From Bellilinea caldifistulae (GTDB taxonomy: Bacteria; Chloroflexota; Anaerolineae; Anaerolineales; Anaerolineaceae): DNA of 32,000 nt. Numbering within the stretch: the stretch's first letter is position 1; each line of letters starts with the position of its first letter. The notes beneath the pieces are model-generated. The model did no database searches, was not told the origin of the DNA, and was given only the letters and a program-made list of their open reading frames with translations. The stretch is from NCBI RefSeq assembly GCF_001306055.1, contig NZ_LGHJ01000019.1, positions 210,001-242,000 on the forward strand, in the 5' to 3' direction. Shown piece after piece: positions 1 to 32,000 of the stretch. The translations under genes were made by a program, and so were the position numbers.

Positions 1-113
1 TATCCACTTCCGTACCCCCAAAAGATACGGTCACCCCACGCCCACGTACCAATTCCGATTTCGACATTTTCAAAGACCGGCATTGTGTTCAGTTGGACTG
101 AATGTTCGCTCAT
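1..113 (-). CDS. Aldo/keto reductase, N-terminal fragment (gene runs off the window start)
   Basis: A minus-strand ATG at 113 opens a frame that stays open to position 1. It translates MSEHSVQLNTMPVFENVEIGIGTWAWGDRIFWGYGSG. The IGxGTWxxG block is the typical AKR N-terminus. Only 37 codons are visible. Confidence 0.5.
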   Translation of the reverse strand, partial: MSEHSVQLNTMPVFENVEIGIGTWAWGDRIFWGYGSG

Positions 114-139
114 CGTTTTTTTCCGTGTTTTTTTAGATT

Positions 140-2338
140 TTATCTACGAATCACCGGCAGGTAAAGGCGTTCAGCGGACTGATCGGTTTCCACAATTACC
201 GTGTTAGACGGTGGGCTTTCCCCCTCATGCAAATCATAAGCCCTTGCCCATATTCGCCAGCGTCCCTTGATTGGGAGGATCAGCACGGCCGAGTTGCGCA
301 TGCTCACATCCACCCAGCCGATTGGTCCGCCCTCCTCCGGTTGATAGTACAAACGGTAACCAACCACATCGTTTTCGGGATTTTCTTTCCAGCGCAGGCG
401 GGCGATTGCACCGCTCACCATCACCACTTGCAGGTCAAGCGGAGCGGAGGGCGGTTGGTAATACAATTGCGCCTGATTTTCCACAAACCCGCCGTCCGTC
501 CAAACCTGTGTTGAGCAGTCATCTCCCCCACCAAACAGGATACCGACATAGCCAGCCTGCCACAGATCTTGTGGATGATGAAAAAGGTATGCCGCCCGAT
601 TATCCCGGTAATTTTGACAGGTGTCGTTCAAATCCATGTTGCCGACCGGCACCTGCCACAAGAGCAGCCGTTTGTTCAACTGCTGAGCGAGTAAATGCCC
701 CCACAAGATAGCCCGGTTTGGTCGGGGCAGTTCGGCATCACGGTCATCCCACCATGGGCGGATGCCGCGCCCGGCGTCCCGATCAGACCATTCCACCGTA
801 ATCAAATCGGCACGCTCGGCGCCCATTTTGCGCATAAAACCAGCGGTGCGTCGGACATACTCCGTCAGGTCAGGCAGGCTTGCCAGCATCGGATCGCGGT
901 TTACACCCCACATGGAGACCATTGGGGCAACCAGTGCATTCGGCGCACGGCTGTGGATCAGGTCAATGATATACTGTCCGAAGCCAGAAAGCGTATTGCT
1001 ATAACCGGTTTTATTTAAAGCCACTATGAATGAATCGGGGTCATCCGGTCGCACCCCTTCCGGTGGACTGTCAGAGTTACTGAGTTGCTGCATAAAACCG
1101 TAAAAATCCGGTTCAATGACAAAAATTACCGGCTGCTGACCATTTGCTTCATCAAGCGCTCTTTCGAGGCTTTGGAGATAATTCTCCACAACTTGCGGAT
1201 TTTTCAATCTTTCGGCATAGGCCGCAGCGTTTTCGTTACCGCCTGTTGCCCCCAGCATCATATAGACCGTAACAACCGGGACAAATCCATTATTCCATGA
1301 ATGTTGTACAAACCGTTTCACGAAGTTGCCGCCCCACCCTTCCCATCCCCAGGTGATATACTGATAAACATAACTCCACGGCAGACCGGTATTTTTCTGC
1401 CAGTCATCCGCCGGGTTCTCGCTCCACGCATTGCTCCCCCATCCCAGTTTTTGCGGCAATGCAGCCGGCAGTGGACTGCTGAAATCTCCCAGCGCGGATA
1501 ATACCCCCAAATAACGGGTGGAAACATTCTCATCGCGGTCCGTCGCTCGAATAAAAAGACCGATTTCACGTCCCGCCAGTTGAGCCGGAAGAACAAACGC
1601 CGCCCCAAAAACGCCGTCATTTGCCTCCTCATCATTGTTCAGGCCGTCGTCCAGCAACGGTACAGATTGCCAGTTCTCCCAATCGCTTTCCAGACTCACC
1701 TGCCCAATCGTATCACTTCCTTGCGGGTCATTCACCTCAGCCCGAACCACCAGCAGACTGGAACCAGCCCTGATGGAATGAGAACGATATTCCGCGTTCA
1801 AAATCTGCGGGGCATTCGCCGAAACACTTCCCACAAACTTGATCTCATCGAAATAAACCGTAACTCCAGTTTGATCACTGGCATTTTGCCAGTTGAGCCG
1901 GCTAATTTTGCGGTTGTCCGGGTTAAGATCGCTCAGCCGTATCTCAACCTTTTGCCATTGATTGGCTTTCGCCGTGAACGGTACGCGTGGCCCTTCATTA
2001 CCGTCCTCGAAATTGACAAAGAACCACAGCGGTTTATCCGCTCCTGCACCACCGTGAACAAAGAACTGAAGATAGGTTTTTCCCAAAAGAGGAACGTAAG
2101 CCTTGTAGAAAGAAAGTCCTCCCCAGCCCTCATAGATTACTTGAATACTGCGGCTGCCGGCAAAAACTGCCGCCGTAGAGTTCAATTCTACGCTACCGCC
2201 CCACGACCAGTTCAACCAGTTCTCCGCCAGTTGATCGTCATATACGATCAATTCATCCACACTCCCCTGTGCAAGCGCGCTAGAAGGGAAAACCGCCGTG
2301 AGAATAGCAAAAATGGCAACAATCCTCATCCATTTCAT
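140..2338 (-). CDS. Secreted multidomain protein: signal peptide, CBM-like N-domain, glycosidase-like central region, C-terminal fibronectin type III domain
   Basis: 732-aa ORF. The N-terminus MKWMRIVAIFAILTAVFPSSALA-QG looks like a Sec signal peptide. A Trp/Gly-rich beta-sandwich-like segment follows (NWLNWSWGG...GWGGLSF). The C-terminus PSAPLDLQVV...LRWKENPENDVVGYRLYY...ESPPSNTV looks like FN3. The catalytic family is not assignable by eye. Confidence 0.65.
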   Translation of the reverse strand: MKWMRIVAIFAILTAVFPSSALAQGSVDELIVYDDQLAENWLNWSWGGSVELNSTAAVFAGSRSIQVIYEGWGGLSFYKAYVPLLGKTYLQFFVHGGAGADKPLWFFVNFEDGNEGPRVPFTAKANQWQKVEIRLSDLNPDNRKISRLNWQNASDQTGVTVYFDEIKFVGSVSANAPQILNAEYRSHSIRAGSSLLVVRAEVNDPQGSDTIGQVSLESDWENWQSVPLLDDGLNNDEEANDGVFGAAFVLPAQLAGREIGLFIRATDRDENVSTRYLGVLSALGDFSSPLPAALPQKLGWGSNAWSENPADDWQKNTGLPWSYVYQYITWGWEGWGGNFVKRFVQHSWNNGFVPVVTVYMMLGATGGNENAAAYAERLKNPQVVENYLQSLERALDEANGQQPVIFVIEPDFYGFMQQLSNSDSPPEGVRPDDPDSFIVALNKTGYSNTLSGFGQYIIDLIHSRAPNALVAPMVSMWGVNRDPMLASLPDLTEYVRRTAGFMRKMGAERADLITVEWSDRDAGRGIRPWWDDRDAELPRPNRAILWGHLLAQQLNKRLLLWQVPVGNMDLNDTCQNYRDNRAAYLFHHPQDLWQAGYVGILFGGGDDCSTQVWTDGGFVENQAQLYYQPPSAPLDLQVVMVSGAIARLRWKENPENDVVGYRLYYQPEEGGPIGWVDVSMRNSAVLILPIKGRWRIWARAYDLHEGESPPSNTVIVETDQSAERLYLPVIRR

Positions 2339-2511
2339 TACAAGGTTATTTTAGATTGTCCATCCACCCATTTCAAGCCACAAAATTGAAAAGCGTGTAG
2401 GTATCTTCGTCTTATGTCTGTTCTTTTGGTAGAATTACCTTCATCAGGCAGTTTTTCCCGCAGATAGAACATGCAGGGCTGTGTACAACACCTCCCATTC
2501 AGAAAGTTCAA

Positions 2512-5085
2512 ATGAGCGAAGACGTTACTCCCATCCGTCAACAGTACCTCGAAATCAAGCGCCAGTACCCCCATGCTATTCTCTTCTTCCGCCTGGGGGA
2601 TTTTTACGAAACTTTCGATCAGGATGCCGAAATCACCGCCCGCGAGCTGGACATCGTCCTCACCTCGCGCAATGTCGCAAAAGGCAGCCGCGTGCCGATG
2701 GCTGGTATTCCCTATCACGCCGTTGAAAACTATCTGGCACGCCTGATCGAAAAAGGTTACCATGTGGCCATCTGCGAGCAGGTCGGAGATCAACCTACGC
2801 GCGGTTTGTTCCCTCGCGAGGTTGTCCGCGTGGTTACGCCCGGTACAATCATTGAGCCAACCTTACTCAAAGGCGATCGCAACAATTATCTGGCGGGGCT
2901 CGTCATCCAGGATAACCATGCCGGAATTGCCTACGTGGATATCACCACCGGTGAATTTCTGGCAACCGAATTGACCGACGGCGATGCCGAAAGTGCACTG
3001 CGCGCCGAACTAATCCGTTTACAACCCGCCGAAATCATCCTCCCGGAAGGGATTGATCTCAACCACAACCTGCCGGGGCACATCACCCGCTGGCAGGCAT
3101 GGCGCTTTGAAAGCGGCCGTTGTCAGGAAACTCTCTTGCGCCACTTTGAAGTGGCTTCTCTGGACGGATTTGGCCTGCGCGGCAAGCCGCTTGCCATCCG
3201 TGCCGCCGGCGCAATTCTCCAATATCTTCAGGAAACCCAACCGGCTGCCCTGCGCTTGCTCAATCGAATTGCCACCTACACTCTCAACGATTTCATGGTG
3301 CTGGATGCAGCCACTCGCCGCAACCTTGAATTAACCGAGACCATCCGCAGCGGGAGTACGGAGGGCTCATTATTGAGCGTTCTGGATCACACTGTAACCC
3401 CCATGGGAAAACGCATGATTCGTCAGTGGGTCAGCAAACCCCTTCTGGACATTCGCGCCATTCAACGCCGTCAGGAGCGGATTGCCGAGTTGTTGGAAGA
3501 TGGCATGCTGCGCAGCGAGTTGCGTGCAGCCTTGCGCCCGCTGGTTGACCTCGAACGTTTGACCAATCGGGTGGTTTCCGGCCACGCCACCCCCCGCGAT
3601 CTGGTCAGCCTGCGTGCTACTCTGCGATTATTGCCCCACATCCGTCAATTGATTCCCTCACATCTGCCGCACCTCTCCGCCCTGCTGCAAAATCTGTACG
3701 ACTGTCCGGAAGTCCTCCAACTTCTGGAAGCGGCCATCAGCGATGACCCACCGGCGACGTTACAGAATAGCGGAGTCATCCGCCGCGGTTATTCGGCTGA
3801 ACTGGATTCGGTCATTGACTCTTCCGCTCATGCCCGTGAGTGGATTTCGCAGCTGGAAGAGGTGGAACGCCAACGAACGGGAATAAAAACCCTTAAGGTG
3901 GGTTACAACAAAGTCTTTGGCTATTACATTGAAATTTCTCGTGGAGCGGCCCATCTTGCACCGGCCGAGTACATTCGTAAACAAACGCTGGTGAACGCCG
4001 AACGGTTTATCACCCCTGAAATGAAGGAATATGAAGCGCTGGTACTGAATGCGGAGGATCGTATCCGTGAAATTGAAAACCGCCTTTTTCAACAAATCTG
4101 TCAGCAAATTGCCAAAGCCGCTCCCCAACTACTCACCAGCGCCGCCACCCTTGCCGAACTGGATACCCTCACCTCACTGGCCGAAGCGGCTGCCGTTGGG
4201 GAGTATTGCCGCCCACAATTGACCGAGGATCATACGCTCGATATTCGCGATGGACGCCACCCCGTCGTTGAGCGAACACTGATTGGTGAACGATTTGTGC
4301 CCAATGACGCCGTCTTTGAAACCGGTGAAATCGTTCGTATCATCACCGGCCCGAACATGAGCGGCAAGTCCACTTTCTTGCGGCAGGTTGCCTTGATCGT
4401 TCTCATGGCGCAGATTGGCAGTTTTGTACCAGCCCGTCAGGCTACGATTGGGTTGGTGGATCGCATTTTTACCCGAATCGGTGCCCAGGATGAGATCCAC
4501 GCCGGTCAGTCCACCTTCATGGTCGAAATGGTCGAAACTGCCAATATTCTGCATCACGCCACCCACCGCAGTCTGCTGATTTTGGATGAAATTGGGCGCG
4601 GTACCAGCACCTACGATGGGCTTTCCATCGCATGGTCTGTGGTGGAGTACATCCATAATCACCCGCGTCTGCGGGCACGCACGTTGTTTGCCACCCACTA
4701 TCATGAATTAACTCAGTTAGGCGACTTGCTGCCCGGCGTCCGCAATTACAATGTTGCAGTCAGTGAGTCCGAGGGAAAAGTAATTTTCCTGCATAAAATC
4801 GTCCCAGGCGGCGCTGACCGGTCTTACGGCATTCATGTCGCACAACTGGCCGGACTGCCACAGGCGGTTGTCCAACGCGCTGCAGAGATTTTGCGTCAAT
4901 TAGAAGCCTCGGCCGGTAAAGCCGTTCGGATTGACCCCCTGGCCGCCCGGCAAATTGCCCTTTTCCCAGAGACCAATCCCCTGCTCGATGAATTGAAAAA
5001 ACTGGACATCAACAATCTCTCGCCCATCGAGGCGCTCAATAAGCTTTACGAATGGCAGCGTAAATTTTTGGAAAAAGACGGTTAA
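2512..5085 (+). CDS. mutS: DNA mismatch repair protein MutS
   Basis: 857 aa. N-terminal mismatch-binding block TPIRQQYLEIKRQYPHAILFFRLGDFYETF. Walker A ITGPNMSGKSTFLRQ. Also DEIGRGTSTYDGLSIAW and FATHYHELT. Full length, canonical domain order. Confidence 0.97.
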   Translation: MSEDVTPIRQQYLEIKRQYPHAILFFRLGDFYETFDQDAEITARELDIVLTSRNVAKGSRVPMAGIPYHAVENYLARLIEKGYHVAICEQVGDQPTRGLFPREVVRVVTPGTIIEPTLLKGDRNNYLAGLVIQDNHAGIAYVDITTGEFLATELTDGDAESALRAELIRLQPAEIILPEGIDLNHNLPGHITRWQAWRFESGRCQETLLRHFEVASLDGFGLRGKPLAIRAAGAILQYLQETQPAALRLLNRIATYTLNDFMVLDAATRRNLELTETIRSGSTEGSLLSVLDHTVTPMGKRMIRQWVSKPLLDIRAIQRRQERIAELLEDGMLRSELRAALRPLVDLERLTNRVVSGHATPRDLVSLRATLRLLPHIRQLIPSHLPHLSALLQNLYDCPEVLQLLEAAISDDPPATLQNSGVIRRGYSAELDSVIDSSAHAREWISQLEEVERQRTGIKTLKVGYNKVFGYYIEISRGAAHLAPAEYIRKQTLVNAERFITPEMKEYEALVLNAEDRIREIENRLFQQICQQIAKAAPQLLTSAATLAELDTLTSLAEAAAVGEYCRPQLTEDHTLDIRDGRHPVVERTLIGERFVPNDAVFETGEIVRIITGPNMSGKSTFLRQVALIVLMAQIGSFVPARQATIGLVDRIFTRIGAQDEIHAGQSTFMVEMVETANILHHATHRSLLILDEIGRGTSTYDGLSIAWSVVEYIHNHPRLRARTLFATHYHELTQLGDLLPGVRNYNVAVSESEGKVIFLHKIVPGGADRSYGIHVAQLAGLPQAVVQRAAEILRQLEASAGKAVRIDPLAARQIALFPETNPLLDELKKLDINNLSPIEALNKLYEWQRKFLEKDG

Positions 5086-5086
5086 T

Positions 5087-6538
5087 TCAAAAACGCTCAA
5101 TATCTGTTTGAACAAATGGGAAGGATAACTGCTCGTAACGCAGCCTTTCGATATGTTTCATGAATACCTGATCGCCGCGCAGGTTGGAGCGCCAGGATCG
5201 CACTTCTGAAAGGCGTTCTTTTGCGGCCTGAATCAGGTCAATACCACCCGCTTCACGCAACCACCAAACCGCCTGCGCCGCGCTGGTGACGACGATCCGC
5301 GGTTCAATCCGGTCAAAATCTTCAAAGAACCAGCCGCAAGAAGTGAACATTCGTTGTTTATAAAGCTGCGCTCTTAATAGCAAGTCAATCCGCCGGATCT
5401 CTGATTCTTCCAGATCATTCTTTAACTCGCGTTGAATTAATTCCCGTACCGAAACTTTACCGTGCAAAACCTCAATGTAGGCATACAGCAGTTCCCAGAC
5501 TTCTTTTGCGTAAGGGGAAACCGCCTTAACAAATTCCTTATCAACCTGATCGGCAATCCAATCTAACCCTTGACGCAGTTTCATCTTCCAATCCCCGTTC
5601 GGAGCGCACGGACAGGCCTCTTTCCAGCGGGCAACCCCATGATGACAGCTCCAGGATGTGTTTTCGCGAATTCGAACGGAGCGGTTGGGGGAATACTGTC
5701 TCAACCACAACCCCGGATAGGTAAATTGTATCAACCGCGGGTGAGTGAAATCCCGGTGAGTCAGGTAATACAAAAACTTATCTCGAAACGGCTGGTGATG
5801 GCCGTACAATTCGCCATCTGACGCAATGATGTATAACTTAGCCTCATCCGTTGGATGGCCATTGGCAGAAAGGCGCGGCACGATAAAGTCCGTCATAAAC
5901 CGATCCCCGTTAGAGGTTGCAGCCGGGTCGAAACTGACCCGCATACTCAATTCGGCTTCGTAGAAAAAGACGGTAAGACGGCGTCCTTCATCCAATTCCA
6001 CCCAGTACGGCAACCCCACATCAATTTGGGCATCTTCGGCCTGCCAGGGGGCAAGAATGGTGAACTCAATCCCCTGATCGGCCAGTATTTGCAGGGTTTC
6101 CCGGTCCACGGCTGCTTCGGGTAACCACAAACCGGCTGGCGAATGACCAAAACGATGCTGAAAATCGGCGATCCCCCAACGAATCTGGGTAATCTTATCA
6201 TGTCGTTTTGCCAGCGGTAAAATGGTGTGGTGATAAGGCTGGGCCATGCCGTTTCCAACCCCAAACCGCAGATAATTCCGCCTTTCCTGTTCAACAATGC
6301 GGGCAAAAGTGGCCGGGTCATACGAAATCATCCAGTTAATCAGGGTTGGGCCGAGATCAAAACTGATTTTTTCAAAGTTGCCTAATTCCGCATTGGGGCG
6401 ATAGCACTGGTCATGGATGCGTTCATTCCAGTTTCGATAAGGATGCGCTCCCGCTTCAACGGGAACCTCACCGGTCAGCGGATCTTCTCGCGCCGGTTGA
6501 TAATAATGACCATGGATACACACTGCTTTTTCGCTCAT
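5087..6538 (-). CDS. Glycoside hydrolase family 57 protein (GH57 with DUF3536-type C-terminal region)
   Basis: 483 aa. The N-terminus CIHGHYYQPAREDP...PYRNWNERIHDQCYRPNA...ISFDLGPTLINWM matches the conserved GH57 signature as I recall it (HGHFYQPPRE...WNERI...NFGPTL). Its start abuts the stop of the upstream SDR gene with a 0-nt gap. Confidence 0.85.
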   Translation of the reverse strand: MSEKAVCIHGHYYQPAREDPLTGEVPVEAGAHPYRNWNERIHDQCYRPNAELGNFEKISFDLGPTLINWMISYDPATFARIVEQERRNYLRFGVGNGMAQPYHHTILPLAKRHDKITQIRWGIADFQHRFGHSPAGLWLPEAAVDRETLQILADQGIEFTILAPWQAEDAQIDVGLPYWVELDEGRRLTVFFYEAELSMRVSFDPAATSNGDRFMTDFIVPRLSANGHPTDEAKLYIIASDGELYGHHQPFRDKFLYYLTHRDFTHPRLIQFTYPGLWLRQYSPNRSVRIRENTSWSCHHGVARWKEACPCAPNGDWKMKLRQGLDWIADQVDKEFVKAVSPYAKEVWELLYAYIEVLHGKVSVRELIQRELKNDLEESEIRRIDLLLRAQLYKQRMFTSCGWFFEDFDRIEPRIVVTSAAQAVWWLREAGGIDLIQAAKERLSEVRSWRSNLRGDQVFMKHIERLRYEQLSFPFVQTDIERF

Positions 6539-7495
6539 CTATAAAACAAAACCTCTTCTTCGGCTTGATTGTTTACTTGATGGTGTCAGGTAATCCAGCT
6601 GACGGTAAAAACGGGCTGGCAGTATTCCAAAAGTACGTGGGATCGAATCCAGTAAAGTTGTCCGGTCAACGGCAAGGTAATCCAGCCAGTAAATTGAAAC
6701 CGGAAAACCGGGAATTTGATCGGCAAGCAAAGCCAGCAGACGTAATGTTGGTGGTGAAACACTCCAAAACCGTCTCTGGATTCCCATCGCTTCCATGAGG
6801 TAAACCAGAATCTGACGGAAGGTAAGTGCCTCTAACCCGCCAATCGAAATCGTTTGACCGATCAAATCCTCTCGCTCAATGGCTAACGCCAGACAATTGA
6901 CCAGATCCTCAATCCAAACCGGTTGAAGCAGGGAACTGCCTCCTCCCGGAATCATCACAAAAGCCGGCGATAAGCGCAGCAACCGCGAAAAGGCAGTGGT
7001 AAATTGATCACCCGGCCCAAAAATAACGGCCGAACGGACAATGGTGTAATTCAACCCAGAGCGGATCAAGATGTTCTCCGCCAGTCCTTTGGCACGCAAA
7101 AGCGGATAAGCCGATACCTGATCAGCTCCCAGATGGCTGAGATAAAGAATGCGTTGGATGCCGGCCTGTTTGGCAGCGTTGACCAACCCCTGCGTGCCAA
7201 GTACATCAACTTCGGTCAGGTTTGCCCGCCCACTCTGCCGTTCACCGCCCGCCAGATGAATGACCGTATCCACGCCGCGCATGGCTGCGCGTAAACCACG
7301 TTCATCCCGCAGGCTGCACACAGCCGCATCTACTGAAACTCCACGCGGAAGTTGGGGAGAAACCCTGGAAGGACGCAACAAAATCCGCACTGTTTTGCCG
7401 GAGGCAATCAGGTGTTGGACAAGAGCTTTACCAACAAAACCGGTACCACCGGTTACAAGGATCATGACTGGTTGAATTATAGCAGAATTGTCCAT
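6539..7495 (-). CDS. NAD(P)-binding SDR / NAD-dependent epimerase-dehydratase family protein (NDUFA9/NmrA-like)
   Basis: 318 aa. Rossmann motif ILVTGGTGFVGKALVQHL at the N-terminus and atypical-SDR length. It sits directly upstream of GH57 on the same strand, so they are probably an operon. Confidence 0.8.
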   Translation of the reverse strand: MDNSAIIQPVMILVTGGTGFVGKALVQHLIASGKTVRILLRPSRVSPQLPRGVSVDAAVCSLRDERGLRAAMRGVDTVIHLAGGERQSGRANLTEVDVLGTQGLVNAAKQAGIQRILYLSHLGADQVSAYPLLRAKGLAENILIRSGLNYTIVRSAVIFGPGDQFTTAFSRLLRLSPAFVMIPGGGSSLLQPVWIEDLVNCLALAIEREDLIGQTISIGGLEALTFRQILVYLMEAMGIQRRFWSVSPPTLRLLALLADQIPGFPVSIYWLDYLAVDRTTLLDSIPRTFGILPARFYRQLDYLTPSSKQSSRRRGFVL

Positions 7496-7601
7496 TTTTA
7501 TCGGTGCAAACCCTGTTCAAGTTCAGGCTTCAAGTGGCATGGAACTTGCATTTTATGCCATCAATCCCACCTGTTTTGATGGATGACCGGAAAATAGAAC
7601 C

Positions 7602-8915
7602 ATGAACTCAAATACCCAATCTCCCCAAACCTCCCGCCAGAAACTCGGTTTTCATTATTTCCCGGATACCCTCCATTACACAGAAAAAGACTTACAGCAA
7701 TGGTTGCCGTTGTTAATGGATTTGGGTGTGGGCTGGATGGTCCTCCGTACGGAAATCAACCGCGCTATTCCAGAGTATTTCATCAGTGGTCTGCTTAAAG
7801 CCGGTATCCAGCCGGTGATTCAATTCCCGGTCAGCCTGCAAAGCCCGCCCGATTTGAGGGCCGTTTCGCCGTTGGTGGAAGCCTATTCCGCTTGGGGCGC
7901 CGTCTTTCATCAATATTTTGACCGTCCCAACATTCATCAATCCTGGCCGGCCAACCAATGGGCTCAGCAAGATCTGGTCGAACGATTTTTGGATCGCTAC
8001 CTGCCGCTGGCGGCTTTGAGCATGGAAGCCGGTGCTTTTCCAATTTTTCCTCCTCTGGAACCGGGCGGTAACTTTTGGGATACGACCTTCCTGCGAGCTT
8101 CTTTACAGGCAATCGAGCGCCGAAAGGAATCTGCCCTACTCGATCGCTTGATCCTTGCCGTTTATGGCTGGACTTTTCAACATCCTTTGAACTGGGGGGA
8201 AGGCGGCCCGGAAAATTGGCCAGAAGCACGCCCTTACTTTACCCCGCCACACTCACAAGACCAGCGCGGTTTCCGGGCTTTCGATTGGTACAGTGCGATC
8301 AGCGAGGCTGTTCTTCAAAAACGCTGTCCGATGATTCTTCTTCAGGCAGGTTTGCCAGCTTCTCCTGAAAAACTTCTTTCAGGTCTTCAAAATACACCAG
8401 AAGTTCAGCAAAACCTTTTGGAAATCATCAACAGCCTGAATACATCTTCAAAAACACCATTGGAAAACAAACCCGCATCCCTTCATTTGCCAGAAGAAAT
8501 CATCAGCGTTAACTTCTGGTTGTTGAGCGCTGATCAAGGTACCCCATCTTACGCCTTTGCATGGTTTGAAGAATCTCAACCGGTTTCCAAAGCAGCCTCT
8601 CATCTTTGTCAGCTGAAAAATGTTCCAATCATTCGCCCGAACATTCATGGAATCCTTGATGAAGACTCTCTTCGAAAAGCGATTCGTCCCCTTCAGCATT
8701 ATCTTTACCTTGGGGAGAACAAAGAAGCCCACCTTGTGTCAGTTTTCCAAAAACACGCCGGTTTCATCTCGCAATACCATCCCACCATCGGTTTTTCACT
8801 GGATGAAGCCCGGTTGGCAAATCGCATTACCCTGGCAGTGACACCCGATCAGGTGCCCGAGGATATTTTGGTTGCCTTGCAAAAACAAGGCTGCCAGATT
8901 GACTGGTTGGAATGA
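7602..8915 (+). CDS. Hypothetical protein, possible TIM-barrel glycosidase-like N-terminal half
   Basis: 437-aa ORF filling the gap between the divergent SDR gene and ftsZ. I recognise no diagnostic motif. There is weak resemblance to the N-terminal part of the 10606..11724 product. Confidence 0.55.
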   Translation: MNSNTQSPQTSRQKLGFHYFPDTLHYTEKDLQQWLPLLMDLGVGWMVLRTEINRAIPEYFISGLLKAGIQPVIQFPVSLQSPPDLRAVSPLVEAYSAWGAVFHQYFDRPNIHQSWPANQWAQQDLVERFLDRYLPLAALSMEAGAFPIFPPLEPGGNFWDTTFLRASLQAIERRKESALLDRLILAVYGWTFQHPLNWGEGGPENWPEARPYFTPPHSQDQRGFRAFDWYSAISEAVLQKRCPMILLQAGLPASPEKLLSGLQNTPEVQQNLLEIINSLNTSSKTPLENKPASLHLPEEIISVNFWLLSADQGTPSYAFAWFEESQPVSKAASHLCQLKNVPIIRPNIHGILDEDSLRKAIRPLQHYLYLGENKEAHLVSVFQKHAGFISQYHPTIGFSLDEARLANRITLAVTPDQVPEDILVALQKQGCQIDWLE

Positions 8916-8961
8916 GGCTGGCACGACTATTGCATCATCAGCAGAGAAGGAGCGGAAAACC

Positions 8962-10128
8962 ATGAACATGACCATTCATACCCCCACATCTCAATCATCA
9001 TCTCCTAGCGGATTGCACAAGCCTATTTTGAAAGTCATCGGCTTAGGCGGCGGCGGTTCCAATGCCATTAACCGCATGATTGAATTAGGAATCAATGGCG
9101 TTGAATTCATTGCAGCCAATACCGACGCCCAGGCCCTCAAAAACAGCCTTGCCCCCACCAAAATTCAACTTGGTCCACGCCTGACCAGAGGACTGGGTGC
9201 TGGTGGGGACTGGAAGATTGGGGAAGCCGCAGCCGAAGAAAGTTACAAAGAGTTGAACGCTGCCCTGGCTGGAGCGGATATGGTCTTTCTAACCGCCGGC
9301 ATGGGCGGAGGAACCGGCACCGGCGCAATTTCAATTGCTGCGCGGGTAGCCCGGGCTTTGGGTGCAGTGACCGTAGCAGTGGTAACCACACCGTTTGGCT
9401 TTGAAATTGGTCGCCGCCAGGTCAATGCCCGCGAAGGATTGGCACGCTTACGCCCCTACACCGATACCCTCATCACCATCCCCAATGACCGGCTGCTCAA
9501 AATCGCCTCGCGCGATTTGACGCTTGAAATGGCCTTCCGTCTGGCAGATGACGTATTGCGTCAGGGTATTCAAGGGATATCCGAATTAATCACGGAACCC
9601 GGCTTGATCAATGTGGATTTTGCCCATATCCGAACGGTGATGCAATCGGGCGGCGGTTCGCTGCTCTCGATTGGTTTTGGTCAGGGGGAACGCAAGGCTC
9701 AAAAAGCTATTGAACAGGCCCTTCACCATCCCCTCATTGATGACATCCACCTTGAAAATGTGTCCGGCATCATTGTCAATTTCACCGCCGGCTCTGACCT
9801 GACCTTTATGGAAGTCATGGAAGCCCTGACCGATTTACAGGAAAAGACCAGCAATCAGGCGGAAATTATCCCCGGTGTGATTACCGACGAGCGAATGGGA
9901 GATCGGGTTCAGGTAATAATGGTTTTGACGGGAATTGGGGCAACCCCAATCGAAGTACCCAAAATTACAACCCGGCCAGCCCAACAACCCGAAACGGTGA
10001 CTGCTGCCGCCCCCTCGCCCCGTTCCCTCCCGGTCATGGAGCGAGCTGAAGCAAGTCCAACCCAGGAACCTGCCACCATTCAAGCCGATCTGGATATTCC
10101 CGCATTCCTGCGCCGGCGGATTCGATAA
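8962..10128 (+). CDS. ftsZ: Cell division GTPase FtsZ
   Basis: Tubulin signature GGGTGTG, N-terminal KVIGLGGGGSNAINRM, and the C-terminal conserved peptide DLDIPAFLRRR. I chose the ATG at 8962 because it follows GAAGGAG (8946-8952) and avoids overlap with the preceding ORF. The track start at 8872 lies inside the upstream gene. Confidence 0.95.
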   Translation: MNMTIHTPTSQSSSPSGLHKPILKVIGLGGGGSNAINRMIELGINGVEFIAANTDAQALKNSLAPTKIQLGPRLTRGLGAGGDWKIGEAAAEESYKELNAALAGADMVFLTAGMGGGTGTGAISIAARVARALGAVTVAVVTTPFGFEIGRRQVNAREGLARLRPYTDTLITIPNDRLLKIASRDLTLEMAFRLADDVLRQGIQGISELITEPGLINVDFAHIRTVMQSGGGSLLSIGFGQGERKAQKAIEQALHHPLIDDIHLENVSGIIVNFTAGSDLTFMEVMEALTDLQEKTSNQAEIIPGVITDERMGDRVQVIMVLTGIGATPIEVPKITTRPAQQPETVTAAAPSPRSLPVMERAEASPTQEPATIQADLDIPAFLRRRIR

Positions 10129-10148
10129 ATCCCCCTAAGGAACACCCC

Positions 10149-10367
10149 ATGGATGCCAAAGTCCTTCAAAGTGTTTGCCGCCAGGTGTATCAAAAACACC
10201 CCGAAGTGCGCGGAGCAACTCCCAAAGTTAAACCTCAAACCAGGAGCACTTTTTTGTTGATCTTCGAGGGCAAAGGCACAACCGCCAACGGTCAAACGAT
10301 TCGGCATACCATTCGCGCCATTGTTACGGCTGATGGGAAAATCACCAAACTCACATCATCGCGCTAA
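10149..10367 (+). CDS. Small hypothetical protein (72 aa)
   Basis: ORF starting 21 nt after the ftsZ stop on the same strand. It has no competing ORF and no recognisable motif. Confidence 0.4.
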   Translation: MDAKVLQSVCRQVYQKHPEVRGATPKVKPQTRSTFLLIFEGKGTTANGQTIRHTIRAIVTADGKITKLTSSR

Positions 10368-10381
10368 TACGGAGATTACTG

Positions 10382-10600
10382 ATGAATGGGTCACTTTATC
10401 ACAAATGCGAGTTGCTTTTCTGGGATGTAGCCATTGATCTTCTCACCCGCTCGGTTTGGCTGCGCAACCTGATTCGGCAAGCAGTTTTGCTCAAAAATTC
10501 ATCTGACCTCAAACTCTATTTCTCCATTGTTGTGCTGAGTGGTTTGTTTGGATTCTTTGTTGGTTTTGCCATTCCCCACTTAATCCAATTCCTCTGGTGA
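10382..10600 (+). CDS. Small hypothetical membrane protein (72 aa)
   Basis: The C-terminal hydrophobic stretch YFSIVVLSGLFGFFVGFAIPHLIQFLW looks like one TM helix. Its stop overlaps the GTG at 10597 of the next ORF. Confidence 0.35.
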   Translation: MNGSLYHKCELLFWDVAIDLLTRSVWLRNLIRQAVLLKNSSDLKLYFSIVVLSGLFGFFVGFAIPHLIQFLW

Positions 10601-10605
10601 ACTTC

Positions 10606-11724
10606 ATGAAACGCTCATTGCAATCAGGAATTGTTCTATTTTTCCTGGGTTTATTGCTTGTTCCGTTGCAGACCATACAGGCCGTCCGCGGTGTACCCGG
10701 TTCACCGGATTTTGGTTATGGAGCATGGATTCATCCCCAATCCAACCTCAGCGCCGAAAGCGCCCAGATAGTGGGTGAAATCCCCCTGGATTGGGTTGCC
10801 ATTCCGCTAAATTGGGCAGAAGTCATGCCCGAAATTTCGAGTGCACCTGCTCTGGACACTGTGGATGTGGTGATGAACGAACTCAACGGGCGGGGGGCAG
10901 TGGTGATGTTACGTCTCTACAACCCGCCCGACTGGGCGAGGAGCGAAACCGGCATCAATTCCGACATCACTGCTCAATGGCTTGTCTGGCTCAGCCAGCG
11001 CTACCCATCCCTGCTTCGAGCAGTCGAGTTGCTTCCGGCTGCCAATACCCGCCAGGGATGGGGAAATACTCCGGATCCCTTTCAATATGCTCTCTTTTTT
11101 CAGGAAGTAAAAGCTTCCCTGCAAGCCCGCGGGAACGACCTCTTGCTAGTCGCGGGCGGACTCCAACCGCTCAATTCCCATTCAGACCCCGAAGATTGGG
11201 ATGACCTTGCCTTCCTGCAGGCTTTATACGCCCAAGGAGCCAAACAATGGATGCCAATTTTGAGCATCCAGATGCCGATGCTCAGCGGCGATCCTGCCCG
11301 TCCTGCCTCCGCTCAGGATCATTTTGCTCTGCGCCGCTACGAACAAACCCGCCAGATTATGCTGGCAAACGATCACGCAGATGGCATCCTCTGGGTGACG
11401 CTGCTTACTCCACCCAATGGTACAATAGATTCGAACGACCAAAAATATACTCAATCGGTTCAACAGGCGGAGTGGCTCAAGCAAGCATTGATTCAGATGC
11501 GCTCTCAACTCTATATGGGGGTGGTGTTTTTACCCAGCCTGAATCCCCCCCCTGCCGGCAGTGTCTTCGGGAATCAGACGGCTTTGCTGACCGAGCACAA
11601 AACCCTCCATCCCTTTTACTCCACCTTACAGGCCATCGTTCAACAGACCAACCCTTCTTCAACCAGCAATCGCCCAGGGCGGCCCAAGACAATTCCCATC
11701 CCGAAATGCTTGCATAAAAAATAA
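10606..11724 (+). CDS. Secreted hypothetical protein (possible glycosidase-like fold)
   Basis: The ATG at 10606 gives MKRSLQSGIVLFFLGLLLVPLQTIQA, which looks like a signal peptide. The alternative GTG at 10597 adds only 3 residues. The ORF is long and uninterrupted with no diagnostic catalytic motif. Confidence 0.6.
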   Translation: MKRSLQSGIVLFFLGLLLVPLQTIQAVRGVPGSPDFGYGAWIHPQSNLSAESAQIVGEIPLDWVAIPLNWAEVMPEISSAPALDTVDVVMNELNGRGAVVMLRLYNPPDWARSETGINSDITAQWLVWLSQRYPSLLRAVELLPAANTRQGWGNTPDPFQYALFFQEVKASLQARGNDLLLVAGGLQPLNSHSDPEDWDDLAFLQALYAQGAKQWMPILSIQMPMLSGDPARPASAQDHFALRRYEQTRQIMLANDHADGILWVTLLTPPNGTIDSNDQKYTQSVQQAEWLKQALIQMRSQLYMGVVFLPSLNPPPAGSVFGNQTALLTEHKTLHPFYSTLQAIVQQTNPSSTSNRPGRPKTIPIPKCLHKK

Positions 11725-11729
11725 CTCTG

Positions 11730-12404
11730 ATGCGCAAACCCTTCCTCGTCCTGTCCATCCTTGCTTTCCTTACCTGCCTGGTGGCAGGCATCGCAATTGC
11801 ACAAAAATCACTGGGAAGCGTGAACCCACAAGAACCTGTTCAGGAAATAGCCCGGCCGGCATCAGCCCATCAGCAAAATATTTTATTAATCCATGTGGAT
11901 CAGCTGGAGAAAAATCAACCGGATGTGATCTCGGTTTGGGGTCTAATCCTTTATTTTCCAGAGCCAAAAATTATCTTGCAGTCCATTTATCCCTCTCCAA
12001 TAGGGCGGGAAAATTTCCCGCTGGCGACCTTTAAACTGACCAAAACAAAAAACCTCAATCCCCCTTTCATTCAACAGGTTTCACTTCAGACCCAAATGGC
12101 CTGGGATAATTACATCCTCATAGATCATCAGGGACTTTCCTTTTTTGCTGCCGGATTAACTGCGAACGAAGTTTTTTCTCCCGAAAATCAAACCAACGGG
12201 GTAATCCCGGTGGAGAGCGCTTACCTAGCCCGTCTTTGTGATCGCTTTGTGGAAATGGAACAAACCGCTTTTCAACAAATCGAATGGAGTCACATCATTC
12301 CCGAACACTGGCGTTCCAATCTTCCATTCGATCAGGCAATTCTTCACTGGGAAAAATTAACTTCCCCACAAAGCCCTATAAAATGTGAAGTGTTTGGAGA
12401 ATAA
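11730..12404 (+). CDS. Membrane-anchored or secreted hypothetical protein
   Basis: 224 aa. The N-terminal MRKPFLVLSILAFLTCLVAGIAIA is hydrophobic (signal or anchor). It follows the previous gene after 5 nt. Confidence 0.55.
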   Translation: MRKPFLVLSILAFLTCLVAGIAIAQKSLGSVNPQEPVQEIARPASAHQQNILLIHVDQLEKNQPDVISVWGLILYFPEPKIILQSIYPSPIGRENFPLATFKLTKTKNLNPPFIQQVSLQTQMAWDNYILIDHQGLSFFAAGLTANEVFSPENQTNGVIPVESAYLARLCDRFVEMEQTAFQQIEWSHIIPEHWRSNLPFDQAILHWEKLTSPQSPIKCEVFGE

Positions 12405-12477
12405 GATAGTTTTGATGTTATAATTTAAAAGTTAAAATATTTTGCTCTGGGTAAGTCCAGAAAGATTGGAGAAAAAC

Positions 12478-13014
12478 ATGAATCAAAAAGCCGCTCCCAC
12501 AGTGGTTGCCGATGATGTAGTTGTCACCATGGCCTACACTTTAACCGTCAACGGCGAAGTAATTGATACCTCAGAAGAATCAGACCCCTTGATCTTCTTG
12601 CAGGGTTACCGGAACATTATTCCGGGTTTGGAAAGAGAGTTATATGGACTGAATATTGGCGATTCCAAGAAAGTGATCGTCAAGCCGGAAGACGGCTATG
12701 GTGATGAAGACCCCGAAGCTTTTATGGAAGTACCGCGCAGCGATTTTCCGAAAGAAATTCCGCTCGAAATTGGAACTGAATTGGAAATTCGGGATGAAGA
12801 TGATGAAACTTTGCTGGCAACCATTGATCGGGTGACGAAGGATTCGGTTCGTCTGAATTTCAATCATCCTCTGGCTGGCAAAACCCTCGAATTTGATGTC
12901 AAAATTCTGGACTTGCGCGCCGCCACAGAAGAAGAATTAGAACACGGCCACGCCCACGGTGGTGAAGAAGAAGATTTCGACGAATTTGATTTCGAGGACG
13001 AAGAAGAAAACTAG
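12478..13014 (+). CDS. slyD: FKBP-type peptidyl-prolyl cis-trans isomerase, SlyD-like
   Basis: VVTMAYTLTVNGEVIDTS...PLIFLQGYRNIIPGLERELYGLNIGD...NHPLAGKTLEFDVKILDLR is the SlyD FKBP plus insert-in-flap layout. I chose the ATG at 12478, which follows GGAG. The track start at 12442 is a TTG extension. The tail is HGHAHGG followed by an acidic run. Confidence 0.88.
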   Translation: MNQKAAPTVVADDVVVTMAYTLTVNGEVIDTSEESDPLIFLQGYRNIIPGLERELYGLNIGDSKKVIVKPEDGYGDEDPEAFMEVPRSDFPKEIPLEIGTELEIRDEDDETLLATIDRVTKDSVRLNFNHPLAGKTLEFDVKILDLRAATEEELEHGHAHGGEEEDFDEFDFEDEEEN

Positions 13015-13020
13015 GCTAAA

Positions 13021-13061
13021 GACCACGACCGGCCTCAAAAACCGGTCGTGGTCATTTTTTT
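13021..13061 (+). terminator. Rho-independent terminator after slyD (between convergent genes)
   Basis: A perfect 12-bp stem, GACCACGACCGG (13021-13032) with CCGGTCGTGGTC (13042-13053), and a 9-nt loop. A T-run at 13055-13061 follows. Confidence 0.8.
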
Positions 13062-13085
13062 ATTTTTCACAAAAAAAGCAAGGGC

Positions 13086-14147
13086 TCAATCGAGCATTCC
13101 ATAACGCTTCATGGCAGTGTGTAAAATCATCAACACCAATTCGCTATGGCTGACACCATCCGCAGCGGCTTCTATCACAATATCCGAAATACCGGGGGAC
13201 AAACCCGGCAGCGGGTTTACTTCAAGGATATAGGGTTTCCAGTTATCATGCGCGTCCAATCGAAAATCCACCCGCGCCACATCCAGACATCCGCAAACGC
13301 GAAACACGGCAGCGGCTAGCCAATTCAGCTCATCCACCATCTCCTCATCTAGCGGCGCCGGGCAAAGATAGTTCAAATCCTCGGCTAATTGCACTTTCAA
13401 CCGGTTTGAATAAACCACATCGCTATCTGCAAACGGTTTCAAATCCACTTCCATTGGCGGGAAAAACCTTAAACCAGCCTGAATGCGGGGGGCATTCAAA
13501 TTGTGCGGTAAACGACGGGCAACTGGCCCAATCAGGTTGCCGACCATGCCCACGGTCACTTCCCGCCCTTCAATATAACGCTCCACCAGCGCCGTTTGGC
13601 GGTATTTTTCCAAAATGTAAGCAACCTGCTGGCGTAATTCTTTTTCGTTATACACAATGGAATTGGCACTGACTCCCATGCCGGTGCCTTCCCGGCTGGG
13701 TTTGACAAACAAGGGGAAGCGCATCCCCTCTGCCAGGGGTTCATCCGCCCTTTCAAAGGATTGGAAATCAGGGGTGGGAAGATCGTGATAAGTCAGCACC
13801 CGCTTGGTCATCGGTTTATCCAGCGCTAAGGCTAATGTCAGCACTTTGGAACCGGTGTAGGGTATCCCCATCATCTCCAGCAAAGCCGGTATCTGCGCCT
13901 CACGCGCATCCCCAAAACGGCTCTCACAGATATTGAAACAAATATCCGGTTGATACCGCCCCAATTCCTCCACCAGACGAATGTCCCCTTCAAAAAATTC
14001 CGCCTCATATCCGCCGGAGCGGATGGCGTTCACAATTGCCTCGACGGTCGCTTCAGAATCCAGATCATCCCACTGGTCGGCTGGCATTCCCTCCCAATGA
14101 GGAGCATTTTTCTTTAAATTAGCCAAAACAGCAATTCTTTTCTTCAT
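13086..14147 (-). CDS. ATP-grasp enzyme of the D-alanine--D-alanine ligase family (not the canonical Ddl N-terminus)
   Basis: 353 aa. Typical ATP-grasp blocks: FPLFVKPSREGTGMGV, ALVERYIEGREVTVG and YILEVNPLPGL. The N-terminus lacks the GGxSxEHEVS block of classical Ddl, so the substrate is left open. Confidence 0.75.
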   Translation of the reverse strand: MKKRIAVLANLKKNAPHWEGMPADQWDDLDSEATVEAIVNAIRSGGYEAEFFEGDIRLVEELGRYQPDICFNICESRFGDAREAQIPALLEMMGIPYTGSKVLTLALALDKPMTKRVLTYHDLPTPDFQSFERADEPLAEGMRFPLFVKPSREGTGMGVSANSIVYNEKELRQQVAYILEKYRQTALVERYIEGREVTVGMVGNLIGPVARRLPHNLNAPRIQAGLRFFPPMEVDLKPFADSDVVYSNRLKVQLAEDLNYLCPAPLDEEMVDELNWLAAAVFRVCGCLDVARVDFRLDAHDNWKPYILEVNPLPGLSPGISDIVIEAAADGVSHSELVLMILHTAMKRYGMLD

Positions 14148-14287
14148 TTGTGCGCTCGCTTATATTTCAAAAAGAATATCCATGCCTTGCCCGGCATGGA
14201 ATTTACCCAACGATAAAAGCCATTCCAATTCACAATTCCAAGTATACTCAACATTAGCCATAAGAAAAGAGGTGATTTGGAGCAATT

Positions 14288-15343
14288 ATGGAAAATTCAG
14301 ATATTTCTGGCTTAATCCGCTCCCAATTGTTGAAATCGGGTAATCCGGTTATTTTGGATGACAGAATTTATCTCTGCTGGCTGGGGGATCATCCGCCATC
14401 CATCATCAGCGACCTCAATCACTGGGATGAAGAGCATCCCCTTCAATTTGATCATCTCGCGGAAGATTTGTGGGTTTACCCGCTGGAATTGGCGGCTGGC
14501 ACATACATCGAATACGCTTTCATCCGCCATAAACGGCGTATCCCCGATCCCAACAATTCTCATCGCACCCCCAACGGCATGGGGAAGTATAATCACTACT
14601 TCACCTTTCCGGCTTCCGATTTGGCATTCTTCCTCCCCAAGGACACGCCTCCGCTAAAAGGCAAATTGATCAGCCTTCGCCTTCCCACTCATCAACTTTT
14701 GGCAGGCAAAAAACGCAGCATCCATTTATACCAACCCCCTACCCAAGGCCCCGTACCCTTACTGGTTATGTGGGACGGCAAGGAATGTCTGGAACGGACA
14801 ATGCTCCCTCACCTTGTGGAAAATCTCGTCGAACAGGGCAAAATTGAGCCGATAGCGCTTGCCATGATCGAAAACGGCGGGCGTTATCGTACCATGGAAT
14901 ACTTTTGTTCTGAGGCAACCCTTGGATTTATGCAATTTTCAGTGTTACCTGCGGCGTTACAACATCTTAACATTATCCCTCCTCAGGAAAAACAAGGCAG
15001 TCTGGCCATTGGGGGAGCTTCTTTAGGGGGATTGATGGCGTTATATGCTGCATTGCGGCTACCGCACTGGTTCGGTAAAGTGCTTTCCCAATCAGGTGCA
15101 TTCACAATCGGAGACCAAAAACTGGTGGTGTGGAGTTTACTGGAGCACCAGCAAACCCTGCCAATCCATCTATGGCTGGATTGCGGAATTTATGAGCCGC
15201 TTATCGAGACCAACCGAGAAATGGCCGCCTTGCTAGAGCAGAAAGGATATATCTTCACTTATAAGGAGAGCTTAAGCGGACACAATTATCCAGCCTGGCG
15301 TCGCCTGCTGCCCGATGCCCTGATTACTTTGTTTGGTCGTTAA
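14288..15343 (+). CDS. Esterase family alpha/beta hydrolase (enterochelin-esterase-like, with N-terminal beta domain)
   Basis: 351 aa. Nucleophile elbow GGASLGGLMALY (GxSxG), a downstream SQSGAF block and a C-terminal His (SGHNYPAW). The layout resembles the putative-esterase (Fes/IroE-like) family. Confidence 0.7.
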   Translation: MENSDISGLIRSQLLKSGNPVILDDRIYLCWLGDHPPSIISDLNHWDEEHPLQFDHLAEDLWVYPLELAAGTYIEYAFIRHKRRIPDPNNSHRTPNGMGKYNHYFTFPASDLAFFLPKDTPPLKGKLISLRLPTHQLLAGKKRSIHLYQPPTQGPVPLLVMWDGKECLERTMLPHLVENLVEQGKIEPIALAMIENGGRYRTMEYFCSEATLGFMQFSVLPAALQHLNIIPPQEKQGSLAIGGASLGGLMALYAALRLPHWFGKVLSQSGAFTIGDQKLVVWSLLEHQQTLPIHLWLDCGIYEPLIETNREMAALLEQKGYIFTYKESLSGHNYPAWRRLLPDALITLFGR

Positions 15344-15346
15344 CCC

Positions 15347-15688
15347 ATGCCGCCAGAAAATCCTGGGTCAAACTCTTCCTTTCCGGTCAGGCGGGTGTAT
15401 ATTTGTGGCAATGGGAAATGCGCTCACCGCGCCATTGCAGAGCGGGTGTTTGATCGCCTTCAATCGTTGATCCGTGCTTACCAACTGGATGATTTTGAGG
15501 CCCCATACCGGGTCAAGTGTCAACTGGCCGGCTGCCTGGATATTTGCGAAAATGGCGCTACCCTCGTCGTCCAACCGGATGGTATTTATTACTGGAACAT
15601 TGATGACGTAAAAGTTGAAAAAATTTTCTTTCAGCATCTCATGAAGGATCATCCGGTTGAAGAATTCAGATATAAGCCAGAACATTGA
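15347..15688 (+). CDS. Thioredoxin-like [2Fe-2S] ferredoxin domain protein
   Basis: 113 aa with Cys pattern CGNGKC (C-x4-C) then GCLDIC (C-x3-C) about 35 residues later. That is the spacing of thioredoxin-like 2Fe-2S ferredoxins. It starts 4 nt after the esterase stop. Confidence 0.65.
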   Translation: MPPENPGSNSSFPVRRVYICGNGKCAHRAIAERVFDRLQSLIRAYQLDDFEAPYRVKCQLAGCLDICENGATLVVQPDGIYYWNIDDVKVEKIFFQHLMKDHPVEEFRYKPEH

Positions 15689-15770
15689 TGCCGAATTTCG
15701 TGTAAATATCCTGAGATGGATTAAGAATCTTAAAATTCACCGGGAATTTGTCCAGACATCCTTAAAACAC

Positions 15771-15799
15771 TTGACTCTCGGCGCCAACCTTTCTATAAT
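15771..15799 (+). promoter_or_regulatory. Near-consensus sigma-70-type promoter (TTGACT - 17 nt - TATAAT)
   Basis: TTGACT at 15771-15776 and TATAAT at 15794-15799 with a 17-nt spacer. No protein-coding ORF lies downstream before the terminator at 16060-16093. Confidence 0.6.
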
Positions 15800-15805
15800 A
15801 AAAGT

Positions 15806-16093
15806 GCAGGGAGCTCAAAGGAATTGATGGCTCCTCGACGGGAAACCGGGAGTTTTTGGTAAAACTGAGAATTGAGGGTCAAACCTTAAAAACAGATTAC
15901 CTAAAAAGACTGTGTACAGTCACCCCGGAAGGTGCATTCGCTTCCTGGTGGGTTGCGGAAAACCCCTTCCCCTGAAAAACGGGAAGTAAAAGCCAGAGAA
16001 GGATGCCCAAGGAAAACGACGAGGAAAGCAAGTAGGTTACTTTGAGCCCCTGCTCATTCCACCCCCGGTTGAAATTACCGGGGGTGTTTTTTT
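15806..16093 (+). ncRNA. Orphan structured non-coding RNA of about 250-290 nt, family not identified
   Basis: It is bounded by the promoter above and a strong intrinsic terminator.
- A 14-bp closing helix pairs 15806-15820 (GCAGGGAGCUCAAAG) with 16040-16053 (CUUUGAGCCCCUGC), with one bulged A.
- Internal hairpins include CGG-GAAA-CCG (15839-15848, GNRA loop), GACUG-UGUA-CAGUC (15908-15921), CUUCCC...GGGAAG (15966-15986) and GGUAA...UUACC (15858-15901).
- A purine-rich, apparently single-stranded 3' segment has three AGGA motifs (15995-16030).
- No ORF of 60 aa or more lies in the 413-nt gap. Confidence 0.5.
16060..16093 (+). terminator. Rho-independent terminator of the orphan RNA
   Basis: A 9-bp GC-rich stem, CACCCCCGG (16060-16068) with CCGGGGGUG (16078-16086), and a 9-nt loop. 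Seven T follow (16087-16093). The U-tract exists only on the + strand, so it does not terminate the minus-strand hpt. Confidence 0.8.
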
Positions 16094-16102
16094 GTGTGTT
16101 TA

Positions 16103-16687
16103 TCAGGTTTTACCTTTCAACACATCTGGCTTGAGCACCCCTATAAATGGAAGATTGCGGTATTTTTCATTGTAGTCTAAGCCGTACCCGACAACAAAAC
16201 GATCGGGCAGGTCAAACCCCTTATACTTGAGGGGAATATCAATCAAGCGGTGAGCTGGTTTGTTGAACAACACACACACCTCAAGACTGGCAGGATTGCG
16301 ATCCCGCAGACTGCGCAGCAGATAACCCAAAGTCAAGCCGGTATCAATCACATCCTCCACAAACAGCACATGTCGCCCATCAATCGGTATTTCAAGGTCC
16401 TTGATCAACCGTACCATCCCCCGTTGACGTGCTTCGGCAGAGTAACTGGCAACTGCCAGGAAATCCACCTCACTGGGTATAGTGATCACCCGCAGCAAAT
16501 CCGCCATCAGAAATAGCACTCCCTTAAGCACCCCCACCAGTACCGGATTTTTATCGGCATAATCTTGCGAAATCCGTTCTCCCAATTCAAGGACTTTCTG
16601 ACGAATCTGATCTTCCGTGATCAAAATTTCGCGAATATCACGACCGAGTTCGCCATACTTTGCCAGAATCGCATCATTCGTCATCAC
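16103..16687 (-). CDS. hpt: Hypoxanthine(-guanine) phosphoribosyltransferase, copy 1
   Basis: 194 aa. PRPP-binding motif VLFVEDVIDTGLTL, VGVLKGVLFLMADL and C-terminal FVVGYGLDYNEKYRNLP are all typical of Hpt. Confidence 0.92.
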   Translation of the reverse strand: MMTNDAILAKYGELGRDIREILITEDQIRQKVLELGERISQDYADKNPVLVGVLKGVLFLMADLLRVITIPSEVDFLAVASYSAEARQRGMVRLIKDLEIPIDGRHVLFVEDVIDTGLTLGYLLRSLRDRNPASLEVCVLFNKPAHRLIDIPLKYKGFDLPDRFVVGYGLDYNEKYRNLPFIGVLKPDVLKGKT

Positions 16688-17063
16688 TTCGTTTTTGAGC
16701 CTCCGTACCCTTTAACTGGTTAGCCTCATCAAACAGGCCGTATTTCACCATTAAGTCACGCATCTCACGCCGCTTAAGCAGCTTGATCTTAATATGCGGG
16801 TAGAGTTGATTCATCAACCGTATTTTCTTGTTTTTACGGGTGGACAATTGGGGTCTGAGCGTGGTCAGCTCGATGTACAAATCCTGTTCCGGCAGGTAAA
16901 AATCGGGGGAAAAGGCAAGGGTTACATTCCCTTTCTCGTCCCATTCCAGAGGAAAGGTATGCGGTTCATATTCCCAGCGGATTCCGTAAAAATCCAAAAT
17001 ACGGGCAAAAATTTCCTCTGCCGGGTGTGCGAAAACGGGTTTCTTTTGTTCATCCTGCGACAA
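16674..17063 (-). CDS. Hypothetical protein, possible PD-(D/E)XK nuclease-like fold
   Basis: 129 aa. Its stop overlaps the hpt start by 11-14 nt, which suggests an operon. SPDFYLPEQDLYIELTT...K resembles a D...E-x-K endonuclease-fold motif, but this is weak. Confidence 0.55.
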   Translation of the reverse strand: MSQDEQKKPVFAHPAEEIFARILDFYGIRWEYEPHTFPLEWDEKGNVTLAFSPDFYLPEQDLYIELTTLRPQLSTRKNKKIRLMNQLYPHIKIKLLKRREMRDLMVKYGLFDEANQLKGTEAQKRSDDE

Positions 17064-17088
17064 TGAAGGGACACCTCTGTTCTAAGGG

Positions 17089-17664
17089 TTAGCGGATGAT
17101 TTGTTCCGGTAAGCGATTCAATGCATGACAGATCATTTCAGCAGCCACTTCGCAACTGATTCTCCCCGTGTTGATCACCAGATGATACAAACAAGGATCA
17201 TTCCAATCTACCTGATAATATCGCGAAAGATACAGTTTTCGTGCCCGATCACTTGCCAATATTTGTGCTCGGGCAGCCTTGGGATAAACCTTCTTTTCCT
17301 CCACAATCCGCTGAACGCGGACTTCTTCATCTGCGACTACGCGCACATGAAACACTCGTGGGTGTCCTCTCAGGACAACCTGTCCTGCCCTGCCAATAAT
17401 AACCACCTTACCCGCATCGGCCAGTTCGTGCAGCACCTGGCTGACGGCATTTAAATAATCTTGTTGTTGTTGGCCGGTAGGATTTACTCCCAGCAACCCC
17501 AGTTCGTCAATCATCGCCAGCGCTACTTCAGGTGCGCCCGCCCGTAAAGCCGCCTGATTAATCAGATCTCGCCAGACAAGCTGAAACCCCATCCGCTCGG
17601 CAACCAGTTTACCAATCACCGAGCCCCAACTACCCATCTGGCGCGAGATTGTGACAACATCCAT
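17089..17664 (-). CDS. Cytidylate kinase-like family protein (Cytidylate_kin2-type)
   Basis: 191 aa. The N-terminus VVTISRQMGSWGSVIGKLVAERMGFQLVWRDLI matches the ITISRxxGSGGxxIGxxLAxxLG pattern of this family as I recall it. The P-loop-like GSGG reads GSWG here. Confidence 0.7.
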   Translation of the reverse strand: MDVVTISRQMGSWGSVIGKLVAERMGFQLVWRDLINQAALRAGAPEVALAMIDELGLLGVNPTGQQQQDYLNAVSQVLHELADAGKVVIIGRAGQVVLRGHPRVFHVRVVADEEVRVQRIVEEKKVYPKAARAQILASDRARKLYLSRYYQVDWNDPCLYHLVINTGRISCEVAAEMICHALNRLPEQIIR

Positions 17665-17749
17665 AACAAAATTATAGCATGTCCCCGTTTAAGTTCGTGG
17701 TATGATTCATTGGTCAATATTCATCCCCATCGTCAGTGAGGTGAGCACC

Positions 17750-18337
17750 ATGAACCCGCGGTTAAAATTCCCCTATGAATTTATTGGAGAAATCCTCATC
17801 ACTCAGGAACAAATCCAGCAGCGCGTTGCCGATTTGGGCGAACAAATCACCCAGGATTATCAGCATAGCGATAAACTGCTCTTACTGGGCTTGTTACGCG
17901 GCAGTGTGATGTTCATGACCGACTTGATGCGGCATATCCGCCGCCCAATGACGATGGATTTCATGTTGGTATCCTCTTACGCGGGTACAGAGTCCAGCGG
18001 GTTTGTGCGAATTGACGCCGACCATAAAACCAATATCTACGGCTGGGATGTCATCCTGATTGATGACATTGTGGACACGGGTTACACGCTTTATACCGTG
18101 CGCAAATTGTTACTGGAACGACAGCCCCGTAGCCTGAAAATTTGCGCACTGCTCGACAAAAAAGCCCGTCATAAAGTGGACATCCACATTGACTATCTCG
18201 GTTTTGAAATCCCGGATTATTTTGTGGTGGGCTATGGTCTGGATATTGACGAGAAGGGGCGCAATTTGCCTTATATCGCTTCGGTTGATCTGGAAAAGTA
18301 CAAAAAACTCTATCCGCCAGATGAAGGGAAAAAGTGA
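17750..18337 (+). CDS. hpt: Hypoxanthine(-guanine) phosphoribosyltransferase, copy 2 (diverged paralog)
   Basis: PRPP motif VILIDDIVDTGYTL, LGLLRGSVMFMTDL and FVVGYGLDIDEKGRNLP. I chose the ATG at 17750 because it follows GAGGTGA (17738-17744). The track start at 17702 adds 16 residues of unlikely sequence. Confidence 0.9.
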   Translation: MNPRLKFPYEFIGEILITQEQIQQRVADLGEQITQDYQHSDKLLLLGLLRGSVMFMTDLMRHIRRPMTMDFMLVSSYAGTESSGFVRIDADHKTNIYGWDVILIDDIVDTGYTLYTVRKLLLERQPRSLKICALLDKKARHKVDIHIDYLGFEIPDYFVVGYGLDIDEKGRNLPYIASVDLEKYKKLYPPDEGKK

Positions 18338-18343
18338 GGAGTT

Positions 18344-19465
18344 ATGAAAAAGAGAATCGGAGTATTGACCACCGGGGGCGATAGTCCCGGGATCAACGCT
18401 GCCTTGAGGGGATTGGGGAAGGCCGCCACCGGTGTGTACGGCATGGAAATCATCGGCTTTCAAGACGGTTTCAGCGGAATGGCACAGGGATTGACCGTCG
18501 AATTGGAAGGTTCGGCTTTTTCGGGTATTCTCACCACCGGCGGCACAATTCTGGGTACCAACCGGGACCGCCCCGATCGGGTGATCATTGATGGAGTTCC
18601 GCAGGATGCCACTTCCCAAATCCTGCAGAACTTTGACAAATTCAACCTTCATGCGCTGGTTTGCATTGGCGGCAGTGACGCCCAGGACAGTGCGTACTAT
18701 CTTATGCAGCGCGGTTTGAATGTAATCACCCTGCCGGTTACCATTGACAACGATTTACCCGGCACCGACACTTCGATTGGATTCGACACAGCCGTCGAGG
18801 TTGCCGCCGAAGCGATTGATCGTCTGCATAGCACCGCCATCAGCCATCACCGCATCATCATCGTGGAAATGATGGGACGCGAAACCGGCTGGTTAACTCT
18901 GGCGGCAGGAATTGCCGGCGGCGCAGATGTAATTCTCATCCCGGAAATTCCTTATCACACTGAAAAAGTCGCCGAAGCCATCCTAAAGCGCAGCCACAGT
19001 GGCAAGCGCTTTTCCCTCGTTGCCGTTTCGGAAGGTGCCATCTCTCAGGAAAGCGTGCGCTTCTTTGAAAAAGCACGTCTTGCCAACCGTCGTCTGCGCC
19101 AGGGCACAGAACAATCCGAAGTGGAACAGCGGTTGGAAGAGATTGAAAAACACGCCGCCGGAGATACCCTTCATCTGGCAAACCGATTGGAAGATTTCAC
19201 CAAACTGGAAACCCGAATCACCATTTTGGGCTACTTACAGCGTGGCGGTACGCCCTCGGCCACTGACCGGGTTCTCGCCACTCAACTAGGAACCGCCTGT
19301 GCTGCGCTCATTCAGGAAGGTGTTTTCGGCGTGATGGTTGGCACGCGCTCCGGAACAGTGGTCACGACACCGCTGGATCAGGTAGCCCATCAGACCAAAA
19401 CCGTCCCCCTTGATCATGCCTGGATTCAGGGAGCGCGGTTGGTAGGAGTCAATCTGGGGGACTAG
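18344..19465 (+). CDS. pfkA: 6-phosphofructokinase (PfkA family; phosphoryl donor uncertain)
   Basis: 373 aa. MKKRIGVLTTGGDSPGINAALRG, LPVTIDNDLPGTDTSIGFDTA, IVEMMGRETGWL and LGYLQRGG are canonical PFK blocks. Confidence 0.92.
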   Translation: MKKRIGVLTTGGDSPGINAALRGLGKAATGVYGMEIIGFQDGFSGMAQGLTVELEGSAFSGILTTGGTILGTNRDRPDRVIIDGVPQDATSQILQNFDKFNLHALVCIGGSDAQDSAYYLMQRGLNVITLPVTIDNDLPGTDTSIGFDTAVEVAAEAIDRLHSTAISHHRIIIVEMMGRETGWLTLAAGIAGGADVILIPEIPYHTEKVAEAILKRSHSGKRFSLVAVSEGAISQESVRFFEKARLANRRLRQGTEQSEVEQRLEEIEKHAAGDTLHLANRLEDFTKLETRITILGYLQRGGTPSATDRVLATQLGTACAALIQEGVFGVMVGTRSGTVVTTPLDQVAHQTKTVPLDHAWIQGARLVGVNLGD

Positions 19466-19522
19466 CCAGTCCCATACCAGTTTAGAATAAGACTGACGAC
19501 AACCTTTCATCAGAGAAGCGAA

Positions 19523-20305
19523 ATGAAACCGATCCGAGTGACCGTTTGTCAAATGCGCGATGATCCTCAAGGCCTGTCTGAAGACTGGACGGTTCTGGTC
19601 AATCATGTTCAACAACACAAAAGCGATCTGGTTCTGCTGCCGGAAATGCCTTTTGCCCCATGGGTGATGCTCGACAATCAGGTGTCCACCCAGCGCTGGA
19701 TGGAATTCGTCCGTCAGCATGATGAATGGATGCAACGGCTGCCTGAATTAAGCCCGGCGGTGGTGTTCGCAACTCGCCCCGCGATTCTCAACGGGCGCTG
19801 GTTGAACGAGGCATTCTTGTGGGATGCTCAAAGTGGCTACCGCGCCGTCCATCACAAAACTTATCTCCCCGATGAACCCGGTTTTTGGGAAGCCACCTGG
19901 TACGACCGCGGGCCAGTTCAGTTCATTCCCACAAACACCTGCTTTGGAAAGGTGGGATTTCTGGTTTGCACCGAAATCTGGTTCACCGAACACGCCCGTA
20001 ATTTTGCCCGTCAGGGGGTACGGATTTTACTTTCCCCTCGCGCAACCGAAAAGGCCACTACTGCCAAATGGGTGATGGGTGGGCGTGTTGCGGCCGTGAT
20101 GAGCGGCGCGTACTGCCTTTCCTCGAACCGCTGCGGCCCTTCGGGGGCCGGGTTTGATTGGGGCGGCAGCGGCTGGATCGCCGAACCGGATCAAGGCGAC
20201 TTACTCGCCACCACCAGTGATACTCATCCCTTCATCACGATTGAAATTGACCTCTCCAAAGCTGACCAAGCCAAACAGGGGTATCCGCGCTACGTTAAAG
20301 AATAA
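19523..20305 (+). CDS. Carbon-nitrogen hydrolase (nitrilase superfamily) protein
   Basis: 260 aa. The Glu-Lys-Cys triad is in the expected contexts: LVLLPEMPF, HHKTYLP and VGFLVCTEIWF. Confidence 0.85.
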   Translation: MKPIRVTVCQMRDDPQGLSEDWTVLVNHVQQHKSDLVLLPEMPFAPWVMLDNQVSTQRWMEFVRQHDEWMQRLPELSPAVVFATRPAILNGRWLNEAFLWDAQSGYRAVHHKTYLPDEPGFWEATWYDRGPVQFIPTNTCFGKVGFLVCTEIWFTEHARNFARQGVRILLSPRATEKATTAKWVMGGRVAAVMSGAYCLSSNRCGPSGAGFDWGGSGWIAEPDQGDLLATTSDTHPFITIEIDLSKADQAKQGYPRYVKE

Positions 20306-20393
20306 ATCCGGCACTTGATCGAATATTCATACCGCATGTCAGCGCAACTTGAAGATTATTTCTGGGTTTAACCCTGAGAGGTATAAACCTACC

Positions 20394-22055
20394 ATGGATC
20401 CATTAAAAATAGGCTCTCATACTCGCTTTAATTCCCCTCAAAATCTTTTCTGGTCCGGTGACACAGCCGCACTTTCCACGGATGTTGAAATCATTCGCCA
20501 AAGACTGTTATCCTTAGACTCACCCTTGTTGGTGGTAACTGACGGTCAGAATGTCTGGCTCACGGATGAGGGAACCATCCTGCCAGGGGAGAAAAACTCC
20601 ACCACCTCCTACCGCTGGCTGGCAACCCTGCCTCCTTCACCAATCGAATCGCTTGGTGATTCATCTTTTCAGGAATGGTACGGCTGCCGTTACGCTTATT
20701 ACAGCGGCGCCATGGCCAACGGGATTGCCTCCACCCGCCTGGTCATTGCCATGGGCAAAGCCGGTTTTCTGGCATCCTTTGGTGCGGCAGGTCTTTCCCC
20801 CGAACGGATCGAGGCGGCTATCCACGAAGTTCAAACTGCCCTGCCGCAAGGGCCGTATGCCTTCAACCTGATCAACAGCCCAAATGAACCCGCCCTGGAA
20901 CGTCGCGCGGCCGAGTTGTATGTCCAACACGGCATTCGCAGCGTGGAGGCTTCCGCTTATCTGGAAATTACCCCTGCCCTGGTGTACTACCGCGCCAACG
21001 GATTAATCAGTCAGCCGGACGGTACAATCCGCATTCAAAACCGGCTGATTGCAAAATTATCCCGTAAAGAAGTCGCCCGTCAGTTCATGCTCCCGGCCCC
21101 TGATGAGATCCTCAATCAATTGGTGCAGGAGAACCGATTGACCGAAACTCAGGCAAATCTCGCCCGCCGTGTTCCAATGGCCGACGACATCACCGTTGAG
21201 GCTGATTCGGGAGGACACACCGATAACCGCCCATTAGTGGGACTGCTCCCATCTATTCTGACCCTGAGGGATGAGATTCAAGATCAAATGCAGTACCCCG
21301 TTCCGATTCGAATTGGCGCAGCCGGGGGAATCAGCACACCTCAGGCAGCCCTGGCAGCGTTAATGATGGGGGCTGCTTATATTGTCACCGGTTCGGTCAA
21401 TCAGGCCTGTATTGAGGCCGGGGCATCCGAACACACCCGCCGCCTGCTCGCCCAGGCCGACATGGCGGATGTTACCATGGCACCTGCCGCCGACATGTTC
21501 GAAATGGGCGTCAAAGTCCAGGTTTTGAAACGCGGCACCATGTTTGCCATGCGGGCTTCCAAGCTCTACGAATTGTATTCCCGCTATCCATCCCTTGAAG
21601 CCATCCCCGTTGAGGAACTTCAAAAACTGGAAAAGACCGTTTTCAAGCGCCCAGTCGAAGAAATCTGGCAGGATACGGTGCGATTCTTCCAGCAGCGCGA
21701 TCCGCGTCAGTTAGAAAGAGCCGAGAAAGATCCGCGTCATAAAATGGCGCTGGTCTTTCGCTGGTACCTGGGACTGTCTTCCCGCTGGTCAAACAGCGGT
21801 GAAAAGGGCCGCGAGATGGACTACCAGATCTGGTGCGGGCCGGCAATGGGAGCTTTCAACGAATGGGTGCGGGGGACCTATCTTGAAAAGCCTGAAAATC
21901 GTTCTGTCGTAGATATTGCTCTCCACATCCTGACCGGGGCGGCATATTTGCAGCGTGTCCGTTTGCTGAACGCCTACGGCGTCCAAACAAGCCCTGATCT
22001 GGAGCGTTACCAACCACTCCAGCCATTGACAGAGTCTATCCTCGAAAAGGCTTGA
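20394..22055 (+). CDS. pfaD: PfaD-family trans-acting enoyl reductase (FMN, 2-nitropropane-dioxygenase-like) of PUFA/polyketide synthases
   Basis: SFQEWYGCRYAYYSGAMANGIASTRLVIAMGKAGFLASFGAAGL plus the ADDITVEADSGGHTDNRP and GAAGGISTPQA blocks are the hallmarks of PfaD-type ER. I chose the ATG at 20394 because it follows GAGAGG. The track start at 20349 is a TTG. Confidence 0.9.
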   Translation: MDPLKIGSHTRFNSPQNLFWSGDTAALSTDVEIIRQRLLSLDSPLLVVTDGQNVWLTDEGTILPGEKNSTTSYRWLATLPPSPIESLGDSSFQEWYGCRYAYYSGAMANGIASTRLVIAMGKAGFLASFGAAGLSPERIEAAIHEVQTALPQGPYAFNLINSPNEPALERRAAELYVQHGIRSVEASAYLEITPALVYYRANGLISQPDGTIRIQNRLIAKLSRKEVARQFMLPAPDEILNQLVQENRLTETQANLARRVPMADDITVEADSGGHTDNRPLVGLLPSILTLRDEIQDQMQYPVPIRIGAAGGISTPQAALAALMMGAAYIVTGSVNQACIEAGASEHTRRLLAQADMADVTMAPAADMFEMGVKVQVLKRGTMFAMRASKLYELYSRYPSLEAIPVEELQKLEKTVFKRPVEEIWQDTVRFFQQRDPRQLERAEKDPRHKMALVFRWYLGLSSRWSNSGEKGREMDYQIWCGPAMGAFNEWVRGTYLEKPENRSVVDIALHILTGAAYLQRVRLLNAYGVQTSPDLERYQPLQPLTESILEKA

Positions 22056-22094
22056 AAGGCTTGCCTCAACAGGACGACAAGCCCCGGGTCCATT

Positions 22095-22862
22095 TCATTC
22101 GCTCAGTTGAATTTCCCGCAAGCGAATAGATGGAATTTCACCGGTTTGTAGTTGAACCGCCAGCGTGACCATGTAGTTGCCGCGTTGCTGCCACCAGCCA
22201 ATTAACCGATGGCCTTCTTCCGGCAAATTGCTGCGGTATTCCAAAATCCGCCAGTCTCCCAAATTCGTTGCCATGCCGGGAAACACCTGAATCAGGTGAG
22301 TATCCACAGCCAACCCGAGCCGCAAAGCCTTCAGGGCGGCCTCTTTGGCGCTCCACAATAATGTGGTACGTCCCGCCTGTGCCTCTGTGGGGGCTGAAAT
22401 TACCCATTCGATTTCTTCACCGGTGAAGTAATCCTGCAAGAACGCAGGATGCCGTTCCTCAATCCATTCCAGGTCAATCCCAATCCAGATACCCTCATTT
22501 GCGGTATAGGCTGCCGCCGCTCGTTCGCTGCGGTGAGAGATGCTCAGACAACCAGCCAGCGGTTCACCACCCACTTTAACCAGCGGATAGCCGTGATGGT
22601 GATTTTCAACCGAGATTTCAGCCATCGTCTTTCCGGCAAGAGCCGGAACAACACTCAGCAGCATCCGTTTGGCCGTCCAGCGGCCGCTCAACCATTCGCT
22701 GCGCCGCTTGGGGAATCGAATTGTTTCCAGGAAACGCTGTTCCTCGTGAGACAACCAGCTGGTATCAAAAATGGTGAGGTCTCCCCTCTGCGGGAAAACC
22801 TCACCGATGCACCAATCTAAATTGATCTGGCGCTGCCTTTTAGAGAGTGGCATCTGTCCCAT
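22095..22862 (-). CDS. Sfp-type 4'-phosphopantetheinyl transferase (PfaE-like)
   Basis: 255 aa. It has the GIDLEWIE (GxD-I/L-E) and WSAKEAALKA (W/FxxKEAxxK) motifs and the N-terminal FxxxRRSEWLSGRWxAK block. The start (ATG at 22862 or 22853) lies inside the last codons of the megasynthase gene. Confidence 0.85.
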   Translation of the reverse strand: MGQMPLSKRQRQINLDWCIGEVFPQRGDLTIFDTSWLSHEEQRFLETIRFPKRRSEWLSGRWTAKRMLLSVVPALAGKTMAEISVENHHHGYPLVKVGGEPLAGCLSISHRSERAAAAYTANEGIWIGIDLEWIEERHPAFLQDYFTGEEIEWVISAPTEAQAGRTTLLWSAKEAALKALRLGLAVDTHLIQVFPGMATNLGDWRILEYRSNLPEEGHRLIGWWQQRGNYMVTLAVQLQTGEIPSIRLREIQLSE

Positions 22863-25800
22863 TGACCAGTAATTTCATCGGTTTAAGCAGTGCCGCATCT
22901 ACGGTGTAGGGCAATGCCACAGTCCGGTAATCCTTCACTTCCAGGTAGACCATGCCGTTCTGATCCACCAGCCTGGCATCAAATGCCAGACTGCCATCAC
23001 TCGATCGGCTGGGAATGACCTCGGCAAACAATGGCTTGTCCTCCTGCGGCACACTGCGATGCAGCACCAGTTCGCCAATTGAGCGCGGTAATGCCAATGT
23101 GCCGGTCGCTCCCGCTTCCCAGATGCCAGCAGTCTGCAAAATCGCTTCCAGCAAAATCGGCATGGTTACCAACGAGACCGGCTGCTCGGTGATAGCCGGC
23201 AGGGATTCACGGACTTTGCCCAACACCTTCCCCTCCACCCGTTGGACGCCTTCCAGGACTTGGAAAGAAGGGCCGTGGAAGTAGAGACGATAGATCTCAT
23301 CGCTGGCAACGGTGTAAGCGCCGTTCCAACCGGGCGGTTGAACTTTAACCGATGCAGATTTTTCCGTCTTTGGGGTCAAATAAACTTTTCCGGCAAAGTG
23401 CTGGATGACTTCATTCGGACGAGTTTTAGCAACCAGGGTCGATTCAAGGCTGACATAAGCCACCAAACCACTCGCCTCGCGGATTACTCTGGCTTTCCAG
23501 GTTACCCGGCGCGGTTCGTTGCGGTAGAACTTGAAGGGAGCCAGGAATTGAACATCTTCCAGACGTTCAACTGCAAAGCCGACTTTTTCAGCACCCAACA
23601 CTGAAGCAACATGCTTCGCCGCCGCTGAAAATCCTTCAATTCCCATCACCCCCGGCAGCAAGGGGATTCCGTTCAAAGCATGGTCTTTGAGAAACGGCTG
23701 GTCATTCGGATTCAATTCGGCTTCCAGCAGCACACCGGTTTGCAGGTCAAAGCCGTTCACTGCGCTGAGCATGACATGCGCCGGGCTACCTTCGCGTAAA
23801 GCCTGATTAGCGGCTTCCAGGTTCAAACCGCTCTCCTTGCGGAGCGGTTTTTCCAGAACACCCAACGAACCGGAAACTACCACCTCACTGACCGGCTCAT
23901 TCCCTACCAGTTCTTCATAAACAAAGCGGGCTGCCTGCTTCGGAGGCATCTGGTCAATCCCGCCCATTTCCATTAATTGAGGAATATATCCGCGACTCGC
24001 CATCCCCACCTGCGCCCAGGCGCTCCAATCAATGGTGACCACCCGCATTTCCGGGTGCAGACCACGCAGGTGAGAAGCAGCCTTTGCCAGCCAGTCATTG
24101 GCAGCACTGTAATCGGTCTGACCGGAATTGCCAAACCTGCCGGCAACCGAACCAAACAGCAACACCTGCTTTGGCAATCTATCCGCTGTTTGAAGGGCTT
24201 TGTAAAGATTGAAGAAACCTCCGGCTTTAACCTGAATAGTCGTACGGAATTCTTCCTCCGGTTTGAGATGCAGCTTTCGGCTGCGTTCAATGCCGGCTGC
24301 ATGAATCAGGACATCCACGCGACCATTCTCCTCGACAATCTGACCAATGGTCTCCCCTACCTGATGAGGATCGGTAACATCACATAACCGGTAGACCACG
24401 CTGGCTCCAAGTGAACGGGCAGTCTGAATGGCATCCAGAATGCCAGCCATACGCTCCAATGCAGCCAGTTTCTCTTCCACCTGCGCAGGGGAAGGTTTTT
24501 GTCCGTTGGCGCTCATTTCTCTGAGCAGGTCTTTTTTCAAGCCATCCCGATCCGCTTTTAATCGCTGGAGGGCTGCATCCTGAGGATCGGCTAACGGACT
24601 GCGTCCCAGCAGGTAGAAGATGCCCTGCGTTCGCTGTGCCAGATCCGTAAGGATTGGCGCAACAATACCGCCAGCCCCGCCGCTGATAATCATTACCGGT
24701 TTCTCAGGTAGAGTTGATTGGACCGGATTGTTTCCTTCTTCTTCAAAGAGGGCAATGCTAAAGCGCTGATCGCCCTCCCAGCCGACTTCAACCACAGAGG
24801 CATCGCCGAGCGTCTCTCCGACCAGGCGGGCAGCAATCTGGCTATCATTTGCGCCTGCTTCAAAATCTACCACCTTGACCAACGCGTTTGGCCGTTCACG
24901 GCTAATAGCTTTGGCAAAGCCGGAAATCAAACCGCCCGAAACATTCTTAGCCGCAGTTACGCAGGTTCCATGCAGGCCGCCCATGCGGGTTGCACAGATC
25001 AAGAAAGGCTCACCTTCCACCATCCGGAGCAAGTGATAGAGGCGTACCAGGCGATTATCTACCAGAGATTGCCAGACACGAACATCCTGTTCCGCCAGTG
25101 ATGGCTCATGGTTCAAACCGACCAGGTAATACAAACCCTGAACCCTGCCAGTGCTTTGGAAGGAGGCAACTTTTTCCTGCCATTCCTCGGGCGTCTGGGA
25201 GGAATCCAGAGTCAAAATTTGGACTTTGCGGGCGCGCAACCTGCGGGCAAGGGAATCGGCTGTTTTGCCTTCATCACTCACCAGAATCACCCTGCTGTTT
25301 TCATCTAGAGTGACTCCGCTCGGCAGACACAAATCCAATTTCGGCAGCAGCACCGGTTTTGGAACCCTTCGGCGGATGAGAATTTGCGTCTCTGCCGGCT
25401 CTTCGGTTGGTTTAGGCTCTTCAACGGTCTCCATGGCAACCGGAGCTTGCACCTCTTTGGTTGACAGCGCCTGCGCCGTCGGCTCTTTTGTTGAAACGGA
25501 CTCAACAACAGGGGTAGCGGTGACAGGTTTTTCTTCGGAAACGGGCAGTTCCTCGGTGCTGGTCGCCTTCCCATTCGTTGATAACGCCTCAACCATGAAG
25601 CCGATGACTTTTTTCAAGGTGTTGTAATCCACCAACCTGAGGTCTTCCCGCCGCGGGATGTTGTAGTGGGTGCGGATAGTCGCAAACAGTTCCGCCTGTT
25701 TTACCGTGTCAATTCCTAAATCGGCTTCCAGGTCCAAATCCAAATCCAGCATTTCAACCGGATAGCCCGTCTTTTCACTGACAACCGACAGCACGTAGGT

Positions 25801-28800
25801 TTTAATTTCCTCTTCATCCACACCGGAGATGGAAGTCCGTGTTGGTGTTGAAGAAGGCTGTTCGCTCTCAGCCTGGACTGGTGCCGATACTTCGGCAGGT
25901 TCAACCGCCTTGCTGACCGGCTGGGCAACCGTTGTAGCAGCCGGTTGAGACTGACTGACAACCCCGCTGCTCAAAGCGTCCACCATGAAGTCAATCACCT
26001 TCTCCAGGGTGTTGTAATCCACCAGCCGCAGGTCTTCCCGCCGCGGGATGTTGTAGTGGGTGCGGATGGTAGCAAACAATTCAGCCTGTTTGACGGTATC
26101 AATCCCTAAATCGGCTTCCAGGTCAAGCCCCAGGTCGAGCATTTCAACCGGGTAACCGGTCTTTTCACTGACCACTGAAAGCACATATTCTTGAATGGCT
26201 GCCCGGTCAACGGCCGGGGCTGCAGAAAGAGACGGGACTGATTGAGCCACCTGCATAGGTATCGGCTGAGGTTCAGACTTATCCGAAGCAGGCATGGCTA
26301 CATCTTCAGCCGGTTGAGCCTGAGCAGCTATCGCAGCCGCATTTTCCGCCATGAAGGAAATCACTTTGTTGAGGGTGTTGTAATCAACCAGCCGCAAATC
26401 TTCCCGTCTGGGGATGTTGTAATGCGTTCGAATTGCAGCAAAGATTTCAGCTTGTTTCACCGTATCAATGCCCAAATCGGCTTCCAGATCCAGATCCAAA
26501 TCCAGCATCTCGACCGGGTAACCCGTTTTTTCACTGACCAGATTGAGAACAAATTCTTTGATCTCATCTACCTTGACCGGTGATCTGCCGGCGGGCGAGG
26601 AAGTTCCCAAGACAACAGGCTGGAGTTTTTCCTTTTCTTCAACCGCTTCAACAGGATGAGCGGCAGGCTGCGGACTCGGCACACCGACCGGTTGAGATTG
26701 CGGCAATTGATCCGGCTGCTCTGCCCAGCGGGTAGGTCCCTGCCCATACTGCCAGCGGGATTTAGCCGGCGGTTTAACCGGCGGTCCCATGTGGCGGATC
26801 CGGAGAGTGCGTTTTTCCACCTCCAATTCGGCTTTTTCGTAACCCGCAATTTCCGCCAGCCATTGCTGATAGACTGGTTGATTGATCCTTTCCTTTACAT
26901 GGGCAACCACCCGGAATAACGCCATGGCAATTTGCGAGCCAAAACCGGCCCCCAACCGCAGAGCATAACTGACCGGGTATTCACCGCCTTTTGATAGGTT
27001 CAAATCACCCAGATCCGGGTCGGGTTCAAAATTCTCATCATAATTGGCAATCGGCGGCACAATTCCATGTTCCAGGGCTTTGATCGCCACAACATCTTCA
27101 ATCCCCACGCCCATTGCATGACCGGTGTACCCTTTGGTATTTGCGATGATCACCTGATTGGCTTTATCGCCAAAGGTGTATCGGAGTGCCTGAATCTCCG
27201 CGGAAGCCGAACCGCCTCTGGCGGGGGTGTAGGTTTCGTGAGACATGAACATGGTTTGAGCGGCAATTTCTTCCCGGCGAATACCAAAACGCTGCTCGGC
27301 CGTGCTGATCAGGCGATTCATGATTTCCCGCACATGGGGAACATCCAGGCGGGTTCCATGATAAGCGCTATTGGCGATATCCGTCGCCAACACCTCACAA
27401 ATCGCCCGCATGCCGCGTTCTCGCACCGCATCTTCGGACTCAACTACCAGTGCGGCCGCCCCCATTCCCATGATCATCCCATTCCGCCGGCGGTCAAACG
27501 GCAAAGCAGCCATACGCAGATTACCTTCTGTGGTAGCCGCACCAGAAACGAACAAGCCGGTTCCAATCCACTCCGCCAGCGGACCGCCGGTCACATCGTC
27601 ACCCGCAATGATGACGACTCGGCGGCAACGTCCGGCGCGAATCCAGTCTTCAGCAACCGCAATCGCATGGGTTGTGGTGGCACAGGCAGCGTTGACATGC
27701 GTATTCGGGCCGCGTGCGCCAATATATTCAGCAAATTGCGAATGCCCCATTGAAAGCACCCGGAAGACAAAACGGCGATCAAAATGGTAATCCATCTCTT
27801 TGAGCCTTGTTTCCAGTGCTTTGATTCGCTCGCGCAGCAGGTTTCTCACCCCCGTCTGATCCACTGCGACCAGACTGAGAATGTTGCGCACTTCTTCTAA
27901 CTGCTTCTCAACTTGCTTGTATTCGGAATAACGCGACATCTCTTCCGCCATTTCATCCAGCCCCGGGAAGGCAGAAGCAAAGATCACACCGGTTTCATCA
28001 GCCAGCGCTTCTGGCAAGCGCCAGCGGTCGGGGAGATAAGTGCCTTTACTGGTCTTACGATAGGCCATTACCAGGGGAATTCCGGCATCCCTCAAAGCTT
28101 CAATGCCGGCAGCCACTGCGAGTTGGGTGGTAATATCCCAGGCATCCGCACGCTCTACCGGAATGCCGAACTCTTCCACCGGATCAAATTGCCCGCGCTG
28201 TCCACCCAACTTTACGGTCAAATCCACGCTTTCAATCGGGATCATCTGGGCGCCGGCTTCGCTTTTTTCCAAACGGGTTGGCCGCTTTTCCACCATTCGC
28301 TTGCGCAATTCTTCCGGCAAAGGTTCAATGCGGATTTCGCCTTTTAAAATACTCAGGATATTCTCATCATTGAAAACGGGTTTTGATCTGCCCGGCAGCC
28401 CCAAGCCTGCACCGCTGATCACGACCGAACCCGTCAATGGCAGGCGACCGTCGTTGACCGGTGTCTGTACTTCAACCATCGGTTTTACAGACGCGCTAAT
28501 CGCAACCGGGGGGACTGATTTCACACTTACCTCATCAATAGCGGATTTTTGAGTGGACACTTGTGCTGGCGTTTCAAGTTTCTGTTCTCGACCGGGCGCA
28601 ATTCCCGCTGCCAGCAGACCACAAACTGCTTCGTTAAAACTGACCACTGCACCTTTTCGGGGATGATTGGTTGCCAGCAGCATGACACCCGAGCGGTCTT
28701 TGAAAATATCATTTGCCAGAGCGTTCAATACCCGTTTCGGCCCAATCTCGACAAAGACTCTTGCTCCGGCATTATAGAGCGTTTCCATGCCTTTAATAAA

Positions 28801-31395
28801 TTGCACTGGCGAGGCAACCTGCTTTCCCAAAATATCCAGAATCTGTTCCCGGCTGGTGGGGTAAAACTCGCCGGTCACATTGGCTGCCACCGGAATCTTG
28901 GGGGATTGCAGGTTCATACGCGCAATAACCTGTTTGAGGGGCTCGCTTGCCGGGGCAACAATTTTTGTGTGGAACGCATGAGAGACAGAGATGCGGGTGG
29001 CCTGGTAACCGGCTTTTTCAAAAGCCTCTAAGGCAGCCTGAATACCTGCCGTGCTGCCACCCACGACCGATTGCATGGGGCTATTGATGTTGGCGATGAC
29101 CACATATTCCGAGATTTCCTGTAAGATCCGTTCAACCTCTTGAATGGGAGCAGAAACTGCCACCATACCACCATTATCCGCCACCGAGACTTTTTTCATC
29201 TCACGGCCGCGTGCCGAAACGACTTCCAAAGCCTCCGCAAAAGTCAATACGCCGGATGCCACCAGTGCGGCATATTCCCCAAGGCTGTGACCAATCACAA
29301 AATCGGGGGAAAACCCGAATTTCTCCATCAACCGCAGCAATGCGACATTGGCCGTCAACATCGCTGGCTGAGTGATCGCCGTATCCCGTAATGCGGCTTC
29401 GGCTTGTTTTAACGATTCTTCGTCCCCCTCTACATAAATGTAACTGGTTAAGGGACGCCCCAAAATGGGTGTCATGATCGCATCAGCCTCTTTGAAGGTA
29501 TCCGCTACAAGTGGTTCGGCTTCGCACAGGTCTTTGAGCATGTTGACATATTGAGATCCCTGCCCGGGGAACATAAAGGCAACTTTACCAGCCTTCCCGC
29601 TGCCCCGATAAACCCCCTGGGCAGTCAGCGCCTGCCAGGCATTTGGGGCTTCATTGTCGAGCGTTTTAAGCGCTTTTTCTCCCCGTGAAATCAACTCCTC
29701 AACCGATGAGTAGTCAATCACCAATCGCTCGGGCTTGGTTACCATCGCCGCATCTGGCAATTGGGAAGGTGGTAATTGACCCTGGCGGGCATTTTCTAAA
29801 ATTTGAGCCAGTTGTTCCTTTAACTGCTGGCTGTTTTCCCCACTCAGGAAGGCGATTCCGCGATAAGGCACGGGCAAGGTCGAAGAAACCGCTTCCGCCA
29901 CGACTTGCGGAGCAGGACTTTCCACCTGCGCCGCTTTTCTTTCCGGCACCGCAAACACCTTTGTTTCAGAAGTCAGCAGCCCCGGCACCCATTCTTCCAG
30001 CACCATGTGAAAGTTGGTGCCGCCAAAACCAAACGAACTGACTCCAGCCCGGCGGATTTCTCCAGGGGCATTTTCCCACGGTCGGGTTTCGGTATTGACG
30101 TAAAAGGGAATGCGGTCGAAATCAATATTTGGGTTGGGTTTATGGAAATTCACAGAGGGCGGCAAAACTTTTTCGTACAAGGCGTACATGGCTTTCAGGA
30201 CACCCGCCGCCCCGGCCGCACTCTTCAAATGACCAATATTGGACTTGACCGATCCCATCGCAATGCTGCGCGGTGGCAGACCAAACTTTCCAAAAACCTC
30301 GTTGAGAGATTGTGTCTCCACCACATCCCCAACCCGCGTGGAGGTGCCATGGGCTTCAATCAAACCCACACTGGCAGGGTTTACGCCGGCATTCTTCCAG
30401 GCCCGTTCAATCGCACGCTGCTGACCAAGAGGATTGGGAGCCGTAATCCCTTTACCTTTGCCATCGCTGCTGGCGCCAACCCCGCGGATAACCGCATAAA
30501 TTTTATCCCCGTCCCGTTCAGCATCGGCCAGCCGCTTTAACAAAAAGAGCACAGCCCCTTCGCCCATGACGAATCCATTCGCCCCTTCAGCGAACGGCCG
30601 TGAACCGTCCGGCGAAAGCGCCCCAATCTTACAGAATTTTACGAACCCCTCAACCCCCATATTGCGGTCCACACCGCCCGTCAAAACCGCATCAAACTGG
30701 TGATTGACCAGCCCGTCAATAGCGGCTTGAACCGCTGCATGAGAAGAAGCACAGGCAGCGTCTGTGATGAAATTTGGGCCAGAAAAATTGAACACATTGG
30801 CAATTCGGCCGGCAATCACGTTGCCCAGTTCACCCGGCATGGTATCTTCGGTAATATTGCTCACCCTTTTGCGGATATTTTGCGTCATTCCCTCCAGCAG
30901 CGCCTTCTGCACTTCTGGTGGTAGTTGGGCAAATGCTTCCACTTCTTTAAGGGCTTCCATATAATCCGGCAGACGAATTCGTAGGCTGGTTATGTAATGG
31001 TTTTCACCCGCCAGCGCATTGCCAATAATCACCGCCGTACGTGTTCCATCAAGGGGTTTCTGCGGGTAACCGTAATCTAAAAGAGCCTGCCGCGCTACAC
31101 TGATGCCCCACTTTTGGCTTTCATCCATCACCGCCAGAACGTTTGGTGGAATGGGGATCCCCCATTTCAGCGGCTCGAAGGGATAAGATCGTACCCACGC
31201 CCCAATTTTGGTATAAGTTTTATCCGGTGCTTTTGGATCAGGATCATAATACAAATCCACCCGCCATCGATCGGGCGGAACCTCGGTCACTGAATATCGC
31301 CCTTGCTTGATATTGTTCCAGAATGCAGGCGCATCTTCAGCATCCGGTAAAATTGCCCCCACTCCGACAATTGCAACGGCTCTAGGATCAAACAT
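22840..31395 (-). CDS. PfaA-like iterative type I FAS/PKS megasynthase, 2851 aa, domain order KS-AT-KS-ACP-ACP-ACP-KR-DH
   Basis: A single uninterrupted ORF preceded by AAAGGAGAG. Domain calls are listed as separate features and rest on active-site motifs read from the translation and verified on the DNA. Confidence 0.95.
   Translation of the reverse strand: [2851 protein letters not shown]
22891..23778 (-). other. Domain DH: polyketide-synthase-type (double hot-dog) dehydratase (aa ~2540-2835)
   Basis: HxxxGxxxxP motif [10 protein letters not shown] with His2572 (codon 23680-23682, CAT, checked). [11 protein letters not shown] is GYxYGPxF-like. LLEAILQ sits where PKS DH domains have DxxxQ/H, so the acid residue here is Glu. 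Confidence 0.8.
23986..25380 (-). other. Domain KR: ketoreductase with N-terminal structural subdomain (aa ~2006-2470)
   Basis: Rossmann motif [23 protein letters not shown], and the catalytic region [21 protein letters not shown] (Tyr2429). Confidence 0.85.
25570..25818 (-). other. Domain ACP3 (aa ~1860-1942), Thr1897 at the expected Ser position
   Basis: [62 protein letters not shown]. Thr codon ACG at 25705-25707. Confidence 0.8.
25960..26208 (-). other. Domain ACP2 (aa ~1730-1812), Thr1767 at the expected Ser position
   Basis: [62 protein letters not shown]. Thr codon ACC at 26095-26097. Confidence 0.8.
26326..26574 (-). other. Domain ACP1 (carrier-like domain 1, aa ~1608-1690), Thr1645 at the expected Ser position
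   Basis: [62 protein letters not shown]. Thr codon ACG at 26461-26463. Confidence 0.8.
26905..28434 (-). other. Domain KS2: second, apparently catalytically complete ketosynthase (aa ~988-1497)
   Basis: Starts [12 protein letters not shown]. Cys1238 in VNAACATT (codon 27682-27684, TGT, checked). His in MSHETYTP and [15 protein letters not shown] follows the Cys. About 250 residues precede the Cys (I recall roughly 160 for FabF-type KS, not counted here), including a predicted helical, charged insert at aa ~1150-1205. Confidence 0.8.
28711..29586 (-). other. Domain AT: malonyl-CoA:ACP acyltransferase (aa ~604-895)
   Basis: [16 protein letters not shown] with Ser704 (codon 29284-29286, AGC, checked). 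SHAFHT is the HAFH motif associated with malonyl specificity. Confidence 0.9.
29998..31386 (-). other. Domain KS1: PfaA-type ketosynthase (aa ~4-466)
   Basis: N-terminus [22 protein letters not shown]...DRW and the PfaA-like insert [17 protein letters not shown]. Active-site Cys215 in TDAACASS (codon 30751-30753, TGT, checked). His in [11 protein letters not shown] and [10 protein letters not shown]. Confidence 0.9.
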
Positions 31396-31750
31396 TTTTC
31401 TCTCCTTTGAAAGAAGGTGTTTTTTTTCAGGTATCGCTAAAATGGATAAACCATGTCTTAGAGAGACACGGCAAATTTACTAACAGACTGGATTGCTATT
31501 CAGAAGGATGAGAAGGATGAGAGTACAGGTACACAACCTTCCAATTTCTCCGATCGAACAAACCCTATCAAGACAGCCCTCCAAAAATCGCCTTTTCTGG
31601 TTGATAAACTCTGAACGTAATAACCCCTTTACAGACAGGGAGTTACGTAAAAAGAACGGTTTTTCCAACATATCAAACAGGTGGTATCAAGAAATTTACA
31701 CGTGGTATACTCAATCTGTCTGATTTTCTCACAAACGGATGCAAATAACC

Positions 31751-32000
31751 ATGATGGAGTTTATTCAACACTTGACCCCTCCCGAACAATTGGAATGGGA
31801 ATCGCTGAATTCCCCTCTTGCCATTCAAAACTTTTTGGACAGCTTACCCTATATCGGTGAAGAGCGGAACCGTTCCCCCTTGAATGTTCTGCGTGACCGC
31901 CAATGCCACTGCCTGGATGGGGGTTTATTGGCTGCATTAGCCCTCAGCCGCCTCGGATTTCCCCCGTTGCTAATGGATCTCGTACCTGAACCCGGAAAAG
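31751..32000 (+). CDS. Transglutaminase-like (papain-fold) domain protein, N-terminal fragment running off the window end
   Basis: The ATG at 31751 opens a frame that stays open to 32000: MMEFIQHLTPPEQLEWESLNSPLAIQNFLDSLPYIGEERNRSPLNVLRDRQCHCLDGGLLAALALSRLGFPP. The R-x-C-x-C...LLAALALSRLGFP block resembles the catalytic-Cys region of transglutaminase-like proteins. The family call is tentative. Confidence 0.45.
   Translation, partial: MMEFIQHLTPPEQLEWESLNSPLAIQNFLDSLPYIGEERNRSPLNVLRDRQCHCLDGGLLAALALSRLGFPPLLMDLVPEPGK

What the first reader, a model, noticed from the sequence alone, without database searches (positions are those of the whole stretch)
20394..31395. Minimal three-gene PUFA-synthase-like locus without PfaB/PfaC, FabA-type dehydratases or any release domain
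**Seen in sequence.** The whole locus is megasynthase (22840..31395, -), overlapping PPTase (22095..22862, -) and convergent PfaD-type ER (20394..22055, +). Upstream of the megasynthase is a 355-nt intergenic region and a divergent unrelated gene. Upstream of pfaD are pfk and a C-N hydrolase. No KS-CLF-DH-DH protein, stand-alone AT, TE or AGPAT domain is present in the window.

**Established knowledge.** Marine pfaA-E clusters and myxobacterial pfa1-3 clusters rely on FabA-like DH/isomerase domains (on PfaC/Pfa3) for cis double bonds. Some also carry an acyltransferase for off-loading.

**Inference.** KS, AT, KR, PS-DH and a trans ER are enough for full reductive cycles. The product is therefore more likely a saturated, hydroxylated or trans/mono-unsaturated long chain than a PUFA. 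How chain length is set and how the product is released is not explained by anything in the window. A link to unusual long-chain lipids reported in some Chloroflexota is pure speculation.
Basis: partly seen in the sequence, partly recalled or inferred. Interest (0 to 1): 0.75.

Follow-up and report, generated by a model that had tools for sequence, protein, structure and literature searches.

The report
Two-ketosynthase lipid synthase with threonine carriers

Summary
All three genes are at the stated coordinates and intact. The window is Bellilinea caldifistulae (Anaerolineae). No PfaB, PfaC, FabA-type dehydratase or thioesterase lies within 10 kb on either side.

The locus is not a stripped-down PUFA synthase. 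The megasynthase reads KS-AT-KS2-ACP×3-KR-DH, followed by a PPTase gene. That matches the uncharacterised "Type R" secondary-lipid cluster of Shulse & Allen (2011).

- **Second ketosynthase.** KS2, called a CLF in 2011, keeps Cys/His/His/Lys in 120 of 120 homologs, so by sequence it is an intact ketosynthase.
- **Spread.** Relatives occur in at least five phyla.
- **Enoyl reductase swap.** Of 58 related loci with both flanks, 42 have an acyl-CoA-dehydrogenase gene upstream and 16 have PfaD downstream. None has both or neither. The PfaD loci form one Anaerolineales clade, so PfaD probably displaced the dehydrogenase as trans enoyl reductase.
- **Malonyl supply.** 33 of 59 loci also carry acyl-CoA carboxylase genes.
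- **Carrier site.** The attachment residue is Thr in 727 of 738 ACP domains and Ser in 11.

Best reading: an iterative, fully reducing synthase making saturated long acyl chains. Product, release step and any type II FAS are untested. Verdict: new variant of a known kind.

The parts
22840..31395 (-). Megasynthase, 2851 aa: KS1-AT-KS2-ACP(Thr)x3-psiKR/KR-DH
   Evidence: ORF. Pfam and NCBIfam domains. 100% identical to P0001, Bellilinea caldifistulae. Catalytic motifs intact and conserved in homologs.
29986..31383 (-). KS1 (aa 5-470), PfaA-like ketosynthase, Cys215
   Evidence: PF00109/PF02801/PF16197. TIGR02813 aligns aa 7-932 to PfaA positions 9-916. The DAACAS motif is present in 120/120 homologs.
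28675..29586 (-). Acyltransferase (aa 604-907), GHSLG and HAFH motifs (malonyl type)
   Evidence: PF00698. TIGR00128 fabD 229 bits, below its cutoff. GHSxG in 120/120 and HAFH in 119/120 homologs.
26845..28443 (-). KS2 (aa ~985-1517): second FabF-like ketosynthase with intact Cys1238/His1386/Lys1421/His1426 and a ~56-aa helical hairpin insert (aa 1146-1201)
   Evidence: Pfam. PDB FabF hits at E 2e-26. Catalytic residues invariant in 120/120 homologs. AF2 model pLDDT 87; FabF fold with TM 0.84.
25570..26574 (-). Three tandem ACP domains (aa 1608-1685, 1738-1815, 1865-1942), each with DLGIDTVKQAE. Thr1645, Thr1767 and Thr1897 sit at the phosphopantetheine site.
   Evidence: PF00550 x3. Thr codons ACG, ACC, ACG at 26461-63, 26095-97 and 25705-07. 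The Thr aligns to the Ser of PigH and Streptomyces ACPs. Family-wide count is 727 Thr to 11 Ser.
24013..25305 (-). Structural plus catalytic ketoreductase (aa 2031-2461), YSAAN motif
   Evidence: PF08659, PF00106. Motif present in 111/120 homologs.
22909..23748 (-). PKS-type dehydratase (aa 2550-2829), HxxxGxxxxP motif at His2572
   Evidence: PF21089 plus PF14765. Motif present in 119/120 homologs.
22095..22862 (-). Sfp/AASDHPPT-type phosphopantetheinyl transferase, 255 aa, overlapping the megasynthase stop by 23 nt; P1b' motif LSISH
   Evidence: PF01648/PF17837. Family profile hits human AASDHPPT and Sfp. Found next to the synthase in 56 of 62 loci with at least 3 kb downstream. Motif.
20394..22055 (+). 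PfaD-family FMN enoyl reductase, 553 aa, convergent with the PPTase (39-nt gap)
   Evidence: TIGR02814 680 bits, above its cutoff; PF18328, PF03060, PF21607. Syntenic in every Anaerolineales locus with enough downstream sequence (18, of which 16 also have the upstream flank).
31396..31750 (.). 355-nt intergenic region between the megasynthase start and a divergent 212-aa gene with no Pfam hit
   Evidence: Sequence. Gene calls. No Rfam match and no strong sigma-70-like site.
22773..22805 (-). Terminator-like hairpin (14-bp stem, 8 GC pairs, T-run) starting 35 nt after the megasynthase stop codon, inside the PPTase ORF
   Evidence: The overall count of such sites is not above the shuffled expectation, and this site's function was not tested.

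Best explanation
The locus encodes an iterative, fully reducing type I fatty-acid/polyketide-like synthase of the 'Type R secondary lipid' class.

**Shown by sequence.**
- One polypeptide carries two catalytically intact ketosynthases (KS1 PfaA-like, KS2 FabF-like with a helical insert).
- It also carries a malonyl-type AT, three tandem carrier domains, a KR and a PKS-type DH.
- A translationally coupled Sfp-type PPTase gene follows it.
- A PfaD-family FMN enoyl reductase gene is the third conserved member of the unit.

**Inferred.**
1. The PPTase activates the carriers on their conserved threonines.
2. AT loads malonyl units.
3. KS1 and KS2 share the elongation cycles, probably divided by chain length as the PfaA and PfaC ketosynthases are in PUFA synthases.
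4. KR, DH and the trans-acting PfaD reduce each beta-keto group fully.
5. The product is therefore a saturated, or at most occasionally hydroxylated or trans-unsaturated, long acyl chain. No FabA-type isomerising dehydratase is present to make cis double bonds, so a PUFA is unlikely.
6. PfaD is a lineage-specific replacement, at the base of the Anaerolineales, for the acyl-CoA-dehydrogenase-family partner that relatives in other phyla use.

**Not encoded in the unit.** Chain release and chain-length control are not in the three genes. They presumably use the AT or KS2, or unlinked acyltransferases or thioesterases.
For: **Domain content.**

**Catalytic residues.**
- KS2 Cys/His/His/Lys are invariant in 120/120 homologs.
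- KS1, AT, KR and DH motifs are present.
- The KS2 model has a FabF fold with TM 0.84 and pLDDT 87.

**Match to Type R (PMC3098273).**
- The architecture and the downstream PPTase match.
- Acidobacterial relatives have a carboxylase gene between synthase and PPTase, as reported for Koribacter.
- The PPTase has the P1b' motif given for Types M-T.

**Conservation of the unit.**
- The three genes stay together in Anaerolinea thermolimosa, Longilinea arvoryzae and about 16 further Anaerolineales loci, while the flanks differ.
- Megasynthase homologs are 53-89% identical and PfaD homologs 60-99% identical, full length and intact.

**ER assignment.**
- Among 58 loci, ACAD and PfaD are perfectly mutually exclusive: 42 ACAD only, 16 PfaD only, 0 both, 0 neither.
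- The PfaD loci form a single clade in the KS2 tree.

**Malonyl-CoA demand.** Carboxylase genes are linked in 33 of 59 loci.

**No cis-bond or release genes nearby.** None within +/-10 kb.
Against: - No product is known for any Type R cluster, so the chemistry is inferred from domains only.
- An acyl-CoA dehydrogenase is an unusual enoyl reductase. The ACAD/PfaD exclusivity could reflect something other than functional equivalence.
- The carrier domains lack the canonical serine. If Thr cannot be phosphopantetheinylated, the model fails.
- The presence or absence of type II FAS, pfaC or pfaB elsewhere in the genome could not be tested.
- Expression was not tested.
- The division of labour between KS1 and KS2 is an analogy, not a result.
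Confidence: 0.55

Rival explanations
1. Same enzyme chemistry, different role. The synthase is the main (primary) fatty acid synthase of these bacteria, a bacterial type-I-like FAS, rather than a producer of an accessory 'secondary' lipid.
For: - Carboxylase genes are linked in 33 of 59 loci, including one PfaD-type locus, L013.
- The synthase was found across the named Anaerolineae genera hit here and in at least five phyla.
- In Bellilinea it sits among housekeeping genes such as pfk, ftsZ, mutS and ddl.
- The domain set allows complete reductive cycles.
- Shulse & Allen raise the same idea for Types M and S in genomes that lack fabA/fabZ.
Against: - From my own recollection of the species descriptions, not checked here: Anaerolineae are described with iso- and anteiso-branched C15 acids. 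Those normally need FabH-type priming by a type II FAS.
- From my own recollection of these genomes, not checked here: Acidobacteria and Actinomycetota that carry the cluster have type II or type I FAS.
- No FAS II inventory could be made with these tools.
Confidence: 0.2
2. The system makes a partly reduced long-chain product, because the trans ER and/or the DH act only in some cycles. Examples would be a hydroxy- or keto-alkyl chain as in heterocyst-glycolipid synthases, a polyene, or a hydrocarbon precursor.
For: - Trans-acting ERs in PUFA synthases act selectively (established knowledge).
- HglE-type and Ars-type relatives make hydroxylated or very long chains (PMC3098273).
- Two distinct KS domains could partition cycles that have different reductive outcomes.
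Against: - No tailoring, glycosyl-transfer, reductase or olefin (ole) genes are conserved next to the unit.
- No exotic lipid I know of is shared by all the phyla that carry the synthase (own knowledge).
Confidence: 0.15
3. It is a true PUFA synthase whose PfaC and PfaB partners are encoded elsewhere in the genome.
For: - The megasynthase just passes the PfaA subfamily cutoff (1040 bits against 1010), and PfaD is a full family member.
- Split pfa clusters are known.
Against: - There is no pfaB/pfaC within +/-10 kb in Bellilinea, A. thermolimosa or L. arvoryzae.
- The architecture and the PPTase motif are Type R, not Type A/B.
- Relatives in other phyla use an ACAD instead of PfaD and also have no linked PfaC.
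- From my own knowledge, PUFAs are not reported in Anaerolineae.
Confidence: 0.05
4. The carriers are dead because Thr cannot accept phosphopantetheine, so the megasynthase is a relic or has a non-synthase role.
For: - From my own knowledge: E. coli ACP S36T is not modified by AcpS, and the PROSITE phosphopantetheine pattern fixes Ser.
- No report of a Thr-linked carrier was found.
Against: - The Thr is nearly invariant (727 of 738), and Ser is the only alternative seen.
- All catalytic motifs of an 8.5-kb gene are preserved across phyla.
- A dedicated PPTase with intact catalytic Asp/Glu residues is co-inherited.
Confidence: 0.03

Closest known systems
Type R secondary-lipid synthase cluster (Shulse & Allen 2011, PLoS One 6:e20146): Koribacter, Solibacter, Elusimicrobium, Roseiflexus
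   Same: - A single pfaA homolog with KS-MAT-'CLF'-ACP(3-6)-KR, followed by a PPTase gene.
- A PPTase with the P1b' (hShxH) motif.
- Occurrence in Chloroflexi and Acidobacteria.
- A carboxylase gene between synthase and PPTase in acidobacterial members.
- Product unknown.
   Different: - The Anaerolineales version adds a convergent PfaD enoyl reductase, which is not part of the published Type R description.
- It lacks the upstream acyl-CoA-dehydrogenase gene that I find in the other relatives.
- The 'CLF' is shown here to keep the full KS catalytic set.
- The Thr at the carrier site is not mentioned in that paper.
Canonical bacterial PUFA synthase PfaABCDE (Shewanella, Photobacterium, Moritella) and myxobacterial Pfa1-3
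   Same: - An iterative type I system with tandem ACPs.
- A PfaA-like KS-AT...KR-DH backbone.
- A PfaD trans enoyl reductase and a dedicated PPTase.
- Two elongating ketosynthases in the complete system.
   Different: - No PfaB, no PfaC, no CLF without a cysteine, no FabA-type DH/isomerase and no AGPAT.
- The second KS is fused between AT and the ACPs.
- The PPTase motif is P1b', not (F/S)NxSH.
- The carriers have Thr, not Ser.
Type J cluster (Planctomyces limnophilus): pfaD + pfaA [KS-MAT-ACP3-KR] (PMC3098273)
   Same: A minimal cluster made of a PfaD ER and a single PfaA-like megasynthase, without PfaB or PfaC.
   Different: - Type J has no second KS and no adjacent PPTase.
- Its KS groups with Type I clusters, so it has a different evolutionary origin.
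Enediyne PKSE (SgcE, CalE8): KS-AT-ACP-KR-DH-PPTase
   Same: An iterative KS-AT-ACP-KR-DH order with its own PPTase immediately downstream (fused in PKSE). PKSE is related to PUFA-type KS domains (own knowledge).
   Different: - PKSE has one KS and one ACP with Ser.
- It has no ER partner and makes a conjugated polyene released by a dedicated thioesterase.

Membership tests
Type R secondary-lipid synthase cluster (Shulse & Allen 2011) | Single pfaA homolog with the order KS-MAT-CLF(KS-like)-ACP(3-6)-KR | tested here: met
   KS1 5-470, AT 604-907, KS2 985-1517, ACP x3, KR 2235-2461, plus a C-terminal DH.
Type R secondary-lipid synthase cluster (Shulse & Allen 2011) | PPTase gene immediately downstream of the synthase | tested here: met
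   22095..22862 overlaps the synthase stop. Found in 56 of 62 related loci.
Type R secondary-lipid synthase cluster (Shulse & Allen 2011) | PPTase carries the P1b' motif hShxH rather than (F/S)NxSH | tested here: met
   LSISH at aa 106-110; no (F/S)NxSH. S107 is invariant and S109/H110 are at least 90% conserved in the family alignment.
Type R secondary-lipid synthase cluster (Shulse & Allen 2011) | KS groups phylogenetically with the reference Type R sequences (Koribacter, Solibacter, Elusimicrobium, Roseiflexus) | tested here: inconclusive
- The KS2-based genome scan recovers Korobacteraceae, Bryobacteraceae and Chloroflexia (Kouleothrix, Oscillochloris) loci with the same architecture.
- Acidobacterial loci have the carboxylase gene between synthase and PPTase, as described for Koribacter.
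Canonical Pfa (PUFA) synthase, Types A/B | PfaA-family megasynthase | tested here: inconclusive
   TIGR02813 scores 1040 bits against a cutoff of 1010, in three stretches. The best stretch covers only KS-AT (aa 7-932), and the extra KS is not part of PfaA.
Canonical Pfa (PUFA) synthase, Types A/B | PfaC (KS-CLF-DH(FabA-like)x2) and PfaB (AT) in the cluster | tested here: not met
   None in the window or within 10 kb either side. None in the A. thermolimosa or L. arvoryzae loci. The rest of the genome could not be tested.
Canonical Pfa (PUFA) synthase, Types A/B | PfaD enoyl reductase | tested here: met
   TIGR02814 scores 680.6 bits against a cutoff of 449; PfaD_N, NMO and FabD_helical_ins domains.
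Canonical Pfa (PUFA) synthase, Types A/B | PfaE-type PPTase with the P1b motif (F/S)NxSH | tested here: not met
   The motif is absent; LSISH is present instead.
Chain length factor (CLF) | KS-like domain that lacks the active-site cysteine | tested here: not met
   KS2 has Cys1238, His1386, Lys1421 and His1426, invariant in 120/120 homologs.
Canonical acyl carrier protein (PROSITE PS00012 type phosphopantetheine site) | Serine in the (D/E)LGxDS(L/I) motif at the N-terminus of helix II | tested here: not met
   - All three domains read DLGIDTV.
- The Thr aligns with the Ser of the PigH and Streptomyces ACP structures.
- 727 of 738 family ACP domains have Thr.
- The fold family itself is met: PF00550 x3.
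Sfp-type (group II) phosphopantetheinyl transferase | Two-lobed ~230-aa enzyme with the GxD-E and W/FxxKE(A/S)xxK motifs | tested here: met
   PF01648 plus PF17837. The family profile hits human AASDHPPT (E 7e-15) and Sfp (E 1e-12). G128, D130, E174 and K178 are invariant and E132 is at least 90% conserved.

The most novel reading that the evidence does not exclude
The locus represents a large, multi-phylum family of iterative type I fatty-acid-like synthases. Three features would make it new.

- **Threonine-linked carriers.** The tandem carrier domains would be phosphopantetheinylated on threonine, not serine. As far as I know, O-(4'-phosphopantetheinyl)threonine is an undescribed modification. 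The co-inherited Sfp-type PPTase would install it.
- **Two active ketosynthases.** Elongation would use two active KS domains on one polypeptide.
- **Interchangeable reductases.** Enoyl reduction would be supplied by either an acyl-CoA-dehydrogenase-family flavoprotein or PfaD.

The synthase could be the main fatty acid source in some of these lineages.
Probability: 0.35. Interest if true: 0.8.

Novelty: new variant of a known kind. Interest (0 to 1): 0.62.

Why it matters
- **An open question since 2011.** Type R clusters are among the most widespread PfaA-like systems. The KS2 domain alone defines 616 clusters at 50% identity (E <= 1e-30) and at least 561 genomic loci. Yet no product, reductase partner or release mechanism is known.
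- **A testable reductase assignment.** The Anaerolineales three-gene version is the most compact form, about 11 kb. It has a well-understood reductase (PfaD) in place of the puzzling acyl-CoA dehydrogenase. That makes it the obvious construct for heterologous expression. The ACAD/PfaD swap also predicts what the dehydrogenase does in the other phyla.
- **The carrier site.** The near-universal Thr challenges the textbook rule that phosphopantetheine is attached to serine. If confirmed, it would define a new modification and a PPTase/carrier pair that may be orthogonal to host AcpS and Sfp systems. Such a pair would be useful for labelling and pathway insulation.
- **Lipid biomarkers.** Anaerolineae, Acidobacteriota and Acidimicrobiia are abundant in sludge, soils and sediments. 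Knowing the product would help interpret lipid biomarkers from those settings.

Tried and rejected
- **Literature.** Ten full-text searches found no characterisation of Type R products, of KS-AT-KS synthases, or of Thr-linked carrier proteins. Two of these were poorly targeted and uninformative. The Elusimicrobium genome paper is not held. Two recent PUFA-synthase papers do not mention this family.
- **KS2 as a CLF.** Rejected, because Cys/His/His/Lys are invariant.
- **KS2 as a KAS III-type primer.** The weak ACP_syn_III Pfam hit covers only about 35 residues around the cysteine. The triad is Cys-His-His and the fold is FabF-like, so this was rejected.
- **A misaligned carrier site.** I tested whether another conserved Ser could be the real attachment site. 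No other column is conserved for Ser; the best reaches 62%.
- **Stand-alone type II FAS genes near related loci.** None were found in 1.6 Mb of flanks. This says nothing about the rest of those genomes.
- **RNA and promoter elements.** There is no Rfam family in the window. Promoter and terminator scans are no richer than shuffles.
- **Direct PDB search with the PPTase.** It found nothing. A family profile was needed to reach PDB hits.
- **A Chloroflexota-specific lipid link (long-chain diols).** Considered and set aside, because the synthase is shared by at least five phyla.
- **A Pks13-like head-to-head condensation role for KS2 using a long-chain acyl-CoA carboxylase.** Considered, but left as speculation without evidence.
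Full report
**1. The observation**

The window comes from Bellilinea caldifistulae (class Anaerolineae, Chloroflexota). The 2851-aa product of 22840..31395 (-) is 100% identical to a protein that NCBI and UniRef assign to that species. The same gene sits on its 3.70-Mb scaffold.

- the megasynthase at 22840..31395 (-);
- a 255-aa ORF at 22095..22862 (-), which overlaps the megasynthase by 23 nt;
- a convergent ORF ending at 22055 (+).

For the third ORF, the 553-aa form starting at 20394 matches the length of its homologs.

Profile searches confirm the assignments:
- The megasynthase has KS, AT, three PP-binding domains, KR and a PKS-type DH. It just passes the PfaA subfamily model (1040 bits against a cutoff of 1010).
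- The small ORF is an ACPS/4PPT-type PPTase.
- The convergent gene is a clear PfaD-family member (TIGR02814, 680 bits against a cutoff of 449).

The surroundings are also as described. The 355-nt upstream gap, the divergent gene, pfk and the C-N hydrolase are all confirmed. No window ORF of at least 100 aa is a PfaB, PfaC, FabA-type dehydratase, thioesterase or AGPAT. The 10 kb beyond the window edge has none either. It holds only an unlinked PlsC-type acyltransferase next to an MFS transporter, about 6 kb upstream.

**2. What the finding text omits: a second ketosynthase**

Between the AT and the carrier domains lies a complete second ketosynthase, KS2, at aa ~985-1517.
- Pfam finds both KS halves there.
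- The best solved relatives are FabF enzymes, at E 2e-26.
- An AlphaFold model (pLDDT 87) superposes on FabF with TM 0.84 relative to the target. It carries an extra helical hairpin of about 56 residues.

The catalytic Cys1238, His1386, Lys1421 and His1426 are invariant in all 120 closest homologs. KS1, AT (GHSLG and HAFH, i.e. malonyl type), KR (YSAAN) and DH (HxxxGxxxxP) also keep their motifs.

The architecture is therefore KS1-AT-KS2-ACP3-KR-DH. It is not the PfaA order KS-AT-ACPn-KR-DH.

**3. It belongs to a described but uncharacterised class**

Shulse & Allen (2011, PMC3098273) sorted pfa-like clusters into 20 types. Their "Type R" is one pfaA homolog with KS-MAT-CLF-ACP(3-6)-KR, followed by a PPTase gene. 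They found it in Koribacter, Solibacter, Elusimicrobium and Roseiflexus. The product is unknown.

The window matches this description in three ways:
- the domain order;
- the downstream PPTase;
- the PPTase motif. That paper says Types M-T carry hShxH rather than the PfaE-type (F/S)NxSH, and the window PPTase has LSISH with no (F/S)NxSH.

What was called a CLF in 2011 keeps its cysteine, so by definition it is a KS and not a CLF.

I could not place KS1 in a tree with the reference sequences. The indirect evidence for membership is good, however:
- A scan of one genome per species with a KS2 profile found at least 561 loci.
- Among the 80 retrieved are Korobacteraceae, Bryobacteraceae and Chloroflexia (Kouleothrix, Oscillochloris).
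- Acidobacterial loci have a carboxylase gene between synthase and PPTase, as reported for Koribacter.

The family is large and spans phyla. KS2 alone defines 616 clusters at 50% identity with E <= 1e-30. Carriers include Chloroflexota (Anaerolineae, Caldilineae, Ardenticatenia, Chloroflexia), Acidobacteriota, Actinomycetota (Acidimicrobiia, Microthrix, Nostocoides), Myxococcota and Rhodothermales. A connection to lipids peculiar to Chloroflexota is therefore unlikely.

**4. The three-gene unit is real, and PfaD is a lineage-specific replacement**

In Anaerolinea thermolimosa and Longilinea arvoryzae the order megasynthase, PPTase, convergent PfaD is kept while all flanking genes differ.

I called ORFs in 83 loci and clustered the neighbours. 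The results were:
- A PPTase accompanies the synthase in 56 of 62 loci with at least 3 kb downstream.
- Among the 58 loci with both flanks present, 16 have PfaD downstream and 42 have a ~557-aa acyl-CoA-dehydrogenase-family gene immediately upstream on the same strand. None has both and none has neither.
- That upstream gene has all three ACAD Pfam domains and retains the YEGT catalytic-base motif. Its best NCBIfam similarity is to acryloyl-CoA reductase, below that model's cutoff.
- The PfaD-type loci form a single clade in a neighbour-joining tree of KS2, corresponding to the Anaerolineales.
- The 120 best PfaD homologs are all at least 60% identical, and every named one is from Anaerolineae.

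The simplest reading is one non-orthologous displacement at the base of this order. PfaD took over the job of the ACAD. Since PfaD is an established trans-acting enoyl-ACP reductase, that job is most likely enoyl reduction. This part is inference.

Carboxylase genes are linked in 33 of 59 loci, in two forms:
- separate BC, CT and BCCP genes in Chloroflexota, including one PfaD-type locus, L013;
- a fused, eukaryote-like ~1850-aa protein in Acidobacteriota and Actinomycetota.

The linkage points to a high demand for malonyl-CoA.

**5. An unexpected feature: threonine at the carrier site**

All three ACP domains read DLGIDTVKQAE. The residue that aligns with the phosphopantetheine-bearing Ser of solved ACPs is Thr. 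The solved examples read DLGVDSI in PigH and DLDVDSL in a Streptomyces ACP. The window residues are Thr1645, Thr1767 and Thr1897, with codons ACG, ACC and ACG.

This is not a quirk of one genome:
- In the 120 close homologs, 394 of 394 motifs have Thr.
- In 150 representatives at 50% identity the count is 344 Thr to 16 Ser.
- Over 738 extracted ACP domains from 270 proteins it is 727 Thr to 11 Ser.
- No other column is conserved for Ser.

Ser is the only alternative seen, for example in an all-Ser relative, P0177. The hydroxyl is therefore what selection keeps.

The cognate PPTase looks like an ordinary Sfp/AASDHPPT-type enzyme with its metal-binding and catalytic acidic residues intact.

From my own knowledge:
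- The PROSITE phosphopantetheine pattern fixes Ser.
- E. coli ACP S36T is not modified by AcpS.
- Only a serine-linked form is listed as a known modification.

Three literature searches found no report of a Thr-linked carrier, and the 2011 paper does not mention the residue. Whether the Thr is actually modified is untested. I consider it likely, because an 8.5-kb gene with every catalytic motif preserved across phyla would otherwise have no working carrier.

**6. How it most likely works**

Shown by sequence:
- two intact KS domains;
- a malonyl-type AT;
- three carriers, a KR and a DH;
- a coupled PPTase and a conserved PfaD partner.

Inferred:
1. The PPTase loads phosphopantetheine on the Thr residues.
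2. AT supplies malonyl units.
3. KS1 and KS2 share the elongation cycles, possibly by chain length as the PfaA and PfaC ketosynthases do.
4. KR, DH and PfaD reduce each cycle fully.

With no FabA-type isomerising dehydratase, cis double bonds cannot be introduced by the PUFA route. The expected product is a saturated, or occasionally hydroxylated or trans-unsaturated, long chain.

Chain-length control and release are not encoded in the unit, and no other neighbour is conserved. Candidates are the AT acting as a transferase to CoA, as in yeast-type FAS, KS2 itself, or unlinked acyltransferases. None of these is tested.

**7. Rivals**

| Rival | Main point for | Main point against | Weight |
|---|---|---|---|
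| Primary FAS of these organisms | Carboxylase linkage, broad conservation, housekeeping context | Branched C15 acids reported for Anaerolineae imply FabH priming (own recollection) | about 0.2 |
| Partly reduced product (hydroxy- or keto-chain, polyene, hydrocarbon precursor) | Trans ERs can act selectively | No conserved tailoring genes | about 0.15 |
| True PUFA synthase with PfaB/PfaC elsewhere | Passes the PfaA model; has PfaD | Type R architecture and PPTase motif; none linked in any locus | about 0.05 |
| Dead carriers | Thr is not a known attachment site | Strong conservation of all catalytic motifs | about 0.03 |

For the first rival, no FAS II inventory could be made with these tools.

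**8. Novelty and verdict**

The cluster class has been known since 2011 but remains uncharacterised. The following were not in the literature I could search:
- the PfaD-bearing three-gene form;
- the demonstration that the "CLF" is an intact KS;
- the ACAD/PfaD exclusivity;
- the near-universal Thr carrier site.

I rate the locus a new variant of a known kind, with moderately high interest. Most of that interest comes from the Thr carriers, and from the fact that this compact form makes the Type R question directly testable.

**Limits**
- No whole-genome search was possible.
- The tree is neighbour-joining on one domain.
- The locus sample is the best 80 of at least 561 hits.
- All chemistry is inferred from sequence.

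Noticed in passing
window 25705-25707, 26095-26097, 26461-26463 (-); family-wide in P0001-P0270: All three ACP domains have Thr (DLGIDTV) at the canonical phosphopantetheinyl-serine position. Across 738 family ACP domains the count is 727 Thr to 11 Ser. No report of Thr-linked carriers was found in the literature I could search.
   Followed up: yes
window 26845-28443 (-): A second, FabF-like ketosynthase sits between AT and the ACPs. It has an invariant Cys/His/His/Lys set and a ~56-aa helical hairpin insertion (aa 1146-1201). The 2011 classification annotated it as a 'CLF'.
   Followed up: yes
L022-L083, immediately upstream of the megasynthase (e.g. L035:5223-6893): Relatives outside the Anaerolineales have a ~557-aa acyl-CoA-dehydrogenase-family gene, with a ~170-aa C-terminal extension, directly upstream of the synthase. 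It is perfectly mutually exclusive with PfaD: 42 ACAD only, 16 PfaD only, 0 both, 0 neither.
   Followed up: yes
L065:11899-17427 and 17 other Acidobacteriota/Actinomycetota/Myxococcota loci; L030:16386-17933, L031:18435-19928 in Chloroflexota: Carboxylase genes are linked to the synthase. One form is a single-chain ~1850-aa protein (BC-BCCP-ACC_central-CT) that resembles eukaryotic acetyl-CoA carboxylase and lies between synthase and PPTase. Its substrate (acetyl-CoA or long-chain acyl-CoA) is unknown.
   Followed up: partly
window 22773-22805 (-): The strongest terminator-like hairpin in the region (14-bp stem, 8 GC pairs, then ATTTTTGATA) starts 35 nt after the megasynthase stop codon, inside the 5' part of the overlapping PPTase ORF. 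It could limit PPTase expression to read-through levels.
   Followed up: no
L084:1651-3752 (about 6-8 kb beyond the window's right edge): An MFS transporter gene is followed by a PlsC-type acyltransferase (PF01553), a pairing reminiscent of lysophospholipid transporter/acyltransferase pairs. It is not conserved next to the synthase in A. thermolimosa or L. arvoryzae.
   Followed up: partly
L084:7520-8512: A diphosphomevalonate-decarboxylase-like gene (MVD-like_N, GHMP kinase, MDD_C) lies 1.5 kb upstream of the megasynthase on the opposite strand. It suggests mevalonate-pathway genes in this Anaerolineae genome.
   Followed up: no
window 140-2338 (-), 7602-8915 (+), 10597-11724 (+), 11730-12404 (+): Four sizeable ORFs (732, 437, 375 and 224 aa) have no Pfam match at E <= 0.001. 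The 437-aa ORF sits directly upstream of ftsZ and overlaps it.
   Followed up: no
L003:19098-19877: In Longilinea arvoryzae a signal peptidase II (Peptidase_A8) gene is inserted between the PPTase and PfaD. An alpha/beta-hydrolase gene lies divergent from PfaD. Neither is conserved in other loci.
   Followed up: no

Follow-up and report, generated by a model that had tools for sequence, protein, structure and literature searches.

Threonine at the phosphopantetheine attachment position of tandem carrier domains in a widespread family of PUFA-synthase-like megasynthases

The window analysed here is a 32,000-nt stretch of the Bellilinea caldifistulae genome, in which a megasynthase gene is overlapped at its 3′ end by a phosphopantetheinyl transferase (PPTase) gene and followed by a gene for an enoyl reductase. 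The features of this locus are as follows.

22840..31395, minus strand: megasynthase gene (2851 aa; WP_061917867.1 / GAP11267.1), from the ORF, its translation and Pfam domains
29986..31383, minus strand: KS1 (aa 5-470; Pfam), with Cys in DAACASS and His in EAHGT and NIGH
28675..29577, minus strand: acyltransferase (aa 607-907; Pfam), with GHSLG and HAFH motifs
26716..28365, minus strand: KS2, a second KS-like domain (aa ~1011-1560), called 'CLF' in the literature, with its Cys-His-His triad kept
26335..26580, minus strand: ACP domain 1 (aa 1606-1687), Thr1645 encoded by ACG at 26461-26463
25969..26214, minus strand: ACP domain 2 (aa 1728-1809), Thr1767 encoded by ACC at 26095-26097
25579..25824, minus strand: ACP domain 3 (aa 1858-1939), Thr1897 encoded by ACG at 25705-25707; AF2 model, pLDDT 87
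24013..24693, minus strand: ketoreductase (aa 2235-2461; Pfam), YSAAN motif
22909..23748, minus strand: PKS-type dehydratase (aa 2550-2829; Pfam), HxxxGxxxxP motif
22095..22862, minus strand: Sfp-type 4′-phosphopantetheinyl transferase (255 aa; Pfam), its start overlapping the synthase stop by 23 nt
20349..22055, plus strand: PfaD-family enoyl reductase (Pfam; TIGR02814 at 680 bits), convergent with the PPTase gene

Pfam analysis of the synthase gave the domain order KS-AT-KS2-ACPx3-KR-DH. The catalytic motifs of KS, AT, KS2, KR and DH are all intact, and the Cys-His-His triad of KS2 is invariant across 60 homologues. The enoyl reductase gene keeps the same place in Anaerolineae relatives (ER(-) after the PPTase, loci L002-L033).

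The phosphopantetheine arm of fatty-acid, polyketide and non-ribosomal-peptide carriers is attached to a conserved serine. Minus-strand translation revealed that all three ACP repeats contain a 15-residue segment with threonine at this attachment position. Re-translation placed Thr1645, Thr1767 and Thr1897 and their codons exactly where the first-pass annotation had put them, and confirmed its statement that Ser is absent from the segment in every repeat; each of the three window domains does have a Ser, that of VSEKTGYP, 24 residues N-terminal to its Thr. Nucleotide identity between the repeats is 71-78%, and of the 63-72 codons at which two copies encode the same residue, 29-34 are different. 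This divergence at the DNA level bears out the earlier proposal that each Thr is maintained independently and does not reflect a sequencing or assembly artefact.

The Pfam PP-binding family (PF00550) matched the ACP region in three stretches with 63 bits against a cut-off of 20.8. When aligned by phmmer with solved ACPs, including PigH (DLGVDSI and DLGIDSV), 2koo and 2cnr (DLDVDSL), 2lol (DLKADSL) and the ACP of the aflatoxin PKS (DMGIDSL), the Thr itself, and no other residue, occupied the column of the modified Ser, as the annotation had assumed. The AF2 model of ACP domain 3 (pLDDT 87.3) comprises helices at residues 8-23, 44-58 and 74-85 (model numbering), in which the Thr is residue 44, the first of helix II, and its top Foldseek matches were ACPs (TM 0.78-0.83). 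Compared with PF00550-type carriers, the domains thus possess the HMM score and the helical bundle, and the Ser of (D/H)S(L/I) is replaced by Thr in all three.

Recovery of homologues through the ACPs gave 80 genome loci, which have the KS-AT-KS2-ACP-KR(-DH) architecture in common and represent at least seven phyla; all 249 of their ACP motifs contain Thr (ACC 113, ACG 96, ACA 22, ACT 18), every ACP of each synthase being Thr-type. The best 120 protein matches contributed 356 Thr motifs and 28 Ser motifs, 27 of the latter in all-Ser DSIK proteins and one in the first domain of a mixed array (P0090). Metagenomes were scanned with the pattern G-[IV]-D-x-V-K-Q-A-E, x being any NSN codon (second base C or G), which yielded 288 Thr and 7 Ser in ACP context and, among these codons, no Ala, Gly, Pro or Cys at the acceptor position. 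Thr therefore accounts for more than 97% of family members in the genome loci and the metagenome scan, and the two counts (249/249 and 288 versus 7) exclude chance. These searches settled two points raised by the annotation: the DTV motif is clade-wide rather than strain-specific, and the window does not hold a decayed copy among Ser-type homologues, since the homologues have Thr and the catalytic motifs are intact. The conserved feature at the acceptor position is a hydroxyl.

The family occurs in Chloroflexota, Acidobacteriota, Elusimicrobiota, Actinomycetota, Myxococcota, Calditrichota and Leptospiraceae, in hundreds of species-level genomes, and probably also in archaea. The homologue at locus L059 carries the label Elusimicrobium minutum. 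Tandem ACP copy number ranges from 1 to 6 among homologues, and helix II (EADLGxDTVKQAExFAxIR) is almost unchanged across phyla, which, together with the intact catalytic motifs, is what would be expected of a carrier docking on many partners. No column of the domain has Ser as the majority residue in 300 Thr-type domains; with all ACPs of each synthase being Thr-type, this leaves no alternative attachment site in cis.

A small Ser sub-clade is nested in a Thr subfamily. The Ser forms L125, L174 and P0343 share the KS-AT-KS2-ACP-KR-DH order of the Thr forms. Compared with the Thr ACPs of P0110 and P0250, their ACPs show 67-73% identity, but only 44-49% with those of the window, indicating that Ser and Thr exchange among closely related synthases while the rest of helix II stays the same. 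The P0090 array combines one DSIKQAE domain with two DTVKQAE domains.

Alignments of the PPTase revealed intact LSISH, GIDLE and WSAKEAALK motifs, and across 31-40 homologues G128, D130, E132, W170, E174 and K178 show no variation or almost none. Profile matches to Sfp, AASDHPPT and AcpS were obtained, and the AF2 model (pLDDT 91, pTM 0.89) displays the two-lobe Sfp-type fold (about 230 aa), with Foldseek matches to 2byd (E 9e-14), 4mrt (E 7e-13) and PptT. Of 69 genome loci, 60 have the PPTase gene downstream of KR-DH, at a median distance of 98 nt, and six more have it ~5.5 kb downstream; in L078, the one of these six examined, a multidomain acetyl-CoA carboxylase fills the gap. L073, L040, L049, L071, L057, L046 and L074 encode the PPTase as a fusion with the synthase or with KR-DH. 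Within the synthase cassette no other carrier gene was seen, and no CitX/MdcG-type or other modifying transferase is conserved. Among the associated PPTases, whose catalytic motifs are ordinary, no residue clearly explaining Thr acceptance was found; H110, D144, A172 and R189 are weak candidates from comparison with a single Ser-linked PPTase. Against the family profile, the PPTase beside the Ser-type synthase of L202 scored 73.8 bits and that of its Thr-type sister 72.6 bits, and the two have most subfamily-specific residues in common.

Taken from sequence, the reading we consider rather likely is that this family, which corresponds to the Type R synthases discussed below, bears O-phosphopantetheinyl-threonine on working ACPs, put on by a dedicated PPTase. 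The three domains would be the acyl carriers of an iterative PUFA-synthase-like lipid synthase, the 4′-phosphopantetheine would be joined by a phosphodiester to the Thr side-chain oxygen at the N-terminus of helix II, and the co-inherited Sfp-type PPTase would move the arm from CoA to Thr. We infer that the Thr is probably modified and that the product of 22095..22862 is probably the enzyme responsible. Of the two possibilities offered by the annotation, a Thr-linked arm from the adjacent PPTase is favoured over domains that are carrier-like but not carriers, because the PPTase is conserved or fused, Ser is the sole alternative residue, no other Ser is conserved and the catalytic domains are intact. 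As to why Thr is used, one may speculate that it insulates the carriers from the housekeeping AcpS or an ACP hydrolase, that a Thr phosphodiester better resists beta-elimination, or that a permissive PPTase allowed a frozen accident to persist. A more far-reaching version, which we put forward tentatively and regard as doubtful, is that O-(4′-phosphopantetheinyl)-threonine is a real, widespread modification with an insulated Thr/PPTase pair, in which the PPTase would be adapted to the secondary alcohol of Thr and the carriers refractory to AcpS/Sfp and to ACP phosphodiesterase, making a horizontally mobile synthase cassette activated solely by its own transferase, with carrier and PPTase as a naturally orthogonal pair.

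The Thr may also be phosphopantetheinylated without the choice having any meaning, if the PPTase takes Ser and Thr equally and Thr is an ancestral frozen accident. Ser and Thr swap among close relatives and inside the P0090 array, and the near-equal scores and common residues of the L202 PPTase and its sister's fit such indifference; this is nonetheless unlikely, as Ser and Thr are a single-base change apart (TCN/ACN, AGY/ACY) and a ~40:1 excess of Thr over at least seven phyla, written in all four Thr codons, is unexpected under neutrality. Still less probable is that the Thr domains are never modified and act as scaffolds or docking domains, while the synthase uses a separate Ser-type ACP (e.g. 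FAS II AcpP) or CoA thioesters and the PPTase serves another carrier. Drift to Ala, Gly or Asn would then be expected, whereas only Thr and rarely Ser were observed, helix II is near-invariant across phyla, the number of tandem ACPs ranges between 1 and 6, a variability also known from PUFA synthases, and the PPTase adjoins or is fused to the synthase in many lineages with no other carrier gene seen in the cassette. These observations stand against the departure of Thr from the canonical D-S-L motif, the 'weak' mark on the precomputed Pfam match of the homologous tandem-ACP protein P0039, and the unmodified S36T variant of E. coli ACP (PMC3340395).

Two further possibilities concern the group attached and its site. 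A conserved hydroxyl could in general bear a different CoA- or nucleotide-derived moiety, or hold the acyl chain itself in an oxoester bond, and nothing more specific speaks for this; it is very improbable, given that the one modifying enzyme conserved in the cassette is an ordinary Sfp-type PPTase carrying the motifs for CoA/Mg binding, no other type of transferase is conserved and KS chemistry requires a thioester. Attachment of the arm to a different Ser, with the Thr irrelevant, is scarcely credible: the VSEKTGYP Ser recurs in all three window domains, but this position is Ala in 53%, Val in 31% and Ser in 15% of the 300 Thr-type domains, in none of whose columns Ser prevails, and it is part of helix I, distant from where the arm is attached in every PPTase complex.

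A Thr-linked arm would be a new protein modification with a new PPTase specificity, and could provide labelling and pathway engineering with an orthogonal carrier/PPTase pair. Should the Thr stay unmodified, a widespread and complete megasynthase would be operating without a cis carrier, which is just as unexpected. A whole family breaks the Ser rule here under strong selection. PROSITE-type site patterns presuppose the Ser, and annotation rules demanding it would treat these synthases as having no active ACP; a lipid pathway of bacteria abundant in soil and sludge may therefore escape notice. Active-site checks in published work likewise presuppose the carrier Ser (an example was found). Our literature search found no paper on natural Thr carriers and no mass-spectrometric, labelling or structural study of a family member, and the family probably represents an undescribed Thr-linked form of the textbook modification.

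The PPTase of the window shares the pseudo-dimeric two-lobe fold and the Asp/Glu and Glu/Lys motifs of Sfp, human AASDHPPT, PptT and PcpS, at ~15-20% identity to Sfp-type (group II) members, and differs in its presumed acceptor, Thr; to our knowledge, every characterised Sfp-type PPTase acts on Ser. Thr has been placed at the same ACP position in E. coli AcpP S36T, which is described as unable to receive 4′-phosphopantetheine and non-functional (PMC3340395), indicating that at least one PPTase, of the AcpS type, rejects Thr as acceptor. That Thr was engineered, whereas in the window family it is natural, selected and accompanied by its own PPTase of another class. The best solved-structure sequence match, the doublet ACP of PigH (5y08, E 1.6e-11), shares tandem ACPs and TGY..L.L...LE.DLG[IV]D with the window but has Ser.

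Likeness to the PfaA/PfaE PUFA synthases extends to tandem ACPs, the KS-AT...KR-DH order, a PfaD enoyl reductase and a dedicated Sfp-type PPTase, and the whole synthase marginally passed TIGR02813 (PfaA; 1040 bits, cut-off 1010.1). The helix I/II segment of PfaA ACPs aligns residue for residue with that of the window family (TGYP..ML..D.EADLGID[S/T]), and GIDSIKRVE is indeed the sequence of PfaA-type tandem ACPs in this alignment, as the annotation had stated. PfaA ACPs, however, have Ser (LGIDSIKRVE) where the window family has Thr (DTVKQAE), and the two are unlike at most positions downstream of helix II. The window family further departs from the order and partners of PfaA in having one more KS-like domain, which separates AT from the ACPs; pfaB and pfaC genes are absent from the window, and the family is without separate PfaB/PfaC.

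By architecture and downstream PPTase, the window locus is classed as a member of the Type R secondary lipid synthases (Shulse & Allen 2011, PMC3098273), in which a single pfaA-like gene encodes KS-MAT-'CLF'-ACP(3-6)-KR directly upstream of a PPTase gene whose P1b′ motif is of the hShxH type, and which were reported from Chloroflexi, Acidobacteria and Elusimicrobia. That paper nowhere mentions threonine or serine, gives no product and does not list a DH domain. The KS-AT-KS2-ACP3-KR order, the downstream PPTase and the hShxH motif (LSISH here) are all matched in the window, which has a DH in addition. Four features are added here to the description of Type R: threonine as acceptor, a Cys-His-His triad in the 'CLF', fusions of the PPTase and relocations of the ACPs.

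The megasynthase, from Bellilinea caldifistulae (Anaerolineae, Chloroflexota), is identical to WP_061917867.1 / GAP11267.1, a database entry labelled merely as a type I polyketide synthase. Pfam analysis gave the domain order KS, AT, a second KS-like domain (KS2), three PP-binding domains (the ACPs), KR and a PKS-type DH, and the motifs are intact (KS Cys/His/His, AT GHSLG and HAFH, KS2 Cys/His/His, KR YSAAN, DH HxxxGxxxxP). The relevant features are listed below.

22840..31395, minus strand: megasynthase, 2851 aa
26461-26463, minus strand: Thr1645, codon ACG
26095-26097, minus strand: Thr1767, codon ACC
25705-25707, minus strand: Thr1897, codon ACG
22095..22862, minus strand: 4'-phosphopantetheinyl transferase (PPTase), 255 aa, PF01648
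20349..22055, plus strand: PfaD-family enoyl reductase, convergent with the PPTase gene (TIGR02814, 680 bits)
140-2338, minus strand: ORF of 732 aa without Pfam match (E<=1e-5)
7602-8915, plus strand: ORF of 437 aa without Pfam match (E<=1e-5)
10597-11724, plus strand: ORF of 375 aa without Pfam match (E<=1e-5)
11730-12404, plus strand: ORF of 224 aa without Pfam match (E<=1e-5)

The start codon of the 255-aa PPTase model lies 23 nt inside the megasynthase coding region (22840-22862), and this start/stop overlap suggests translational coupling of the two genes; RefSeq holds an alternative PPTase model of 252 aa. The remaining genes of the window are housekeeping genes (MutS, FtsZ, PFK and phosphoribosyltransferases). 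KS2, the 'CLF' of Type R synthases (26716-28365, minus strand, aa ~1011-1560), carries a full KS triad with the Cys in AACATT and two His. Since this triad is complete and all three residues are invariant in 60 homologues, KS2 looks like a second active ketosynthase rather than a classical Cys-less chain-length factor.

Translation revealed [15 protein letters not shown] in each of the three ACP repeats, and rechecking the window DNA showed that the Thr coordinates and codons reported in the first-pass annotation were exact. The ACP copies share 71-78% pairwise DNA identity, and where two copies agree in the amino acid (63-72 codons), 29-34 codons are synonymous variants, the Thr codon itself included. 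This synonymous divergence bears out the earlier proposal that each Thr is maintained independently, and it rules out a sequencing artefact or a pseudogene.

The Thr also occupies the column of the phosphopantetheinyl Ser, as had been claimed. In phmmer searches against all PDB chains it aligned with the modified Ser of both PigH ACPs, and likewise with that of the 2koo/2cnr ACP, 2lol and the aflatoxin PKS ACP. The AF2 model of ACP domain 3 (pLDDT 87.3; helices 8-23, 44-58 and 74-85 in fragment numbering) places the Thr at residue 44, the first of helix II, and its Foldseek matches are ACPs with TM about 0.8. These five independent pairwise alignments and the model rule out a misaligned column.

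Protein, genome and metagenome searches answered the question whether the DTV motif is clade-wide or strain-specific: it is clade-wide, which rules out strain-specific decay. A query with the tri-ACP segment retrieved 2027 proteins at E<1e-5, and the best 120 of these contain 356 D-T-V-K motifs versus 28 D-S motifs. Of the latter, 27 belong to PfaA-like proteins that are all-Ser (DSIK), and the other is in the first domain of the homologous protein P0090. Across 300 Thr-type domains, the segment TGYP.[14 protein letters not shown][VI]DTVKQAE.FAAIR hardly varies. A one-genome-per-species scan yielded at least 558 confirmed stretches, and Thr was found in all 249 ACP motifs of the best 80 loci, although the scan pattern itself contained Thr. 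All four Thr codons are used in these 80 loci (ACC 113, ACG 96, ACA 22, ACT 18), which come from Anaerolineae and other Chloroflexota, Elusimicrobiota, Acidobacteriota, Actinomycetota, Myxococcota/'delta', Calditrichota and Leptospiraceae, and include one MAG labelled archaeon. Because of the Thr in the genome pattern, metagenomes were scanned with a less biased one (GGN RTN GAY NSN GTN AAR CAR GCN GAR), which admits Thr, Ser, Ala, Pro, Gly, Cys and Arg; in ACP context its matches comprised 288 Thr and 7 Ser, and 3 further matches, outside ACPs, were due to chance. Thr may be adaptive or a tolerated accident; its excess over Ser of roughly 40:1, though a single-base change would suffice, argues for selection. 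With a Thr-type array as query, an exhaustive HMMER search through 1.84 billion representatives listed 150 proteins, and the motif scan of the 142 new ones among them gave 93 Thr-type clusters (DTVKQAE, DTVKQVE, DTVKQAT, DTIKQAQ and others) and 49 Ser-type (DSIKRVE, DSIKKAQ and others).

The core architecture is shared by P0292, a 4019-aa protein of the DTVKQVE subfamily with the order ER-KS-AT-KS2-ACP6-KR-DH, in which an NMO/PfaD-like ER is fused N-terminally. Within the megasynthases of five Anaerolineae relatives (loci L010, L012, L015, L024 and L008) the Thr-type ACPs are relocated (KS-ACP-AT-KS2-ACP2-KR-DH, KS-ACP2-AT-KS2-ACP or KS-ACP-AT-ACP-KS2-ACP), with DTVKQAE retained in all. The 'DQDLEGELGID[T/S]VKQAEIMAD' subfamily (L203/L204, the context of P0250) may be archaeal, its neighbours including a CarS-like gene (CDP-archaeol synthase family) and a weak TBP match; L073, labelled 'uncultured archaeon', has a different ACP motif, [19 protein letters not shown]. 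A tandem-ACP PKS-like lipid synthase in archaea would be notable, if true.

Ser forms with DSVKQAE (L125, L174 and P0343) have the same megasynthase architecture as the Thr forms. Between their ACPs and the Thr ACPs of P0110 and P0250 the identity is 67-73%, but either group shares just 44-49% with the ACPs of the window; helix II is otherwise the same in both forms (ELG[IV]D[ST]VKQAEIMAD[IL]R). P0090 carries a mixed array, with DSIKQAE in ACP 1 and DTVKQAE in the next two. Ser and Thr thus replace each other in near relatives, and the site appears to tolerate only hydroxyl residues. Among the four or five ACPs of P0032 there are one DPVKQAE and one ETVKQAE domain; the odd domains of P0090 and P0032 may be inactive or may reflect errors of assembly.

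Of 69 genome loci, 60 have a homologous PPTase downstream of KR-DH, at a median gap of 98 nt, and 6 more have it about 5.5 kb downstream. In one of these 6, L078 (Acidobacteriaceae), the gap is filled by an 1878-aa multidomain acetyl-CoA carboxylase (12919-18555, plus strand), single-chain and eukaryote-like (BC-BCCP-central-CT), and the locus is thus a self-contained malonyl-CoA/synthase/PPTase cassette. A spacing of ~5.5 kb as in L078 recurs in L066, L056, L077, L074, L043, L157, L201 and L140, which are known by spacing alone. L073, L040, L049, L071, L057, L046 and L074 have the PPTase as a natural C-terminal fusion, either on the whole synthase or on the KR-DH protein; in L073 it spans aa 2805-2952 of 2989. 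The family motifs LSISH, GxDxE and WSAKEAxLKA are kept. phmmer gave no match to the PPTase in the PDB; profile searches matched AcpS, AASDHPPT, Sfp and an EntD-annotated PcpS, and its AF2 model (pLDDT 91) matched 2byd, 4mrt and PptT. At many invariant positions the Ser-associated PPTase of L202 does not follow the consensus of the Thr-associated enzymes, and L203, its Thr-associated sister, has most of these differences too. H110, D144, A172 and R189 remain as differences with this single Ser-linked PPTase, and no residue convincingly accounting for Thr use was found in comparing it with the Thr-linked enzymes.

The Thr at the acceptor position is thus real and strongly conserved. Because the catalytic motifs are intact and the megasynthase's own carriers are exclusively Thr-type, the most economical reading, and a fairly probable one, is that the Thr would be phosphopantetheinylated by the dedicated PPTase. 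Unmodified scaffold domains are a weaker explanation, as the hydroxyl-only pattern is to be expected of a nucleophilic hydroxyl but not of a dead site. Attachment at a different residue is likewise weaker: the 300 Thr-type domains contain no majority-Ser column, which rules out another conserved Ser as the site. A prosthetic group other than phosphopantetheine is also a weaker candidate than phosphopantetheinylated Thr. To our knowledge a Thr acceptor is undescribed so far; no natural Thr carriers were found in the literature searched, which included a 2026 survey of PUFA-like synthases and left most subscription papers outside.

The cassette in the window is what Shulse & Allen 2011 (PMC3098273) named Type R secondary lipid synthase, defined there as KS-MAT-CLF-ACP(3-6)-KR with a downstream PPTase and without known product, in Koribacter, Solibacter, Elusimicrobium and Roseiflexus. 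Its PPTases were assigned to the hShxH type (PMC3098273), and the words 'threonine' and 'serine' are both absent from that paper. The pairing of carrier protein and PPTase is of a known kind, and the Type R class is already named but uncharacterised; what is new is the Thr acceptor.

Follow-up and report, generated by a model that had tools for sequence, protein, structure and literature searches.

A complete second ketosynthase domain between the acyltransferase and carrier domains of a Type R PfaA-like megasynthase from Bellilinea caldifistulae

The PfaA-like megasynthase encoded by Bellilinea caldifistulae carries, between its acyltransferase (AT) and its acyl carrier protein (ACP) domains, a second ketosynthase-like domain, KS2, which, judged by its catalytic residues, is a complete ketosynthase rather than a chain-length factor (CLF) devoid of the Cys. 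The protein has the layout of the Type R secondary lipid synthases, and the finding corrects the label "CLF" under which the middle domain of this class was published. KS2 probably derives from FabF and serves as a second working condensing domain that would share the elongation cycles with the first ketosynthase of the same polypeptide, KS1.

The gene and its neighbours

The gene is located in a stretch of 32,000 nucleotides of contig NZ_LGHJ01000019.1 (positions 210,001 to 242,000 of the forward strand; assembly GCF_001306055.1), called the window below; the positions of all features within it are collected in Table 1. The ATG of the megasynthase gene is directly preceded by an AGGAGA Shine-Dalgarno sequence. 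The protein scores 1040 bits against TIGR02813 (PfaA), above the cutoff of 1010.1, the best stretch spanning model positions 9–916 only, and its Pfam matches follow one another in the order KS1, AT, a second KS-like domain, three PP-binding domains, ketoreductase (KR) and PS-DH. KS1 is 43–44% identical to the ketosynthases of Persicobacter PfaA and Nostoc HglE, and its catalytic residues, Cys215, His349, Lys384 and His389, are invariant in 73–75 loci. The AT contains the motif HAFH, the malonyl-specific signature, and the H-ALNG-IPLLP stretch of the dehydratase (DH) fits the HxxxGxxxxP motif; this domain is not a FabA-type isomerase. No separate starter-loading domain was detected by Pfam in the megasynthase, nor was a release domain identified.

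The phosphopantetheinyl transferase (PPTase) gene located directly downstream shares 23 nt with the end of the megasynthase gene and is syntenic in 44 related loci. The product of the PfaD-type enoyl reductase (ER) gene, convergent with it, is 59.6% identical to an annotated PfaD-family protein of Nostoc; such a gene occupies the same position in 18 Anaerolineaceae loci, and in other lineages an acyl-CoA dehydrogenase is found instead.

Table 1. Features of the megasynthase locus, in window coordinates.
Feature	Position	Strand	Basis
PfaA-like megasynthase gene, KS1-AT-KS2-ACPx3-KR-DH, 2851 aa	22840..31395	(-)	ORF list, translation, Pfam, TIGR02813
KS1 (aa 5-470), PfaA/HglE-type ketosynthase	29986..31383	(-)	Pfam PF00109, PF02801, PF16197
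Acyltransferase (aa 604-907)	28675..29586	(-)	PF00698 1.7e-44; fabD TIGR00128 7.8e-68; GHSLGE and HAFH motifs
KS2 core (aa 993-1497), thiolase-fold ketosynthase with three insertions	26905..28419	(-)	Pfam, fabF model, PDB matches, AlphaFold model
Stretch of KS2 with two smaller insertions that FabF lacks (about aa 1034-1056 and 1113-1130)	28006..28296	(-)	Alignment
KS2 helical-hairpin insertion, 55 residues (aa 1146-1201, LDEMAEEMSRYSEYKQ...KALETRLKEM)	27793..27960	(-)	DSSP, three-way alignment
KS2 active-site Cys1238 codon	27682..27684	(-)	Aligns with FabF Cys163; Cys in 82/82 loci
KS2 active-site loop H1386-E-T-Y-T-P-A-R1393	27217..27240	(-)	Site table, alignment, 82/82 conservation
KS2 Lys1421 and second catalytic His1426 (NTKGYTGHAMG)	27118..27135	(-)	Align with FabF Lys335 and His340
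Post-KS2 element (aa 1498-1540), helix and beta-hairpin, conserved	26776..26904	(-)	High pLDDT, modelled secondary structure
Three tandem ACP domains, each ADLGIDTVKQA	25588..26583	(-)	PF00550 (three stretches), tblastn, codons
Ketoreductase (aa 2235-2461)	24013..24693	(-)	PF08659 1.2e-26
PKS-type dehydratase, PS-DH (aa 2550-2829)	22909..23748	(-)	PF21089, PF14765; motif
Sfp-type PPTase gene	22095..22862	(-)	PF01648 1e-16; motifs SISHRS, GIDLE, WSAKEAALK
PfaD-type trans enoyl reductase gene, convergent with PPTase gene	20349..22055	(+)	PF18328, PF03060, PF21607

Affiliation with the Type R synthases

Type R secondary lipid synthases have been defined by the order KS-MAT-CLF-ACP(3–6)-KR and a PPTase gene downstream (Shulse and Allen 2011, PLoS One 6:e20146; PMC3098273); the members listed come from Roseiflexus, Koribacter, Solibacter and Elusimicrobium, and it is their middle domain that was labelled "CLF" (PMC3098273). 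In the locus studied here a single pfaA homologue shows, according to Pfam, the order KS-MAT-second KS-like domain-three ACPs-KR, and the PPTase gene follows it directly, both as in Type R. The KS-AT-KS-ACPn-KR-DH architecture with a downstream PPTase is therefore not new. Whether it was already a characterised and named cluster type had been raised in an earlier note on this DNA: it does have a name (PMC3098273), but it is not characterised, our literature search having found no characterisation or product of a Type R synthase beyond the 2011 catalogue. A canonical PUFA synthase (PfaABCD) is recognised by a PfaC protein with KS-CLF and a FabA-type DH/isomerase for cis double bonds, and Pfam detected no pfaB, pfaC (KS-CLF-DH2) or FabA-type DH among the larger ORFs of the 32-kb window. 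Likewise, no extra KS was found within 10 kb in 80 related loci by tblastn with the window's own domains.

An indirect link to the Type R type strains is given by a Roseiflexaceae protein (P0012) that matches 97% of the KS2 query with 59% identity. Loci from Chloroflexales, Bryobacteraceae and Terriglobia have the same architecture as the megasynthase of the window, and among the 80 related loci it recurs in each one whose length suffices to show it, the loci belonging to Chloroflexota, Acidobacteriota, Actinomycetota, Myxococcota and Calditrichota; the same holds for Nonomuraea gerenzanensis. Altogether, the Type R layout is present in hundreds of bacterial genomes representing several hundred species.

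Boundaries and fold of KS2

The earlier note had placed a second thiolase-fold ketosynthase between the AT and the carriers, at 26905–28434, and this is borne out, with aa 993–1497 forming a complete ketosynthase whose coordinates agree with those proposed. When aa 960–1540 are scanned alone, they match PF00109 (5.5e-15), PF02801 (1.1e-06) and NCBIfam fabF (3.3e-43); among PDB sequences, solved FabF structures are matched at E 2e-26. The triad aligns with that of FabF, and judged by its catalytic residues the region is neither a CLF nor a KS with misaligned triad residues, the two outcomes that the note had set against its own proposal. KS2 starts at about aa 990 (VVISGAGLGLPG), which leaves approximately 245 residues before the Cys, close to the 250 estimated earlier and compared with 163 in FabF. 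The AlphaFold model of the domain (pLDDT 85.7, pTM 0.87) superimposes on FabF structures in Foldseek with target-normalised TM-scores of 0.79–0.86.

The charged, helical-looking insert that had been suspected in the region preceding the Cys takes in the model the form of two long helices at aa 1146–1201, assigned by DSSP to model residues 187–216 and 222–242. In a three-way alignment this hairpin falls in the position of a short FabF loop after GSGIGG, where the insertion of KS1 is shorter. The two smaller insertions are predicted to be extra beta-hairpins, with strands at model residues 81–94 and 149–167. In the element that follows KS2, residues R544, W553, L554, E566 and L572 (alignment numbering) are invariant in the homologue alignment.

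Active site and conservation

The motifs VNAAC(1238)ATT, SH(1386)ETYTP and KGYTGH(1426)AMG align with Cys163, His303 and His340 of FabF, and Lys1421 and Phe1485 with Lys335 and Phe400; none of these five KS2 residues varies, be it among the 35 homologues aligned or across the full set of 82 related loci. The full Cys-His-His triad read earlier from the translation thus stands up to comparison with FabF, as does the RVVIIAGDD block, which aligns with, and takes the place of, VMVAGGAEKA of FabF.

The loop around the first His is rewired (HETYTPARGGSASAE): KS2 has HETYTPARGG where FabF has HGTSTPAGD. Glu1387 and Arg1393, the latter in a three-residue insertion, are family-specific and invariant, and the equivalent of FabF Asp311, which every other KS or CLF in the comparison has, is absent. 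Three single sites deviate as well: Gly304 of FabF corresponds to Glu in KS2, Ser306 to Tyr or Phe, and Gly402 to Ser. As the active site is not canonical, the chemistry of KS2 could differ from plain elongation. The counterpart of FabF Ile108 is Phe in 81 of the 82 loci.

Heterodimers of KS and CLF domains are established for PfaC and for type II PKS, and by analogy KS2 might be a structural, CLF-like partner of KS1 that sets the chain length without itself condensing. Such a role, with which the published label (PMC3098273) and the atypical active-site loop would agree, is nevertheless unlikely: the 82 loci, drawn from at least five phyla, show no exception at the Cys, at either His, at the Lys or at the oxyanion Phe, whereas in the control CLFs (the Persicobacter PfaC CLF and the Nostoc PfaB-family KS) Glu takes the place of the Cys, and both His303 (replaced by Ala or Phe) and Phe400 are gone. 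KS2 moreover shows no BLASTP similarity to the PfaC CLF and lies outside the CLF clade. Across phyla KS2 is as well conserved as KS1, with 54–66% identity for KS2 and 59–65% for KS1, and the trees of the two domains mirror each other, which indicates that KS2 has been under purifying selection within the protein since the origin of the family.

Ancestry of KS2

Sequence and modelled fold alike indicate that KS2 probably descends from a FabF-type KAS II enzyme. Beyond the family, KS2 comes closest to E. coli FabF (31% identity, 96 bits, E 3e-24); against the fabF equivalog model TIGR03150 it scores 147.9 bits with a cutoff of 493.75, i.e., below equivalog level. Duplication of KS1 was rejected as its origin, with just 26% identity between the two domains (E of about 1e-6 to 2e-5). 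Relocation of a PfaC KS or CLF was rejected as well, since BLASTP gives no similarity of KS2 to either the KS or the CLF of Persicobacter PfaC, and in the neighbour-joining tree KS2 branches outside the clade that holds the CLFs and the PfaC KS-CLF group; the references for both comparisons, Persicobacter PfaBC and Nostoc HglC-like sequences, were taken from plasmid records. The segment comprising the Cys and GDD matches 6RIW at E 0.0036, compared with 1e-9 for FabF. Candidate stand-alone KS2 proteins, seen as matches of 500–1000 aa on long contigs, were rejected, the one examined being a frameshifted fragment of a large gene.

The earlier note had also proposed that the protein is a chimera of a PUFA synthase and FAS-I-like parts, with KS2 coming from a FAS-I or FabY-like ketosynthase. 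Its starting point, the likeness of the GDD block and of the region preceding the Cys to FAS-I, is real in that the active Cys of yeast FAS2 is followed by IVGGYDD, which resembles AGDD of KS2, but the likeness ends at that dipeptide. FAS-I ketosynthases and FabY are also long before the Cys (FabY, PDB 4CW4, has 639 aa, the matching segment being residues 283–312). However, neither FAS-I nor FabY is found among the best 60 PDB sequence matches, whether the whole domain, its family profile or the 100-mer with Cys and GDD is used as the query, nor among the nine matches of the 248 aa preceding the Cys at E values up to 10, and the best 50 fold matches consist entirely of type II KAS II/FabF, mitochondrial KAS or actinorhodin KS. 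With FabF first in every sequence and fold search, and as the best relative outside the family, a chimera of this kind is very improbable. A FabY-like priming KS was rejected as a candidate, too; 4CW4 was listed only with the yeast FAS2 fragment as the query and never with KS2.

Proposed role of KS2

In the reading that we consider the most probable, KS2, the "CLF" domain of Type R, is FabF-derived and works as a second condensing domain that shares the elongation cycles with KS1. The AT would load malonyl units on the tandem ACPs, and KS1 and KS2 would catalyse decarboxylative Claisen condensations in different subsets of the iterative cycles, with either the chain length or the beta-carbon state deciding which of them acts. 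The KR and the PKS-type DH would process every beta-keto group and, in the Anaerolineaceae version, the adjoining PfaD-type ER would saturate the enoyl intermediate. Because no FabA-type isomerase is present, a long acyl chain, either saturated or simply modified, is expected as the product in place of a PUFA. The division of labour suggested earlier is plausible, given that both domains are catalytically complete, and it has a precedent: the early cycles of PUFA synthases are carried out by the PfaA-type KS and the later ones by the KS-CLF pair (PMC13291983).

Which cycles would fall to KS2 depends on the analogy chosen, for the Phe at the Ile108 position would make it a priming or early enzyme, and the comparison with the PfaC KS-CLF pair a late one. 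The mutation I108F narrows the acyl pocket of FabF and restricts the enzyme to short chains. A less probable alternative is that KS2 is dedicated to priming and the early cycles, either decarboxylating malonyl-ACP to acetyl-ACP or condensing a short acyl starter with malonyl-ACP, like FabH/FabY of type II systems, and that KS1 performs all later elongations. The nearly universal Phe, the I108F mutant of FabF being known as PDB 4LS6, and the lack of a separate starter-loading domain in the protein would fit this assignment. Against it, the helical hairpin, which starts right behind this Phe, could give the pocket another shape and so invalidate the analogy with FabF; FabY (4CW4) ranks neither among the best 60 sequence matches nor among the best 50 fold matches; and the Cys, invariant in KS2, is as a rule substituted in decarboxylating KSQ and CLF domains. 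On balance, we prefer a KS2 that shares elongation with KS1.

The carrier domains of the megasynthase have their own peculiarity. Aligned to solved ACPs, they show Thr at the canonical phosphopantetheine-Ser position (aa 1645, 1767 and 1897; codons ACG, ACC and ACG), and so do all 317 of the 317 ACP domains found in the family. A literature search for Thr-type carrier proteins, or for phosphopantetheinylation of Thr in a natural carrier protein, found no report. Two ancient ACP classes, one for each KS, were considered and rejected, as the ACP tree clusters by genome and not by class.

Tentatively, it may be proposed that KS2, the Thr-type ACPs and the dedicated PPTase constitute a self-contained, orthogonal lineage of type I fatty acid synthases, widespread in Chloroflexota, Acidobacteriota and other phyla, in which condensation would be split between a PfaA-type KS and a rewired FabF-derived KS (His-Glu for His-Gly, an invariant Arg, no Asp311) and the carriers would be phosphopantetheinylated on Thr and not on Ser. 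Many of the host species (Anaerolineae, Caldilineae, Acidobacteriota) are abundant in soil and wastewater. Type R offers a compact, single-polypeptide system in which to study the allocation of iterative cycles to two ketosynthases, and the exchange of the acyl-CoA dehydrogenase for the PfaD-type ER, together with the universal Thr of the carrier site, provides leads to unusual enzymology.

Comparison with known systems

KS2 has in common with FabF (KAS II) the Cys-His-His-Lys-Phe set and the thiolase fold, but it is about 100 residues longer (approximately 505 aa compared with 410 aa) and embedded in a protein of 2851 aa. With the KS of fungal and CMN FAS-I and with FabY of Pseudomonas aeruginosa (PDB 4CW4) it shares the long region before the Cys and the DD after the post-Cys strand, the listed likeness in sequence and fold going no further than the features common to thiolase-fold ketosynthases. 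Like KS2, the PfaC KS-CLF pair (Persicobacter PfaBC; Moritella ORF10, PDB 6RIW) is the second condensing unit of a PfaA-based iterative synthase; that pair, however, is located on a separate protein beside FabA-type DH domains, and its CLF is devoid of the Cys. The Type R synthases agree with the present family in lacking pfaB and pfaC, in occurring in Chloroflexi and Acidobacteria, and in often having acetyl-CoA carboxylase (ACC) genes nearby. The present family differs from the 2011 description in that the middle domain called CLF has here the invariant Cys-His-His-Lys set, and in that a C-terminal PS-DH, which was not listed there, is present. Finally, the upstream acyl-CoA dehydrogenase and ACC genes found elsewhere in Type R are both absent from the Anaerolineaceae version, to which a convergent PfaD-type ER gene has been added.

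Organization of the synthase gene

The synthase ORF is preceded by a good ribosome-binding site, as seen on inspection of the sequence, and a Pfam search of the whole protein gave the domains in the table below, with further, weaker ketoacyl-synthase matches between the AT and the carriers. Besides two complete KS domains, sequence and Pfam identified the genes for a PfaD-type ER and a PPTase. No FabA-type DH was found by Pfam among the larger ORFs of the 32-kb window, and the remaining window genes are of a housekeeping nature (MutS, FtsZ, GH57, PFK, and phosphoribosyltransferases). Upstream of the synthase lies a divergently transcribed gene that, among the compared loci, only the four closest relatives (L001–L004) share; its L004 homologue, scanned over 219 aa, had no Pfam match.

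Features of the synthase locus (nucleotide coordinates are window positions)
Feature	Nucleotides	Strand	Residues (aa)	Remarks
PfaD-type enoyl reductase gene	20349-22055	+		Convergent, downstream of synthase
Synthase ORF	22840-31395	minus	2851 in total	ORF list, translation
KS1	 		5-470	Pfam
AT			604-907	Pfam; malonyl-type, GHSLGE and HAFH motifs
KS2			993-1497	Middle ketosynthase
KS2 insertions			1034-1056, 1113-1130	Predicted extra beta-hairpins
KS2 insertion			1146-1201	Two-helix hairpin directly after ASAFPG (FabF GSGIGG)
KS2 active-site loop HETYTPARGGSASAE	27217-27240	minus		Invariant across phyla
Three PP-binding domains (ACPs)				Pfam
ACP attachment-site positions	26461-26463, 26095-26097, 25705-25707	minus	Thr1645, Thr1767, Thr1897	
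KR			2235-2461	Pfam
DH			2550-2829	Pfam; PKS-type, HxxxGxxxxP motif
Divergent upstream gene	31750-32000	+		Runs past window end

The middle ketosynthase

Searched alone, aa 960–1540 matched PF00109 (5.5e-15), PF02801 (1.1e-06), and PF08545, the fabF model TIGR03150 (3.3e-43, 148 bits, the equivalog cutoff of 494 bits being far higher), and FabF structures among the PDB sequences (E 2e-26). In alignments to FabF, Cys1238 of VNAACATT falls on Cys163, His1386 of SHETYTP on His303, Lys1421 and His1426 of TKGYTGHAMG on Lys335 and His340, and Phe1485 on the oxyanion-hole Phe400. An AlphaFold model of KS2 built from 35 homologues is confident (pLDDT 85.7, pTM 0.87), and its best 50 Foldseek matches in the PDB were FabF, mitochondrial KAS, and actinorhodin KS, and nothing else, aligned over virtually all of the 410-residue FabF fold at target-normalized TM-scores of 0.79–0.86. 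The earlier note had described the coordinates of KS2, its triad, the length of about 245 residues before the Cys, the helical insert, and the GDD block correctly in every respect, as judged by the searches, the FabF alignment, and the model.

The insertions of KS2 were placed by a three-way alignment with E. coli FabF and KS1; where KS2 has the two-helix hairpin, the insert of KS1 is shorter. A conserved 40-residue helix-plus-hairpin element lies C-terminal to the KS2 core in both alignment and model. Compared with FabF the active site is atypical: Gly304 is replaced by Glu1387, Ser306 by Tyr or Phe, and Gly402 by Ser, and the FabF loop TPAGD becomes TPARGGSAS, gaining an invariant Arg1393 and leaving Asp311 without a counterpart. 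This Asp is retained in all other KS compared, CLFs included, KS2 being the exception. The family-specific Glu1387 and Arg1393 may rewire the active-site Lys-Asp-Glu network.

The reading of KS2 in the earlier note, an active-looking KS that may form the FAS-I-like part of a PUFA-synthase chimera, holds for its first half, the Cys-His-His-Lys-Phe set being complete, but not for its second. The motif resemblance is real, since IVGGYDD follows the Cys in a yeast FAS2 fragment (an exact match to 2UV8 chain A), a search with which also brought up FabY (4CW4, 639 aa). With KS2 as query, however, no FAS-I or FabY chain was among the best 60 matches each of the whole domain, its profile, and a 100-residue segment with the Cys and GDD block, among the nine that the 248 residues before the Cys gave at E up to 10, or among the best 50 fold matches. 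FabF stood at the top of every list, and the chimera reading is not supported by these searches.

Conservation and distribution

Searched against 5.8 billion proteins, KS2 gave more than 1000 matches. The best 120 are 52–93% identical and come from Chloroflexota, Acidobacteriota, Actinomycetota, Gamma- and Deltaproteobacteria, and Gemmatimonadota, the closest (93%) being a Bellilinea MAG. In L001, from Anaerolineaceae UBA9135, KS1, AT, and KS2 are 96–98% identical to those of the window, and the window is accordingly assigned to a member of the Anaerolineaceae. A scan with one genome per species confirmed at least 578 relatives. Many KS2 matches look like stand-alone proteins of 500–1000 aa, probably because frameshifts split the gene, as in L081 (ENA contig_37811, a 162-kb long-read metagenome contig), where the synthase is called as about 15 short genes. 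One short match examined was such a frameshift-broken piece, and the shorter matches on long contigs are probably also pieces of a large synthase gene. In a plasmid collection the sole family member was that of Nonomuraea (56%), the next best being FabF-like genes at no more than 29%; the family is therefore sharply bounded.

Wherever the sequence is of sufficient length, the 80 fetched loci have the order KS1-AT-KS2-ACPn-KR-DH, with KS2 between AT and ACPs, as does Nonomuraea gerenzanensis (L082). In 82 of 82 loci, neither the catalytic set of KS2 (Cys, His, Lys, His, Phe) nor Glu1387, Arg1393, or Asp1266 varies. The catalytic residues of KS1 are invariant as well, both domains are conserved to the same level, and their trees have the same shape. 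In an Anaerolineae sub-clade (L005, L007–L011, L013–L019, L021, L022) one to four extra ACPs are unusually placed between KS1 and AT (e.g., L009 8057–8600 and L022 7388–8500), giving KS1-ACPn-AT-KS2-ACPn-KR-DH; an ACP tree shows them to be copies specific to a lineage rather than a second class of ACP of ancient origin.

Threonine at the carrier attachment site

All three window ACPs carry ADLGIDTVKQA, with the Thr codons ACG, ACC, and ACG. Alignment to solved ACPs places this Thr on the phosphopantetheinylated Ser. Thr, within ADLG[IV]DTVKQA, occupies the site in 258 of 258 ACP domains from the window together with 81 related loci (within L001–L082), as well as in all 59 motifs among the protein matches, whereas the Persicobacter PfaA and Nostoc HglE ACPs that this search also picked up have Ser (ADLGIDSIK). 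The cognate PPTase has the usual Sfp-type motifs. The literature searched described no Thr-type carrier protein from nature, and the 2011 paper on Type R synthases does not mention one. If confirmed, such a carrier would be more novel than the KS2 question; either a functional rewired KS2 active site or Thr-linked carriers would raise the interest of the system from moderate.

Gene neighbourhood

Among the clustered neighbours of the 80 loci, a PPTase gene occurs in 44. A gene for a C-terminally extended acyl-CoA dehydrogenase lies upstream of the synthase, also in 44 loci, none of them in the ER-bearing Anaerolineaceae group. The PfaD-type ER is found in 18 loci, all from Anaerolineaceae (L001–L004, L007–L009, L012–L019, L021, L022, L035), which were set against L023–L078 and L082. 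The two genes never occur together within 10 kb in the 80 loci; this exclusion suggests that both supply the same enoyl-reduction step, by non-orthologous replacement.

ACC subunit genes accompany 15–18 of the 80 loci (e.g., L012, L022, L025, L049) and are absent from the window; in these loci and in L082 they lie between the synthase and PPTase genes or just past them, and would give the system its own malonyl-CoA supply. The gene row in N. gerenzanensis is ACAD, synthase, ACC, PPTase, with biotin carboxylase, BCCP, and carboxyltransferase genes at 16664–22117 of L082. In 11–13 acidobacterial loci, genes for ETF alpha and beta and a membrane Fe-S CCG protein (EtfD-like) adjoin the acyl-CoA dehydrogenase gene; ETF/CCG genes lie upstream of the synthase in L055, L056, L062, L064–L067, L070, L074–L076, and L078. 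Six of these acidobacterial loci also encode a WS/DGAT acyltransferase, through which the product might be off-loaded into wax esters or acylglycerols.

Proposed mechanism

Mutation of Ile108 to Phe restricts FabF to short chains. The corresponding residue of KS2 is Phe1143, which hints at short substrates; alternatively, the adjoining helical insertion might make the pocket longer. A role of KS2 in priming only is unlikely, though less so than a purely structural one. The synthase would be iterative and fully reducing, its product an acyl chain that is either saturated or carries simple modifications, with KS1 and KS2 both condensing, each on a different subset of cycles. A precedent for such a split is PfaA KS versus PfaC KS-CLF in PUFA synthases (PMC13291983). 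The analogy with PfaC points to late cycles for KS2.

Relation to known ketosynthases and to Type R synthases

KS2 was compared with the PfaA KS, PfaC KS, and PfaC CLF of a Persicobacter megaplasmid, HglE-like, PfaB-family, and modular KS domains of a Nostoc plasmid, and E. coli FabF and FabB. By BLASTP its best match outside the family was FabF (31% identity, 96 bits), followed by FabB (57 bits) and PfaA KS (52 bits); window KS1 is 26% identical (E 2e-5), and PfaC KS and CLF gave no match whatever. In a bootstrapped neighbour-joining tree, KS2 sequences make up one clade (100% support) outside the group of PfaA, HglE, modular, and PfaC KS and CLF domains.

The earlier note allowed that the architecture might already be a named and characterized cluster type. 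It is named: Shulse and Allen (2011) defined the "Type R" secondary lipid synthase, KS-MAT-CLF-ACP(3–6)-KR with a downstream PPTase, in Roseiflexus, Koribacter, Solibacter, and Elusimicrobium, its product uncharacterized and ACC genes nearby in some cases (PMC3098273). The literature searched held no other paper with these architecture strings or a characterization of Type R, so that the architecture has a name but no characterization. To judge from its sequence, the "CLF" label of the middle domain is wrong at the residue level. In Pfam domain order and neighbours the window locus fits Type R exactly, and its synthase is another member of this already catalogued class.
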